Position numbers and translations under genes: made by a program
IMG/VR virus record: IMGVR_UViG_3300009036_000501
DNA from: an uncultured virus (IMG/VR IMGVR_UViG_3300009036_000501)
Taxonomy: Duplodnaviria; Heunggongvirae; Uroviricota; Caudoviricetes
Reading direction: 5' to 3' (one strand)
Length of the DNA: 64,000 bases
Part shown: one piece after another, positions 1 through 64,000 of the stretch
Layout of the letters: each line of letters starts with the position of its first letter
How positions within the stretch are numbered: the stretch's first letter is position 1
Notes under the pieces: model-generated
Told to the model about the DNA's origin: nothing
The model's database searches: none
The model's input: the letters and a program-made list of their open reading frames with translations, nothing else

Positions 1-1026
1 ATGAAAACGGCCGATCAGATACTAAAAATGACCAAACCAGGTGATCTATTTGTTTCAGACGCTAGTGCACTACGAAACGAATACAAAAAACTGGCAAAGA
101 TCTGGCATCCCGATGTGCACGAAGATCCGGATACTGCCTCGAAAGTCATGACGAAAATCAATGATCTGTACGAAACAGGCCTAGAGATGATAAAACAAGG
201 GACATGGTCTCAAAGCAACATGCTTTATCTCAAATCCACAAGTGGGCAACTACATAAAATAAAGTACTTCAAGGGACGCCCATTCGAGCTAGGAATGTCC
301 TACATGTGCAACACTATTGTGGTGTATGTTTTGGACAAAAGGCATAGGGCATACTACGAAAACTTTTTGAAACGTGCCTCTGAACTAAGATACCAAGATG
401 CTGAAATGAAGACTGAATTCGAAAGATACATGCCACATGTAAGAGCGAACTTTGAAACAGATCAAAACTTGGTAATTGTCATTGACAAACCCGTTGATGT
501 CTTATCATTGCATGATATACTGGAACACTATAATGGAGTGATGCCAGACCGACATATGGCATGGGTGCTTAGCACAATGTATCACCTGGCTTGTTTCCTT
601 AACTTCAACGGTCTTTCTCACAATGGTATAACTTTAGACAATTATTTCATATGCCCTAGTAAGCACAGTGGATTGTTACTTGGTGGGTGGATGTACACTG
701 TGGAGCAGGGGGAAAAGATGCTTGGTGCCCCGCGCAGCGTTTTCGAAAATATGTCCTACAAAACAAAAGCGGATAAGCTGGGATCGATCTCTACAGACTT
801 GGATTGTATCAGACAACTAGGTAGACAGCTGTGTGGCGACATATCTGGCAGGAATCTTTCATCTTCCAAACTACCAAAGCCTGTTTTGGATTGGCTACTT
901 GGGGCTTCTACAAAAGGCGCAGTAGAGGAGTATGCAAGCTGGTATGGGACCTTGGATGCTGGTTATGGCCCACGCAAATTTGTTGATATGCCGATTGCCA
1001 CGGGGGATCTTTACCCTGTCCAATAA
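1..1026 (+). CDS. J-domain protein fused to a degenerate protein-kinase-like domain
   Basis: N-terminal J-domain with HPD (YKKLAKIWHPD); C-terminal HNGITLDN and LLGGW resemble the kinase catalytic loop and DFG positions. ATG is at the window edge. Confidence 0.7.
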   Translation: MKTADQILKMTKPGDLFVSDASALRNEYKKLAKIWHPDVHEDPDTASKVMTKINDLYETGLEMIKQGTWSQSNMLYLKSTSGQLHKIKYFKGRPFELGMSYMCNTIVVYVLDKRHRAYYENFLKRASELRYQDAEMKTEFERYMPHVRANFETDQNLVIVIDKPVDVLSLHDILEHYNGVMPDRHMAWVLSTMYHLACFLNFNGLSHNGITLDNYFICPSKHSGLLLGGWMYTVEQGEKMLGAPRSVFENMSYKTKADKLGSISTDLDCIRQLGRQLCGDISGRNLSSSKLPKPVLDWLLGASTKGAVEEYASWYGTLDAGYGPRKFVDMPIATGDLYPVQ

Positions 1027-1061
1027 ATGATTCAAAAATCATACCTTAGGAGTGATCACAA

Positions 1062-1982
1062 ATGGGTACACGAAGATGGGATCCAGAAGAATGGTCAAAC
1101 TACAGTTCCAATAATATCGCAAGCAAAAGCTCAGTGACAGGTCCAGGGGGGATATACAATTCAACTTCACTCAAATCGAACTTGAGCCCGCACGGTGTAG
1201 ACCGTGAGTCTGTGGATTCACCAGATAACCCAAATTCTACACCTGTCATTGTAGGCCTCGATGTGACGGGCTCCATGCACAGAGTGTTGGATGCGATGGC
1301 ACGCAAAGGATTACCAACTTTGGCGTCAGAAGTATATGATCGCAAGCCCGTAACAGATCCACACATTATGTTTATGGGTATTGGGGATGCTTTGGCTCGT
1401 GACAGGGCTCCTTTGCAGGTCACACAATTCGAAGCTGACATCCGAATCGCCGAGCAACTGACAGATTTGTGGTTGGAAGGCGGCGGTGGTGGAAACAACT
1501 CCGAAGGATACATCCTAGCTTGGTACTTTGCAGCTAAGCATACAAAGATCGATTCTATGAAAAAACGTGGTAAAAAGGGATACCTGTTCACAATCGGAGA
1601 TGACGGTCCTACACCTTACATTACACCTGATAACGCCCGCACTGTATTCGGAGACACCATCGAAGCCAATCTAACTGCCGAAGAGTTACTTAAAATTGTG
1701 TCTCGTGACTACGAGGTGTTTCATTTAATGGTAGAAGAGGGCGGTTCTCACTCCAGCGAACATGTTAAGCAATGGCAAGATCTCCTCGGGGAACGTGCTA
1801 TTCTCTTGTCTGATCATACAAAAATGGGTGAGGTCATTGTTTCTCTGCTCCAAGTTTTATCTGGCGCCGATAAAGATGCTGTAGTTAAGAGTTGGGATGG
1901 TACGACATCTCTCGTCGTTAATAGAGCCATCAATGGCCTAGTAAGTAAAGGCGACAACTCCACAGATTTGGTAGAATTCTAA
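1062..1982 (+). CDS. vWA (MIDAS) domain protein
   Basis: DVTGSM MIDAS motif, GGGGNNSE and FTIGDD motifs; RBS AGGAG. Confidence 0.8.
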   Translation: MGTRRWDPEEWSNYSSNNIASKSSVTGPGGIYNSTSLKSNLSPHGVDRESVDSPDNPNSTPVIVGLDVTGSMHRVLDAMARKGLPTLASEVYDRKPVTDPHIMFMGIGDALARDRAPLQVTQFEADIRIAEQLTDLWLEGGGGGNNSEGYILAWYFAAKHTKIDSMKKRGKKGYLFTIGDDGPTPYITPDNARTVFGDTIEANLTAEELLKIVSRDYEVFHLMVEEGGSHSSEHVKQWQDLLGERAILLSDHTKMGEVIVSLLQVLSGADKDAVVKSWDGTTSLVVNRAINGLVSKGDNSTDLVEF

Positions 1983-2031
1983 TATACCCAATAGAGAGGG
2001 AACCGGATGGTTCTCTCTCCACTTTACGGAG

Positions 2032-3282
2032 GTGGCATGTATGTACAGACAAGATTACCCGCCCGTAACAAAAAATGTTAAAGTCGTAATAGGGGCTAAT
2101 TTTGGGGATGAGGGAAAAGGATTAATGACTGACTTTTTTGCCACACAGGGCTACAGCACAATTGTGGCAAGATTCAACGGCGGAGCACAAGCAGGGCATA
2201 CTGTAGTCACGCCAAGAAATAAAGAGCATGTTTTTAGTCATTTTGGTAGTGCTACTATGGACAATATACCTACATACTTAAGTAAATTTTTCATTCTGAA
2301 TCCAATCCTCTTCAATAATGAGCGCCGTGGTTTGCTTCAAACAATGCAGACCGATACTCTTCCAGCCATGTATGTAGACCCCGAGTGTGTCGTTACTACG
2401 CCTTATGACATGATGGTAAATCAGATTGTTGAGATGTCGCGTGGCACTAACAGACATGGTAGTTGTGGATATGGTATAAATGAGACAGTTAAGCGTTCTG
2501 AGCACCAGGAATTTAGTTTGCTGTTGACAGACTTGCATGACATCGATGGGCTGTGCGATACATTGCGGAGAATTAGAGACGTTTATGTCCCACAACGTCT
2601 CAAGGACTTAGGCATTGCAGACATCCCAGCAATGTTTCAGTCGCCTATCACCTCCGATAGCACCATAGATGCTTTTATTAGCGACTGTCAGGAGTTCAGA
2701 AGTAGGATCAAACTGACTGGGCCGGATATTCTCGGGGAGTTCCATACTGTTGTGATGGAAGGTGCCCAGGGACTTTTATTGGATCAAAATAGTGTATTCT
2801 TTCCTCACGTCACACACTCAAATACAGGTCTAGCCAATGTTGAATCGTTGCTGTCTCATATACCAGATGCTGTCGATGTGGAAGTGGTCTATGTAACTCG
2901 CTGCTACCTAACTCGTCATGGTGCTGGTCCGTTGCCAAATGAAGTAAATGATCTACCTTATCCTAGAATAGTGGACACAACAAATATACCAAACGACTGG
3001 CAGGGTACCCTCAGGTTCGGTGTTCTAGATGTAGACTTTTTAAAAGAGAACATACTGAGGGATGTACGAGACAACACGAGACGAGCAATGAAGCTATCAT
3101 TGGCAGTAACTTGCTTGGATCAAGTGGATGACTATGTGAAATATGTTCGACATGGGGAGCATGTAGAGAGCCCCATTTCAGGGCTCCTCACAGATCTGAG
3201 ACAAATGTTAGGCACTGATTGGTCTATATATACAAGTCGAGGCAGGAGTAGAAGTACTATCTCTCTCTTGGAGCGACAATAA
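2032..3282 (+). CDS. Adenylosuccinate synthetase (PurA)-like protein, divergent
   Basis: GDEGKG, GGAQAGHT, EGAQG and TRHGAGP motifs; aspartate-binding loop diverged (NDWQGTLR). Confidence 0.85.
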   Translation: MACMYRQDYPPVTKNVKVVIGANFGDEGKGLMTDFFATQGYSTIVARFNGGAQAGHTVVTPRNKEHVFSHFGSATMDNIPTYLSKFFILNPILFNNERRGLLQTMQTDTLPAMYVDPECVVTTPYDMMVNQIVEMSRGTNRHGSCGYGINETVKRSEHQEFSLLLTDLHDIDGLCDTLRRIRDVYVPQRLKDLGIADIPAMFQSPITSDSTIDAFISDCQEFRSRIKLTGPDILGEFHTVVMEGAQGLLLDQNSVFFPHVTHSNTGLANVESLLSHIPDAVDVEVVYVTRCYLTRHGAGPLPNEVNDLPYPRIVDTTNIPNDWQGTLRFGVLDVDFLKENILRDVRDNTRRAMKLSLAVTCLDQVDDYVKYVRHGEHVESPISGLLTDLRQMLGTDWSIYTSRGRSRSTISLLERQ

Positions 3283-3286
3283 GGTA

Positions 3287-3329
3287 AAAATAAGAGAGCG
3301 TACCCAACCTGGGTACGCTCTCTTATTTT
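3287..3329. terminator. Bidirectional intrinsic terminator
   Basis: AAAATAAGAGAGCGTACCCA-acc-TGGGTACGCTCTCTTATTTT between convergent genes. Confidence 0.85.
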
Positions 3330-3374
3330 GTTTAGGATGTCTGTGCTACGCACGGAAAAAGAATTAACACACTT

Positions 3375-3983
3375 TTATTCCACTGCTTTGTACATTTCTT
3401 CGATAGACCCAACTTTCTTTACTTCCCTTGTTTTCATACTTTCTATCACAATGCCTGTTTGGTATTTTGCAGGGATATTCACATTTTCTTTCAACCAGTC
3501 CACTGTGTCACTCCACAGCGAAGTGTAGGCTATAAATGTGAGACCATGGTAGTTAACCTCGAATTTATCGTCAGTCAACAGACCAGTTCCATCCGACATA
3601 CGCTTCTGGAATTCTGCACACACCATTGGAGGATATCCAAGATGTACACCCTGCAATTCCATCCAGTTGTTGGCATCAGAATGCTCATACTCCAGATAGT
3701 ACACGAGATTGGACATTTTGGAGAAAATCCGAATGTTTTGCGGATGATCTTGCAACAACAGGATACGATCTGTGGGGATGTGCTCATATGTCGAGGGTTC
3801 AATAATACCCATCGGCTTCACACCAAGCAATACGAGATTGATGGTCTGGATGTCACGACCAAGGATTTCAGTATACTTACTGATGTTTCTTTCATCCGCA
3901 TCTGGATATGCCTCTACAAACAAATCATGTGTTTCCTTGCAAAGCTGGTTAATTTCTTCGACATTCATGTACATAATAAACAA
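3375..3983 (-). CDS. Hypothetical protein
   Basis: 202-aa ORF with AAGGAG RBS. Confidence 0.7.
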   Translation of the reverse strand: MFIMYMNVEEINQLCKETHDLFVEAYPDADERNISKYTEILGRDIQTINLVLLGVKPMGIIEPSTYEHIPTDRILLLQDHPQNIRIFSKMSNLVYYLEYEHSDANNWMELQGVHLGYPPMVCAEFQKRMSDGTGLLTDDKFEVNYHGLTFIAYTSLWSDTVDWLKENVNIPAKYQTGIVIESMKTREVKKVGSIEEMYKAVE

Positions 3984-4138
3984 CGCTCCTTATTTATGAT
4001 CTCCCTTAATTATACCACACAGACAGTTTGTATACAATATACCCAGAGGATTAGGTAAGTAGCCACTGGTCCTTATATTGTCCAATTTTAGTTTTGTATG
4101 GTTCGATTTGATCAAATAAAGGGGAGGGAAGTAAATGT

Positions 4139-4471
4139 ATGAAGATAAAGGACATTGTCGAATTAGTAAACACACATACAGATGAAGAGATAAGAACTAT
4201 AATCAAGACGAATCCTGAACACTACATTGCTCTGCTACAAATTTCTGTAGAAAAGTACAAATCTAGAGTGGAACGTGTGATACGGGAGAGCCAGAAGGAC
4301 ACTCTATACAATGGGCAGACATGGGTGGCAAAAGAAGACTGTATGAATAACTTTCGTCAGGGATGCAGAGTGACTATAGACAGGATTGATCTGACTCAAG
4401 GATCTGTTGTCATTGACGGTGCTGTATCCACAGACATAGATACACTACGTAAATATTTTGTGCCAGCTTGA
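4139..4471 (+). CDS. Hypothetical protein
   Basis: 110-aa ORF with GGAGG RBS. Confidence 0.65.
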   Translation: MKIKDIVELVNTHTDEEIRTIIKTNPEHYIALLQISVEKYKSRVERVIRESQKDTLYNGQTWVAKEDCMNNFRQGCRVTIDRIDLTQGSVVIDGAVSTDIDTLRKYFVPA

Positions 4472-4578
4472 CCCATTTCCAGAAATGGCAATATTGACAT
4501 TCCTATGTACACATGTTATAATCTCCTTATGTCGCTCTCATTGGGGGAGTGACAATAACTGTACGAGGAGAGTGTCCG

Positions 4579-5310
4579 ATGAACTTTAACAAATACCTTG
4601 CTTCATGTGCTATAGCGCTGACTGCCATTGTTGGTATTTCTACTGTAGCCGACGCATCTGTTTTGAGAGTTTCAAATGTGACCACGAACCAAGTGACTGC
4701 TCCGTTTATGAACTTTCAAGACGAAGGATCGACTGAAGTGATGTTAAATGGTGTGATCTTTTGGACTGCTCTTCCAAACGAGTCTTATTTTGACGAGTAC
4801 GTAGTGGGGTTTGCCGATGCAGAAGACAATTATATCAGTACCATTGTCGCTGCTATTCCGCCATACGGGGGGCCTCACGAACTATCAATTGCGGATACTG
4901 CAGTGCCTGCGGGCGCCACGAGAATCGGGGTGTTTATTTCCAGTAACGGGGTGCTGAACACCACACCTGTTTACTCTACTCAGTTCTTAAACAACCCTGG
5001 TGGTCCGCCTCCAATATCTTTTGAAGATACGAATCCGCTATCAGGGTTTATTAGTGGGCCTTTTACTTGGCTTCCAGTCGGAGATGAATCTTTCTTAGAC
5101 TCTTATTTTTTAGGGTTCGCAGATGATCAAGACAACCTTCTTAGCCCTTTCTCGGGCATCGTGAATAAAACTGGAGGTCCTTACACCATCAATCTGGAAG
5201 ATGTGGCCATCCCGACAGGCGCTACACGCCTCGCAGTGTTTATGGTGCAAGGTGGAGTCACCAACCCTATACCACCATTTTCCACAGGCCTTTACGATGT
5301 AGGTTCATAA
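4579..5310 (+). CDS. Secreted protein with two tandem ~100-aa beta-rich repeats
   Basis: Signal peptide (MNFNKY...ADA); repeated FxD...W...ESxxDxYxxGFAD...DN...GGP...AxPxGATR unit. Confidence 0.75.
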   Translation: MNFNKYLASCAIALTAIVGISTVADASVLRVSNVTTNQVTAPFMNFQDEGSTEVMLNGVIFWTALPNESYFDEYVVGFADAEDNYISTIVAAIPPYGGPHELSIADTAVPAGATRIGVFISSNGVLNTTPVYSTQFLNNPGGPPPISFEDTNPLSGFISGPFTWLPVGDESFLDSYFLGFADDQDNLLSPFSGIVNKTGGPYTINLEDVAIPTGATRLAVFMVQGGVTNPIPPFSTGLYDVGS

Positions 5311-5417
5311 CTCTTTCACATGAAAGGGGGTAGTGCCACGGGCGCCGCCCCCTTTTTTTGTTCTTTGTATAACCATGTTTGTCCCTGTTCAACAGCAATT
5401 TACTTTAGGCCAACCCA

Positions 5418-5464
5418 GTTGAACCACGTTTAACTCGGTTTAACTATGTTTAACGGAGTTAAAC
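5418..5464. repeat. Five GTTNAAC heptamers at 10-bp period
   Basis: Copies start at 5418, 5428, 5438, 5448, 5458; extra GTTCAAC at 5387. Confidence 0.8.
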
Positions 5465-5888
5465 TTTCATCATTCACACATGCTCTTACATCTAACCGAC
5501 TTTATGTTCTTTGTATATCTCCTACGGATCCGACATCCCGTATTTTCCTCTGAATAGTGTTCTTATGTCTCTATACTGACCACTTTGCTTAAAGTTCCTT
5601 ATATAAGTCATGTCGATACTCTTTAGATGTTGCTTTCTTTAGTTATGTTTCCCATCCAACCAGTTCTGAGTAATGGAAGTTGCAATATGTACTGAGAATT
5701 TGGAATACCCATCCAACTGTCGAATCTCTAATGGCAATCCTACATAGCAACATTGCCCAGCCAAAGAACGAGCGAATGAGTTACTAACATTGACACTCCT
5801 CTTAGCATGTATCAATTCCTATTGTAACATATACAGGGTAAAGAGGTATGTAAGGTAAATACTTAGCTATATGTAAATATAACCAATT

Positions 5889-6326
5889 TTAAGTTTCAGC
5901 ATCTTCTTTTTTGATTGGATTTATCTCTACAATTTGGTAGCGTTTAGTGTGAGAAAACTTAACACTTTCTCCTTCTTTCACGGATTCCCATTTCTCTTTA
6001 TCGATCCAATAGTCTCTTTCACTTATCTTCAATAAATATTTATCAGACACCTTAACTTCTTTTGTTCGTGTGGTTGAAGAACTAGGAAAAGGCATTAGGA
6101 CTCCATCCCCCATTGGCATAAGCATAATGTCCCCAGGCACGTCTTCTTCAACGGTTTTCGTATATCCAGCAATTGTTCTCTTTTGTTCTACTATCCCTTC
6201 TGTCTCATATAAGGGTGCTACATCCTGTGTCGCTTTATTTTCTGAGTTATCTATCAGTACTGTCAAAGTCACCATCAAAATCATTACCATCACCAGTGTC
6301 GCATATAAGTTTGTGTGCTTACCCAT
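5889..6326 (-). CDS. Membrane-anchored hypothetical protein
   Basis: N-terminal TM helix; GAGGAGG RBS. Confidence 0.65.
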   Translation of the reverse strand: MGKHTNLYATLVMVMILMVTLTVLIDNSENKATQDVAPLYETEGIVEQKRTIAGYTKTVEEDVPGDIMLMPMGDGVLMPFPSSSTTRTKEVKVSDKYLLKISERDYWIDKEKWESVKEGESVKFSHTKRYQIVEINPIKKEDAET

Positions 6327-6496
6327 AAGCATACCTCCTCTTACTGTCGTTTGTCCCAAGCAAATGATACCGCCACAACCTCCGTCAATTTCCTCCAGCA
6401 CATTTATATATAAATTCGGGCGGATGGATCTTGACACGTATCCCTCTGTTACTATTCAATTTGGTACAAATAATTCTGTGATATAGGGGTGGTATA

Positions 6497-7360
6497 TTGG
6501 CTAAAGTATTACATAAGATGACTGTAAAAGAAACAATTGGACGTTTGGTAGCAATAACGATCGGAGCTGCCATCTTTTGCGTTGGGCTGGAGCTTATGCT
6601 CTTACCTAACAACATGCTTGATGGCGGTGTGGTTGGTATCTCGATCATTATATCTAGACTTCTCGGCGTCCCGTTTGGTGCGGCTTTGTTCGTTCTACAT
6701 CTTCCGTTCATCTGGTTTGGGTATAAGCAAATGGGCAAGTGGTTCGCTATCTTTGTGGCGTATGGTGTTGTATTAGTGTCAGTCTTGTCGACATGGATGC
6801 ATCACTTTCCGGCCATATCGCATGAACCCTTACTGGCCTTGATTTTTGGTGGTATATTTGTCGGTGTTGGAGTAGGTATTGCTGTCAGAGCCGGAGGTTG
6901 CCTTGACGGAATGGAAATATTAGCCATCCATTTTAGTAAGAGACTGCCATTCTCTGTAGGAGAAGTGCTAATGGTGGTTAACATTTTAATTTTTTCTTGT
7001 GCCGCTTTTCTATTCAGTTGGGAAGCTACAATGTACTCCATCGTTTCATTCTTTATTGCATCTAAGGCCATAAACACTGTTGTAGAAGGATTCACGGAGA
7101 TGAAGCAAGTTACAATCATCACAAAAGAGTACCAAAACATTGGACAAGCTATACATGAATCAATGGACCGGACTTTTACATTGGTCGATGTAACAGGCGG
7201 ATACGCTGGTGAGAGCAAAAAGATGATGATCGTCTATGTTTCTCGGCTAGAAGAATCGGCTCTACGAGAACTGGTGCACGATATAGATAAGGCTTCCATC
7301 ATGTCGGTCACGGACATAAGTGACTTACGTGGTGGGCGATTTGGATTTGGTGGACACTGA
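6497..7360 (+). CDS. YitT family membrane protein
   Basis: DGGVVGISII, GGCLDG motifs, multiple TM helices, C-terminal GGY...ELVHDIDK domain. Confidence 0.85.
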   Translation: MAKVLHKMTVKETIGRLVAITIGAAIFCVGLELMLLPNNMLDGGVVGISIIISRLLGVPFGAALFVLHLPFIWFGYKQMGKWFAIFVAYGVVLVSVLSTWMHHFPAISHEPLLALIFGGIFVGVGVGIAVRAGGCLDGMEILAIHFSKRLPFSVGEVLMVVNILIFSCAAFLFSWEATMYSIVSFFIASKAINTVVEGFTEMKQVTIITKEYQNIGQAIHESMDRTFTLVDVTGGYAGESKKMMIVYVSRLEESALRELVHDIDKASIMSVTDISDLRGGRFGFGGH

Positions 7361-7498
7361 TAAACCGTACAGGGGAGCACATGGTCGTGCTCTCTTTTTA
7401 TTTTTTCAGGATGGTATTGACGAGGACTATCCCTTTTTGATATACTAATTGAGTAGTCAGGGGACACAAACTCCTTTCGGGTAAGTGACCAGATATTA

Positions 7499-7528
7499 TT
7501 GACGGATCAACAAGAATTGTGGTAAAAT
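7499..7528 (+). promoter_or_regulatory. sigA-type promoter upstream of first RNA cluster
   Basis: TTGACG-N18-TAAAAT with extended TG. Confidence 0.6.
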
Positions 7529-7561
7529 AATCTAGTGCAATTCAAACAAGTTCTACAACAT

Positions 7562-7634
7562 GATCGTGTAACTCAGTTGGTAGAGTGAGGCATCGTAAGG
7601 TGTCGAGTCAGAGGTTCAAGTCCTCTCGCGATCT
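7562..7634 (+). ncRNA. tRNA-like RNA with non-canonical anticodon loop
   Basis: Acceptor GATCGTG/CGCGATC, normal D and T arms; anticodon arm GGCATC-GTAA-GGTGTC has no standard 7-nt loop. Confidence 0.7.
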
Positions 7635-7637
7635 TCA

Positions 7638-7850
7638 GTGTGCTATGTGGCGGCGGGATAATGAGCCGCAATCAAGGGGTAAGATCTGTGACTGCACGAA
7701 CACCAGGTCGGGTGCCGCCTCCCGTGCAGGGGTTAAACGGTGGACCACAAAAGACGAGTAGACTAATATTAAACCCTAGAAAAGGTGGGAATGTCTACCG
7801 GGACTGTGAGTCAGGCATGTATGGTGTAAATCCATACCCACATAGCATAC
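7638..7850 (+). ncRNA. ~213-nt structured RNA with tRNA-like ends
   Basis: 13-bp terminal stem GTGTGCTATGTGG/CCACATAGCATAC, T-arm-like GTATGG-TGTAAAT-CCATAC, internal stems CTGCACG/CGTGCAG and GTAGAC/GTCTAC. Confidence 0.7.
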
Positions 7851-7856
7851 TAATTA

Positions 7857-7930
7857 GGGCCCTTAGCTCAGTTGGTTAGAGCACCGGTCTCATAAACCGA
7901 TGGTCACAGGTTCAAGTCCTGTAGGGCCCA
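7857..7930 (+). tRNA. tRNA CAT (probably Ile2)
   Basis: Cloverleaf GGGCCCT/AGGGCCC, loop CT-CAT-AA. Confidence 0.9.
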
Positions 7931-8053
7931 TTAAAATATGAGGACTGCAGTTCGTGCTGAGGTCAAACCTCAAGTCCTATACATGATCGTAACTTGACGG
8001 AAAGGCCTTTCTTGGTGTATAATAAAAACATAGACACTAGGTGATGTGGAAGG

Positions 8054-8287
8054 GTGAGTATGCTGGAATTCTTTGAAAAGAGGAAACTCAAAAAGAAACT
8101 GAACGCTCTCTCGCCAGACCAGAAGTCTAGACTAAAATATCTTTGGGCCAAAAAGATGCAGGATGGCAAAGTGGCCTGCACGCACGGCATACCCTATGAA
8201 AGAGATGTGCCTTGTGTGAGCTGTTTTGAGTCGTCAGCTAGATCTGGCGACGTGACTGTGTTGGCAAAGATGATTGGTCACATGTAA
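8054..8287 (+). CDS. Small hypothetical protein with CxH/CxxC
   Basis: 77-aa ORF after TTGACG-N18-TATAAT promoter. Confidence 0.55.
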   Translation: MSMLEFFEKRKLKKKLNALSPDQKSRLKYLWAKKMQDGKVACTHGIPYERDVPCVSCFESSARSGDVTVLAKMIGHM

Positions 8288-8311
8288 AATACATTGAGGA
8301 GTGGTGTGAGT

Positions 8312-8467
8312 ATGAAGAAGTGGAATGTGTGGTTCCAATTACCTGGAAAAGATGTAGATTTCAGGACAGTGGACGTGAGGGAAAAGGCCAGTGCTATTGC
8401 ACATATAACCAATTTGTATCCTACAGCCAAAATTGGTCATGTGCATCTAGCAAGATCTAGTAAATAA
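8312..8467 (+). CDS. Small hypothetical protein (51 aa)
   Basis: MKKWNVWFQLPGKD..., GAGGAG RBS; below ORF-track cutoff. Confidence 0.55.
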   Translation: MKKWNVWFQLPGKDVDFRTVDVREKASAIAHITNLYPTAKIGHVHLARSSK

Positions 8468-8476
8468 CCATTGAAT

Positions 8477-8682
8477 GTTTGCGTGTAGTTGAGGGGAGAA
8501 ACATTGGTTCGAAACCAATTGCCGTCTCGCGCATCCCCTACGTAACCAGTGGACGTGAGAAACCCATTGGCCAGTAGGAAGGTGTAAACTCAGTAGTCGT
8601 AGGGCTTCTCACCTTACGATGAATCGAGGTAGGGGCGGTATCGTCTAGTGGCCTAGGACACTCCCGTCAAGTGCACGCAAAC
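8477..8682 (+). ncRNA. Circularly permuted tRNA-like RNA (YrlA/Y-RNA-like architecture)
   Basis: Long terminal stem, then T arm (ATTGG-TTCGAAA-CCAAT), acceptor-like stem with insert, then D arm (GTCTAGTGGCCTAGGAC). Confidence 0.75.
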
Positions 8683-8691
8683 CGAGAAGTC

Positions 8692-8718
8692 AAAAGGCAC
8701 CTTCGGGTGCCTTTTTTT
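8692..8718 (+). terminator. Intrinsic terminator
   Basis: AAAAGGCACC-TTCG-GGTGCCTTTTTTT. Confidence 0.9.
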
Positions 8719-8746
8719 ATGCCCTGCACTGATTGAGTGGGATATA

Positions 8747-8776
8747 TTGACCAAGACAAGGGTGGAATGCTATAAT
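8747..8776 (+). promoter_or_regulatory. sigA-type promoter upstream of second RNA cluster
   Basis: TTGACC-N18-TATAAT with extended TG. Confidence 0.7.
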
Positions 8777-8806
8777 GTTTTTATACAAGGAACACAACAA
8801 CATTAA

Positions 8807-8899
8807 GAGGATTGCAAATACACTGGCCAAATGTGGATTCTAGACACTCCACACCACAACCTGTGTACGGTGCTCGAAGTTCGAATCTTCAAATTCTCA
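8807..8899 (+). ncRNA. Degenerate class II tRNA-like RNA with 10-nt anticodon loop
   Basis: GAGGATT/AATTCTC acceptor, GTGGA-TTCTAGACAC-TCCAC, GAAG-TTCGAAT-CTTC. Confidence 0.6.
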
Positions 8900-8902
8900 C
8901 CT

Positions 8903-9017
8903 GAATGGCGATACATTACATGGTGCGGGGATGCAACCCTGTTGGTTCGATTCCAACTAATGCAAAGCTGGGTAGCCCCAGTTGTGTAGGTGGGAATCCT
9001 ACAATGTATTGCCATTC
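8903..9017 (+). ncRNA. 115-nt structured RNA with two T-arm-like hairpins
   Basis: 15-bp terminal stem GAATGGCGATACATT/AATGTATTGCCATTC enclosing four hairpins. Confidence 0.7.
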
Positions 9018-9024
9018 TAAATGA

Positions 9025-9098
9025 GGATCCTTAGCTCAGTTGGTTAGAGCACCCCTCTCATAAAGGGTTGGTCCACGGTTCAAGTCCGTGAGGATCCA
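9025..9098 (+). tRNA. tRNA CAT (probably Ile2)
   Basis: Cloverleaf GGATCCT/AGGATCC, loop CT-CAT-AA. Confidence 0.9.
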
Positions 9099-9105
9099 TT
9101 GACAT

Positions 9106-9236
9106 GCGGAAGTCGTCTAGTGGCTAGGACACCCCCCGCCAGGGGCGCAACTTGTGGGGTCGCTCCCCACTGGAAGAGTAGCTCTCTTCTTGCGATAATA
9201 CGGAATGAGACCGAGGTTCGATTCCTCGCTTCCGCT
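9106..9236 (+). ncRNA. tRNA-like RNA with branched giant variable region
   Basis: GCGGAAG/CTTCCGC acceptor, D arm GTCTAGTGGCTAGGAC, T arm CGAGG-TTCGATT-CCTCG, ~60-nt branched insert. Confidence 0.75.
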
Positions 9237-9254
9237 TTGACTGAAAAATGATAT

Positions 9255-9382
9255 GAGTGTAGTGGCGGAATTGGCAGACGCATTGCAGGACGGGGTAAGG
9301 ATGTTGTTCCCCTAGCGTGAGGTTGCTATGTTAGCATCCGTACATAGTAGCATGCAGGTTCGAGTCCTGCCTACACCCACCA
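9255..9382 (+). ncRNA. tRNA-like RNA with enlarged anticodon and variable arms, CCA end
   Basis: GTGTAG/CTACAC acceptor, Leu-type D arm, GCAGG-TTCGAGT-CCTGC, encoded CCA. Confidence 0.75.
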
Positions 9383-9383
9383 A

Positions 9384-9587
9384 GTTTGTTGGTTTCACTG
9401 AGGCTCTGTACACTGCCCGTTCGAGTCGGGACCCCATAAACACTAGACTAGTCATCTATCTGTTTGGGGGATAAAGTGGGTACCAGTATACATCCACCGA
9501 GACGGGGTTCGATTCCCTACCGGTTCGTGAAGGTCTGACTAGCTGGATCGACCGGAGTTCATGGTAGTCTCGGTGAAGCCAATAAAC
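9384..9587 (+). ncRNA. ~204-nt RNA with 22-bp terminal stem and two T-arm modules
   Basis: 9384-9405 pairs with 9566-9587; CCCG-TTCGAGT-CGGG and GGG-TTCGATT-CCC. Confidence 0.7.
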
Positions 9588-9605
9588 GGAAAAGGAGTGC
9601 TGTTA

Positions 9606-9920
9606 TTGTCCGCTTACTATAAACTCTCAACGGAAAAAATAGCCAACCAAACACATTGGTCGAAGCAGGCGGCTGAGGATATCAGAAAGTCGCTTAATGA
9701 ATACGACAACGACACACGTAAAGAGGCACGCTTGAAATATGGCGAATGCAGGTCTTGTTTCTACTTGAAAGCTCATGTTGCTGGCCAGGCCTTTACTAAA
9801 TACGATTGTAAAAATTGTGGCGAAACACACACCCATGAAAACACGGCTGTACCAAGGTACTGTCGGAAATGTGCAGAAGAACACCAAGCTTGCAGACGTT
9901 GTGGGGCTAGTACCAAATAA
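9606..9920 (+). CDS. Cys-rich zinc-finger protein
   Basis: Four CxxC pairs; AAGGAG RBS before TTG. Confidence 0.7.
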   Translation: MSAYYKLSTEKIANQTHWSKQAAEDIRKSLNEYDNDTRKEARLKYGECRSCFYLKAHVAGQAFTKYDCKNCGETHTHENTAVPRYCRKCAEEHQACRRCGASTK

Positions 9921-9957
9921 AGAGAAGGGATCACTACAATGTAGTGATCCCTTCTCT

Positions 9958-10785
9958 TTATTTGACCTCGTTCGTTCTATTTGGTTTCGCGAATATCTCT
10001 CCCAGTATAGTATCCCTAGGACCAAAAAGGCGACACTCAAGCGATGCATAGGCTTCGTAGTACTCCTGCAGTTCCAGATACAGTGCTGGTGCATTTTCAT
10101 GTGGATTCGATGCTAAGTCGTCCATGAGCTTGTCTACTTGCAGCATATTGTGACCCTTCTCGTGTTTGTATGTTGGCACAACGCCAACACTCACGATGGA
10201 CTCGAGTGTAGCATTTAGATGGTCTGTGTCATACATAGACATCCGTTGTAGATACCTGACAGAGATAATGCCTATACATACAAATGATATCAACACGAGA
10301 ATTATAACACCATACTCAATGTCACTGTATATTTGTTCTGCTCTACTTGTAGATACCCCCATACTTGATGGATTAAGTACAGATCGCAAGAAGTATTTAT
10401 TAAACAGAATGGCTGCTACAGTCAGCGGTATCAAGGGTGAACTCTTAACTATGTGTGAGATGTACCTTACCACCCCACGGATTGCTCTCTCCCCGCCAAC
10501 AAGCAAGGTGTAAAAGTTGACTTCTTTCTTGTCTAGAACGCCAAGAAACATTTGTGCAAACAGTAAGCCTGTCAAGGTGCTCAAAAGTAGACTTAAAATG
10601 CCAGGTAAAAATATTATACTCGCTACCACTGAGCTAACATATATTGCCACTGTGCCTGCTACTACCCACTTTTTATTTAATGGTGTATGCAATATAGCGC
10701 CTCCCCTATTCATATGCACGGAGTGTACCACATTGCCACACATAAAGTCAAGCCACTGATGCCAATACAGTGTATAGACTAACAT
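9958..10785 (-). CDS. Multi-pass membrane hypothetical protein (true start probably near 10690-10712)
   Basis: Several hydrophobic helices. Confidence 0.65.
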   Translation of the reverse strand: MLVYTLYWHQWLDFMCGNVVHSVHMNRGGAILHTPLNKKWVVAGTVAIYVSSVVASIIFLPGILSLLLSTLTGLLFAQMFLGVLDKKEVNFYTLLVGGERAIRGVVRYISHIVKSSPLIPLTVAAILFNKYFLRSVLNPSSMGVSTSRAEQIYSDIEYGVIILVLISFVCIGIISVRYLQRMSMYDTDHLNATLESIVSVGVVPTYKHEKGHNMLQVDKLMDDLASNPHENAPALYLELQEYYEAYASLECRLFGPRDTILGEIFAKPNRTNEVK

Positions 10786-10848
10786 GTACTGTGGATTCTC
10801 ATCTTTATATGAAAGGGGGAGACACCTTGAATGTCTCCCCCTTTCAGC

Positions 10849-11490
10849 CTAGCGTATGTTGTTTTTTATTAGATTTACTATTTTTTCCTCATAATCCCCT
10901 GCACGAGTAATATAATCTATACATGAAACGTCGTTAATGTTTTTTATACTAGGATCTGCTCCATACTCTATTAACAGTCTTACATAGTCATACGGATCAG
11001 TGTTTGCATGTCGATGGATAAAAAATGTTCGGTGCAAGGCTGTTTCTGCACCCTGTTTTTCGCCACATATACTGTTAGGATTAGCACCTAATTTTAACAA
11101 CAGCTCCATAGCCTCTAGATACCGGTAATGAGCAGCTATGTGCAGTAAAGTTTGTTGTTCCCCAAGAACATGGTCCACACCTACCCATCTGGCAACAGCG
11201 GACAATACGTCTAAATTGCCTAAGATTAGAAGGTACGGGTCGACAGGTCCTCCAAAATTACTACTTTCATCTAGACCTTCTACCCAAGGATTGAACTGGA
11301 TGAGCGTGGAAAACAAGTTTAAATCCTCATTAGATATGCCGAGCCAAATAGGATGCATACCATCAATAGAGTGATTCACCAAATTACTGTCTTGTTGCAG
11401 ATACAGGGCTACTCTTAGAGTGTCCCCACTTTTGACTGCATGTTCGAACTCCTTAATTTCCTGATAAGACCAAATCTTCATTACCAACAC
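10849..11490 (-). CDS. Ankyrin repeat protein
   Basis: TLLHIAA...LLKLGANPN, TALH...LIEYGADP. Confidence 0.85.
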   Translation of the reverse strand: MLVMKIWSYQEIKEFEHAVKSGDTLRVALYLQQDSNLVNHSIDGMHPIWLGISNEDLNLFSTLIQFNPWVEGLDESSNFGGPVDPYLLILGNLDVLSAVARWVGVDHVLGEQQTLLHIAAHYRYLEAMELLLKLGANPNSICGEKQGAETALHRTFFIHRHANTDPYDYVRLLIEYGADPSIKNINDVSCIDYITRAGDYEEKIVNLIKNNIR

Positions 11491-11507
11491 TCCTTACACT
11501 AAAATGG

Positions 11508-12185
11508 TTATTCTTTTGTCAAAAGTTCAAGCACCTTCGGATGATCCGTATAATTTATGGCTTTCTTGCCAGCAGCACTTACTATGCTTGGATCTGCTCC
11601 ACTATCAAGCAGGAGGGATACACACTTGGAGTGCCCATAATCTGCAGCGGCCATAAGTGCCGTCATGCCGTAGTCATCTCGCGTATCTAGACACGCTCCT
11701 GCTCCTATCAACTTGCCAGCTATAGACGCATAACCATATCTACACGCCCGCATCAAGGCTGTGCTTCCTTCTGAGGATACTGCATTTGGGTCTGCTCCCT
11801 CGCTTAACAAGAGATCCACATGGGAGCCAAAATGCCCCTCACAAGCAAGAAATAAGATTGTTGTGTCGCTGTAGTCCTTCAGTTTCATGTTCACATTTGC
11901 GCCTGAGGATATGAGACGTTTCATCATTTCTAGCCCCAGCTCACTACTATATATGGCTCTGACCAGACATGTATGACCATCCCTATCGACTACATTGGGG
12001 TCAGCCCCGTGTTCTAACAACAATTCTACTGCAAACAAATGACTGTGGGCTACAGCATGTGCTAGTGGTGTTTGGCCCTTTCCGTCTCGCACGTCCAACG
12101 TAGAGTTGTGTTTCATAGTTTCAGTCATAAGGGATATGGCTAACATATCGTTGTTGCGTAGCGCATTTACAAATTTAATGTACAT
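11508..12185 (-). CDS. Ankyrin repeat protein
   Basis: GQTPLAHA...LLEHGADPN and GxTALMxA repeats. Confidence 0.9.
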   Translation of the reverse strand: MYIKFVNALRNNDMLAISLMTETMKHNSTLDVRDGKGQTPLAHAVAHSHLFAVELLLEHGADPNVVDRDGHTCLVRAIYSSELGLEMMKRLISSGANVNMKLKDYSDTTILFLACEGHFGSHVDLLLSEGADPNAVSSEGSTALMRACRYGYASIAGKLIGAGACLDTRDDYGMTALMAAADYGHSKCVSLLLDSGADPSIVSAAGKKAINYTDHPKVLELLTKE

Positions 12186-12345
12186 TGCTAAACACTCCTT
12201 GACATAGTCATATTTTCTTGTGCACATTATAGCATATGTGGTGGCGGCTACACAATGCTTTAATATTGTGGCACCAATTCTTGACGAGGGTATGTAGGCA
12301 TGGTACAATTCGGCTAAAATTACATCACTTTGGGGAGTGTATTTT

Positions 12346-12996
12346 ATGTCAGTCACTATGTTTATGAAATGTATCGAGATCAATGATATAGAGGGCGCAG
12401 AAGAAGCTTTGGGTAAGCTCGGTGATGAGCATTTTGCGCAAAACGACAACCTTACCAGTCCACTTGTACATGCTATCGTGCGGAAGAGACGACCGATGGT
12501 GAAGCTGCTACTGGAACAAATAAGTGCCTTTGACGATCACATCATCAGCAACACGTACCTATGCGCTGCTGTCGAGAGTGGCGAGCGAAATATCACTAAG
12601 ATTATCTTGGAAAAAGGAGCCAATCCGAATGTACTGACCTCAGAGGGACGCGCGTTACTACATTCACTCCATACTCCAGTGGAAATTGATATGTTTCAGA
12701 GGCATGGAGCCAATCTCAATATTACTGATATTGGAGGAAAGACAATTCTCCACTACCTGGTAATGAAAAATAGACCGGACACATTGCTTTTGGAATGGTT
12801 AGTAAACAGAGGCGTAGATCCAAACACCCGCGATCTAGAAGGAAACAATGCACTTCATACTTTTGCCTTGTATGGCAATGAGAATTTGAGTCACAGTCGT
12901 CGTGGGTCTCTTATCCAGAGGTTGTTGGATGTAGGGACAGATCCGACAGCACAGAACAACGACGGTTCTACAGCCGCGCAGTTGTTAAACTTTTAA
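12346..12996 (+). CDS. Ankyrin repeat protein
   Basis: LEKGANPN, GKTILHY, GNNALH repeats. Confidence 0.85.
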   Translation: MSVTMFMKCIEINDIEGAEEALGKLGDEHFAQNDNLTSPLVHAIVRKRRPMVKLLLEQISAFDDHIISNTYLCAAVESGERNITKIILEKGANPNVLTSEGRALLHSLHTPVEIDMFQRHGANLNITDIGGKTILHYLVMKNRPDTLLLEWLVNRGVDPNTRDLEGNNALHTFALYGNENLSHSRRGSLIQRLLDVGTDPTAQNNDGSTAAQLLNF

Positions 12997-13380
12997 AAAA
13001 AGGAGATCCTCAACTGAGGATCTCCTTTTTGTGTCTGAATGTCGAGCATCAGCACTACATATCAACCACAACCAGATCTTGTTACTATATTCCGGAGGCC
13101 TCTCCGTCATTTTCGATACCATGTTCAACATTTGTTATCTGGTGGACAATGCGCCTTCCCGTCTTCTGTTAGATGTCTGAGATAATTATTGCAGGGATAG
13201 AATGAAAACAAAGGTTCATGTTCCTAGAGTATATCATTCACTGGTTATAACATATGATATATACATCTTAAAACAGTTAGGTGTGTCTTATGCCTTCTGG
13301 GAAGTCGTTTAAGATACAGTAGAAATACTTGACACGTGCACATATGTATGGTAAAATGGAAGATAAGGAGAGTGATTATA

Positions 13381-13566
13381 ATGTATATACCACAAAGTCT
13401 TGATGAGAAAATTTTAATCGACGGACAAGAGAAGACAGTACAGGAACTAATATATGCAGTTAGAGCGCACGATAGACAAAAAGGGACGTGCAGAAAACAC
13501 CAAAAAGTTAGACGTGCTAAGGACAAGAACACAGAGAAGAAACCAGCGTATGCGTCTAAACAATAA
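13381..13566 (+). CDS. Small basic hypothetical protein
   Basis: AAGGAG RBS, TTGACA promoter upstream; first gene of helicase unit. Confidence 0.55.
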   Translation: MYIPQSLDEKILIDGQEKTVQELIYAVRAHDRQKGTCRKHQKVRRAKDKNTEKKPAYASKQ

Positions 13567-13759
13567 AATAGCCCTCGCTGTGGTACCAGCGAGGGCTATA
13601 AGGGGGAAATCAGTCAGGGGAATAGACCCTCAACAAAAATCTGTTAGTTCCATTATAGCATGGATGTGGTTCGGACGTCAATACACGCCGTACGCACATG
13701 GTGAGTTGGCAGTGGTCTATTCACCTTTCGTTATACGAAGGGAGAGGGCAGGAAAATGA
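13550..13759 (+). CDS. Small hypothetical protein
   Basis: Overlaps both neighbours (ATGA coupling to helicase). Confidence 0.4.
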   Translation: MRLNNKIALAVVPARAIRGKSVRGIDPQQKSVSSIIAWMWFGRQYTPYAHGELAVVYSPFVIRRERAGK

Positions 13760-15861
13760 GCTTAGACCATGAGAAAGACAGTCTAGATAATGTATCTTCA
13801 GTGTCTATGATAATCAAGACGCAATCGAAGTTTGATGCCTTATTAAAGATACTAGAATCACCTGTGGATGTATTAGATACAGACAAAATGGGTATTATTT
13901 TTCAGGGCGTGACAAGTGCTACAGATGCCGAGATCACACGGTTATCTATGCACATGCACGGAGGACTGAAGAAGCATGGAAAGTGTCCATCCCCCGCTAA
14001 CATAGAGTCTAAAATCAGAGAGCATATCTTTCCAGACGCACAGTGGGGATCTCATGCAATAGTAGGTCAGGAAGAAGGGCGCATGTATATCCAGAAGAAT
14101 AAAAAAGAAAAAATATACATCTCAAACTTTGTTATAGAGCCAGATCACACCATTGTGGTACAAGGACAGGATGGTGATAAATACCACTCATATCGAGTTT
14201 TTATCATGGGTGACAATAGGACATATAGTTTGCGGTTACGTGCTCAGGACTTCAATGATCTGAAAAGTCTGCAATCGGAAGTGGCCAGACAGTTGGCTGG
14301 AACATCAGCCTTTATCAATGGTTGCAATAACTACATGCTGGATCTCCAACATAAGTTCATTTCCTCCGCTAAATTTGAAGTTGAAAAAGTCGGGACATCC
14401 CTGATAGGGTTAGAGCGACCAGAAGACGGCGGACCTAAGTACTTCTGCACTCCAGATGCCATTTTAGACCAAGAGGGGAATAAGTCCTCTGACATGATCT
14501 ACATGGGGAATGAACAGACTAACCAAGAGGAAGTCAGAAACTACACAAACCTCAAGTATGAGAAAAAGAAATGGGTGGAAACAGCCAAGGTGTTTTTATC
14601 ACATATAGTATATATACAGGATAAAACAGCCATGATGAGTCTCATAGGTTGGATGGGCGCCATCCCACATGACTATGTAATTCGCAAAGTATGTGGTATG
14701 AATGCCTTTCCCCACTGTCACATCGTAGGGGAGCCTGGTAGTGGTAAAACTACTTTGATGACTCTGCTAAAACAATATATGGGGCATAATGATACTACAC
14801 CGAGAGCCTTTCCTACACCGTTTGAGACCTCTAAACTGCTCAATTCTAGTTACTCCGTTCCTGTGGTATTGGATGAGTATGGTAAACGGTGGCGCCCAGA
14901 GCAACACAATGCATTCAACAAAGTCCTGGTTGAATCCTACAATAAGTCCCCGTGGTCACGTGGTACATCCAGCCTAGGCTCTGTTTATTATAAGTATAAG
15001 AACCCCTTGCTATTTGGGGGTCAGATGCCAACATTTGACCAGGCATTAGCTACTCGAATAGTTCCTGTAAGATTATATAAATCGTTTCACAATAGTGCAC
15101 GGGGAACTGGTGCCAAAAAGGCATTAGTGGCTTTGCAGAATATGGTAGATAAGAACTTCTGGGTTGGGTACAACCTATGGGCATCACAAGATGACAATGA
15201 GGATGTGAAAACCTCTTTTGACAGCTATCGGCACGTAGCATCTCAAACCATCACTGACCAGAGGGTAGCTGACATATACACTGTTGTTATGCTTGGACTC
15301 AAGTATATGAAACGGTTGGCAGATGAGCTTAGTATAGATGTTGGATACACAGAAGACGACATCTTAAATATGCCAGAACAATTGGACGGTGCCGCTGATG
15401 CCATAGAGACGCAAGATATCTCGCCACTTAGTGATTTTCTTCAAGAACTAGTGTCTTACGGAACATCAATAGGAAACCATTCCGCATACGGGAATTATTT
15501 CGGAGAGGGATTAGCTATCATGAAGACCACTCCCAATACTAATGGTCCTGGCCAGTATGGTGGGACTCACAAGTACACTGCATGTATTTACGATAGACCC
15601 CTTCTACTCATCAAAGTAGACGAGATAGTTAAGATGTTGAATAGGTTTAACAAGACCGTCCAACACAATGCGAAGGAGATCATGGTATTTATACAGTCTG
15701 AGTTTAATAAATCACAGGAAAACCCTATGGATGACAACAACTTGGTGCTTGCGCCTAAACAGTACAGAACCAAGCACGGATTTTACACTGCTTTTAATTT
15801 GTCTCGAATTTTAGATGAGTACCCTTCTCTTGAAGGTATCTCATGGAAAATAATTAGGTAG
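13756..15861 (+). CDS. P-loop NTPase, putative replicative helicase/initiator (DUF927/Cch-like)
   Basis: Walker A GEPGSGKT, Walker B VVLDE, arginine-finger-like ALATR; adjacent to iteron array. Confidence 0.65.
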   Translation: MSLDHEKDSLDNVSSVSMIIKTQSKFDALLKILESPVDVLDTDKMGIIFQGVTSATDAEITRLSMHMHGGLKKHGKCPSPANIESKIREHIFPDAQWGSHAIVGQEEGRMYIQKNKKEKIYISNFVIEPDHTIVVQGQDGDKYHSYRVFIMGDNRTYSLRLRAQDFNDLKSLQSEVARQLAGTSAFINGCNNYMLDLQHKFISSAKFEVEKVGTSLIGLERPEDGGPKYFCTPDAILDQEGNKSSDMIYMGNEQTNQEEVRNYTNLKYEKKKWVETAKVFLSHIVYIQDKTAMMSLIGWMGAIPHDYVIRKVCGMNAFPHCHIVGEPGSGKTTLMTLLKQYMGHNDTTPRAFPTPFETSKLLNSSYSVPVVLDEYGKRWRPEQHNAFNKVLVESYNKSPWSRGTSSLGSVYYKYKNPLLFGGQMPTFDQALATRIVPVRLYKSFHNSARGTGAKKALVALQNMVDKNFWVGYNLWASQDDNEDVKTSFDSYRHVASQTITDQRVADIYTVVMLGLKYMKRLADELSIDVGYTEDDILNMPEQLDGAADAIETQDISPLSDFLQELVSYGTSIGNHSAYGNYFGEGLAIMKTTPNTNGPGQYGGTHKYTACIYDRPLLLIKVDEIVKMLNRFNKTVQHNAKEIMVFIQSEFNKSQENPMDDNNLVLAPKQYRTKHGFYTAFNLSRILDEYPSLEGISWKIIR

Positions 15862-15944
15862 ATTATGGAAGGGAGCGCCAACAACATGCGCTCCCTTCTT
15901 CATGTTTGTCATGCAATCAGTGGTGTGTAGAGCATGTATTTCAT

Positions 15945-16571
15945 ATCTACACCAAAATCTACACCAGATCTACACCGTCAATGTAGTATATGCCTCAAAT
16001 CTATATAAAATCTACACCAAATCTACACCAAATCTACACCTCGCACACAGTCCTTTTCTCGCAAACGCCTTGTGCTGATGGGGGTTTGGGAAATCTACAC
16101 CAAAATCTACACCAATACTTCTGATCCATCGGGAACGAGGTTCCAACCCCCTTAGATACCATAAGTATCTACACCTTTTTTATTTTTTTCTTTATAAGGT
16201 TTTATTAATTATTATATATCAGTTGGTGTAGATTGATGCACATTAATACCCCATGTTCGTGAGTGGTTATGCTTTATTTGATAAAAGTGTATATTGTTTT
16301 GGGACGGGTGGGGAAAGGTTATGGTATGTGGGGGTTCCGTGCAGGACTTTAACGTATGAAAGTGATGTGTTTTCTGGGGGGGTAGTGTCCACATGCCGAA
16401 ATCTACACCAATACACTGCTAGTATTGCCGTTGCCCCTTTTTAGCAAGTATTTGTGCATGGTGTAGACTTGGTGTAGATATGCGGTGACGGGGGGTACTC
16501 AGACTCCGTCCGAACCGAATTAGAGAAGTGGTGTAGATTTTGGTGTAGACTATGGTGTTATGGGTGTAGAT
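15945..16571. repeat. Iteron-like array (ATCTACACC) flanking AT-rich tract; putative replication origin
   Basis: 10 forward and 6 reverse (GGTGTAGAY) copies, often 11-12 bp apart; AT-rich 16176-16220. Confidence 0.8.
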
Positions 16572-16806
16572 TTGTCAATCCTAGGTACCTTGACTCACTA
16601 CATTCTATACATGGGCTGGATGTGCAAGGTGTGCCTATGAGGAATATACCACTCGTCATAGATACGCTTTGTGTAGGGAAACATCATACTCGAATACCAT
16701 ACACATTCAAGTTACATGCTGAATGGATTTTGGAATAAATCTTGACTTATTGAATGCAGGCATGGTGTCATTTATGACAAGATCCGTAAATAAGGGTGGT
16801 GTCTTT

Positions 16807-17643
16807 ATGCTTAAGAGTATTGGTTGGTTTGATCTTATTTCGGATGTCCATTTGGACTTTTGGATTTTTGTGAAGAATGTCAGTAGAGAGGGACAAGAAG
16901 AGAACATACGTGGATTTGTTAATATGTTGATTCCTGAAGTACCTTCAAAGGTTTTAGTCATTGCAGGAGACTTAGGGCATAAGAATGATCAAAATTTCGT
17001 GTTTCTACAGATACTGAAAGAAACATATGAATACATCTTGATAGTTCCTGGAAATCATGATTATTACCTGATCAATAGCACCGCACGTTATAAACATAAC
17101 AATCTTTCTTCTATGCGTTGGAAGGATATGAAACAGTTGGGTGCCACTTTGCCCGGTATTCACTTCCTAGAAGGTACAACTATCACTATTGATGGGACCA
17201 CATTTGGCGGTACAGGCATGTGGTACGACTTTTCTTATGGCATGCAGGTGTTGGGAAAGACTGATGGGGAAATGATGAGTTACTGGCGGGAGGAAATGAG
17301 AGACGCGAAATATATTCGCGGAGCTCAGACAAGACCACAAAAGTGGGCGGAAGAGGAATGTAAACTCCTTGAGCAGGTACTAGAGACATCAGACGTCATC
17401 ATCACACATATCGGGCCAGACTGGTCTGACCTTACATCCAAGCAGGTAGACGACATGGGCACCGGCTTTTACTACTTTGACGGCAGAAAATACCTAGAGA
17501 AGTGCGAAGGGAAGGTGTGGTGCTATGGTCATGTACACCACAACTCAGACTACACTGTGTCTGGATGCAGACTAGTGAATAACGCTCTGGGATACCCAAA
17601 TGAGAAAGCAGACATTGGCAAGATTGTGACTATAGAGTTATGA
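16807..17643 (+). CDS. Calcineurin-like metallophosphoesterase
   Basis: DVH, AGD, GNHD, THI, GHVH motifs. Confidence 0.9.
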   Translation: MLKSIGWFDLISDVHLDFWIFVKNVSREGQEENIRGFVNMLIPEVPSKVLVIAGDLGHKNDQNFVFLQILKETYEYILIVPGNHDYYLINSTARYKHNNLSSMRWKDMKQLGATLPGIHFLEGTTITIDGTTFGGTGMWYDFSYGMQVLGKTDGEMMSYWREEMRDAKYIRGAQTRPQKWAEEECKLLEQVLETSDVIITHIGPDWSDLTSKQVDDMGTGFYYFDGRKYLEKCEGKVWCYGHVHHNSDYTVSGCRLVNNALGYPNEKADIGKIVTIEL

Positions 17644-17876
17644 ACATAAATAGGGGGGTGTATGAAATTCCATACACCCCCTGTCATGTTTAACACGATT
17701 TGTTGAAATGAACACCATTGGCTTTCGTATTCTGGCAAGCTCACACCCCTGTGCAAATTCGGGGAGGATACTCTGAGTCTGCAATTCAAATGTAGTTCAT
17801 TTTACTTAAGATCTCGGAAAGGCTTCTGGAATATATCATGCGACATACTCTGATTTGGGTGTCCAGTCCACTTACA

Positions 17877-18176
17877 TCAGACATTATGCTTTGACAATTC
17901 ATTGAGACATTTTTGATACATCTTGTTGATGTAATTAGCCTTTTGTGTAGGTAATCCTTTGCCATTTGGGTATATGGGGAGGTTAATACTCACAGTATGG
18001 CCTGAAGTTTTTTCTTCAGCACGGAGTATAGGACCAGCACCTCTGGCCTCGAGTGTAGTAAGATCGACATTGGCAGGGAAAGGAATGAATTCTCCTTTGC
18101 GTAAAAACCCAACACGCCCGTCAAGTCCTTTGGCTTTAAAAAAGTCTCGTAATTCGATGTGAGTAACACTATACAT
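17877..18176 (-). CDS. Hypothetical protein
   Basis: 99-aa ORF, AGGAGG RBS. Confidence 0.6.
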   Translation of the reverse strand: MYSVTHIELRDFFKAKGLDGRVGFLRKGEFIPFPANVDLTTLEARGAGPILRAEEKTSGHTVSINLPIYPNGKGLPTQKANYINKMYQKCLNELSKHNV

Positions 18177-18309
18177 AGAAAGGCCTCCTAATATTATCTT
18201 TTCCTCCTTTTATATAAACACGAGAGAGGCTGTGGTGGCAACCATATGACACAGTTTATATGTGAGCAAGGAAAAGGGACTACAAAACGTGTAGTCCCCT
18301 TGGGATGTA

Positions 18310-18657
18310 TTAGATAAATAACAGAGTTATGATGGCAATGACTAAAACAACGAGAGCCGTGACCATAATAGGACCCATCAGCGAAAGAAGGATGTATGGT
18401 ACACCTACACCTTTTTCCTCCTTAACCTTGCGTGCCAAGTTATCGCTACTCTGTTTAATTTGGGCGAATGTACCAAGATTGACCCCGAAGAATTTCACCA
18501 TACACCAGGCAAAACTAGAAACGTAGATGATGGCGCCGACACCCAAAATTCGAAGACTTAGTGTAAGAGCCGCCACAACAATACAAACAAGAAACAAGAC
18601 CGAAGAAATGATAAGAACTTTTAGAGCTAACATACGACTGCTGATAGACATTGTCAC
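18310..18657 (-). CDS. Small membrane protein
   Basis: Three hydrophobic helices, AAGGAG RBS. Confidence 0.65.
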   Translation of the reverse strand: MTMSISSRMLALKVLIISSVLFLVCIVVAALTLSLRILGVGAIIYVSSFAWCMVKFFGVNLGTFAQIKQSSDNLARKVKEEKGVGVPYILLSLMGPIMVTALVVLVIAIITLLFI

Positions 18658-19115
18658 ACACTCCTTACATACATTTTATACCATATTCTAACATGATGGG
18701 CATTTGAGGGACAATCCGGGGGTCCGCATACATTGTATGGGTAATCCACATCACCATTGATATTGTCGAGGCCTCTCCGTTATCTCGAAGTAAATGTGAC
18801 TGATTGGGGGTGTGAAAGACCCATGCCATCGCCCTATCCGTGGACATGCTTAGGGTATACGAAGCCACAAGTGTGCCGGCTCAGGCATTCTGAGCATCAC
18901 TTTTGGGGTAAGAAATTTGTTGAATGCTCTCAGGTGTCTATAAGGATAACATGCGCTTGCCTTTAGTGGCCTTCGACGAGGGGCTTACCTGCTTCGAAAT
19001 ACACCCAACTTAAAGAAAACTCATTTTGTATTCTTGCATTGACAGAGCTGAAATTTACATGATGTGATCAGGATGGTTGAGATGCAGAATATTTGGGTAG
19101 AGGAGGTGTGATATA

Positions 19116-19259
19116 ATGCCAGCTATGTGGGAAGATATGTGCAGCAATGGGCGTGGCCCGTATAAGAGTGAAAAAGCAGAAGTGTCGGAAGAGAAGACTG
19201 AAACAGAGAAGGATCTACAAGAGTTAGAAGAGGAGCTTAAAGAAGGATTGCAAATATAA
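19116..19259 (+). CDS. Small acidic hypothetical protein (47 aa)
   Basis: AGGAGGTG RBS; MPAMWEDMCSNG... Confidence 0.55.
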   Translation: MPAMWEDMCSNGRGPYKSEKAEVSEEKTETEKDLQELEEELKEGLQI

Positions 19260-19516
19260 GGGCTTGCTAGACTAGTAGGTACCTTTTTGGCGAGCTCCAC
19301 TGAACGCACGTAGCAATTGAACTACACGGTGGCATGATATTCGGGTGAATGCGATCAGGTTGAATGATATCCAATTGTTTGACCCCATGGATATGGTGTT
19401 TAGGGGTATCGACTACACGCTCGCATAAGGTTTCATCCCTATAACACAATACGGCAAGACCGTTCATTGACAAGTGGAAGAACGGACATGGCGAGAGATG
19501 GACTTTTATATACCAC

Positions 19517-19546
19517 TTGACAAGATGACCACCGTTGTGGTATACT
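19517..19546 (+). promoter_or_regulatory. sigA-type promoter of leader cassette 1
   Basis: TTGACA-N18-TATACT with extended TG. Confidence 0.75.
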
Positions 19547-19612
19547 TATTTCTGTGAGGGGGATGAAATAAGCCCCTTCACCCCAACAACTACTAAAGGA
19601 GAGGTGTTTACA

Positions 19613-19738
19613 ATGACTACACTAACAATGACAAAACCCAATAATAAACTAGTCAACCTCATGCCTGCGGTATGTGTTAATTTAGCGTTACCCACAACAA
19701 AGAACACAGATTCCTTTTTATATTTAACAGACAGGTGA
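19613..19738 (+). CDS. Putative leader peptide 1 (41 aa)
   Basis: AAGGAGAGG RBS; MTTLTMTKPNNKLVNLMPAVCVNLALPTTKNT-DSFLYLTDR; followed by terminator. Confidence 0.75.
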   Translation: MTTLTMTKPNNKLVNLMPAVCVNLALPTTKNTDSFLYLTDR

Positions 19739-19763
19739 TGTGCTTACCTTTGCTCCTATACAT

Positions 19764-19806
19764 AGAGAGCGGTAGCCGTACTTGGCTACCGCTCTTTTGC
19801 ATTTTT
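19764..19806 (+). terminator. Terminator/attenuator 1
   Basis: GAGAGCGGTAGCC-gtactt-GGCTACCGCTCTT then T-rich tail. Confidence 0.8.
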
Positions 19807-19854
19807 CGAAAAATGCAATGACATTAGAAAGCAGATAGACAATAAGGGATATAT

Positions 19855-19883
19855 TGACACGTGTCCCGAATTTGTGATAGAAT
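19855..19883 (+). promoter_or_regulatory. sigA-type promoter of leader cassette 2
   Basis: TTGACA-N18-TAGAAT with extended TG. Confidence 0.75.
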
Positions 19884-19940
19884 ATGAAATATCAGGCGCA
19901 AAGCCAAAAATAAACCAATTACGAGAGGATGTGCACTAAG

Positions 19941-20135
19941 ATGAAAACTCAACTGATGAACAATGTTGTTAAGACACTCAAAACGAATATGAATCTAGTG
20001 CCGAACATGCCTAATGTATTGGTTTCTTTAGCATTGGCGCCAAAAACGAACGTGAATAACCCGAAGATGAAAACCAAATATATCTCTTATCATTTTAAGT
20101 CATACCCCATTCGTTATGTAGCTGGCATTCGCTAA
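19941..20135 (+). CDS. Putative leader peptide 2 (64 aa)
   Basis: GAGAGGA RBS; strongly biased composition; followed by terminator directly upstream of tsf. Confidence 0.75.
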   Translation: MKTQLMNNVVKTLKTNMNLVPNMPNVLVSLALAPKTNVNNPKMKTKYISYHFKSYPIRYVAGIR

Positions 20136-20164
20136 TTATTCGCTACGAATCGAAATTCGCTAAT

Positions 20165-20210
20165 AAAAGCGGGGTCACCTTAAAATATAAGGTGACCCCG
20201 CTTTTTGTTT
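20165..20210 (+). terminator. Terminator/attenuator 2 upstream of tsf
   Basis: AAAAGCGGGGTCACCTTA-aaata-TAAGGTGACCCCGCTTTTT. Confidence 0.85.
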
Positions 20211-20238
20211 ATCTGGGATGACAGAAAGGGAGATAATA

Positions 20239-20700
20239 ATGACAAAAGTAAATGAACAGATTGAAATGGTAAAAGCTTTGAGAAACGAAACTGGAGCTGG
20301 ACTCGTGGAAGCAAAGAAAACTCTGCAGTCTGTGGACTTTAACTACGAAGAAGCAAGGGCTATCTTGGCGGCAAAAGGTATTGAGAAAGTGCAGGCGAGA
20401 GAAGAGAAAGAAGTCCATGAGGGGATCGTATTTCAATATACACACCCCAGCAAAAGACTGGGTTCCTTTGTAGTTTTGAATTGCGAAACAGACTTCGTAG
20501 CCAACACAGACGTGTTCCAAGAACTAGCAAAAGAAATCGCGATACATGTAGCAGCCACAGATCCTCAGGACTCGAGAGAACTTATGGAGGCACAATACAT
20601 TAAAGATGAAACAGTGACGATAGCTACAATGGTGCAACAAGCTTCCGCAAAACTGGGAGAAAAAATTGTAGTGGCAAGATTCGCTAGGTTTGCAGTGTAA
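20239..20700 (+). CDS. tsf: Elongation factor Ts, short form
   Basis: VKALRNETGAG...KKTL N-domain and LNCETDFVA motif. Confidence 0.92.
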   Translation: MTKVNEQIEMVKALRNETGAGLVEAKKTLQSVDFNYEEARAILAAKGIEKVQAREEKEVHEGIVFQYTHPSKRLGSFVVLNCETDFVANTDVFQELAKEIAIHVAATDPQDSRELMEAQYIKDETVTIATMVQQASAKLGEKIVVARFARFAV

Positions 20701-20730
20701 AATACAGGCCACACATTGTGTGGCTATCAA

Positions 20731-20806
20731 CGGGAATTAGCTCAGCTTGGTTTAGAGCGCTTGCCTTGGAAGCAAGAGGTCGTCAGTTCGAATCTGGCAT
20801 TCCCGA
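20731..20806 (+). tRNA. tRNA-Pro(TGG)
   Basis: CGGGAAT/ATTCCCG, CT-TGG-AA. Confidence 0.9.
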
Positions 20807-20812
20807 TATTAT

Positions 20813-20891
20813 ACAGGCGTAGGGGAGTTTGGCCGTCCCCACACCCCTTGGAAGGGTGGGATCGCAGGTTCAAATCCTGCCGCTTGTACCA
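20813..20891 (+). tRNA. tRNA-Pro(TGG), A1-U72 variant
   Basis: ACAGGCG/CGCTTGT, CT-TGG-AA, CCA. Confidence 0.85.
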
Positions 20892-20892
20892 T

Positions 20893-20967
20893 GGCTGAGT
20901 AGTTCAGAGGTAGAACATCGGACTCATATCCCGAATGTCGCAGGTTCAATTCCTGCCTCAGCCACCA
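20893..20967 (+). tRNA. tRNA-Met(CAT)
   Basis: GGCTGAG/CTCAGCC, CT-CAT-AT, CCA. Confidence 0.85.
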
Positions 20968-20980
20968 ATAAAAACATCAT

Positions 20981-21057
20981 AGCTGGAGGCGAGGTTGGCA
21001 TCTCGACGAGGTTCATATCCTCGTGTAAGGGGGTTCGATTCCCTCTCGTAGCAACCA
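20981..21057 (+). tRNA. tRNA-Met(CAT), initiator-like
   Basis: 1:72 mismatch, bulged acceptor stem, TT-CAT-AT, CCA. Confidence 0.75.
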
Positions 21058-21058
21058 T

Positions 21059-21133
21059 GCACCCATCGTATAAAGGCTATTACGGCTGCCTTGTAAGCAG
21101 CTTATGTCGGTTCAAGTCCGGCTGGGTGCTCCA
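21059..21133 (+). tRNA. tRNA-Thr(TGT)
   Basis: GCACCCA/TGGGTGC, CT-TGT-AA, CCA. Confidence 0.9.
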
Positions 21134-21159
21134 AAATACACTATAAAGGACTGGTGTGA

Positions 21160-21321
21160 ATGGCAGACAGCGCACTGACTGCAGAACAACTGATTGAGGA
21201 ACTACAAAAGGTGAAAAATAAAAAGTCTAAAGTGTATTATGAAAGAGATTCTTGGAGCATTGAAGCAATTAATCGTGTAGTGGAACATAAAGAAGGCGAT
21301 GAGGATATAGTACTGTTGTAA
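21160..21321 (+). CDS. Small hypothetical protein (53 aa) inside tRNA array
   Basis: MADSALTAEQLIEELQKV..., AAAGGA RBS. Confidence 0.55.
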   Translation: MADSALTAEQLIEELQKVKNKKSKVYYERDSWSIEAINRVVEHKEGDEDIVLL

Positions 21322-21329
21322 CTAAATAT

Positions 21330-21404
21330 ACAGGAGTAGCTCAGCGGGAGAGCAGTCGGTTTACACCCGAAAGGTCGTGGGTTCAATCCCCACCTTCTGT
21401 ACCA
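21330..21404 (+). tRNA. tRNA-Val(TAC)
   Basis: ACAGGAG/CTTCTGT, TT-TAC-AC, CCA. Confidence 0.9.
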
Positions 21405-21415
21405 ATAAAAATTAC

Positions 21416-21494
21416 ACGGACATAGAGGAGTTTGGCCGTCCTCACTTCCCTTGGAAGGAAGGGATCCCTGGTTCGAATCCAGGTGTCCGTACCA
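21416..21494 (+). tRNA. tRNA-Pro(TGG), A1-U72 variant
   Basis: ACGGACA/TGTCCGT, CT-TGG-AA, CCA. Confidence 0.85.
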
Positions 21495-21495
21495 T

Positions 21496-21579
21496 GCAGC
21501 AGTGGTGGAATGGCATACACGTTGGTCTAAGAAGCCAATGCCGAAAGGATTGGGAGTTCGAATCTCCCCTGCTGCACCA
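21496..21579 (+). tRNA. tRNA-Leu(AAG)
   Basis: Class II cloverleaf, CT-AAG-AA, CCA. Confidence 0.9.
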
Positions 21580-21586
21580 AAAATAA

Positions 21587-21659
21587 GCTGGCATAGCATA
21601 ATAGGTAATGCAACCGCCTTGTAAGCGGGAGACTGGGGGTTCAAGTCCCTCTGCCAGCA
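21587..21659 (+). tRNA. tRNA-Thr(TGT)
   Basis: GCTGGCA/TGCCAGC, CT-TGT-AA. Confidence 0.9.
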
Positions 21660-21666
21660 TTTATGT

Positions 21667-21740
21667 GGGACCGAGGTGTGAAGGTGCACAACGCTCTTTT
21701 AAAGCGTAAGGAGACGGATCGTTACCGTCCGGTCCCACCA
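21667..21740 (+). tRNA. tRNA-Lys(TTT), atypical T loop
   Basis: GGGACCG/CGGTCCC, CT-TTT-AA, T loop ATCGTTA, CCA. Confidence 0.8.
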
Positions 21741-21803
21741 AAAAATTGAAGACCCCTAGTCAAATGACTAAGGGTGTGGAAAAGGTACTTTAATGATTTT
21801 TAC

Positions 21804-22190
21804 TCATACGACCCCCTCGAGGATCTCAGGTACACTGAGTGTACCAGGAGTGTTGAGTCTTTTCTCAAGGGATATTAGATACACTTCCAATCCATCGAGA
21901 TCTGTACGTGTTTCTCCATCACCACTTGTATGGTTGGATATTGCAGTTGATAAGTGATCCTGGATGATATCAAAGTTCTCTTGGTCGTTTGTGATGAGAA
22001 CTACGACACCGAAGTCATCATCATTATCTGCATCTAAAAACGTATCTTCTGTGAAACAAACAGCGTCAATCATGCTCATTCCTTTTTCAGCAAGAATTTT
22101 TGCCAACTCAAAGGTAGAGAGGCAAGCAGACGCAGCATCACTTTCACAACGATAAACTCTAATTCCGTAAACTTTTTGCACACATAACAC
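21804..22190 (-). CDS. Acidic hypothetical protein antisense within tRNA array
   Basis: 128-aa ORF, AAGGAG RBS, hairpin downstream at ~21752-21775. Confidence 0.65.
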   Translation of the reverse strand: MLCVQKVYGIRVYRCESDAASACLSTFELAKILAEKGMSMIDAVCFTEDTFLDADNDDDFGVVVLITNDQENFDIIQDHLSTAISNHTSGDGETRTDLDGLEVYLISLEKRLNTPGTLSVPEILEGVV

Positions 22191-22271
22191 TCCTTAGATT
22201 AGATTATACATCTAGTATAACATGGTGATAAAAGGTTGGCAAGTATTGAGTAAGACAACATATTACACTAT

Positions 22272-22347
22272 GGGGGTGTAGCTCAGATGGTAGAGCATCT
22301 GTTTTGCACGCAGAAGGCCAGGGGTTCAAATCCCCTCACCTCCACCA
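22272..22347 (+). tRNA. tRNA-Ala(TGC)
   Basis: G3-U70, TT-TGC-AC, CCA. Confidence 0.92.
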
Positions 22348-22374
22348 AAATACATTTGTTAGGAGCAAAGCACC

Positions 22375-22563
22375 GTGAACACTATCGAGTATGAGGATTC
22401 GCTTTGTTGCGATGATGTAGAGGTTACTATTGAAGGTGAACTTGTGGACACATATGGTGGAAACTACACTTACATGGACACTTTGTTTTGTAAAACACAC
22501 AACAGAAAGTTTGTAGAATATTTAGGCGGTAGATTCAATGGTATTGAAGAATTGTATGACTAA
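22375..22563 (+). CDS. Small hypothetical protein
   Basis: 62-aa ORF, AGGAG RBS. Confidence 0.5.
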   Translation: MNTIEYEDSLCCDDVEVTIEGELVDTYGGNYTYMDTLFCKTHNRKFVEYLGGRFNGIEELYD

Positions 22564-22576
22564 TTGAAGTTAATGC

Positions 22577-22648
22577 GGGCCTATGATGTAACGGTTAGCA
22601 TACACGCCTTTTAAGCGTGCTGCCTGGGTTCAAATCCCAGTGGGCCTA
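22577..22648 (+). tRNA. tRNA-Lys(TTT)
   Basis: GGGCCTA/TGGGCCT, CT-TTT-AA. Confidence 0.88.
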
Positions 22649-22657
22649 TAAAAATGA

Positions 22658-22731
22658 AGGGGTATAGCTCAATTTGGTAGAGCACACGGTTTGGGTCCGT
22701 GAGGTTGCAGTTTCAACTCCTGTTGCCCCTA
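22658..22731 (+). tRNA. tRNA-Pro(TGG)
   Basis: AGGGGTA/TGCCCCT, TT-TGG-GT; T-stem mismatch. Confidence 0.8.
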
Positions 22732-22736
22732 TTTAC

Positions 22737-22818
22737 GCAGATGTGGTGGAATGGCAGACACGGTAGATTCAAAACCTACTGCTTCGGCATGAGGGTTCAA
22801 GTCCCTCCATCTGCACCA
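22737..22818 (+). tRNA. tRNA-Leu(CAA)
   Basis: Class II cloverleaf, TT-CAA-AA, CCA. Confidence 0.9.
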
Positions 22819-22821
22819 TAT

Positions 22822-22907
22822 ACCTAAGTGGCGAAACAGGTAGACGCGGCGCACTGTTAATGCGTTTGTCCGCAAGGACTTTGCAGGTTCGACCCCTGCC
22901 TTAGGTG
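22822..22907 (+). tRNA. tRNA-Asn(GTT) with long variable arm
   Basis: ACCTAAG/CTTAGGT, CT-GTT-AA, V arm GTCC-GCAA-GGAC. Confidence 0.85.
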
Positions 22908-23011
22908 TTCAAGTTGCAGTTGCACATTTTCTTGACATGGTGTTCCTTTAGAGGATAATCTTGATGCAAACCCACAGAGACTGTGGCACTTGCATCACCA
23001 TGGAGGAAAAT

Positions 23012-23866
23012 ATGCCTATATGCAAAAAATGTACAAACGAGTTTCCTAACTTCTTAGAAGTAGAAGGACGGGTAAGAGAACTAAGAAAACGGAAGTACTG
23101 CCCCACATGTGTTCCGTTCAGACCGGAGGAAGAGGTATGGCGTAAAGTACACCTAAAGAAGGAAGGTGTCGTTCGCCTTTGTTCATCTTGTGGGGTTTCT
23201 CTTTCGCAGAGAAGAAAGTACTGCAAGACCTGCAATCCTAGGTATATGAAATGGGAAAATACCACTATAGGAGATCTGAAAGAGAAAGAAGGACAGCTAT
23301 ATGGACGCACTGTCCGTAATGTGGCACGAGATATTTATTATAGAAGTAGCAAACCGGTTAAGTGCTTGGTATGTTCGTATGAGAAAAACTTTCAGGTATG
23401 TCACATTATCCCCGTAGATAAGTTTTCGGATACGACCACTATTGCTGACGTAAATAATATAAGCAACCTGATGGCTTTATGCCCTAATCATCACTGGGAG
23501 TTTGACAATCACGCAATGGACCCACATGACCTTGAGAAAATACAGAATGCTGTGGGTGTACAGATATATACTATAGACACTAACGTATCGAAGAAAAGGA
23601 AAGTGCCACGAGAACGAGATAAGAAACCTTGTAAAGGATGCACTAACACAGTCACTGTATACTCTACTACGGGATACTGTCGAGCATGTATTTGTAGAAC
23701 AAATGGGATGAAAAACTTGCGTCGTCCAAGTTTCGATGAATTGTTGCAAAGCGTTACTGCAATCGGGTATAGAGCAACAGGTAGAAAGTACGGTGTTTCA
23801 GATGGCAATGTAAGGAAGTGGTTGAAACGGTATGGAGTAGACCCCAAGACTGTGAAGAAGATTTAG
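23012..23866 (+). CDS. HNH endonuclease with zinc ribbons and C-terminal HTH (putative homing endonuclease)
   Basis: CHIIP...NLMALCPNHHWEFD, several CxxC, C-terminal GRKYGVSDGNVRKW. Confidence 0.85.
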   Translation: MPICKKCTNEFPNFLEVEGRVRELRKRKYCPTCVPFRPEEEVWRKVHLKKEGVVRLCSSCGVSLSQRRKYCKTCNPRYMKWENTTIGDLKEKEGQLYGRTVRNVARDIYYRSSKPVKCLVCSYEKNFQVCHIIPVDKFSDTTTIADVNNISNLMALCPNHHWEFDNHAMDPHDLEKIQNAVGVQIYTIDTNVSKKRKVPRERDKKPCKGCTNTVTVYSTTGYCRACICRTNGMKNLRRPSFDELLQSVTAIGYRATGRKYGVSDGNVRKWLKRYGVDPKTVKKI

Positions 23867-23886
23867 GCAGATAATTCTGCCAATAC

Positions 23887-23959
23887 GGGATATTAGCTCA
23901 GCTGGTAGAGCAGGGTACTCTTAATACTCAGGTCGCATGTTCAAATCATGCATGTCCCA
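23887..23959 (+). tRNA. tRNA-Lys(CTT)
   Basis: GGGATAT/ATGTCCC, CT-CTT-AA. Confidence 0.9.
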
Positions 23960-23967
23960 TAATATAC

Positions 23968-24048
23968 GCGGTAGTGGTGGAATGGCAGACACGCCAGACT
24001 TAGGATCTGGTGTCTCACGACGTGGGGGTTCAAGTCCCCCCTACCGCA
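23968..24048 (+). tRNA. tRNA-Leu(TAG)
   Basis: Class II cloverleaf, CT-TAG-GA. Confidence 0.9.
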
Positions 24049-24074
24049 TTAAATATTGATAGAGGAGATAAAAA

Positions 24075-24587
24075 ATGAGTGAGATCAAACTAGAATACAT
24101 TGTACCAGAAGATGTGCATGAATATTTTAAGATCTTTAGCGATACTGAGATCACTAGTACATTGATATTTCCTGAAGGTTATCCTCCAGAAACTTCAGAA
24201 GGATTAGCAACCCTGTGGGAAAAAGAAGGATACTTCAACACAAATGATGTAGATAGCATGGACGATATCCTTTTCTCTATTAAGCAAAATGAGGTTACTG
24301 TAGGATACTTATATCTTTCCTACATCGACAGAAAAGAATCCTCTGCAGAGCTGGAAATAACACTGTGTGCGTCAAAACATTGTGGTAAAGGTTTGGGAGC
24401 AAAAGCAATATATAAGGCAAAAGATTTCGCGTTTAGTGAACTTGGTCTGAAAAAACTCTATCTACATGTATTAGAGTCTAACACAAGAGCCATCCGATGT
24501 TATGAAAAATGCGGTTTTGTAATAGACGATACTGCAACGCGGAGTGAAGCGGGTGTAATCAAAATGTGTTTGCCTGAGAGGAAATAA
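24075..24587 (+). CDS. GNAT N-acetyltransferase (RimJ/RimL-like)
   Basis: GKGLG acetyl-CoA loop, NTRAIRCYEKCGF. Confidence 0.85.
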   Translation: MSEIKLEYIVPEDVHEYFKIFSDTEITSTLIFPEGYPPETSEGLATLWEKEGYFNTNDVDSMDDILFSIKQNEVTVGYLYLSYIDRKESSAELEITLCASKHCGKGLGAKAIYKAKDFAFSELGLKKLYLHVLESNTRAIRCYEKCGFVIDDTATRSEAGVIKMCLPERK

Positions 24588-24606
24588 GTACAATCTATGC
24601 TTTTTC

Positions 24607-24679
24607 GGGGACGTAGCTCAGTTGGTAGAGCAACCGGCTCTTAACCGGTAGGTCGTGAGATCGTAGCTCACCGTCCCCA
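24607..24679 (+). tRNA. tRNA-Lys(CTT), atypical T loop
   Basis: GGGGACG/CGTCCCC, CT-CTT-AA, T loop ATCGTAG. Confidence 0.85.
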
Positions 24680-24687
24680 TTCAATAT

Positions 24688-24776
24688 AGTCCCTTAATTC
24701 AACGGGAGAATAACTCGCTTACAACGAGGAAGCCCTTATAAGGTTTATACAGGTTCGAATCCTGTAGGGACTACCA
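24688..24776 (+). tRNA. tRNA-Val(TAC) with long variable arm
   Basis: AGTCCCT/AGGGACT, CT-TAC-AA, V arm AAGCC-CTTATAA-GGTTT, CCA. Confidence 0.85.
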
Positions 24777-24784
24777 ATATTTGT

Positions 24785-24859
24785 GGGGTCTTGGTCTAAC
24801 GGTATGACACATGCTTTGCAAGCATGCTGATGCGGGTTCAACTCCCGCAGACTCCACCA
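24785..24859 (+). tRNA. tRNA-Ala(TGC)
   Basis: G3-U70, TT-TGC-AA, CCA. Confidence 0.9.
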
Positions 24860-24881
24860 AAATATCATTAATAAATTATAC

Positions 24882-24959
24882 ACGGATGTGACGGGAACTG
24901 GCATACCTAGATGATTCAGAATCATCTGTTTGTGGGTTCAACTCCCACCATCCGCACCA
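24882..24959 (+). tRNA. tRNA-Leu(CAG) lacking long variable arm
   Basis: TT-CAG-AA, 5-nt variable region, A1-C72 mismatch, CCA. Confidence 0.8.
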
Positions 24960-24964
24960 AACAC

Positions 24965-25050
24965 GCGAGTGTGGTGGAACTGGCAGACACCCCAGACTTA
25001 AAATCTGGTGTCAGGTAACTGGCGTACGGGTTCGACTCCCGTCATTCGCA
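24965..25050 (+). tRNA. tRNA-Leu(TAA)
   Basis: Class II cloverleaf, CT-TAA-AA. Confidence 0.9.
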
Positions 25051-25074
25051 TAAAACAATCAAAGGAGAAATATT

Positions 25075-25896
25075 ATGCCAAGTTTGGCTAGAGGTGTCGA
25101 AATTTTACAGAGCAGAACATGCGATTCTATGAAGGATGGACTAAAAGTGTTTGTTACACCAAGCAGCATTCTCATGTATTATGAGAAAAAAGAAATCCTA
25201 CAATCTGATATCTTTGACTCTGCTACCTTCTCTAGGGAAGATGTCGAAAAAGGAATACATACTTTCAATGGAATGAAGGCATCGGATGCTATAAGGTCCG
25301 GAAACCCTATTTTAGAAGTGCTTGCGCTTTTGGACATAAAAACAGGTAAGCGGACTTTAGATGCCTTTGGTAAAGAAATATCATCCAAGCACCTAGGTGT
25401 ACAAAAAGTGTACAATGTGCGTACTCAAGCCGAAGATAGAAGGAGAAGGACTAATGTGGTTAATGCGTTTTTTAAGTCAAAAAACACTGTAGAGAGGCAA
25501 ATAAGCAATCTGGCACACAGCCCTTTTGTGATTGACGGGAGAGAGTGTGCCTCGATCGAAGGGTTCTACCAAGGAATAAAACGTGCTGGAATGGACATCC
25601 AAGACCATGTTTTTGCTACATTCGGTATGAATGCTAAGAAACAATCCAAACCAACAAAGCATGTGTACTTTGGGGATTTTGTGTATGAGATTGGTAGTGA
25701 TGAACATCATGAACTAATATATAAAGCACAGTTATGCAAATACACTCAGCACCAAGGGTCAAGAGAGGCCCTATTGTCTACCGGCAACGCGAGGATTACG
25801 CATAAAGCGGGCAGAGACAGTGAATTTTACCCTGCTAGAGTGTATTGCAGACATTTAACCCAAATACGATCATTGTTACAAAAAGGTAGATTATGA
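25075..25896 (+). CDS. Protein with C-terminal NADAR-like (T4 gp30.3-type) domain
   Basis: SNLAHSPFVIDG...SIEGFYQGIK and ALLSTG...ITH motifs. Confidence 0.65.
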   Translation: MPSLARGVEILQSRTCDSMKDGLKVFVTPSSILMYYEKKEILQSDIFDSATFSREDVEKGIHTFNGMKASDAIRSGNPILEVLALLDIKTGKRTLDAFGKEISSKHLGVQKVYNVRTQAEDRRRRTNVVNAFFKSKNTVERQISNLAHSPFVIDGRECASIEGFYQGIKRAGMDIQDHVFATFGMNAKKQSKPTKHVYFGDFVYEIGSDEHHELIYKAQLCKYTQHQGSREALLSTGNARITHKAGRDSEFYPARVYCRHLTQIRSLLQKGRL

Positions 25897-25995
25897 CCTA
25901 GCCATATAGCATGAATAAGGGGATCCGCAGACAGCAGATCCCCTTATTTCTATATTCCCATCGGTTAACCAGACCATCCTTTCTTTTGAGTCTCG

Positions 25996-26739
25996 TTAAA
26001 GGCGCGTCTCTGAAGCTACTTTTCCGTTTTTCGCTCGTATATCCTCCTTTGCACCTCTCTCTATAAGTTTTTTAATGGTGTCCATTTCCTTGTACATATA
26101 AGCAAGATGCAGCGGGGTGAATCCATCTTTATCCTGAGCGTTAATATCAACATTATAAGAGATGAGGATATCAAGTAATTCCGGGATTCCACAAACACCA
26201 ACTATATGCATCAAATTTTGCTCTCTGTTATCAAGTGCATGCACATCGGCCCCATTACTAACCAAGAGATCTATAAAAGCAGGAATACCTTCTTTACGTG
26301 CTCTGACAAGGGAGGCATGCAGCGGGGTGCTCCCGTCAAGATCTTTTGCGTTGACCTCCGCTCCATACTTAAGCAACGTATGAGTAATTTCGATGTCATC
26401 TATCGTGGCCGCCTCATGGAGGAGAGTGCTCCTACGATCTCCACGAATGTTTACATTGGCCCCTTGCTCGATTAGTGCTTTAGCCAGTCTAGGACTACCA
26501 CTGATCATAGCATAGGTCAATGCTCTCACACCAGAATCAGATGTTGCTTCTGGGTTTGCACCAGCATCCAATACATGGATACCCACTTCTACGTATCCAT
26601 TAATAGCACAGTATGTTAGAGGGTTATGACCATATAGCTCATCAGTCGTAGCATTTATATCCTCTAAATCAGTGAGAGCAAGTATATACCCGAGAGTATC
26701 ACTTTTTTCAATATTTTCTAGGAACATTGTTATAGACAT
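25996..26739 (-). CDS. Ankyrin repeat protein
   Basis: TLLHEAA...GAEVNAKD, GSTPLH, GFTPLH repeats. Confidence 0.9.
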   Translation of the reverse strand: MSITMFLENIEKSDTLGYILALTDLEDINATTDELYGHNPLTYCAINGYVEVGIHVLDAGANPEATSDSGVRALTYAMISGSPRLAKALIEQGANVNIRGDRRSTLLHEAATIDDIEITHTLLKYGAEVNAKDLDGSTPLHASLVRARKEGIPAFIDLLVSNGADVHALDNREQNLMHIVGVCGIPELLDILISYNVDINAQDKDGFTPLHLAYMYKEMDTIKKLIERGAKEDIRAKNGKVASETRL

Positions 26740-26930
26740 TTGCAGACACTCCTTACACATATTTATATAGTGATTGTATCATACATAATGCATGTGTTAC
26801 AAGACTGTCACAAAGCTCCCAAGCTCGCTTATTGCCTCTATGTATCGTATGGAAGTGAATATCGCCTACAAATTAAAAAAAGAAGGAGTATGCTCTACTC
26901 CTCCTTTTTTTATTCCAATAGATTTAGTCT

Positions 26931-27365
26931 TCAGATTTCTTCAAATTTCTGCCCAAACGTGAGGTTTATGTTGTTGACTTCTTCCGCTTCTACATTAATT
27001 CCGGATTTCTGTAAGAACCCCATAAGAGCATCCACCACTAATCTTCCCTGAGTGCCACTCATATGAGGCAGGTACATCGTACCAGAACCGAAGAAGACAC
27101 CGCCTGTTTCGGATTCTACTACTGTTTGCAGGGGAAAAGAACCAGTGTCTGTATGCACATTATACTCGACAAAGTCAAATGTACCGTGATCAAAATTGAT
27201 TTCATCTGCGTATTTCTCTTCAATGCTTTCCACATGGTTAAAAGCTACTTTTTGCCCAAACAAACCGTTTTTATCCATCTGGATTTGGTTTCTCAAGAAA
27301 ACTGAGAGTTGTTCTTTCTCCTTAAGGGACAATGACTGAATTTGCTCTTTGAGTTTTTCTAACAT
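26931..27365 (-). CDS. Hypothetical protein
   Basis: 144-aa ORF, AAGGAG RBS. Confidence 0.65.
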   Translation of the reverse strand: MLEKLKEQIQSLSLKEKEQLSVFLRNQIQMDKNGLFGQKVAFNHVESIEEKYADEINFDHGTFDFVEYNVHTDTGSFPLQTVVESETGGVFFGSGTMYLPHMSGTQGRLVVDALMGFLQKSGINVEAEEVNNINLTFGQKFEEI

Positions 27366-27401
27366 TAGTGTACACTCCTTTAAATTTGCATATAGGTTTT
27401 T

Positions 27402-27749
27402 TCAAGACTTTTGTTTTAAGTACGCTAGACAAAAAATGTATGCTGCTTCATAAATAGCTGAGCTAATAAAGTATTCTGCACCCTCATGTCGGTTGTCACG
27501 CATATATGCCTCTGGTGGATAATCATAGACATTCTGCATTACCTCCATGAGAGGAAATCCTGCTATTATGTCTGCACTCGCTGGACTGACAACTTCGTCA
27601 TCATAGTTTGGACAACCATCCCCGTCTACAAAGTCATTCGGGTACTTGGCCTCAATAGAAGCAATATACTCTGGCGTAATCAAGTGGCTGTAAGGTGCAA
27701 CATACTCCCAACCATCCACCTCTTTTACTACTTTTTCATCCCAAGACAT
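27402..27749 (-). CDS. Acidic hypothetical protein
   Basis: AAGGAG RBS before MSWDEK. Confidence 0.65.
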   Translation of the reverse strand: MSWDEKVVKEVDGWEYVAPYSHLITPEYIASIEAKYPNDFVDGDGCPNYDDEVVSPASADIIAGFPLMEVMQNVYDYPPEAYMRDNRHEGAEYFISSAIYEAAYIFCLAYLKQKS

Positions 27750-27901
27750 GACTAAACACTCCTTACGTATTTTTATGACTAAAGTATAACACAAGGGGTC
27801 ATTAGTGCACAATTCTGTATACCTGTATGTAACCGCTAATTTGGGTTGCACCATTAAGAAAAATAGAAAAGGCGACTAGAACTAGTCTAGTCGCTATTCC
27901 T

Positions 27902-28288
27902 TTAGTGCATCCAATATTTCTCTGCATGTTTCAGTAGGGTTTTTACAGTATCACCATACCTATGTGGCACATATAGATATGTGATAGGATCTTCTTTAGT
28001 TATTACCCGTACATTTTGTGCAGCATCCATGAAACCAACCACTAAAAGACTGCTTCCTTCCTTTAGGCCAACGACCACATCATCCTTTTGCATAGCAGCT
28101 TCCCACCCAGGCAACTTGACAGAGTAGGCACTGGATCTTCCCCTATATACACCCTTGAAATGTTTGTGTCCCACTTCAATTTCTGTTACAGACATACGCC
28201 GAACTATCGCCACCAGTAATATGCTCACCATCACTACCACACTAGCCATACCTAAAAATAATACTACTGTTCCCAGTATTGATAACAT
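27902..28288 (-). CDS. Membrane-anchored hypothetical protein
   Basis: N-terminal TM helix, AAGGAG RBS. Confidence 0.65.
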   Translation of the reverse strand: MLSILGTVVLFLGMASVVVMVSILLVAIVRRMSVTEIEVGHKHFKGVYRGRSSAYSVKLPGWEAAMQKDDVVVGLKEGSSLLVVGFMDAAQNVRVITKEDPITYLYVPHRYGDTVKTLLKHAEKYWMH

Positions 28289-28448
28289 TTAAAAACACTC
28301 CTTACATACATTTGTAAAATAATTATACCATATATAATGCAAGCATCACAAGACTGTCACAGCATTCTAAGTGTACGTCATACCTTGCCGAACAGCGTGT
28401 GAGCATGTTTTAATTAGTTAAACAACACATAATATGGAGGACTAATCA

Positions 28449-29276
28449 ATGTCTCGTACAAATTTGCTAAACGTCAAGGAACAAAACGACAGAATATTTG
28501 CTGATGGTGATTATGTAGTAAATGGGCGTGTGAAAAATATCCGTAAGGGTATGGAAGCTTCTGTGAAATCAACAGTTACATATACACCAGATGAATTGAG
28601 TCAGCTTCAAGTTAGTGAAAGCACAGCAACCACTACAATTAAGGTAAACAATCTGTCTACCTTTGAAGCAGCTAGGAAACTTGCAGAAGAAGGCTATAAG
28701 AATATTACATGCCTGAATTTCGCATCTGCGACAACTCCAGGTGGCGGATACGTGAAAGGGTCACGGGCGCAAGAAGAAGATCTTTGTCGTTGTTCGACAC
28801 TTTACCCTACACTGAATGAGAATATGTCCTTGTACCAACACAATCGGCGCAAGAGATACCCGATTTACTCCGACCATATGATCTTTTCTCCCAATGTTAC
28901 AGTATTTCGTGATGGCCGTTACAATTTGTTGTCGCTACCATTTACAGTCAATGTAATTACATCCGCAGCCGTAAATATGCGAGTGGCTCGTGCACATAAT
29001 GTGAGTGCAGAAGATGTGGCCACTGCTATGTACAAACGCATCAAAAAGGTGCTTTTGTTAGGCCTGCATCATGGCAGTGACGCCATTGTACTAGGCGCCT
29101 TTGGTTGTGGTGTATTCGAAAATGATCCTTCCACAATAGCAGATATCTTCCGCAGACTCTTGATGGAAGACGAACAAATCAGAGGTAAGTATAAGAATGT
29201 AACTTTTGCTGTTCTAGATAAAGACATGAAAGGTGCAAACTATTTGGCCTTTGATAAGGTGTTCGGTACACTTTAG
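28449..29276 (+). CDS. TIGR02452/DUF2263 PARG-like macrodomain protein
   Basis: LNFASATTPGGG...AQEEDLCR and LGAFGCGVF motifs. Confidence 0.9.
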   Translation: MSRTNLLNVKEQNDRIFADGDYVVNGRVKNIRKGMEASVKSTVTYTPDELSQLQVSESTATTTIKVNNLSTFEAARKLAEEGYKNITCLNFASATTPGGGYVKGSRAQEEDLCRCSTLYPTLNENMSLYQHNRRKRYPIYSDHMIFSPNVTVFRDGRYNLLSLPFTVNVITSAAVNMRVARAHNVSAEDVATAMYKRIKKVLLLGLHHGSDAIVLGAFGCGVFENDPSTIADIFRRLLMEDEQIRGKYKNVTFAVLDKDMKGANYLAFDKVFGTL

Positions 29277-29438
29277 AAGCAGTGGGAGGAAATGCATTTT
29301 CGGATGGCTCTGATAGATTAGAAGAAGGCGACTAGATACATCTGGTCGCCTTCTTGTGTTGCCAAAGATATATAAGTGCTAGCTTATGGGCAGTCGGGGC
29401 CCCGTTTTTGTTTTGGAGTATAAAAAAAAGGAGAGTTC

Positions 29439-29639
29439 TCACTCTCCTTTTGTCTTTAATATTGATTTGTATGCTCCTCTATATGATGTGATTCTCATGT
29501 AAGTTGTGTTATGTTTATTATCTTTTTTAGAAACTACCATATACAGTGAGTATACTCCAGCTATAGCCAACAGACCTGCAACCCCTACAACGCCAAAGAT
29601 TGTAAGATACGTGAACAATTCTACCACTTTCATATACAC
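29439..29639 (-). CDS. Small membrane protein
   Basis: Single TM helix, AAGGAG RBS. Confidence 0.55.
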   Translation of the reverse strand: MYMKVVELFTYLTIFGVVGVAGLLAIAGVYSLYMVVSKKDNKHNTTYMRITSYRGAYKSILKTKGE

Positions 29640-29864
29640 ACACTCCTTAGATTTAGTATATCCTTATAGACAAGTTATTTTACTCTATTTTAATCCTGAT
29701 TCCTTTTGTCGGCAATAATTGGAGAAGAGGTTGTTATATAAGTGAAAAATATGCTTTTTTGTAAATAAAGAAATATAAGCAACATTCTTGGCTATTGTTG
29801 CTATATGGGGTGGATTGACAACTGTAAGTAGTAGATGATAAACTACATTATGAACATTGAACTT

Positions 29865-29937
29865 GCCTCTATAGCCAAGTGGAAAAGGCACTAGTTTCCT
29901 AAACTGGGACGCGTATGTTCGAATCATACTGGGGGCG
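29865..29937 (+). tRNA. tRNA-Arg(CCT), stand-alone
   Basis: GCCTCTA/TGGGGGC, TT-CCT-AA, TTGACA upstream and hairpin terminator downstream. Confidence 0.88.
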
Positions 29938-30007
29938 TTTGGGAAAGAGGTGCGGGCGACTGCATCTCTTTTCTCTATATCTGGCTAAGATGAAGGGATT
30001 GAACAAA

Positions 30008-30541
30008 ATGTATATAATTTTCGATCTAGAGGCCACTTGCTGGCGTGAAGACAAAAGTAAACAGAATGAAACAATAGAAATTGGAGCGGTAAAAGTCAAT
30101 AAACACGGACTTATTGTAGGTACGTTTGAGACTTTTGTGAAGCCCTCCATTCATCCTACACTTTCTACATTCTGCACGGAATTAACGACCATCACACAGA
30201 AGGATGTAGACAATGCGGATACTTTCCCAGAAGCAATAAAAAAATTTCGGGATTGGATGGGTGCAGAATACACCCTATGTTCCTGGGGAGAATACGACCG
30301 GAAGCAATTGATCCGAGACTGTGCCTTACATGGCTTAGAGAGTTCTTGGGCAACAAGGCACGTAAGTCTGAAACACCAGTGGATGGATCAGTACAAAATA
30401 TCGAAAAAGAAGGCTGGTATGGGTCACGCTTTGCGTTTTTACAACATAAAACTTGATGGTACACACCACAGAGGAATTGATGACGCCAAAAATATTACAA
30501 AGATCTTTTTAGCTAACTTTGAGAACTGGAAATGGGGGTAG
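30008..30541 (+). CDS. DEDDh 3'-5' exonuclease (ERI-1/KapD-like)
   Basis: FDLEAT, WGEYD, HHRGIDDA motifs. Confidence 0.9.
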   Translation: MYIIFDLEATCWREDKSKQNETIEIGAVKVNKHGLIVGTFETFVKPSIHPTLSTFCTELTTITQKDVDNADTFPEAIKKFRDWMGAEYTLCSWGEYDRKQLIRDCALHGLESSWATRHVSLKHQWMDQYKISKKKAGMGHALRFYNIKLDGTHHRGIDDAKNITKIFLANFENWKWG

Positions 30542-30546
30542 GGCCT

Positions 30547-30705
30547 ATGAGCATCTCTGACAAGCAACAACTGCTGGATCGTCTGCTTTCTGCAGAAAGT
30601 GTAGAGGACTTGAAGCCAATATTAGCATCTATAATTCAAAGTTTGCCAACAGACATCGATGACGACCATTTAGATGAGCTTGGCAATATAGCACATGGTG
30701 AATGA
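30547..30705 (+). CDS. Small hypothetical protein (52 aa)
   Basis: Open frame directly after exonuclease. Confidence 0.4.
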   Translation: MSISDKQQLLDRLLSAESVEDLKPILASIIQSLPTDIDDDHLDELGNIAHGE

Positions 30706-30913
30706 TCATTATGCGCTTGAGACCATTCCATTGTGTCACAAACACAGTTGTTTATATCATTCCATATTCACGACCACCCAGAGGGATCATCGAACAATGA
30801 ACACTATTGTATCTAGAACCGCAGAAATGCCCTAGAAACACCATATAATGCGTCTTGACTCTAGGTATATGGTATGATGTAAGTATGCAAGATAATGTAA
30901 GGAGTGTAGTAGA

Positions 30914-31492
30914 ATGACAAGAGATGCGAATCTCATTCCACAAGCAGAAGTAGAGCGAAGATTGGGTATAGGGCCGAGAAAATTGTTATCTATGGAAATG
31001 GAGCCTGCATTCCCTAACCGTGAAGTCATACTAGACGGTGTAGCCTATTGGTGCGAGATTGACATAGAAGCATATTTGCAAAAGGTGCGTAAACAGGCAG
31101 GGGTTAGTAATCCCAAAGATTTTAAGGCCTCCTACATGAACGAGACATATCAGAAATTCCAAGATCCTGTGGCCATAAAAATGATGGGAGATATCAAGAT
31201 TGAGTATTGGCGCGAACGTGGAGACAAGCGTCTAGATGTTTCACCCGAGGATCTGAGGAATGCGCTGAAAGATGTATTTGCGGAACGGGTGGATGGGGTA
31301 CTACGTGACATAACGATAATGTCAATGTATGCAAAAAAGTACACCATAGATTACTCTTTTTTGTGGTCTGTTCTCAAGGTGGTAGTTGCCCGTCGAAATG
31401 TGGGTTCTACGCTTGAGGAAAGCTTATATGCCACTATTGATGAGTTTTTATCGACCATGGGTAGTAGTATAAGAAAAGGAGCCCTTAATTAG
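30914..31492 (+). CDS. Hypothetical protein with AlpA/excisionase-like N-terminus
   Basis: LI..EVERRLGI...FP....L....YW...DIEAYL pattern. Confidence 0.55.
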   Translation: MTRDANLIPQAEVERRLGIGPRKLLSMEMEPAFPNREVILDGVAYWCEIDIEAYLQKVRKQAGVSNPKDFKASYMNETYQKFQDPVAIKMMGDIKIEYWRERGDKRLDVSPEDLRNALKDVFAERVDGVLRDITIMSMYAKKYTIDYSFLWSVLKVVVARRNVGSTLEESLYATIDEFLSTMGSSIRKGALN

Positions 31493-31989
31493 GCTCCTTT
31501 TTTCATATCCTTTTCTACTTGAAGTATGCAATCCTCAAATCCACCAACAACAACTTTGCATGCCATTCCTAACATCAAATTGACTGGAAAATCAAAGTCC
31601 TCCACGACATGACCTTCTGTATCATAGTAGATCCCATCTACATCCGTAGAGCTCTGTTTGTGAATAAGGGGACGGTTATCAGACACATACCCATACACTT
31701 TTTTGCCTAGGGCAGTAGCATATCCGACTTCAAAGCATGTACCGGAATCGGGCTCGGCGCCTCTAAAGCTGTCCAAGCATGCTACTACAATGTCTGCCTC
31801 TTGCATGAGTTGCAAGTTCCCACCGTATATTTGCAAAGCCATTTCCCCTTTAGTGCGAGCTATAACTTCATTGTCCATAGGAAAAAAGCCTACCAACCCA
31901 TGCTGTTTACATATGTCTTTCATTTGTTCTCCCTTTTCTTTTGCATCCACATGAAATACTGTCGGTCCTGCGATATAAACTTTTTGCAT
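31489..31989 (-). CDS. Nucleoside 2-deoxyribosyltransferase
   Basis: YIAGP, DSGTCFEVGY, NLM motifs. Confidence 0.9.
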   Translation of the reverse strand: MQKVYIAGPTVFHVDAKEKGEQMKDICKQHGLVGFFPMDNEVIARTKGEMALQIYGGNLQLMQEADIVVACLDSFRGAEPDSGTCFEVGYATALGKKVYGYVSDNRPLIHKQSSTDVDGIYYDTEGHVVEDFDFPVNLMLGMACKVVVGGFEDCILQVEKDMKKGA

Positions 31990-32001
31990 ATATTATCCCC
32001 C

Positions 32002-33738
32002 TCAATTGTATTTAATATTGATGTGCTTATTATTTACTACATCAAATAGGCCTGTATCCGTTATTTTTAAGGCTGGTATCACGGGCAATGCCAAAAAAGA
32101 AAGAGCTAGCATTGTGTCACTTCCATTGGCAACACCAAGCGCGTTTAATGTAGAATTGAAGCAATCGATATCGCTTAAAGTCTTCTCATACGGGAAATGG
32201 GACATTAGCCCGGCAATGGGCAATTCTACAAAGGCCAGAATCTCTCCGTTTTGCACAGCGACCATACCGCCACCTATTTCTTTCAGGTAGTTCGCAGCCA
32301 AAGCCATATCAGGATCATCCATACCCAACACAACTACATTGTGAGAGTCGTGAGCTATTGTAGTAGCTATAGCCCCGTGTGTCAATTTCAACCCCTCTAC
32401 TATCCCTAGGCCAATGTTACCTGTCCCCTTATGTCTCTCTATGACTGCGACCTTGGCTTGGCTCTCTTTAGCGGATGGCATAAACAGGCCATCATGAACT
32501 TGTACAGCCCTCACTAGATGCTGAGTTACTAAACTCCCTTCGACATATCCGATGATGTTAGCTTTGGTTTCCGTATTTATTGAGTCTTCTGATGTTAAAT
32601 GAATGGCAAAATCTGCCGGTGTTAGTTCATTAAGCACGATAGAATTGCCGATATCTTCTGATCTTGGAACTTCTGTCACCAGACGACCCTCTTCGTAGAC
32701 AACAACACCATTTTTCACAACCATTCTTGGCTGGATATTTCTCAGGTTGTCAAATATAACCAAGTCAGCGTCAAAACCCGGTGCCACAGCACCTTTGGAA
32801 AGGCCAAAGCATTCGGCAGGGTTAAGGGTAACTAATTGAATAGCCTGTAAGGGATCCATACCCTTGGCAATAGCTAAATTTACAATGTAGTCAACGCTAC
32901 CGTGTTCTAGTAGCTCTGCCAAGTGGTTGTCGTCTGTAACAAACATACACCGTCTGGCATTGGCTGATGTTACCGCAGGCAATAAGGCGTCCAAGTTTTT
33001 TGCTACCGAACCTTCTCGGATCATTAAATACATGCCCCTCCGGAGCCTCTCTTTAGCTTCCGACGCTGTGATACACTCGTGGTCGGTCTTTATGCCCGCT
33101 GTAGCGTAAACATTTAGGACTGTGTTATCTGCCCCTGCAGCATGACCATCAATGCGTTTTTCGTATCTGTGGGCCTGATCAAGTTTAGATACCATGGAGT
33201 CGACGCCTAAGCAAACCGAAGAAGAGTCCATGACCTCCGCCAACCCGAGCACACGAGGGTGGGTGTAATACCGCTCCAGATCGGAAGCCTCTAGAACAGC
33301 CCCTGAATTCTCAAAGGGCGTGCAAGGTACACACGAGGGTAACATGAAAAACACATCAAGGGGGAGACCCTCGGAGTCGGCTAACATATAATCAAGTCCC
33401 TGTGTACCCATAACATTTGCTATTTCATGCGGGTCAGTCACCACGGAAGTGACACCATGGGGTACTACCACCTTGGCAAACTCCCGTGGTGTGACTAGAG
33501 AAGACTCAATATGTACATGGGCGTCTATGAACCCTGGGGACACATATTGTCCAGTAAGGTCAATCTCCTTGTGTCCTGAGTATTCCCCAACACCTACAAT
33601 CTTGCCTTCAAATATTGCGATGTCTGCGGTATATATTTCCAAGTTTAAAACATCCACTACATGGGCATTTTTTAGCACCAGATCCGGTTCCACTTTACCC
33701 TGTGCAGCCAGCATTTGTTGTCTCATGTGTTTCCTCAT
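32002..33738 (-). CDS. ade: Adenine deaminase
   Basis: PGFIDAHVHIES, DPHEIANV, DGHA, TDD, AHDSHN motifs. Confidence 0.93.
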   Translation of the reverse strand: MRKHMRQQMLAAQGKVEPDLVLKNAHVVDVLNLEIYTADIAIFEGKIVGVGEYSGHKEIDLTGQYVSPGFIDAHVHIESSLVTPREFAKVVVPHGVTSVVTDPHEIANVMGTQGLDYMLADSEGLPLDVFFMLPSCVPCTPFENSGAVLEASDLERYYTHPRVLGLAEVMDSSSVCLGVDSMVSKLDQAHRYEKRIDGHAAGADNTVLNVYATAGIKTDHECITASEAKERLRRGMYLMIREGSVAKNLDALLPAVTSANARRCMFVTDDNHLAELLEHGSVDYIVNLAIAKGMDPLQAIQLVTLNPAECFGLSKGAVAPGFDADLVIFDNLRNIQPRMVVKNGVVVYEEGRLVTEVPRSEDIGNSIVLNELTPADFAIHLTSEDSINTETKANIIGYVEGSLVTQHLVRAVQVHDGLFMPSAKESQAKVAVIERHKGTGNIGLGIVEGLKLTHGAIATTIAHDSHNVVVLGMDDPDMALAANYLKEIGGGMVAVQNGEILAFVELPIAGLMSHFPYEKTLSDIDCFNSTLNALGVANGSDTMLALSFLALPVIPALKITDTGLFDVVNNKHINIKYN

Positions 33739-33914
33739 TTCCTTAGTCTATTGGAGAACAAATTTTCAATCCTCGCGGGTATATGAAAAGCGAGATACCT
33801 AAATTGCTCGATAAGCATGAAGTCAGAGATATACCGTACTCGATAACAAACAAGATACATAAAAGATATGTACGCAAGTTTTGTTACCAGTAAAGTCATA
33901 TTAACCACCACCTA

Positions 33915-34289
33915 TCAATCATCTGTGTATTCCACAAGTAATTCTACCGGTTCTCCAGCACCTATTATCCTAGAGAAAAAGTGTAGATTGTCGTTTCGTA
34001 TGAACCAGTCATGTGTTTTGTCTTCCAAAAAGACATTAACACCATGCACAAGTTGTGAGTCCTCAAGAGAACAAGGACTCTTTGTGCCTGTCTCTTTATC
34101 TGTTTGTGTCAGTAGCCCGTCCATTGAGAGTATACTCCAGATACGGAGTATCCTTACCGATTGAAGCCCAAGCTCTGCAAGAGGCCGTACTGATACATTG
34201 CGCATATCGGATAGTATTAGTCTTTTTGGCTTACCCATTTGACCATCTCCTCTATCATTATTATACCATATTACACACGTATACGTCAA
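33915..34289 (-). CDS. Hypothetical protein (start probably at MGKPK)
   Basis: ORF with AGGAG RBS. Confidence 0.55.
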   Translation of the reverse strand: MTYTCVIWYNNDRGDGQMGKPKRLILSDMRNVSVRPLAELGLQSVRILRIWSILSMDGLLTQTDKETGTKSPCSLEDSQLVHGVNVFLEDKTHDWFIRNDNLHFFSRIIGAGEPVELLVEYTDD

Positions 34290-34381
34290 AGGTATCTACC
34301 TCCTTGTCCCGACTAGATTGACGGATCTTTGACACCTATGTTATGATAATACAGTTATAATGTATATCGTGCAGGGCTACT

Positions 34382-34834
34382 ATGACACAGCCGAAGGAGG
34401 TATATTTTGTGGAAACGTACATAGTAAATACAGATGCTTCTTCACGATATGGCTCGAGCACTAAAGCACGTAAGAGGAATCTGCATCCTTCATCAATAGG
34501 TGTAGTTATTAAAAAAGGTAATGATGTAGTAGGCACATTATCCAAAAGGGTGGGAATGCAAGACTCTAACTATGCTGAATTCTTGGCCATGCATGCTGCG
34601 TGCAAGTTCTTGTTAGAACAAGGAGTGAAAAAGGTTCATTTCAATGTGGACTGTATTAACCTTTCCATTATGGCTAATCAGCACTTAGTGAGCAACAAAC
34701 CAAGATTGAGAAGCATATCAAATGCCATACTCCATATGCTAGGTGAATTTGATAAGTATACCATAACTTATGTGCCAAGGAGAGAAAATGCAGAGGCACA
34801 TAAAATGGCGAGATTAGCTTTCAAAGTCGTATGA
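34382..34834 (+). CDS. Ribonuclease HI-like protein
   Basis: TDAS, SNYAE, VD, YVPRRENAEAHKMA motifs. Confidence 0.8.
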   Translation: MTQPKEVYFVETYIVNTDASSRYGSSTKARKRNLHPSSIGVVIKKGNDVVGTLSKRVGMQDSNYAEFLAMHAACKFLLEQGVKKVHFNVDCINLSIMANQHLVSNKPRLRSISNAILHMLGEFDKYTITYVPRRENAEAHKMARLAFKVV

Positions 34835-34925
34835 AGGGCACCTCTGGATACGAGATGCCCTCTTTCTTTGTATGTATTGACCCCTAGGGTTATCCTAAGC
34901 TATAATGAGGGAGAGGTGATATTGC

Positions 34926-36128
34926 ATGGGCTACATGTCTAAGGCTTTCAAATATGTTGTTATTGTTTCTGGGTTAAGTGTCTGTGTTTTGTTTCCAGGT
35001 AATCATATTTGGGGTGCTTCGTTTGAAGAACAGATAACAAATGTGGAAAAGGATATCGAGTCGACCAAGAAAGAACATGAAGATACGAAGACCCAACTCG
35101 ATGCTCTTCGCAATCAAGATATAGGAAACAGAGGTGATTTACTGCAAATAGATGAGACGCTCACGTACACGATGAATAGAATGGGCATTTTAGAGAAGCA
35201 GATCGCCACCATGAGTCGGGATGTAGAAAGGACAGCACTCGAACTAAGATCTGTAGAGAAACGAATGGATAAAAATAGAGATATTGCCGATAATAGGTTA
35301 AGATACATGTACATGTACGGTTCTACATCCTATGTGGATTTAGTGGCAAATTCGGAAAACTTTTCCGATCTGTTGAATCGGATTGCACTGGTAAGAATGT
35401 TGGTTGATGCCGACCAAGAGGTGCTGAAACAACAAGCAGAGGACTTGGCATTGGTGGAAGAAAAGAAAAACAAGATTGAATCTAAATTGGATGAAATAAA
35501 GAAGACATCTTTATTGATGGAACGTATGAAATCTGTATTAGAAGAGGAGAAAGTAGATAAGACGAATATCTCTGTCAACCTGAAAACCAACATTGAAGAT
35601 TTGGAACAAACAACAGAAGAACAAATTAAGTTACTGGCAGATCTGGCAAGGGAGAAGTCTAGGCTTATATCTCTAAAAGAAAGGGAGGAGATGGAGGCCG
35701 CTAGAGCAAGTAGTATTGCAACCAATACTGGGAAATTTCAGTATCCTTTGGAGTCAGAATATGCAATGACCTCTGATTATGGCTACAGAGTACATCCAGT
35801 CACACATGAATTAAACAAGTTTCATGCAGGTATGGACATAGGTGCCCCCCAAGGAACACATATTTTAGCTGCCGAAACTGGAGTAGTTCTTGTAGCAGGT
35901 GAACAAAGTGGGTATGGGAATGTAGTGATAATAGATCATGGGCAAGGTGTCTGGTCAGTATACGGACACATTATGAACAATGGTATTCACGTATCAGAAG
36001 GGGACCAAGTGGCTCGAGGACAGTATATAGCAGATGTGGGATCTACCGGACGATCAACTGGACCTCATCTACATTTTGAAATTCGAGTTGATGGAGAACC
36101 TACAGACCCCAAACCTTACATTCAATGA
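34926..36128 (+). CDS. Secreted coiled-coil M23 peptidase (EnvC-like architecture)
   Basis: Signal peptide, coiled coil, HAGMD and STGPHLHFE motifs. Confidence 0.9.
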   Translation: MGYMSKAFKYVVIVSGLSVCVLFPGNHIWGASFEEQITNVEKDIESTKKEHEDTKTQLDALRNQDIGNRGDLLQIDETLTYTMNRMGILEKQIATMSRDVERTALELRSVEKRMDKNRDIADNRLRYMYMYGSTSYVDLVANSENFSDLLNRIALVRMLVDADQEVLKQQAEDLALVEEKKNKIESKLDEIKKTSLLMERMKSVLEEEKVDKTNISVNLKTNIEDLEQTTEEQIKLLADLAREKSRLISLKEREEMEAARASSIATNTGKFQYPLESEYAMTSDYGYRVHPVTHELNKFHAGMDIGAPQGTHILAAETGVVLVAGEQSGYGNVVIIDHGQGVWSVYGHIMNNGIHVSEGDQVARGQYIADVGSTGRSTGPHLHFEIRVDGEPTDPKPYIQ

Positions 36129-36146
36129 GGAGAGGAATAAGACAAT

Positions 36147-36419
36147 ATGAAAAACTTCAAATTCATTCTTAACTATTTGGCTCCGATACTAGGTCTTGGT
36201 CTAATTTTGGGACTTGCAAACACATGGTTGTACTACGCAGAGACTTCATTATCCAGTGGGTGGATCACTACTATTTCTGTAGTAACAATGGTTGCTGCAG
36301 TTGCCGTACTTGCCCTGTTGACAAAACGGAGTGGCATCAAATTTTTGCAAGCAGTGTATTGGATAGTGGCAGGAGATATACTCGGAGTTGCTATAATGGT
36401 GGGTATACTAAACATATAA
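36147..36419 (+). CDS. Small three-TM membrane protein
   Basis: Hydrophobic 90-aa ORF with RBS. Confidence 0.65.
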   Translation: MKNFKFILNYLAPILGLGLILGLANTWLYYAETSLSSGWITTISVVTMVAAVAVLALLTKRSGIKFLQAVYWIVAGDILGVAIMVGILNI

Positions 36420-36462
36420 AAAAGAAGGATGTAGGGTCAGACCTACATCCTTCTTTTTTATA

Positions 36463-37422
36463 TTAAAAATTGAAAACAAAGTCAGAATCTTGTAGAGGTT
36501 CGATGTTTAGAGTCTTAACATAGCCATTGCCTTTCTTAGAGAAGAAGTCATGCTGTTTTGTCTGAGTTCGAATACCGTTCAGGACAATCGCGTTTACTTC
36601 TTCGTCAGGGAATTGCGGCTCCCGACCCAGGTTCATAAAGGCTTTATTGGCATTGTAACGAATGAAGGCTTTAACTTCGTCGGCCAACCCAACACGTGAG
36701 TACAATTCTTCAGTGTACAATTCCTCATTCTTGTGAAGAGTATTCAAAAGAACCAAGACTTCGTCATCTACCTCTTTTTGTTCACTCTCGCTCAGTTCCT
36801 CAAACAATTCTTGGGCGAGGAAACCTACATATGCACCGTGAATACTCTCGTCTCGCAAAATCAAATCGATGATTTCTCCACTATGTGTCATTTTTCCTTG
36901 TCCTGCCAAATACAATGGGTAGAAGAACCCGCTGTAGAACAGATAACTTTCTAGGAATACCGAAGCCACCATTGCCATGTAGAGATCTTTAGGGGTCTGG
37001 ATGTTGTTGTAGTATTTGGATATGACACTAGCTTTTTTCTGCAAGAGAGGGTGTTGCTCAACCCAAGCAAATATCTCGTCAATAGCACTCGTATCGGCCA
37101 ACGTAGTAAAAATACTGCTGTAGGATTTAGCGTGGATATGTTCCATCATACCCATAAAGCCAAGAACGGCTTTACGTTGCATTCCGTCTACATGCTCCAT
37201 AATTTTGGGCATTCCGACACCACCTTGGATTGTATCCAAGAGCGTCAACCCACCCAGAACTTGCATATATGTCGATTGTTCATCATCATTTAGCGTAATC
37301 CAGGACATCTTGTCTTCGGAGAGAGGTATTTCTTCATCTGTCCAAAACTGCATAATATTTTGTTGCCAAAATGTAATTGTGAATTCGTCATCGGGTCTAT
37401 TCCAGTTAACTGCCTTAGCCAT
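36463..37422 (-). CDS. nrdF: Ribonucleotide reductase class Ib beta subunit
   Basis: LTLLDT, MEHIHAKSYS, DESIHG, HDFFS motifs. Confidence 0.95.
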   Translation of the reverse strand: MAKAVNWNRPDDEFTITFWQQNIMQFWTDEEIPLSEDKMSWITLNDDEQSTYMQVLGGLTLLDTIQGGVGMPKIMEHVDGMQRKAVLGFMGMMEHIHAKSYSSIFTTLADTSAIDEIFAWVEQHPLLQKKASVISKYYNNIQTPKDLYMAMVASVFLESYLFYSGFFYPLYLAGQGKMTHSGEIIDLILRDESIHGAYVGFLAQELFEELSESEQKEVDDEVLVLLNTLHKNEELYTEELYSRVGLADEVKAFIRYNANKAFMNLGREPQFPDEEVNAIVLNGIRTQTKQHDFFSKKGNGYVKTLNIEPLQDSDFVFNF

Positions 37423-37452
37423 TAGTTTACCTCCTCAGTGCTCTTACTCGGA

Positions 37453-39534
37453 TTAAACCGAGCAAGAGACACAATCATCGATTCCCAGATTTTTGGTACG
37501 TGTGTAATACAATGCTTTTAGTCCCTTTTTAGCCGCGTACAGATAGTAACGACTTAGGTCCCTAGTCGAAATATCACTGGTCACGTGCAGGATTGTAGAA
37601 ATTCCTTGGTCAATATGCTTTTGCATTTCCGCTACCAAGTCAATGACCTTAAACTGCGACATGTTGTAGGCAGACTTGTAGAAGAACATATTATCTGCAG
37701 ACAGGTATGGCATAGGGTAGTGAGTTGTAGAGTTTGCGTATGTTCTGGTCTCAATTTGCTCTACTACCGGCATAGTACTTGGGGTAGCATTTTGCAGATA
37801 CGAAATACTACCTGTTGGAGCAACAGCAAGTCTGTAAGCATGGTAGAGACCATATTTTTTCACGTCTGCAGCCAGTCTTTCCCAATCTTCTGGGGTTGGG
37901 ATGTGCATACCTTCGAAAAGAGATGCTACTTTATCTGTACGCGGTGAGTGGTCCTCTTTATATTGTTCAAAATAAGTTCCTTTTGCATACTCGGATCTTT
38001 CAAATCCACGGAAAGTCTCGCCTTTATCTCGAGCGATGTGCATACTTTTTTCAATTGAATAGAAGTTTACAGCCGCGAAAAAGACACGAACAAAGTCAAT
38101 GGCTTCATCACTCTCATAAGCGATTTTGTTCTTCGCCAAGAACCCGTGGAGGTTCAATACCCCAAGTCCTACAGAGTGTAACTCTTTGTTAGCTTTAGCC
38201 ACTCCAGGTGCATTTGTGATGTTGGACATGTCCGAAACAGCTGTTAGGGCAATCATACCCTCGTACACCGTTTCTTTAAGTTTTCTGCGTTCCATCACAT
38301 TTACGATATTCATTGAAGCCAAGTTGCAACTGATGTCTCTGTTAATGATATCTTCATACCCATAGTCTGTAATTACAGATGTTTCTTGAAGTTGGAAAAT
38401 TTCAGTACAGAGGTTGGACATCTTAATGGTGCCCAAGTCTTTCAATGCGTGCACTTTGTTAGCGTTGGAACGATTCATGATGTATGGATAGCCGGACTCT
38501 AACTGAGTCATCGCTATCTTAGTCAACATATCTCGAGCGCTCATCACGACACGTTTTTTGACTTTCTCGTTAGACAGCAAGTCCTCGTAAACTTCATCCA
38601 TGTCCATATCATCCATATGTTTGCCATAAGCTTCGTACACGGAATGTGGTGCGAATACATGCAGTGGTTTGTTTTCCTCGGCGAGTTTGTAGAAGATGTT
38701 TGGAACAATCAAACCGATAGATAGGGTTTTGATACGGATTTTTTCATCGGCATTGATCTTTTTACTATCCAAGAATTCCAAAACATCCCATCCAAAAATG
38801 TTGTAGTAGGCAGCACCGGATCCTTTTCGTTGTCCGCCTTGGTCTACATATGAGAAGACATCTTCCATGAGTTTCATTACAGGCATGATGCCTTTCGCCG
38901 CGCCTTGTACCCCTTTTACATCTTCGCCACGTGCCCGAAGCTTAGACAGATTTACAGCCACACCACCACCAATTTTTGACAGCTGCATACATGTGCCGAT
39001 GATATGTTGGATTGAGTTGATTGTATCGTCGACTTCCAAGAGGAAGCAGGAAACCAGTTCTCCACGGTGTTTACGACCAGCATTGAAGAATGTTGGTGTA
39101 GCGGGTTGTAGACGTTGTTCCATCATAGAGTCGACGAGTATCTCAGCCACGGATACGTCTCCACGAGCTAAGTGAAGAGATGTAGCCGCTACACGATCTG
39201 CATAATCCTCAAGTTGTTGTGAGTGATCGTTTGTATCCATGGAGTAATCCTTATAGAACTTGGATATAGCCATGTAAGACTCAAAAGAAAAATCGTGGTC
39301 GTGTGCTCTTTCAAAAATGCCAACAACATTGTGTTTTTCGTACTGGCTAACGAAGTTCTCGTAGTAGCCCTCGCCGATCATGTAGTTGATCTTACTTTCC
39401 AAGTCTACGAAGGCCTTTGTTTTTTGAGCCACGAACTCCTTATATGCCACAACAGCTTCCTTATCTTTATCCAGCCTGTAAAACCCGTCAGGGCCACGTT
39501 GGGTTAACTCATTGTTCAACACTATGTGCTTCAT
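37453..39534 (-). CDS. nrdE: Ribonucleotide reductase class Ib alpha subunit
   Basis: PATPTF, SCFLL, SNLCTE, APTGSISY, YYTR, C-terminal CVSC. Confidence 0.95.
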   Translation of the reverse strand: MKHIVLNNELTQRGPDGFYRLDKDKEAVVAYKEFVAQKTKAFVDLESKINYMIGEGYYENFVSQYEKHNVVGIFERAHDHDFSFESYMAISKFYKDYSMDTNDHSQQLEDYADRVAATSLHLARGDVSVAEILVDSMMEQRLQPATPTFFNAGRKHRGELVSCFLLEVDDTINSIQHIIGTCMQLSKIGGGVAVNLSKLRARGEDVKGVQGAAKGIMPVMKLMEDVFSYVDQGGQRKGSGAAYYNIFGWDVLEFLDSKKINADEKIRIKTLSIGLIVPNIFYKLAEENKPLHVFAPHSVYEAYGKHMDDMDMDEVYEDLLSNEKVKKRVVMSARDMLTKIAMTQLESGYPYIMNRSNANKVHALKDLGTIKMSNLCTEIFQLQETSVITDYGYEDIINRDISCNLASMNIVNVMERRKLKETVYEGMIALTAVSDMSNITNAPGVAKANKELHSVGLGVLNLHGFLAKNKIAYESDEAIDFVRVFFAAVNFYSIEKSMHIARDKGETFRGFERSEYAKGTYFEQYKEDHSPRTDKVASLFEGMHIPTPEDWERLAADVKKYGLYHAYRLAVAPTGSISYLQNATPSTMPVVEQIETRTYANSTTHYPMPYLSADNMFFYKSAYNMSQFKVIDLVAEMQKHIDQGISTILHVTSDISTRDLSRYYLYAAKKGLKALYYTRTKNLGIDDCVSCSV

Positions 39535-39883
39535 CGATTGTCTTCATCCCTTCTAGGAAATTTAATACATCTTTTTGTCTTCCGGATAATTCAAACTTCG
39601 AAATAACAGGTACACCGTACTGGTTCGATATTAGGTCAGCACTTCTGGCAAACATATCTCCCCAGTTCTTGTTCCCACTTGCGGAAACACCTCTCAAGTA
39701 TGCCGAGTTGTCTCTCAAGAATTTTTGCACCTTTTCTGGGATTTGTCCAAACCCTGTTGTATATGTGACCAAGACGAAGGGCTCTTTAACCTCCACCATC
39801 TCAGATATCTCTACATATCGAACATCTAGTTTTTTCATGAACCGACGAACATTGCCGGTTTTGGAGTGGTAGACTACCAGCAT
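39509..39883 (-). CDS. nrdI: Flavodoxin-like RNR activator
   Basis: SKTGNV, TYTTGFG, SGNKNWG, FELSG. Confidence 0.93.
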   Translation of the reverse strand: MLVVYHSKTGNVRRFMKKLDVRYVEISEMVEVKEPFVLVTYTTGFGQIPEKVQKFLRDNSAYLRGVSASGNKNWGDMFARSADLISNQYGVPVISKFELSGRQKDVLNFLEGMKTIDEAHSVEQ

Positions 39884-40344
39884 AACTTGTCCTCCTCGTC
39901 TTTTTGAACATAATACATACCAGGGATATGTATATACAGCCCACTATTATAGTGGGTATACCAACCATAACTGGTGTTATATGGAACTTGTCCAATATAG
40001 AGGTGTATAGAACTGATATCAATTCACCCTAGACATGACCTTTCATAAGAAGGTATAGCTGTCTATATTCGCATGATGATTGACTTTAGATACAGTAATT
40101 ATACATACTTCCATATGACTGTTTTATAATTGTATCACATATACAGGAATATTGTCAATACATGCACATACCTCTCTCTCGGTACACTCTTGATATATTC
40201 TTTGTAAAAAGTCTGGAGTATCCCTGTGTATCCACATAACACTTGACAGAGATTAACTCAAGGTGGTATATTGGTTATACAAATGCAACATTTTGTAAGT
40301 TTGATGTTATCCAATGGGAGAAGTTCCAGAAGGGGTGTGTCGAT

Positions 40345-40665
40345 ATGGATGTTTCAGTCGATGTACATGAAGGTGCATGGATACTAGGCGAAGACACCAG
40401 ACAGGACGCGAACATCATTGGATTTGTGACACATGTAAACGATGGTACACAAGAGGTCAGTATATTTGTGGTAGAATCAGACGTAGACACATTGATACAC
40501 AATGTGGCAGTTGTCAGACTTGAAGATATTGTGACTCTGGGTCTAGAACCGATTAGCTACTTGGGCGAAGTCCAAAATCTCATAGACATGGCACTGGATG
40601 AGCGGAATGAACAGTGGTTTTTACAGTTGTGTCAGCTAATGAAAAAGATGCAGGGATACACCTAG
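40345..40665 (+). CDS. IDEAL domain protein
   Basis: C-terminal LIDMALDERNEQWFLQL. Confidence 0.75.
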   Translation: MDVSVDVHEGAWILGEDTRQDANIIGFVTHVNDGTQEVSIFVVESDVDTLIHNVAVVRLEDIVTLGLEPISYLGEVQNLIDMALDERNEQWFLQLCQLMKKMQGYT

Positions 40666-41447
40666 AGGTGCGTCCCTGCATCTTTTACTTTGTCTAGTAT
40701 GCTCTTTGAGTACTTGCTTACAGGAGTGCCGTTTGTACGTACATAAGAGCGCATCCCACCTTGCCCCCTGTTGTAAGCCGTTAGAACTTTATGCCAATCC
40801 TTATAACCTGCGAATTTGTCACCATCGCCATAATACAAATACTGAAGATATGTAGCCGCTAACGTGGTGCTGTACTGCACATTGGAGAGCTGAGACTCAT
40901 CCCATTTCACTTTTGCGAGAGCTGCTAGTCCGGGCCCCGTATCGTCAGGCATAATTTGTGCAATACCTTTGGCATTAACGTAATGTGTTATAGTGCCATA
41001 TCTGTTCTTCCTAGGTATATTAGGCCCCACGGCATCGGAATCAAAATGGGACTCTTGTCTAAACATCTCTACAATCAATAGAGGCTCGATATTTCTGTTC
41101 CTACATACCATGATGATATGACGTATTTCTTCTTTTGTTAATTTGCCACCTGCTACTCCAAATAAGAAGACAATTTCTTCGGCATGCGGATCAACATCCT
41201 CTTTTTCCTTGCTGGCATCAGCATCCACATTCTCCGATACTTCTAATTCCTGCTCCTTAAAATTCAAAGAGAGATATAAACTAGCTATCGATCGAAATGT
41301 GTAGGATTCTTCTTGTACAACATCCGGAGACTCGGCTTTTGCAACAATCTGGTGTGTGACCAACCCGAGGATCAGAGTAGCAACGATAAGATAAGACCAT
41401 GAAGAACGACTAGTACATAATTTCACACAAATTACCTCCACATACAT
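40662..41447 (-). CDS. Lytic transglycosylase (SLT domain), exported
   Basis: QESHF, GIAQIMP, AYNRG motifs. Confidence 0.85.
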   Translation of the reverse strand: MYVEVICVKLCTSRSSWSYLIVATLILGLVTHQIVAKAESPDVVQEESYTFRSIASLYLSLNFKEQELEVSENVDADASKEKEDVDPHAEEIVFLFGVAGGKLTKEEIRHIIMVCRNRNIEPLLIVEMFRQESHFDSDAVGPNIPRKNRYGTITHYVNAKGIAQIMPDDTGPGLAALAKVKWDESQLSNVQYSTTLAATYLQYLYYGDGDKFAGYKDWHKVLTAYNRGQGGMRSYVRTNGTPVSKYSKSILDKVKDAGTHL

Positions 41448-41506
41448 ATTATATATATTATAAGATGATTATAATATGTCTGTATGTGGAGGTCAATAAT
41501 TGGAAC

Positions 41507-42019
41507 TTAGATATATGTGGTTAGATGATAGTACTTTATGTCTGCCGGTTCTGATTTGACACCATACGAAGAAAGATGATCAGCCAACCACACTCGGACA
41601 TCCTTCATGTTTTTATTGAGCCCGACAAGCACATCATGGGTGACGATACCTATGATCAGGAATTCTTCATCCGCATTGCAGGACTCCTCAGACTTCCCAA
41701 TGGCTGTGCCCCTATATGTTCGTATCCAATTGTCTCGTCTAACCTGACTTGCGAGATATTGTTGCATATAATGTATCTCTAAAGATTCCCTCTGTATTGT
41801 TGTACGGCATAGCACAGCTCTCTCAAAACCCTCTTCTGATAAATATGACATCCCTCGTATTTCTAAAGTATCAGCATCTGCACCCACAAGTGCTAGCAGA
41901 TCTGTGTCTGATAAGGAGTCAAATATGGTTTTGCAGTCTATACGGACGCCTACCACATGATTCTCTGGACTAAACATCATCATCCCTCCAATTGTATGTA
42001 TGTGTATTAAACCATACAA
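41507..42019 (-). CDS. Hypothetical protein
   Basis: ORF with GGAGG RBS before MMMF. Confidence 0.6.
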   Translation of the reverse strand: MYGLIHIHTIGGMMMFSPENHVVGVRIDCKTIFDSLSDTDLLALVGADADTLEIRGMSYLSEEGFERAVLCRTTIQRESLEIHYMQQYLASQVRRDNWIRTYRGTAIGKSEESCNADEEFLIIGIVTHDVLVGLNKNMKDVRVWLADHLSSYGVKSEPADIKYYHLTTYI

Positions 42020-42109
42020 CGACTATAAGACACAAGTATGTGAAGAATTGACCCCCATCCCTTGGGTGTGGTATAATAAATGTACACATGGTGTAATAAA
42101 TGTTGAGGA

Positions 42110-42658
42110 GTGTTGAAGATGAATGGATTGACGCGCAATATTGATATTGACGAAGTGTATAAGGAGATGATTTTTCCAGTGTTTGGATCACAAGAGATTG
42201 ATCTTACCACTGAAGAATTTGAGTTTCTCACAGAGGACACACGCGACCCACACTTCGCGATACTGACGAAAATGAACATGGCCGTACGAATGGGTCTCTT
42301 CCCGATGTACACTGAGGTCTACACTGAATTGCGCGACCTGTTGAGTGCAGAAACGTCTTTCACTGAACCCGGCAAGCAATTCGATTTCCAGTATGACAGA
42401 AACAAAATGATTGATTTTCAATACATTGACTTCCGAGAAAAACAAAAACAAATGTATCACGTGATGTATTTGTTGGACAAGGGTTTGGTTATCTCCACTA
42501 AGCTGGCCTTACCAGCTCGCACCGATGAGGATGTTGAAAAAGTATCTTGGTCGGAACTGGTAATCAACGGCAAGTCTTACAATGTAGAAGATGCGGACGA
42601 AGATTTTCGACATAAGTTCTCTGACATGATGCACCAGCATCCATTCAACCCATCATAA
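42110..42658 (+). CDS. Hypothetical protein
   Basis: 182-aa ORF, GAGGAG RBS, promoter upstream. Confidence 0.65.
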   Translation: MLKMNGLTRNIDIDEVYKEMIFPVFGSQEIDLTTEEFEFLTEDTRDPHFAILTKMNMAVRMGLFPMYTEVYTELRDLLSAETSFTEPGKQFDFQYDRNKMIDFQYIDFREKQKQMYHVMYLLDKGLVISTKLALPARTDEDVEKVSWSELVINGKSYNVEDADEDFRHKFSDMMHQHPFNPS

Positions 42659-42674
42659 TATGAAAGAGGCAGTG

Positions 42675-44519
42675 TCATACAGACACTGCCTCTTTTTTGT
42701 TGTAAGATGTATGGACCAGCATTTCCGTCAACTTATCTCTACTTATATACTTTTCTTTTAACAATTCAGACGCGATGGCCTCAACCACATCGTAATGCAT
42801 ATTTATCAGATCCTTGGTCTCGGCATACAGACTTTCTCGCAAGTTTTTGACTTCTTCTTGTATGAGCGCATTGTATTCGTTGATCTGATCCACGAATAGA
42901 TTAGGCAGATTGTCCGACATTCCATACTTACCTACGTAGGCGTGCAATAACCGGTTTGCTTCCTGTATATCCCCCGCAGCTCCTACAGTATAATCTCCAT
43001 CGGTTAACAATTCTTCTACTATTCGGCCTGCAAGTAGAACCCGCACTTTGTTTTTTATGTCACTTCTACGTGCTAGTAAGTTATCATTTGTACTAGAGGC
43101 CATGTGGCCCAGAGATTGACCATAAGGTGTGACCGTTACATATGCCACAGATTCCGCACCTAACTTATCCACGAGTACTTGAACAGCAGTATGACCTGCT
43201 TCATGATATGCTACTAGTTTCAGATCTGAATCTGACAAAGCTTCATTTCTTTTCAAACCTGCTACATGTCTAATCATAGATTCTCGCAGAGAAACAATAT
43301 CAACTTTCTCTTTCAAATCTTTATGTGCTATCACCTTGGAGTCTTCAATTATTCGTTCAATATCTGCACTGCTTTTTCCTCCAGTCAGTCTAGCCAATTC
43401 CTCTACGTATACGGGGTGCAACACTTCGTCTTCAAAGACATCTTTCCACTTATTAAGATACATGGTCACAATCGAGTTGCGATCTTCTTTGTTCGGATTT
43501 GGCATGTATATGTGTTTGTCGAATCTACCGGATCTAGTCAGTGCTGGGTCCAAAGATTCCAACAGATTTGTAGCCGCTATAAACAGGACTTGGTCTTCCA
43601 CTTCGAATCCATCCATTGCTGTAAGCAACGTGTTCAAAGTTTGATTAAGCTCTACCACAGTCCTTTTTTCTCTTTTTGATCCTATGGCATCTATCTCATC
43701 AATAAATAAGATGGCTTTCCCTTTGTCCTTGGCGCCCTTTTTTACCTCTTTTAACACTTTATTGAGTCTTTTACTGCCACTCCCTACGAATTTATCTTCG
43801 ATCTGTGCTGCAGAGATGTGGAAGAATGGAATGTCGCTTTCTCCTGCTACCGCTCGTGCACACAAGGTTTTGCCATTTCCTGGGGGTCCATACAATAGTA
43901 CACCCTTCGGAGGGCGAACCGAGTATCTTTCGTATTCTTGGGGATGAGTCAACATATGGACAACAGACTGTAGCTCATCTTTTACATACGGATAGCCTGC
44001 CACGTCTTTTAATGTAGTTTTTTCCTCATCTGCTTGTGCCACTTTTATATCCTCGGTAAACATGTGTGACATACTTTTGAACAAGAGCAACATAATCAGG
44101 ATCATGAATACACTTGGCAAGTACGTCATGACAGATGTGACTTGGGATGCAAAAGAAGTCTTCGTCTCTAGGCGTATGTTGTGTTCAGCCAGTTTTTTAT
44201 ATACGTCCGTATTGAAAGAAAAATACATCGATGGGTACTTAGTCACGTATTTAGTGCCATCAATAGAATACCGGAGCAGTCTATCCTTCTCATAGTCATA
44301 GATATATTCTATATGAGATATTTTGTCTGTATTTAGTATGTTGGTAAATTCTGTAATACTTTGCTGTTTGTACTTGGCTTCATTAAAGGTCTCGCTTACC
44401 AACGCAAAGCATATGGCAAACACTCCCACTAAGGCCACCATTGTATAAATAAGTAGTTTGTGTTTTTTCACGATGTTCTTCCTTTCTGTTGTGAGTATAT
44501 ACATTTTATCATACAGCAA
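42675..44519 (-). CDS. ftsH: FtsH-like AAA+ zinc metalloprotease
   Basis: Two TM helices, GPPGNGKT, FIDEID, ALTRSGRFD, HEAGH. Confidence 0.88.
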   Translation of the reverse strand: MLYDKMYILTTERKNIVKKHKLLIYTMVALVGVFAICFALVSETFNEAKYKQQSITEFTNILNTDKISHIEYIYDYEKDRLLRYSIDGTKYVTKYPSMYFSFNTDVYKKLAEHNIRLETKTSFASQVTSVMTYLPSVFMILIMLLLFKSMSHMFTEDIKVAQADEEKTTLKDVAGYPYVKDELQSVVHMLTHPQEYERYSVRPPKGVLLYGPPGNGKTLCARAVAGESDIPFFHISAAQIEDKFVGSGSKRLNKVLKEVKKGAKDKGKAILFIDEIDAIGSKREKRTVVELNQTLNTLLTAMDGFEVEDQVLFIAATNLLESLDPALTRSGRFDKHIYMPNPNKEDRNSIVTMYLNKWKDVFEDEVLHPVYVEELARLTGGKSSADIERIIEDSKVIAHKDLKEKVDIVSLRESMIRHVAGLKRNEALSDSDLKLVAYHEAGHTAVQVLVDKLGAESVAYVTVTPYGQSLGHMASSTNDNLLARRSDIKNKVRVLLAGRIVEELLTDGDYTVGAAGDIQEANRLLHAYVGKYGMSDNLPNLFVDQINEYNALIQEEVKNLRESLYAETKDLINMHYDVVEAIASELLKEKYISRDKLTEMLVHTSYNKKEAVSV

Positions 44520-44564
44520 CAGTATAGCTCAAGGAAGGGGACAAAGTATTGACGAAGACAGCTT

Positions 44565-45158
44565 ATGATCTTAAAATGGATTATGTCAGGAGGGATAGAC
44601 AGGATGGATATACACACAGTTTATACGCATGTGCAAAGAGTGTTCTTGGCTTGTCTTCACGATATGAACGACTACTTGGAGACATTACACTCACAAGAAG
44701 ACCATATTCTCAAACGGGATGCCCTGGCAGAGGATCTAGAAGTATCAGGGAGTGGAAAAAGTAAGAAGGAAAGATTCTTAGTGTTCCTTGGAATACACGG
44801 GGGAAGTACAATGACTAGGGACAGGATAGATATACTGTCTGAGATAGACTACCATGACCATTATATTGAACACTTAATACATCAAAATTTCCAACGTCGA
44901 AAGAGGATTAAGGGACAACTGGATTGGTTGAGGAAGACCATAGACACTATGCGTGAACATCATCAAGAAGTGAGAGTGTATATTGCTAATCATATGAAGG
45001 GGAAATCGCGAGAGGAAAACATTGACTTACTGGTACTAACAGGAGCAGAAGAAAAGATGAACACATTGTTTGATAACAAGAACATGATAATTGCTGAGAC
45101 AGAAGCGTTGCTATCATACTTGGAAAGAGAAATACGGAGGCAAGGCGATGATATATAG
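44565..45158 (+). CDS. Helical hypothetical protein
   Basis: 197-aa ORF. Confidence 0.55.
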   Translation: MILKWIMSGGIDRMDIHTVYTHVQRVFLACLHDMNDYLETLHSQEDHILKRDALAEDLEVSGSGKSKKERFLVFLGIHGGSTMTRDRIDILSEIDYHDHYIEHLIHQNFQRRKRIKGQLDWLRKTIDTMREHHQEVRVYIANHMKGKSREENIDLLVLTGAEEKMNTLFDNKNMIIAETEALLSYLEREIRRQGDDI

Positions 45159-45222
45159 TACTGTACAAGTTCCTGTTTTATTGACGCCTCCATTTGGTAT
45201 GTGCTATAATCAAATTGAGTCA

Positions 45223-45924
45223 TCACTTTTTAGGATGACGACGCAATACACTCACTACATTTTTCAGGCTGTAATACGCTAAAAACGCTATTCTTGTGCT
45301 AAGAAACACTAATAGTCCGTATAAGAAAAAAAGCTTGGTGTAGTATTGCCAAACATCGGGAAAATAAAATGTGTGAGGCACCGCCAAGATGAGAGCTACC
45401 CCCAGCACTGTAATACGGAGGAGAGCCTTTCTACGGTCAAGACCAAACAGCCAGAAGAAAAAGAAGTGTATGATATCAAATAACACTCCGATGTAGTAAA
45501 GAATGCTATTCACATACAACTGGTGGGATCGTCTCAAATCGTTGATACGTGTAAAAATGTATGTCGAATGGAGGGCGAATTTGCCTGACCACACGATTGC
45601 CAGAGACGAAATAGATCCTAGTTCTTCTCTGCTCAGATCTGCTACGTGAGGAATGTGGATCTCTGGTTCCGGAGGAGTAGGTTTACTTGTTGCTTTGGTC
45701 GTTGAAATTTCTTCTTCATTTTCACGAGATAGGTCATAATCTCGACGACAGACGGGATTTGAGAGCACTCTATACGCTTCCTGCAGTTCTACAAACAACT
45801 TCGTCGTATCTTTATTTTGATTCACATCTGGATGCAATAATTTACTTTTACTTTTATACGCTGCGCGTAATTCTTCTGCCGTCGCACTATTAGTTACACC
45901 TAACACGACATAGTAGTCTTTCAT
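45223..45924 (-). CDS. J-domain membrane protein
   Basis: MKDYYVVLGV...HPD...EAYRVLS plus C-terminal TM helices. Confidence 0.85.
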   Translation of the reverse strand: MKDYYVVLGVTNSATAEELRAAYKSKSKLLHPDVNQNKDTTKLFVELQEAYRVLSNPVCRRDYDLSRENEEEISTTKATSKPTPPEPEIHIPHVADLSREELGSISSLAIVWSGKFALHSTYIFTRINDLRRSHQLYVNSILYYIGVLFDIIHFFFFWLFGLDRRKALLRITVLGVALILAVPHTFYFPDVWQYYTKLFFLYGLLVFLSTRIAFLAYYSLKNVVSVLRRHPKK

Positions 45925-46006
45925 CGTGATACACCTCCCACATTGTACCTTATACTACAATTATAACACACAGAAGGGTTTACCCGCAAGGAATTGGGGG
46001 ATTGTA

Positions 46007-46630
46007 ATGGGCTTGTTAAAAAGAACTTTCTGGGATGTAGTAGATTCTATGTTTAGGCCAAAGAAATATGCAAAAAGGAAAAAAGGGCGACAAAACGTGA
46101 AGAAAGGTCTGACTGGAGAAAAGATAACAGTCAAAGAATTGAAGTCCCTGGGTTTTGGGGACTGCACACTGCATGATATAATCATTAGGGATTCAAAGAC
46201 AGGAAAAATGGCTCAGTTGGATGTAGTCGTGGTCACCAGAGACGAGATAGCCATTATCGAGGTAAAGACCCAAAACTTCCATACAGTGAAGGGATCTGTG
46301 ACCAGTGAGGACTGGACACTTGTTTATGGAAAAGGATCGATGTTCAAATCTGGTAACATATACAGCCAAGTAGACAGACAACGAAAAGCCTTACGTAATG
46401 TGCTCAACAAGCACAATATAGCCTTGCCTATTAGGTCATATATTTTGGTGCGTAGTGACAATACTGTGAGAGTGCAGGTAGAGGGGCTTCAAGAGTCAGG
46501 AGTCCAATTAGTTCAGAGTGCACGTATGGCGGCACCAAGAGGAGACAAGAGACCACACAAACTCGCGCTAAGGGTTCTTGAAGATGAGAATAGAAAAAAC
46601 ACATTCGTACGACGATATCACAGCAAGTAG
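46007..46630 (+). CDS. NERD domain nuclease-like protein
   Basis: GxxGE...QLDVVVV...IEVK...QVDRQ. Confidence 0.75.
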   Translation: MGLLKRTFWDVVDSMFRPKKYAKRKKGRQNVKKGLTGEKITVKELKSLGFGDCTLHDIIIRDSKTGKMAQLDVVVVTRDEIAIIEVKTQNFHTVKGSVTSEDWTLVYGKGSMFKSGNIYSQVDRQRKALRNVLNKHNIALPIRSYILVRSDNTVRVQVEGLQESGVQLVQSARMAAPRGDKRPHKLALRVLEDENRKNTFVRRYHSK

Positions 46631-46649
46631 GTTAGATGGAGGAATAGAT

Positions 46650-47078
46650 ATGTATTATGAAGAGGTTTATGGAGACTTGTTGAAAGAAAATATGTCTGAG
46701 TTTTTCTTATGTCATACTGTCAGTGTTGATTGCGCAATGGGCGCCGGGATAGCACGAACCATAGTTTCCCGTTTTCCTGGTGTTCGTTCCTATTGTAAAT
46801 CCCTTGACCCCTCCATAGGGGATGTGATCCTGTTTGAGGGTGTATACAACTTATTCACTAAAAAGAACTTTTGGAATAAACCGACGCTAAGCAGTGTGGA
46901 AAAATCCTTGGTTACTTTGCGCAATACAATGGTGGCCTCTCAGCAGGCCAAGGTGGCCATGCCTCTAATCGGTTGTGGACTAGATAAGCTAGCGTGGAGG
47001 GATGTTTCTGCTATCATAAAAGAGGTATTCCAAGATACGGATATACATGTGCGTGTGTATCATTACCAAGTTAAGTGA
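46650..47078 (+). CDS. TARG1/DarG-like macrodomain protein
   Basis: GDLL, CHTVSVDCAMGAGIA, NLFTK, MPLIGCGLDKLAW. Confidence 0.88.
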   Translation: MYYEEVYGDLLKENMSEFFLCHTVSVDCAMGAGIARTIVSRFPGVRSYCKSLDPSIGDVILFEGVYNLFTKKNFWNKPTLSSVEKSLVTLRNTMVASQQAKVAMPLIGCGLDKLAWRDVSAIIKEVFQDTDIHVRVYHYQVK

Positions 47079-47487
47079 GGAATATGCAATGACAATGCCA
47101 TCAGGTAGAGGTGCTCCGATTAGCAAGTACGATAAATACATGGGGGAGGTAGAGCACATTAAGGTGTGCTCCTCCCAAGGGTGGCCGGCTTTAGATAGAA
47201 GGCTGTTGGAAGAGAACATGAAGCATCTCAATTTCGTCAAATGTCCACATACATACTCTTTTCATTTCACAGATAAGTGCAGTTATTATGTAGTAATATT
47301 TAGTGTCCGAGGAATGAAGTACCATGTTTGTTGCAGAATTTCCAAAACACGTACCGACCCAGAGTACTATGTTAATGGTACTCGTCTAGGCTCTGGCAAA
47401 AGGGACAAGTATGTGGTGGAAAGTATAGACAGCATCTTACGCCGAGTTCTGTATGCTGTCAGTAGACAAATAAATACACGTATATAA
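47047..47487 (+). CDS. Basic hypothetical protein
   Basis: ORF following macrodomain gene. Confidence 0.55.
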   Translation: MCVCIITKLSEEYAMTMPSGRGAPISKYDKYMGEVEHIKVCSSQGWPALDRRLLEENMKHLNFVKCPHTYSFHFTDKCSYYVVIFSVRGMKYHVCCRISKTRTDPEYYVNGTRLGSGKRDKYVVESIDSILRRVLYAVSRQINTRI

Positions 47488-47894
47488 TAAAAAGACCCCT
47501 TTGTATGTTTGGGGGTCTTTTTATTTGCTCTAGTTTTGTGTGTGTACCTCCTTTGGTTTATTAGTCCATAGCATTTTATGTCTCTCTGCATAATACAAAT
47601 ACTGCCTTGGGTTTATGACTAGCAGTTCCCATTCATAGTCGCATCCAGTGCCTTCATATGGCCCAACTAGAATACAACAATGGATAGAAAACAACTAGAC
47701 AGAAACTCTAGGTGTACCCGGATCATACAGAAATCCACTAATACATGGCTACACTCCTCTAGAATCTATCTTTACTCTTATTGTACAGTATGGACAGGCT
47801 AGTGGTCAATAGTCTTTGAACAAGAGGTGTGCAACTATTGACATGATATCTAGAGCAGGGTATAATAAAGTTAATCTATAAAGGAGGTATTTTT

Positions 47895-48917
47895 ATGCCA
47901 AAAAAATTAATGACAGTCGTAAAACATAGAGGATCCCAGTCTTTAACCGATGGGACTAACACATATTCGATACCAGACACCCAAACAGGGGTTGCCGAAC
48001 TAGATCAATTTTGGCTGGTTGAAATGCAAAATGGAGACGTGACAGCTCTCCTTTTGGAGACGTCAGAAGAAGGTGTTGTAGTATACGAAGGAGATCAATT
48101 GGTGCAGTACACTCTAGGCGAATCGATGACAGTGGATGACCAGCAAAACGTTGAATCGGAAGTCCGGGAAGAAATAGAAAGATCACAACGACTGCAAGAT
48201 CTGAACCAATCTGCCACGATACTTCGCGATGTGTCTGCCATTGGTCCATATGAGTATGTACTGGATTCAGGAAATGTGATCCATACAGACAGCAAAATCG
48301 TACAAGGTAACTTGGTGAAGACTTGTCCCGAGTATGACTTAGCATATGTGCTCCCAGTGGATCGGAAGATTTTAAAACAAATGGTAGAAACGAATTACCC
48401 AGTGTCTTACTCTGTTGAGCAGGGTATCGTTACCCTCATGGATGGTCATTCTATCCACATAAATGAGAACGATTTGATTGAGACCTTCCCAGATATTTCT
48501 GTTGTGGCCACACATGCAGGAGATATGGAGGTGACAGGAGTAATCTCAAGCAAATACATTAAAGGAAACCCTGAAGTTCATGTAGGAACACACTCAGGTG
48601 CATATGAGATAGACCCAAGGAATCATAAGCTAATCACCCCTGTCATGAGCTACAACATGCCGAACACCTTGGTTAATAAAACCTCCTATAACTTCGGAGC
48701 CGTGACATATGAAACTTTTGTACAAAGCGTAGCCAGCTATGTGGATAGTGTCGCAGAATACTACACTTGGGAGGATATAGAAGATACATTGTTGCAAGAA
48801 TACACAAACTTCGATGGACAACCTATAACATTAAATGTGTATGATAGGCTGGATATTTTAGAGGCACTGAAAGTAGAACAAGAGGCCTCCCAAACTCCCA
48901 CCATACGAGGCATATAA
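47895..48917 (+). CDS. Acidic hypothetical protein
   Basis: 340-aa ORF, consensus TTGACA/TATAAT promoter and AAGGAGGT RBS. Confidence 0.75.
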   Translation: MPKKLMTVVKHRGSQSLTDGTNTYSIPDTQTGVAELDQFWLVEMQNGDVTALLLETSEEGVVVYEGDQLVQYTLGESMTVDDQQNVESEVREEIERSQRLQDLNQSATILRDVSAIGPYEYVLDSGNVIHTDSKIVQGNLVKTCPEYDLAYVLPVDRKILKQMVETNYPVSYSVEQGIVTLMDGHSIHINENDLIETFPDISVVATHAGDMEVTGVISSKYIKGNPEVHVGTHSGAYEIDPRNHKLITPVMSYNMPNTLVNKTSYNFGAVTYETFVQSVASYVDSVAEYYTWEDIEDTLLQEYTNFDGQPITLNVYDRLDILEALKVEQEASQTPTIRGI

Positions 48918-48948
48918 AAAAGAGGGTCCCAGATGGGACCCTTTTTTT

Positions 48949-51390
48949 TTATTCATCTTCAGAGACAATGGTAGAAACAGTAACAACTTTTGAGTTACCG
49001 CCAAGTTGTATCAATCTAACGCCTTGGGCATAACGACTGTATTCGGTGATTCCTTCAATCGGTTGTCGGTTGATTTCGCCACCACCTGTGACGATTACAA
49101 TCTCATCATCAGAGTGTACGACTTTCAGACCCACCAGAGCTCCTTTTGAATTTTCTGTGTGGGTGGTTCGAATTCCACGTCCACCGTGTCTTTGCAGTCT
49201 GTAGTCACTTAATTCAACTAGTTTTCCGAACCCGTCTGCAGTAACGACCACGATCTTATCCTTGTTGGTGTTAGGTGACAAGATATCTGCGTCGACTACA
49301 CTATCTCCGATGTTCAAGTATATGCCTAGCACGCCATAAGAATCTCTAGGCATAGGGTCTAGCCATGCTTCTGGGAATCGGATAGCATTACCTTCGCCAG
49401 TACATAACAAAACCTCTTCCTCCTTGCGCAATGGCAAAACTGTCTTGATAGTGTCTCCCTCACGTATATTCATCGCATTGAGACCTGTTTTAGTGATGTT
49501 GTCAAAGTCGGAAATGCTGATTTTTTTGATATAACCTTTAGTTGTCACAAGCAACACGTAATCAACCTCAGGTGTGATAGGCACGATGGCTTGTATCTTG
49601 TCCTTCATCTCTCGTTCCAAGAGACTACCTATCTGCGTACCTCGTGAAGATTTAGATCTATCAGGGATCTCGTAAATCTTCAATTTGTACGACATGCCTG
49701 CACTAGTGAACAGCAGAACTGAATCACGTGTAGAAGCATTGAAGATTTGTGTCACAAAATCTTCGTCTTGTAGCTTTGTCATCGCACGTCCCTTGTGACC
49801 GCGCTTCTGTTTTACAATGCCTGACTCCAGGGATCTCTTGATATATCCTCCATGAGTCACTGAAACCAACACTTTTTCATCTGGAATGGTCTCCAAAATC
49901 TCCTCTTCCGTAGATGTTTTTTTCTTAGTTGTGATTTCAGTCCTACGCGCATCGCCGTAACGATTGCAGAATTCATCTAGTTCTTCCCTAATTACTGCCA
50001 ACACATTTTGTCTGCTAGACAGAATATGGGTATATGTTTGTTCTAAATTTCTTTTATCTGTCATTTCTTGAACAAGTTTGTCTTTTTCCATGCCTGTCAA
50101 ACGAGCAAGACGCAGATCGACAATAGCTTGTGCTTGTTCATCGCTGTAGCCATATGCACTCTTCAGATTTGTTTTTGCTGCATCTGTATTAGCAGAACCC
50201 TTGATCCGTTGAATGACATCATCGACGTTTTGCTGAGCAGACAACAAACCTTCCAAGATGTGTATACGTGCACGTACATTTGCCAAATTAAAGTGAGTAC
50301 GGCGGGTTACTACTTCCGCTTGGTGGTCAAGGTATGCTTGCACCAGGTGCTTCAAGTCTACAACCATAGGACGACCTTTGTCCAGTACCAAGAATTTAGA
50401 CGAGAATGTGGTTCTCATGCTAGTGGACCGCATGAGTTGCTCAACAATGACGTTGACATGGGCATCACGTTTCAATTCAATTACCACTCGGATACCGGCT
50501 TTGTCTGATTCATCTCGCAGATCTGTAATACCTTCTACCTTCTTTTCCCGAACCAGTTCAGCAATCTTTGTAATCAACGATGCCTTGTTACACATGTATG
50601 GAAGTTCTGTCAATACGATGTTGGTTTTGCCACCTTTGAGTTCCTCTGTTGTCCACCGAGCCTCAATGATGACGTTACCTGTACCACTCTTGTAGATGGA
50701 TTCCAAAGCGTCTCCGTTTGTTACAATCGCCGCAGTAGGGAAGTCTGGTCCACTTATGTAGCGTAATAGGTCATCTACAGTGTATTCTTCGTTACTGTCG
50801 ATGGCATGGAAGATGGCACCTTTTACTTCATTCAGATTGTGTGGGAACATGTTTGTGGCCATACCGACTGCGATACCTTGCACACCATTTACTAGCAAGT
50901 TTGGAAGACGGGCAGGCAACACAACAGGTTCATGCTCCTCACCATCATAGTTAGGAACCATATCGATGGTGTCCTTATTCATATCCTTCATCATTTCAAG
51001 TGCGAGAGGTGACATACGAACCTCAGTATACCTCATAGCAGCCGCAGAATCGCCATCAATGGAGCCAAAGTTACCATGTCCATCTACGAAAGGATAACGG
51101 AGGGAAAATGGCTGAGCCATACGGACCATAGTACCATATACTGCAGAATCACCGTGCGGGTGGTACTTACCGATTACTTCTCCTACAATCCTCGCTGATT
51201 TTTTGTGGGGTTTGTCAGGAGTTATTCCGAGTTCACTCAATGCAAATAATACACGGCGGTGAACTGGTTTGAGTCCATCACGTATATCTGGCAACGCCCG
51301 ACTAGCGATTACACTCATAGCATATTCTAGAAATGAAGATCGGACTTCCTCAACGATATCTAAATCAATCACGTTACTTTTTAAAGTCAT
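48949..51390 (-). CDS. gyrA: DNA gyrase subunit A
   Basis: [27 protein letters not shown], GyrA-box-like QKRGHKG. Confidence 0.95.
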
Positions 51391-51518
51391 ACTTTATCCT
51401 CCCCAAGCATAGTTAAACATATCTTAATTATAGCACTAGCATGTGTATACTGTCAACATATATACATGCTAGTATTGCCTCGCATATCCCACCAATGGTA
51501 TAATTATAAAAACATTAT

Positions 51519-51914
51519 GTGGAGGTCGTATGCATGCGTAGTAGTTTAAATCGTGTAAGGCGTATAAGCCATGAATATCCTGAATCTGATAAAAAAGGAC
51601 CACCAGTGCAACACAAACGTTCCACCACCATCATATTCATCCTATCTCTCATTGTTCTGTTAATAGGTACATATGTTTGGTCTGTAAATAGGACCACCTA
51701 TGAGAACATACGCATAAAAGAGAAAAAGATCGTAGAAATTATAAATAACAAGGAGTTAACAACTAATCATGTTTGGATGGTGGAAATGGAAAGCAGTGTG
51801 TTGGGCAATAGGACAGAGCTTGTTGTAGATGAAAAATTATTTGACCGTTATTCAGTGGGTAAATCCCTGAATGTAGAGTTGAAAAATGGTCATGTATTGA
51901 CTGCAACAGAGTAG
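51519..51914 (+). CDS. Membrane-anchored hypothetical protein
   Basis: Single TM helix. Confidence 0.6.
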   Translation: MEVVCMRSSLNRVRRISHEYPESDKKGPPVQHKRSTTIIFILSLIVLLIGTYVWSVNRTTYENIRIKEKKIVEIINNKELTTNHVWMVEMESSVLGNRTELVVDEKLFDRYSVGKSLNVELKNGHVLTATE

Positions 51915-51936
51915 TTAAGGAGCCTCAGCTCCTATG

Positions 51937-52419
51937 TCACTTGCGTGAATATATGGTAAATGTGTGTGGGAGGGTATTTCTTGCATCCAAGATCCCTTCC
52001 ACTTTTTGTATTTCATTCCAGTCATCGAAATTGACGACAGGAAAGAAGGTATCTCCTTTGAAGGATGCGTTGATCTGCGTGATGTATAAACGATCTGCAT
52101 ATGGTAGAAACAGTGAATACACCTGTGCTCCCCCAATTATAAATACTTCTTCTTCCGAACTGCGTAATGCGTCCAGCAAAAGAGCGAAATCGCTATATAG
52201 CTGCACACCTTCTATATTAACACTTGTGCTAGACAGAACAATGTTCTCTCTCCTTGGCAGAGGTTTACCTAAGGAGAGGAATGTGTTTTTTCCCATAACA
52301 ACCTTTTTACCCAGCGTTACATCCCGGAAATACTTTAGATCCCCCGGTAGATGCCAAGGCATTTTATTTTGCAACCCGATCACACCATTGTTATCCATGC
52401 ATGCGATAAGTGATATCAT
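51937..52419 (-). CDS. dfrA: Dihydrofolate reductase
   Basis: MPWHLPGDL, MGKNTF, PLPRREN, IIGGAQVY, GDTFFP. Confidence 0.95.
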   Translation of the reverse strand: MISLIACMDNNGVIGLQNKMPWHLPGDLKYFRDVTLGKKVVMGKNTFLSLGKPLPRRENIVLSSTSVNIEGVQLYSDFALLLDALRSSEEEVFIIGGAQVYSLFLPYADRLYITQINASFKGDTFFPVVNFDDWNEIQKVEGILDARNTLPHTFTIYSRK

Positions 52420-52423
52420 ATGC

Positions 52424-53392
52424 CTACACCGCAACAGGGCCACGGATGGCAGGGTGATGTGTGTAGTTGTGAAGCGTGATATCATTGACCGAAAAGTCAA
52501 ATATGGACTGCACAGACTCATTTAATTCTATGGTTGGTAAAGCATAGGGTTCTCTCTCTAATTGTGTTTGTATTTGGTCCAAGTGATTTACATATATGTG
52601 TGCATCGTTTATATTGTGCACGAATTCACCTACCTGAAGACCTACATGTCGTGCAATCATGTGTGTTAGAAGCGCATATGATGCTATATTGAAAGGTACT
52701 CCTAGAAATACATCTCCACTACGCTGTTCTAGTAGACACGACAACTTTCCATCTGCAACATAAAATTGAAACGATTTGTGACATGGAGGAAGGGCCATTT
52801 TGTCTACATCACCTGGATTCCAAGCATCTACAATGTTGCGTCGAGAATTAGGATCCTTCATCAGCATATCCAGAGATGTTTGGAGTTGATCAATGTATTC
52901 TACTTGTTGAGTATCATTGTTGAAATGCCTTCTTTTTCTCCACTGGGCACCATAGACCTCTCCAAGTTCTCCCCATCGAGCAGCAAAATCTGCGTCAGTT
53001 AGTATTCGTTTTTCAAATTTCTTTTTTTCACCTTGGACAATCGCAGCAAAGGCTGGATCAGACAAACGAAGACCGTAGTTTGTCATGTCTGGACCTATAT
53101 ACTCGGGGCTCTGGGTGTATTTTGCAAAAGGCCAGTCTGTCCATATCGGGTTATTATGTTCGAGAAGATACCGAATGTTGGTATCACCTTTAATAAACCA
53201 AAGTAGTTCCGTCAGTATATTGGGGAAGTACACCCTCTTGGTAGTGAGTAAAGGGAACCCTTTCGTGAGATCAAACCGCATTTGATGTCCAAACACAGAC
53301 AATGTGCCCACACCAGTTCTGTCTCCTTTACGATTCCCTTCAGCCAATATGCGGTTACATAAATTGAAATATTCTAAGTCTGCTTGATTCAT
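52424..53392 (-). CDS. thyA: Thymidylate synthase
   Basis: DRTGVGT, MALPPCH, QRSGDVFLGVPFNIASY. Confidence 0.95.
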   Translation of the reverse strand: MNQADLEYFNLCNRILAEGNRKGDRTGVGTLSVFGHQMRFDLTKGFPLLTTKRVYFPNILTELLWFIKGDTNIRYLLEHNNPIWTDWPFAKYTQSPEYIGPDMTNYGLRLSDPAFAAIVQGEKKKFEKRILTDADFAARWGELGEVYGAQWRKRRHFNNDTQQVEYIDQLQTSLDMLMKDPNSRRNIVDAWNPGDVDKMALPPCHKSFQFYVADGKLSCLLEQRSGDVFLGVPFNIASYALLTHMIARHVGLQVGEFVHNINDAHIYVNHLDQIQTQLEREPYALPTIELNESVQSIFDFSVNDITLHNYTHHPAIRGPVAV

Positions 53393-53601
53393 TTGTACCT
53401 CCATATATATGTGATGTAAATTACATACTGTATTATATCACTACTATTCTGTATGTGTCAACTAGTCGACTATATATATGAGCGATAGCACTTTGCCAGA
53501 CGATTAGGACAAACATTCTATTGACACATATAATGTATGTTGAGTTATAATGTACATACATGAGATACACATACCACGAATATCGGAAGGGGTTCAATAC
53601 C

Positions 53602-53973
53602 ATGGAAACAGGACAAACTATTTTTTATTCATTCCCATCTTGCAATCACTCGCGTCAAGTACGAGAATGGCTGAAAGTAAATAAGGTAGGTTACGTAGAA
53701 CGTAAAGTATTGCGGGAGCCTATTGGCAGGGAAGAAATACTTGGGATTCTGCGGTTAACTACAGAAGGTTTTGATGAGATTGTTTCGGAGAAAAATTTTA
53801 ACAGCGGAGACATCGCCGAGTCTATGGAAGACTTGAAAATCAGTCAGCTGATGGACTTCATTTGTGAGAACCCTAGTCTTCTGAAAAAGCCTATCCTCAT
53901 TTACGAAGGCAAACTAGTAATCGGGTGGAATAAAAATAAATATAGAGAGATTTCAATGTCTATGAATAAATAA
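53602..53973 (+). CDS. Spx/MgsR family regulator
   Basis: PSCNHSR..WL, TTEGFDEIVS, NPSLLKKPI. Confidence 0.8.
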   Translation: METGQTIFYSFPSCNHSRQVREWLKVNKVGYVERKVLREPIGREEILGILRLTTEGFDEIVSEKNFNSGDIAESMEDLKISQLMDFICENPSLLKKPILIYEGKLVIGWNKNKYREISMSMNK

Positions 53974-53991
53974 GACCTCCATTAGGAGGTC

Positions 53992-54255
53992 TTATTTATT
54001 TTCTACGATCAGCTTGATCATTGTCTTATCTTCCCCATCCAACTCTATGTCCATAAAAGCTGGTGTAATCACTAGGTTATACCCACTTGGAGCGACATAT
54101 CCTCTAGCTATAGCTACCGCTTTTATTGCCTGGTTTATTGACCCTGCCCCAATCACATGTATCTCCACATACTTATTTGTTGTGAATTCTCCAGCTATTG
54201 CTTTTGCCACATTATTAGGATTAGATTTTGCTGAAACTTTTAGTATGCTGGACAT
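53992..54255 (-). CDS. spoVS: Stage V sporulation protein S
   Basis: LKVSAKSNP..VA.AIAG, IGAGSINQAIKAVAIARG. Confidence 0.92.
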   Translation of the reverse strand: MSSILKVSAKSNPNNVAKAIAGEFTTNKYVEIHVIGAGSINQAIKAVAIARGYVAPSGYNLVITPAFMDIELDGEDKTMIKLIVENK

Positions 54256-54330
54256 AAGAAATCCCCCTATGCTATGTTTTAAATTCAAACTAATTATAGC
54301 ACAGGGGGATGTAATTGTCAAGGATGTGGA

Positions 54331-56274
<1,944 letters not shown>

Positions 56275-56336
56275 TCATTAATATATGAATTATATCATAC
56301 ATACAACAGGGTAGTCAAGGGATATGAGGGCCACAT

Positions 56337-56540
56337 TTATTTTTTCCCTTCGCCCATAATGGATAGTATGATGGCGATAAACAATATGCCTATCGCGAAC
56401 ATAGGCCCTGCTTGGCCTATCATCTCTTGGGCTTGCGCCTTTGCGTCTGCGAAAGCTGCGCCCCCCACCATGTATATTACGTAACCAATTATGCCAAGAA
56501 AGATGGCGATATATATGACCTTAATAATGAACTTTAGCAT
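56337..56540 (-). CDS. Small two-TM membrane protein
   Basis: GAGGAGG RBS, hydrophobic. Confidence 0.6.
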   Translation of the reverse strand: MLKFIIKVIYIAIFLGIIGYVIYMVGGAAFADAKAQAQEMIGQAGPMFAIGILFIAIILSIMGEGKK

Positions 56541-56705
56541 ATTACATCCTCCTCTCAGTCATTATTATTGCTCGTTCCTTTACATTTATTCTATACCTCA
56601 AATGATAAACTGTCAATAATTCATGTGAATGGTGTGGTCGAATTCTTGACTCATACATCAAACTGTGCTATAATAGTGCTATTAGAATGTTGGGGAGGTG
56701 TATAC

Positions 56706-56978
56706 ATGAAACCAAGACACTTGTCACCAGGGCTTGAAGAAAAAGAGAGAGTGTTCGTTGACTCTATTCGTGAGGGTGTCGAGAATTACGATCGGCTAGT
56801 CAAGGATGAGATGGTTATAGACATCGATATGGCCTCTTGGCGTGAGCATTGTTATGATAAACTAGGTATCCGGGCAAAGCAGGAGGGTCGTAAAAAGTCT
56901 GCAAATCCCATTTTTGATACGATAAATTCAATCGATCGTACGTATCAGGCCGAGAAAGAATATGATGTAAAACGATAA
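56706..56978 (+). CDS. Hypothetical protein
   Basis: GGAGG RBS, promoter upstream. Confidence 0.55.
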   Translation: MKPRHLSPGLEEKERVFVDSIREGVENYDRLVKDEMVIDIDMASWREHCYDKLGIRAKQEGRKKSANPIFDTINSIDRTYQAEKEYDVKR

Positions 56979-56992
56979 AGCAGGATAATGAG

Positions 56993-58117
56993 GTGCTGTC
57001 TAAGATGTGGGAGCTATTGAAAAAGTTATTGTCGCGATTGAGAAAGAGTCAGGGTCCTGAAGTGAAAGGGACAAAACAATCTTTTGCCGTTGTCACACCT
57101 ATGAAGCCTAAAACGTATATGGAAATACAAGAAATTTCAGAAACTTTCCATGACATCATGTTAAAGACAGCTCGTTTCATTAAGGTTAACAGTAATCTCA
57201 TGCCTTTGACAGGTATAAGTCACAGTGATATGCAGTTTCTATCTGGTATACCCACCACATCTTTACTAAGTATGTCTGGGATCTTACGATTTGGTGTGAA
57301 TAGAGACGACCATCCACGTATTCTTGACTTCAGACCTGGGGGATTACTAGAATTCGTAAACGTCTCTACAGCAAATAGTAAGTTTTGCAGCTCTAAGATG
57401 CTGGAATCCTCGTGCATGGAGCCAGAGATGTTGCTAAGCAGCTGGTTCAGACATGTGGTGAATGGGTACAAGCGATACCTGCCGGTACATAATTGCGCCC
57501 TGATAACTACATCCGAAGAAGAGTTGAACATACTCACACCCATATGTAAAAAGGTAGGGCTGCATATCGCTTGCACTAGTTTGGATAATGTGACTGTGAA
57601 GGATAATCATGAGTTATACTACAAGAAAGAGAAGATAGATATCATCATTAGGACGTCTTCTTTTTATGAAATGACAGGCAGGCGAGACATTCTGCATGAT
57701 ATTCTAGAAGTGATGAGAGCAAGGAATATAATCACCATAAATCCTATAGAAGAGTTTATAGCAAACTCACGATCCCTTCATGCAATTGCATGGCATCTAC
57801 ATGAAACCAATCAATTCTACACCCTTGAGGAACACGCATTCATAGACAAGTACATGATTCCCACATATATCATCCCAAGAGAAGACGGTCCCTTGTGGCT
57901 GCTCCAGTACTTTGGAGATGATGTAACCCGTGTAAATAACTTGGAGGATCTGCCAGATGATATGCTAGAAGACGGAGAACTGGTTTTCCAGTATAGAGGC
58001 GTACATGATTACACGCAGTACATTGAAGCGTATCTTATAGGTAACAAATCCGCTGGGTGTGTATATGTCTCAGCTGAGGGCGACCACGAATACACATTTC
58101 TTACGGGAAATAAATAA
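56993..58117 (+). CDS. Divergent glutathionylspermidine-synthase-like ATP-grasp protein
   Basis: INP...IANSRSLHAIAW.L.E....YTLEEH.FI.KYMIPTY resembles the family; catalytic residues look eroded. Confidence 0.55.
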   Translation: MLSKMWELLKKLLSRLRKSQGPEVKGTKQSFAVVTPMKPKTYMEIQEISETFHDIMLKTARFIKVNSNLMPLTGISHSDMQFLSGIPTTSLLSMSGILRFGVNRDDHPRILDFRPGGLLEFVNVSTANSKFCSSKMLESSCMEPEMLLSSWFRHVVNGYKRYLPVHNCALITTSEEELNILTPICKKVGLHIACTSLDNVTVKDNHELYYKKEKIDIIIRTSSFYEMTGRRDILHDILEVMRARNIITINPIEEFIANSRSLHAIAWHLHETNQFYTLEEHAFIDKYMIPTYIIPREDGPLWLLQYFGDDVTRVNNLEDLPDDMLEDGELVFQYRGVHDYTQYIEAYLIGNKSAGCVYVSAEGDHEYTFLTGNK

Positions 58118-58151
58118 GGAGAGAATGCATTGCATTCTCTCCTTATTTTTG

Positions 58152-59587
58152 TTATTTAATGTTTGAAAATCTATCCACCGCTTCTTTAGACAGCTTGGAT
58201 CTTACACAGTCTTTTTCTGTGAGGGTGACCTGTATGCAAAGTGGTGATCCCTTCATCATTTCTGAGGCTACCGACAACCCGTTCGTACGCTCATCTAGGT
58301 ACGGATGGTCGATTTGCTCCGGATCGCCACACAAAATGATCTTAGTGCCTTCTCCTGCTCGCGTGATTATACCCTTGATTTGACTGGCTGTAGCATTTTG
58401 GGCTTCGTCAATGATCAGGTATTGGTTCGAGATACTACGTCCACGCAAGAAGCCTACAGATTGGGCACTTATAATTCCTGTTTTGAAGTACTCATCGACT
58501 TTTTCCTTCATAGTTTCCGTCTTTTTCAACTGCTCTTTTTCCTTAGTCTTCGCCTTGCTATTCAAAATGACTTCGAGATTGTCTTGTACAGGACGCATGT
58601 AGGGGTCCAACTTTTCTCCTTCTCCACCAGGAAGGAAGCCTAAGTCTTCACCCATTGTCACTGCGGGTCTGCAGATTAACAATTTTCTGTACGACTTGTC
58701 TTCTTTAGGATCATATCCAGCAAATTCCATTGTTTGCTCAAGCCCAACAGCTAAAGCCATCAAGGTCTTGGCTGTACCTGCGGGTCCCTTGAATATCACC
58801 AAAGGGACTTCGGAAGCAGGCTGTTCTAGAGCATGCATCATGATACGCTGTGAAGTGTTTTTTGGTGAAATGCTTGAAGCGCTCATGTTGTAAAAGGAAT
58901 GGCCCATGAACTTAAATTGTTGCCATCCCATTTAGCAACGGCCACTTTCTGGGGATCCTCAACCGGTTGGAACACGATGAATTCATTCTTTAACAATGTA
59001 GACTCATCCACATATGACCCAAAGTGTCCTGCACCCACATCCAAATCATCAGTGTAAATATCTGGAATCAAATGTGCAGGTACAGAAATGTATACTACAC
59101 CTTTGTACTGATCTTCAAGTTTCGATACTTGTTTCTTTTCAAATACTTGGCACTCTATGTTTAATGCTTCCGCTTTGATTTTGAGCAATCTATCATGCGT
59201 GATGAGAATGACCGGTGTTTCTGCTGTTGATGCATCCTCTTTAGTTCCTTTGCATACTTGCAAAATACGATTGTCATTTGGGGCATGATTCCAAGTTTGA
59301 GGTAGCTCGGTATTCATGTGGTTCAATTCTATCTTGATAACACCACCACCAGGCGTTGGCAGTCCATTAAACAATGAGAACCCTTTCCCCCTGCCATCCT
59401 CAATCAGGTTATCCAAGATACGGGTTGCTTCGCGTGAATTATATCCAGTCTCATCTTTTTTATCTTTCTTGCCATCAAGCTCGTCCAATACAACCTCAGG
59501 TAGCACAATAGTGTTGTCTTGGAGTGACAAAAGAATGTGAGGATCATTTAGAATGGCGCTTGTATCAAGTACGTATATTTTTTTCAC
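58152..59587 (-). pseudogene. PIN-PhoH (PhoH2-like) protein split by a frameshift near 58915
   Basis: PIN part (VLDTS, VLDELD, NDNRIL) in 58883-59587; PhoH part (GPAGTAKT, RGRS, DEAQN, GDPEQID) in overlapping frame 58152-58931. Confidence 0.8.
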
Positions 59588-59729
59588 GTCAATACCCCCT
59601 GTATTCTATTACATCCACATCTTATCACTTAACATGTGTGTTGGTCAATTATTGTATGCGCGTCTGTCGGTTGACAAACAGTCTGTACATAATGTATACT
59701 TTTCTTAAAACACCTAGGAGGAATATACT

Positions 59730-59936
59730 ATGTCAAATGTGAGTACGCATTACGTCATTACACCTCAAGGATATGTTAGTATTACACAAGTATGCAAAGA
59801 CTTAGGGCTGTCACGTCCAACTATAAACAGATGGATAAAGAAGATATCTCAGATCGAAAAATTGGTCGTGAACGAAGTGCACTACATCTCTATTGCAGAT
59901 GTAGATAAGATCAAAGAGGCTAGGTCTAGTGGGTAA
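59730..59936 (+). CDS. Small HTH DNA-binding protein
   Basis: SITQVCKDLGLSRPTINRW. Confidence 0.75.
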   Translation: MSNVSTHYVITPQGYVSITQVCKDLGLSRPTINRWIKKISQIEKLVVNEVHYISIADVDKIKEARSSG

Positions 59937-60080
59937 AGAACTTGCGTTTGACCAATGTGGAACATTTACTGTGACGACAATGCAACCGCCCACCCTTGGA
60001 GAATACCCCTGCACATGTTTGATCACACCCCACAAATGATACTCAGGTGGGAGAGACTAACAAAAGTCCCTCCCACAATA

Positions 60081-61280
60081 CTATTTGTTGGTACCTTGGA
60101 ACCCTGCATCTAAGAAATCGACCAGATGCACCAACCATCCCTCTATTGTTGCCGGAATTGCTGGGCTCCCCCACTCCACCTTACCATGGTGAGAAGCCAT
60201 AACGTTTATATAGTGCCAGTATACTTTATCCTCTAACACGATATTTTCCTCTTGGAGGAAGTTCTGGAACATAAGCGGGCCAATAACACGATGCTCTGCT
60301 ATTCCCATGAGAGGATCCCTGTTTATTCCCCCTTCAATGGAGTACTCATTTATTTTCCCCATATCATGCCAAATGATGGCAGCCAACACAAAATCATAGT
60401 CGACCTCGCGAGTTTTTTTGTTTACCATTTGCTTAGTCATATTCACCATAATAGAGTACATGTGAGACATAGTGTTCTCAAAAGATCTGATATTCTCTGG
60501 AATGACCCCTGTATCGGACTCTTTGAATGCTTTTAAGGTCACCAAAGCATTGTCCGCAATTTTCATATACAGGGCTGAGGCTTTGCTTACCGGGTCTTTG
60601 CTACGATCTTGTGTTAAAAAGTACCCTAAACGGAGCAGACCCCAAGTGTGCTCTAGCAACCCGAAGAGGTATGCGTGGTGGTGTCTTGTAGCAGCAGGGC
60701 TCAAGATAAACTTGTCCCAATACTTCTTCAACGCGTTTAAGGCTACACTTCTATGAGGCTCCTTCAGTGTGTCCAGTATGAGATAAACTTCCACAATGAT
60801 ATCGCTCATATCAGCAGAACATTTAGGCAGATACCCTAGGTAAGCATCTGGAGATCTCTTTTTGTCCGTATCTACAGACATGTTAGTGATTTGGAGAGTT
60901 TTCTTGCCAGACCCTTTTGGAAATTCTTCTACTTTCGCCACAATGTCTATGAAAGGATACTTGTCCACCACTTCTTCTTTGGCATATTTCAAGTCCAGTC
61001 CAGGTTTATGGAACACATTTGCTTGATATGTACCCATCGAATCATAGACTTTCATTTTAAGCATGGGATCGCCTTTCTTTGTTGTCATCATTTCACAATT
61101 ATTGATCATGACAGTGGTCTGCACCTCTGTCCCAAACGGTGCCATGTGTATAGCTTTATTTTCTCGGACCTGTGGTACTGGGAACATCTCAAGTATCTCA
61201 GTACGTCTGTCAGTGTTGACATCAATCCCTGTGTCGATCAACCCGAATAGATGTTTTTGAGCGTGTGGGAACATATACAT
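60081..61280 (-). CDS. OB-fold + HD domain protein (YhaM-like 3'-5' exoribonuclease)
   Basis: TTKKGDP OB start, PAATRHHH..GLLEH, HDMGK, SHHG..EWGSP, D..DA. Confidence 0.85.
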   Translation of the reverse strand: MYMFPHAQKHLFGLIDTGIDVNTDRRTEILEMFPVPQVRENKAIHMAPFGTEVQTTVMINNCEMMTTKKGDPMLKMKVYDSMGTYQANVFHKPGLDLKYAKEEVVDKYPFIDIVAKVEEFPKGSGKKTLQITNMSVDTDKKRSPDAYLGYLPKCSADMSDIIVEVYLILDTLKEPHRSVALNALKKYWDKFILSPAATRHHHAYLFGLLEHTWGLLRLGYFLTQDRSKDPVSKASALYMKIADNALVTLKAFKESDTGVIPENIRSFENTMSHMYSIMVNMTKQMVNKKTREVDYDFVLAAIIWHDMGKINEYSIEGGINRDPLMGIAEHRVIGPLMFQNFLQEENIVLEDKVYWHYINVMASHHGKVEWGSPAIPATIEGWLVHLVDFLDAGFQGTNK

Positions 61281-61422
61281 TCTCCTCCTTTGATATGTGC
61301 CATCTTATCACTTACATACAATATATGTCAATGGATTTGTATTTCAAAATGCAAGTATTGTGTATGTAGGTGAGACATGTTTAAATGTAAGATAGAGGAA
61401 CTAATGGGAGGAGACTAAGTAT

Positions 61423-63654
61423 ATGACTATGTTACGAAACTTTGATGTGGATAAGCTCTTCCGTGATGCAGGAGAGTACAAAAAAGAACTAATGTTCTTA
61501 GATCAGATCAATGATAAGATCAAAACTGTATCCGAACGACTTCATGTACTAAATCAAAACAAAAAATACACTACTCCAGACATGGCAGACGTGTTGGATG
61601 ATGAAATCAACAAGGAACTGAATGAATATGCATACCTCAAAGAAAGTCGCGATCAGTCATACGCGGTTGTAGCACGGGCAGAGAAGTACTTGGGCCAGAG
61701 TATCGATGCTTTGAGCACTCTTGACTCTTTGGATACACCCCATGGGGAAAAGTTGAGAGTGACCAAAAGTGAAGATCACTTGATGGCTAGGGTACAATTA
61801 GTAGACAATCAAAACAGAGTAGTAGAAGATATACCCTTAAATATGTCCTCGGATGAGGATGGTATTAAAAAAATACAGGGGCTTGTAAATGACTTGAAGG
61901 CGCGTCAACTTGAGATACAATCAGAAGGAGTATCTTTCGATGACATACCTGTTCAGCAACAATCTATAGACACTACAGTAGGATATGCTGATCGCGCTAA
62001 TGAGAAACTAGGCATGTTCGCACAAATGAAACGATATATAGGGCAACTGAACGAACGTGTCCCTGAGCTTATTGAGAAAGCAAAAGATTTATCAAAAGTT
62101 ATGCTAGAACATTCGCGGCAAGCATTCGGAAAACTCCGTGTGAGTATCAATGAGTGGGGCCAGACGTCTCTGGGTGAGTACCGTTCCGTCAGGAAAGCTT
62201 TTGGCTCATTAAATGAACTTGAAGATCTAATCTCTTCCAACGAAAAAGGCATAGAATCCTTCACACGAGAGAAAGACGCAGCCAACGCAGAGATATATAA
62301 ACTTCAACTTGACAAATCTCGACTATTATCTTCGCGGTTTTCAGTACACAAACTGTGGGGACCAATAGAGAAGAGAATAGAGAACCTTGATGCAAAAATA
62401 GCAGCTGTGACCTCTAAAGTGCAAGAGAGAGAAAATGCCCTAAATAACGTATTGGCCCAAAGCAAAAATGTGTTTAAGTCGAGTGTGGACCGCCTAATAC
62501 ATGATACACTTGATGTTCGTAACAAGACAATAGGAAATACAACAATCGAGGTCAATTCGACAGATGACAGTGTGTATGCCGCTCTTATATCAAAAGGTGA
62601 AGTTATAGAGTATGTTTCTCTTAACAGATCAGGTGAATTGACTATTGATCAAATAGAGAATCTCAAACACTTCAATAAAGCTGTACGCACCCTAAGTCCA
62701 CAGTCCATAACACTGGATACTGTACAAACGGAAGATAAGGAGAATGAAACTTCGCAATATCTCAATGATCAAAGGAATATGTACAGGGATGCTATTGGTA
62801 TAAAATTGGCCAATATTCAAAAACTGCCTGCAGAGGTAGGACGAAATAGTTTGAATGTACATGCGGTGGAATTGATGGGGGCTCTTCGTGACCACAGTGA
62901 TTTCACTAACATGGGAGCAGATGTAGAATATAGAGATGGCCAGTTAAGAGTGACTTTTGTGAATTCACAATCCTCAAATAACGAGTCACAGTATACACTG
63001 GATATACCACCATCCGTCGGTGATGGGCTGATGGTAGAAATAGGCAAACTGGCTAACACGAATGATATAGTCTACACTCAGGATGCATCAGAGGATTTCG
63101 CAATAACCTCTGAAATGCACATGGATCAGTATAAAAAGATGGCCAGTCAAATACAAAGACAAGCAACTAGGAATAAATTGGATGGAACCGAGGTCAAGAA
63201 GCAGATGGAGGCACTGAACACATCCACAATGCAAAGACTGTCTGTAATGAACCAATCAAAATTAGGCGACAAAACATTATTCGTTACTGCCTATGCCGGA
63301 GGCATCAAGATGTTGCTTCAAGACTCCGCAGGGAAACAACAAGTGGTGTTAGTACCTGTAGGGTTGGATGGCAAGTTGCAATTTACAAACTTGGAACAAC
63401 TAAGTCGTGAATTGAAACAAGCAGCGGATGTGCAGAGACAAGAGCCGAAAGATGTGGAAAGGGAGATAATTACTCCACACGAAACAACAAACGAGCAAAC
63501 AGTCGAAGTGGAAAGACAAAGTGTAGAAGAGTTGCCACAGTCTAGGGAACAAGAGCCTGCGGCAGAAGAAAGGGATATATTTGCAGCGATAAGACAAGTA
63601 CGTAGTGATGTGGCCACGCGTGTTGAGGAAAGAGAACATGAAAAGATACGGTAA
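61423..63654 (+). CDS. Large coiled-coil hypothetical protein
   Basis: 743-aa ORF, helical, charged C-terminus. Confidence 0.75.
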   Translation: MTMLRNFDVDKLFRDAGEYKKELMFLDQINDKIKTVSERLHVLNQNKKYTTPDMADVLDDEINKELNEYAYLKESRDQSYAVVARAEKYLGQSIDALSTLDSLDTPHGEKLRVTKSEDHLMARVQLVDNQNRVVEDIPLNMSSDEDGIKKIQGLVNDLKARQLEIQSEGVSFDDIPVQQQSIDTTVGYADRANEKLGMFAQMKRYIGQLNERVPELIEKAKDLSKVMLEHSRQAFGKLRVSINEWGQTSLGEYRSVRKAFGSLNELEDLISSNEKGIESFTREKDAANAEIYKLQLDKSRLLSSRFSVHKLWGPIEKRIENLDAKIAAVTSKVQERENALNNVLAQSKNVFKSSVDRLIHDTLDVRNKTIGNTTIEVNSTDDSVYAALISKGEVIEYVSLNRSGELTIDQIENLKHFNKAVRTLSPQSITLDTVQTEDKENETSQYLNDQRNMYRDAIGIKLANIQKLPAEVGRNSLNVHAVELMGALRDHSDFTNMGADVEYRDGQLRVTFVNSQSSNNESQYTLDIPPSVGDGLMVEIGKLANTNDIVYTQDASEDFAITSEMHMDQYKKMASQIQRQATRNKLDGTEVKKQMEALNTSTMQRLSVMNQSKLGDKTLFVTAYAGGIKMLLQDSAGKQQVVLVPVGLDGKLQFTNLEQLSRELKQAADVQRQEPKDVEREIITPHETTNEQTVEVERQSVEELPQSREQEPAAEERDIFAAIRQVRSDVATRVEEREHEKIR

Positions 63655-63766
63655 TACAACAAAGGGGGCTTCCAATATGGAAGTCCCCTTAAATGATTGA
63701 CACTACTGTTAGTATGTGATTTAATATACATACAAAACATGAAAGAAAGGCGTGAACACACATATT

Positions 63767-64000
63767 ATGAAGAATATTATTGCATATAGCAGTTTAGGGA
63801 TATATTTCCTGTTCTGTATGCTTGCAGTAGTATCTCAGATGCCTGGACTGATTATGCATCCAATAGAGTACTATGATAACTTCCAAGTACTACATCCTCA
63901 GTGGATCGGTCTATTATTTTTAGGTGCTGTGATAGTATTGCGGAAGAAATACAGCAACTTACGGTCGGGAAAATTCCAGTCTATGTTTATACTGTCGATA
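63767..64000 (+). CDS. Membrane protein, truncated by window end
   Basis: Open hydrophobic frame from ATG 63767 to the end. Confidence 0.55.
   Translation, partial: MKNIIAYSSLGIYFLFCMLAVVSQMPGLIMHPIEYYDNFQVLHPQWIGLLFLGAVIVLRKKYSNLRSGKFQSMFILSI

Follow-up and report, generated by a model that had tools for sequence, protein, structure and literature searches.

Two leader ORFs drawn from the amino-acid set of the tRNA array that follows them in a jumbo phage

Why are two short reading frames, lying directly ahead of a phage tRNA array, composed almost entirely of the eight amino acids that the array serves? The question arises in a 64,000-nt window (the whole stretch of DNA that was analysed), which belongs to a jumbo phage with a Gram-positive host. 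The initial annotation had taken these frames, here L1 and L2, for a codon inventory of the array and proposed that ribosome stalling on any codon of the set would switch on EF-Ts plus a replacement set of tRNAs. We examined the anatomy of the locus, the composition of the leaders, their counterparts in other phages and the predicted behaviour of their terminators.

Organisation of the leader units and the tRNA array

Both leader units lie on the + strand. Unit 1 starts with the sigma-A type promoter P1 (19517..19546; TTGACA-18-TATACT, extended TG, 11/12 positions matching), and its transcript would carry a 5'-terminal stem-loop (19554..19581) that is paired in both the MFE and the centroid structures. 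By sequence reading, an RBS (AAAGGAGAGGTG, 19595..19606) has the ATG 6 nt downstream; L1 (19613..19738) runs over 41 codons plus stop, and 25 nt beyond its stop stands the intrinsic terminator T1 (19764..19797; 15-bp stem, -26.3 kcal/mol). Between T1 and P2 lies a perfect 22-bp palindrome, unique in the window (19797..19818, no strand assigned), which is possibly an operator or a second hairpin. T1 gates only the entry to the P2-L2 unit. Unit 2 comprises the sigma-A type promoter P2 (19854..19883; TTGACA-18-TAGAAT, extended TG, 11/12 positions), L2 (19941..20135, 64 codons plus stop) and the intrinsic terminator T2 (20165..20205; perfect 18-bp stem, -31.1 kcal/mol), placed 29 nt 3' of the L2 stop and 33 nt 5' of the tsf start. 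A long-range hairpin is predicted in this unit (19912..20027, pair probabilities of at least 0.9), in which the L2 RBS and start codon (19921-19942) would pair with codons 18-29 (19993-20018). A third small ORF, acidic, of 47 aa and with a good RBS, lies upstream (19116-19259). The promoter, RBS and strong terminator that had been ascribed to each leader are present, and the claim that tsf lacks a promoter also held, no promoter-like site being found on the + strand in 20206-20731, before tsf and the tRNAs. Altogether, units 1 and 2 are laid out like a leader-peptide attenuator: promoter, RBS, ORF, spacer of 25-29 nt and strong terminator, then promoterless tsf and tRNAs.

Downstream of T2, tsf (20239..20700, +) encodes a short phage EF-Ts of 153 aa (PF00889, E 1.5e-17), with its own RBS and without its own promoter. 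The array itself consists of 22 tRNAs at 20731-25050, for eight amino acids; ARAGORN reproduced the inventory given earlier, anticodons included (Pro tgg x4, Met cat x2, Thr tgt x2, Val tac x2, Ala tgc x2, Leu aag/caa/tag/cag/taa, Lys ttt x2, Lys ctt x2 and Asn gtt x1), and 21/22 exceed the Rfam tRNA gathering score, the tRNA at 20982-21052 (cat) falling below it with only 27 bits. Two tRNAs, 'Asn' (22821-22908) and 'Val' (24688-24776), carry long variable arms, so that their amino-acid identity is less certain than their anticodon. Block 1 (20731..21740, +; ARAGORN, Rfam) holds 10 genes (Pro, Pro, Met, Met, Thr, Val, Pro, Leu-aag, Thr, Lys-ttt), with a small ORF at 21160-21321 within it. In the ORF list, the array is then interrupted by a 128-aa ORF of opposite strand (21804..22190, -), which has its own promoter-like site (22242-22214) and its own terminator (21775-21752). 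The remaining 12 tRNAs (22272..25050, +; ARAGORN) are Ala, Lys, Pro, Leu-caa, Asn, Lys, Leu-tag, Lys, Val, Ala, Leu-cag and Leu-taa, and between them lie an ORF (22375-22563), an HNH endonuclease (22961-23866) and a GNAT gene (24075-24587). Given the opposite-strand gene and the promoter-like sites at 22236 and 22932 inside the array, a single transcript for all tRNAs was not borne out, and the Ala and Asn tRNAs may be independent of T2. By contrast with tsf and the array, a lone tRNA-Arg (29864) has a promoter of its own immediately upstream.

The leader alphabet follows the tRNA set

In L1, 31/32 residues of codons 1-32 belong to the eight-amino-acid tRNA set (exception Cys21), and in L2, 44/46 of codons 1-46 (exceptions Gln4 and Ser29), exactly as had been claimed; non-set tails follow (codons 33-41 of L1, 47-64 of L2). 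The set makes up 46.5% of the 16,836 codons in the 63 long ORFs of the window, and against this background the binomial tails of these chosen stretches are 9e-10 (L1) and 7e-13 (L2); taken over the entire ORFs, they are 1.7e-6 for L1 (34/41) and 3.4e-6 for L2 (48/64). When all six frames were scanned in sliding windows of 32 codons (127,810 windows), L1 and L2 ranked top with 31/32 each, the runner-up reaching 26/32. Among all 125,970 eight-letter sets, those as good as the tRNA set number 2 for L1, 4 for L2 and 2 for both jointly. The leader alphabet is tied to the tRNA set and is not due to chance.

The level at which this constraint works can be read from the codons. G occupies codon position 2 in 0/46 codons of L2 and 1/32 of L1, position 3 of L2 has 37% G, and Met occurs five times in L2 and three times in L1, with Ile absent from both alphabet parts though ATH codons outnumber ATG. 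What is constrained is the amino acid or its codon box rather than base composition. The initial annotation had gone further and matched five Leu codons of L2 to the five Leu anticodons of the array: L2 does use these five codons, yet anticodon AAG does not form a Watson-Crick match with CTC, and array-cognate codons are not enriched (19/32 in L1, 25/46 in L2, vs 60% in the window's genes). Distinct codons in L2 are marginally in excess (24 vs 21.2 expected, P=0.05), codon diversity in L1 is not raised, and the codon rarity of the leaders is ordinary. The match between leader and array is one of amino acids or codon boxes, not of single codons.

L1 and L2 are probably paralogues, judging from their alignment: they are reciprocal best tblastn matches (12/27 identical), have DNA blocks in common (CTAGT, CATGCCT, TTTAGC) and use the same codon at 9/12 identical residues. 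Default BLASTP gives no L1/L2 alignment, so that the paralogy depends on the relaxed search. Of the 15 positions that differ, L2 keeps to the set at 14 and L1 at 12, and the swaps are non-conservative (such as N/P, L/N, A/N, T/K); selection appears to favour membership of the set rather than a fold. No Pfam or PHROG match was found for L1 or L2, the sole match among 5.8 billion proteins was L2 itself, and the Atlas model has a pLDDT of 0.44; nothing points to a protein that folds or is conserved.

Co-variation of leader composition with array content had been proposed as a check, and it was found: the leader/array layout recurs with other alphabets in two unrelated public phages, Bacillus phage G and LR756511.1, whose leaders follow their own, different tRNA sets. 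In phage G, gp86 (44 aa, with an RBS) is followed by 34 nt, an 11-bp terminator and, 8 nt further, tRNA-Cys, in a cluster of Cys/Asp/Phe/Tyr/Glu/Thr/Ser/Trp tRNAs; 25/28 of the gp86 residues are in {C,D,F,Y,E,T,S,W}, the exact set of that adjoining cluster. Among 43,676 windows from the three phage G loci, gp86 ranks first, and its first 31 residues are covered equally well by only 35/125,970 sets. In LR756511.1, a promoter, a 27-codon leader and a 17-bp terminator precede a cluster of Ser x4, Leu x5 and Tyr x2 tRNAs, and the leader contains 15 Ser/Leu/Tyr residues, with all six Ser codons used. When the best 20-residue windows were compared across arrays, the leaders scored 20, 20, 19 and 15 of 20 with their own array and 6-12 with the others; each leader best fits its own array, which makes chance unlikely. 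The layout is not general: it occurs at 1/2 tRNA regions of phage G and 1/17 clusters of LR756511.1, and was not found in phiNIT1, PaBG or L021.

A possible sensor of decoding speed and its rivals

With no great confidence, we lean towards L1 and L2 being a translation-speed sensor that gates read-through of the terminators. We infer that they would be translated, cis-regulatory leader ORFs, set in series before a translation-capacity operon (EF-Ts and tRNAs), with host RNA polymerase using the strong promoters P1 and P2. A leader-loaded ribosome would read 32 or 46 codons, nearly all from boxes served by the downstream tRNAs. If reading is fast, it would pass into the non-set tail and on to the stop codon, T1 or T2 would form and only a short leader RNA would result; if any set codon is read slowly, the ribosome would lag, the tail and spacer RNA would be free to pair with the terminator 5' arm, and more polymerases would continue to tsf and the tRNA genes. 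The new tRNAs would then speed leader reading and close a feedback loop. Slow reading might come about when host tRNAs are scarce, uncharged or cut, or when phage tRNAs are not yet made; the trigger may be plain feedback on tRNA supply or the damage of tRNAs by anticodon nucleases. If this is true, the phage gauges the reading of these codons before making more tRNAs.

The pairing that such a switch would use was compared with shuffled controls. Upstream RNA can form a duplex with the terminator 5' arm of at best -11.9 (unit 1) and -11.6 (unit 2) kcal/mol, values equalled by 53% and 68% of 300 shuffles; alternative pairing that includes the loop gains -10.5 and -9.2 kcal/mol (14/100 and 9/100 shuffles equal), and the terminators are more stable than the alternatives by 16.5 and 22.4 kcal/mol. 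The claim that stalling relieves the terminators was not borne out, the best alternative pairing of the T1/T2 5' arms being no better than in shuffles. What stands of the attenuation reading is the tie between alphabet and tRNAs, the leader-attenuator layout and its recurrence, but not the terminator-relieving stall. A candidate antiterminator strand in the L2 tail (20096..20108, +) can pair with 20171-20182 of the T2 5' arm, weakly and not above shuffles. When the ribosome is modelled at codon 45 or before, this strand is free and sequestration of the T2 5' arm is predicted at -9 to -13 kcal/mol, vs -5.5 to -6.4 kcal/mol at codons 55-60, where the strand is covered; the value returns to -7.9 kcal/mol with the ribosome at the stop codon, and for unit 1 the same model shows no effect of where the ribosome stands. 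In phage G, tail codons 31-37 are predicted to pair with the terminator 5' arm and loop as a mutually exclusive antiterminator (gain -12.1 kcal/mol vs -4.7 +/- 2.7 in shuffles, 1/100 equal), the terminator state being better by just 2.9 kcal/mol; the LR756511.1 leader has no significant antiterminator (28/100 shuffles equal). An RNA-library contig from a ~91% identical relative spans T1, P2, L2, T2 and 425 nt of tsf, which is compatible with read-through, although one contig is not one transcript and the library may contain DNA. Several points speak against the sensor. With 41 and 64 codons, the leaders are long, and their sensor codons are spread over 96-138 nt; in known leader peptides, the regulatory codons are bunched beside the switch. 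The lack of tuning to single codons, the place of T1 ahead of the P2-L2 unit only, the interruption of the array and the limited occurrence of the layout count against it too. Moreover, RNA polymerase is reported to be faster than the ribosome in Bacillus subtilis, and a polymerase running ahead makes trp-type coupling harder.

It is rather unlikely, in our estimate, that L1 and L2 are instead self-contained early genes for small basic, disordered, trans-acting peptides (for example in host take-over), T1 and T2 merely ending their transcripts, tsf and the tRNAs being reached by leaky read-through or unrecognised promoters, and the alphabet match being indirect or coincidental. Each unit is complete, with its own strong promoter and terminator, the ORF at 19116-19259 just upstream makes the region resemble a cluster of small early genes, a conserved block is common to L1 and L2, and a significant antiterminator is absent. 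Yet peptide genes would leave unexplained both that the two most alphabet-restricted stretches of 64 kb stand directly before the matching array and that the layout is repeated with other alphabets in two unrelated phages; the peptides would be without homologue, family or confident fold, and their paralogue replacements are non-conservative yet within the set.

That the RNA and not the peptide is conserved seems improbable. L1 and L2 would then be incidental to structured small RNAs or to cis elements for a phage antitermination factor, recognition sites of the kind of lambda nut and HK022 put, letting polymerase pass T1/T2 later in infection. Nucleotide conservation, with shared blocks and codons, would suit such an element, but three-base periodicity is clear, G is missing from codon position 2, and the frames are open over 41 and 64 codons, both with an RBS. 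The shared blocks are predicted partners of the RBS/start region in the unit-2 hairpin (z -2.1, 7/200 shuffles equal), and the whole unit-2 transcript folds at z -6.4 vs shuffles, chiefly owing to T2, whereas the hairpin of unit 1 does not stand out from shuffles (z -0.26). Across 19500-20230, every Rfam family stays below its gathering score, and up to E 1 there is one row only, mir-3156 over the T2 hairpin with 24 bits vs a gathering score of 76; an RNA element also gives no ground for an alphabet that tracks the tRNA set across three phages. Finally, we hold it very improbable that L1 and L2 are checkpoint peptides, trans-acting regulators whose synthesis (not terminator read-through) would need the phage tRNA set so that the phage programme advances once the tRNAs work: this would explain the alphabet match without an antiterminator, and strong promoters and stable-looking 5' ends would fit abundant messages, but Pfam, PHROG, the protein search and the Atlas model give no sign of peptide function, and neither the terminator that always lies between leader and tRNAs in the three phages nor the phage G antiterminator is explained.

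Comparison with known leader systems

A literature search found no description of such a system, and the sensor that we favour is best placed beside its closest relatives. Among them are the ribosome-mediated attenuators of amino-acid operons (PMC1183508, PMC3082878): trpL, hisL and pheL, with thrL (Thr/Ile) and ilvL (Ile/Leu/Val) as multivalent members. As in the phage locus, they have a short leader ORF rich in sensed codons, an intrinsic terminator and promoterless controlled genes. The distance from stop to terminator, here 25-34 nt, is in the same range. They control biosynthetic enzymes through one to three amino acids, whereas tRNAs and EF-Ts would be controlled here through an alphabet of seven or eight; moreover, the leaders here are 2-4x longer, with sensor codons spread along them, and form two serial units with their own promoters, in which no significant antiterminator was found.

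Other systems are closer in what they regulate or sense. The pheM leader attenuates pheST, an aminoacyl-tRNA synthetase operon of E. coli, and thus resembles the phage locus as leader-peptide attenuation of a decoding-machinery gene in which charged tRNA is sensed, but pheM responds to one amino acid, regulates a cellular gene and folds in the classical 1:2/2:3/3:4 manner. In the bmrB leader of Bacillus subtilis bmrCD and other Firmicutes attenuators, slow leader translation opens the terminator; the Gram-positive setting and the leader ORF are alike, and translation is sensed generally and not through one amino acid, but these short leaders serve an antibiotic response and are not written in a codon alphabet that matches the genes under their control. 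In Gram-positive leaders, T-box riboswitches also control a terminator according to the state of tRNA; unlike L1 and L2, they bind uncharged tRNA directly, without translation, and the Rfam search of this DNA gave no T-box match. In mycobacteria, polycysteine leaderless short ORFs are described as Cys-responsive attenuators (bioRxiv 10.1101/834739); they differ from the phage leaders in serving a single amino acid and a cellular operon, and share with them that the codon content of a short ORF makes the downstream operon respond to the decoding of those codons.

Leader units, tsf and the tRNA array

The window is part of a large phage with a Gram-positive host. Its G+C content is 42.2%, the ribonucleotide reductase that it encodes shares 63% identity with the Bacillus phage G enzyme, and its expression signals are consensus sigma-A promoters and GGAGG-type ribosome-binding sites (RBS). 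Pfam and PHROG matches further identify topoisomerase II subunits, ankyrin-repeat proteins and PARG-like, NADAR-like and PurZ-like proteins. The PurZ-like ORF (2032-3282) matches PHROG 1211, '2-aminooxy adenylosuccinate synthetase' (E 1e-60); adenine in the phage DNA may be replaced by 2-aminoadenine. A second, phage-specific promoter motif was considered and rejected: the enriched GTATGTA/TATACAT words mark the starts of transcripts made from sigma-A promoters, and the interval from the second leader terminator (T2) to tsf contains no such word.

Two short leader ORFs, L1 and L2, precede tsf and the tRNA array on the plus strand, which is also that of the array. As the initial annotation had it, each has its own sigma-A promoter, RBS and strong terminator: unit 1 consists of promoter P1 (19517), RBS AAAGGAGAGGTG, L1 (19613-19738, 41 aa) and terminator T1 (19764-19797, -26.3 kcal/mol), and unit 2 of P2 (19854), RBS GAGAGGA, L2 (19941-20135, 64 aa) and T2 (20165-20205, -31.1 kcal/mol). 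Three-base periodicity supports coding in both ORFs, which are predicted to be translated. A gene for a short EF-Ts (tsf, 20239-20700, plus strand) begins 33 nt past T2 and the first tRNA follows 30 nt after this gene; the sigma-70-type scan confirmed that there is no plus-strand promoter of this type from T2 to the first tRNA (20206-20731). The layout is that of an attenuator, with an intrinsic terminator between leader and controlled genes and no sigma-70-type promoter after it. The Rfam T-box covariance model gave no match in 15000-30000 (E up to 1), so by this test the units are not T-box riboswitches.

Several further elements surround the leaders. A perfect 22-bp palindrome, TTGCATTTTTCGAAAAATGCAA, at 19797-19818 overlaps the T-run of T1 and lies 36 nt before the -35 element of P2; it occurs once in the window, 0 of 100 shuffles contain a match, and it may be an operator. 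Around and past the L2 stop codon (20127-20163), ATTCGCTAA occurs twice and ATTCGCTAC once, the first ATTCGCTAA copy spanning the last two L2 codons and the stop. The three ATTCGCTA(A/C) copies near this stop codon can form short hairpins, which were rejected as a switch, being just 5 bp each and not credible. L2 ends in ...AGIR, which we take to resemble the GIR of the SecM arrest motif. A third small ORF (19116-19259), which has a strong RBS and encodes a very acidic 47-aa product, stands shortly before P1, in an otherwise ORF-poor stretch (18700-19500).

ARAGORN reproduced the array of 22 tRNA genes (20731-25050), and every anticodon agrees with the initial list; they serve Pro, Met, Thr, Val, Leu, Lys, Ala and Asn; 21 of the 22 score above the Rfam gathering score, the weak one being the Met-cat gene at 20982. 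The anticodon of the tRNA-Leu at 21496, AAG, is unusual. Long variable arms are found in the sole tRNA-Asn(gtt) (22821-22908, 88 nt) and in one tRNA-Val(tac) (24688-24776, 89 nt); in bacteria such arms are normally confined to Leu, Ser and Tyr tRNAs, and the amino acid carried by these two may differ from that suggested by the anticodon. The extent of the array transcript is uncertain, because an opposite-strand gene (21804-22190) and promoter-like sites (22236, 22932) fall inside the array. The encoded EF-Ts (153 aa) matches PF00889 at 64.3 bits against a cut-off of 27, over profile positions 3-76 of 204, and short forms of 149-153 aa with 42-45% identity to it occur elsewhere.

A separate stretch of the window, 7400-9560, combines crowded consensus promoters (7417, 7499, 7994, 8747) with tRNA-like pieces. 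ARAGORN calls three tRNAs there, two of them Met-cat and one, at 7562, with an anticodon of just 2 nt; permitting introns adds 9106-9236 (59-nt insertion), 9255-9382 (29-nt) and approximately 8040-8528 (398-nt), and more T-arm motifs are readable at ~8508, ~8945 and ~9505. Some or all of these pieces may belong to tRNA genes that are interrupted, split or permuted, and the window may therefore contain more tRNA types than were called.

The amino-acid alphabet of the leaders

The initial annotation had claimed that the leaders are written in the codons of the eight amino acids of the array (the set), and the counts were reproduced: 31 of the first 32 codons of L1 and 44 of the first 46 of L2 specify set residues (the alphabet parts; the rest is the tail). 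Over whole ORFs, set residues make up 34/41 of L1 and 48/64 of L2, against a background of 46.5% in the long ORFs of the window. The further proposal of a codon inventory held at the level of amino acids and codon boxes but not at that of single codons. Watson-Crick partner codons of the array anticodons are no commoner in the leaders (19/32 and 25/46) than in the genes of the window (60%), the rarity of the leader codons is ordinary, and codon diversity gives a marginal signal in L2 (P=0.05) and none in L1. As the four-codon boxes in the array are served by U34 tRNAs alone, a box-level match is what the array could be expected to sense.

The two leaders are probably paralogues, as judged from their sequences: default BLASTP of L1 against L2 gave no alignment; in relaxed tblastn against the window they are reciprocal best non-self matches (12/27 identical, E 0.03-0.05), their DNA alignment has blocks in common, and the codon too is unchanged for 9 of the 12 identical residues. 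Where residues have been replaced (15 positions), in-set residues number 14 in L2 and 12 in L1, with swaps such as Asn/Pro, Leu/Asn and Thr/Lys, which is the pattern expected if set membership, not fold, is selected. Neither leader matched a profile in Pfam or PHROG. The sole match of L2 among 5.8 billion proteins was L2 itself, encoded by a contig of 239,444 bases, a tblastn search of 50,697 phage records with L2 gave nothing better than E=9, and its Atlas model (pLDDT 0.44) was without neighbours. In these searches the leaders are not members of a known small-protein family.

The match is not due to chance within the window. In a sliding 32-codon scan of all six frames (n=127,810 windows), done to avoid a post hoc choice of stretch, L1 and L2 came top with 31/32 each and the next best window reached 26/32; of the 125,970 possible eight-amino-acid sets, only 2 equal the tRNA set in their cover of both peptides. 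The constraint falls on codons rather than bases: G at codon position 2 is found in 0/46 codons of the L2 alphabet part and 1/32 of that of L1, position 3 of L2 being 37% G, and in both alphabet parts Met is frequent and Ile absent. Base composition as the origin of the alphabet is ruled out by this codon periodicity together with the Met-without-Ile pattern.

An antiterminator switch is not demonstrable in this window, upstream pairing with the terminator 5' arms being no better than in shuffled sequences: the gain from alternative pairing is -10.5 kcal/mol in unit 1 and -9.2 kcal/mol in unit 2, with 14/100 and 9/100 shuffles as good. The unit 2 partner strand (20096-20108) sits in the non-set tail, and in a simple footprint model it is free with the ribosome at or before codon 45 and covered at codons 55-60; this modelled geometry of ribosome position is right but weak. 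No dependence on ribosome position was seen for unit 1. A hairpin predicted in unit 2 pairs its own RBS and start codon with codons 18-29 (probabilities of at least 0.9; z -2.1) and would restrict loading to a ribosome trailing the polymerase; the unit 1 counterpart is not significant.

Matched leaders in other phages and relatives of the window

Bacillus phage G was picked because, judged by reductase, no named relative is nearer. The tRNAs of its first region are those for Cys, Asp, Phe, Tyr, Glu, Thr, Ser and Trp, and the annotated gp86 (44 aa) stands directly ahead of it. In the gp86 stretch CSWFEFDTDFTDVFYCEYTFYSLYTFLD, 25 of 28 residues belong to the tRNA set of this cluster, the top score among 43,676 windows from three phage G loci. 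An RBS is present, a terminator lies 34 nt past the stop codon and tRNA-Cys follows 8 nt further. Codons 31-37 of the gp86 tail pair with the 5' arm and loop of the terminator, 1/100 shuffles being as good, and by predicted folding the terminator and antiterminator states are just 2.9 kcal/mol apart. In the second phage G tRNA region, the annotation of locus L106 (5915-7546 and 10561-10869) also lists a tmRNA, a tRNA whose anticodon is tta, and an RNA-binding protein of the Ro-like, TROVE-domain type.

LR756511.1, a 595-kb uncultured phage, was picked for its EF-Ts match. At one of its clusters a promoter, a 27-codon leader and a 17-bp terminator are followed by tRNAs for Ser (x4), Leu (x5) and Tyr (x2); Ser, Leu and Tyr account for 15 residues of the leader, which contains all six Ser codons. 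Alternative pairing is not significant here (28/100 shuffles as good). When the best 20-residue windows of the leaders were compared with every array, their own arrays gave 20, 20, 19 and 15 of 20 and the other arrays 6-12; each leader thus matches its own array best.

This layout does not occur everywhere: it was seen at 1 of the 2 phage G tRNA regions and at 1 of the 17 LR756511.1 clusters. Matched leaders were absent from region 2 of phage G, from the 16 further LR756511.1 clusters, from phiNIT1, from PaBG and from L021, a phage EF-Ts locus whose tRNAs lie directly behind a promoter, without a leader. Two candidates were discarded: a Met-rich window at an LR756511.1 cluster is off-frame and inside a gene, and the top of a survey over 118 loci (18 clusters), a Glu/Lys stretch at locus L092, resembles an ordinary Glu/Lys-rich protein end. 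On the minus strand of LR756511.1 (232000-240000, locus L115), an EF-Ts gene is followed by same-strand Thr (x3) and Gly tRNAs, as in the window, and no matched leader was found ahead of that EF-Ts gene. Before the tRNA-Ser of Bacillus phage phiNIT1 (L118, ~3700-3916) are a TGTTATAAT -10 element and a ~100-nt leader with a direct repeat; a terminator-like hairpin abuts the tRNA and an alphabet-matched ORF is absent. The other phage EF-Ts loci (L001-L023) have few or no tRNAs nearby, and loci L107 and L108 have none. Ranked by ribonucleotide reductase, the nearest other Bacillus phages are Nachito, HSE3, BCD7 and YungSlug, each with 0 tRNAs, and PBS1, with 1.

Close relatives of the leader region were sought in several collections. 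Blastn of 19400-20750 matched nothing in phage records, and a degenerate pattern of the blocks common to L1 and L2 had 0 matches in viral and genome contigs. The EF-Ts query retrieved 23 loci from IMG/VR, every one at 34% identity or less, and best identities of 42% in metagenome contigs and 45% in the protein database (self excluded); the metallophosphoesterase query retrieved none from IMG/VR or genome contigs. Relatives ~90% identical are present in runs X2-X4, which are other soil and root sequencing runs; one of these, X2, is an RNA library, in which a contig of such a relative bridges T1 to tsf and the missing cover of 19000-19620 carries no weight. Contigs of these relatives have 205 other letters in place of the region of the HNH endonuclease and Asn tRNA (22821-23873), and in them one Pro tRNA (21416-21494; gap 21398-21489) and the Leu-cag tRNA (24882-24959; gap 24859-24956) are missing; array content therefore varies among relatives.

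A possible sensor of tRNA demand

In three unrelated cases a leader with an alphabet of its own stands before a terminator and the matching tRNAs, and this recurrence makes both coincidence and an ordinary small gene hard to hold as explanations. We lean, by a small measure, towards a leader that is translated, reports the reading speed of set codons and gates read-through into the tRNAs, here together with EF-Ts. Slow reading of the leader codons would lead to read-through of the terminator and hence to transcription of tsf and the tRNAs. Its natural trigger may be cleavage of tRNAs by host defences, as the initial annotation proposed, or a simple feedback from tRNA supply. More tentatively, unrelated lineages of large phages could possess 'tRNA-demand sensors', that is, terminator-coupled leader ORFs written in the codon boxes of the tRNA set, the tRNAs being transcribed only if decoding is slow. 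Phage G is cultured, has a laboratory host and offers a clear example with a competing antiterminator, and the idea is therefore directly testable.

Why phages have tRNA genes has long been debated, codon compensation, replacement of degraded host tRNAs and escape from anticodon nucleases being among the proposals (PMC10264068, PMC11464382). If our reading is true, phage tRNA arrays would be inducible, self-limiting answers to a tRNA shortage, be it caused by a mismatch in codon usage, by host shut-off or by anticodon nucleases of the host, and the leader alphabet would be a readable label of the tRNAs that matter for each phage-host pair. To our knowledge, almost nothing is known of the regulation of phage tRNA genes; full-text literature searches returned no description of their control by leader ORFs in the result listings and the opening parts of abstracts. 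An alphabet-matched leader would mean that the phage gauges decoding capacity and supplies tRNAs on demand. It would also be a natural multi-codon stalling reporter, and its signature, alphabet match plus terminator, would allow such control to be found in metagenomic phages.

The logic of the leaders in the window is that of known leader-peptide attenuation, which would here reach beyond the supply of amino acids to the machinery of decoding and sense as many as eight amino acids together. Three things differ from the known systems: tRNAs and EF-Ts are the target, the alphabet has seven to eight letters, and the units stand in tandem.
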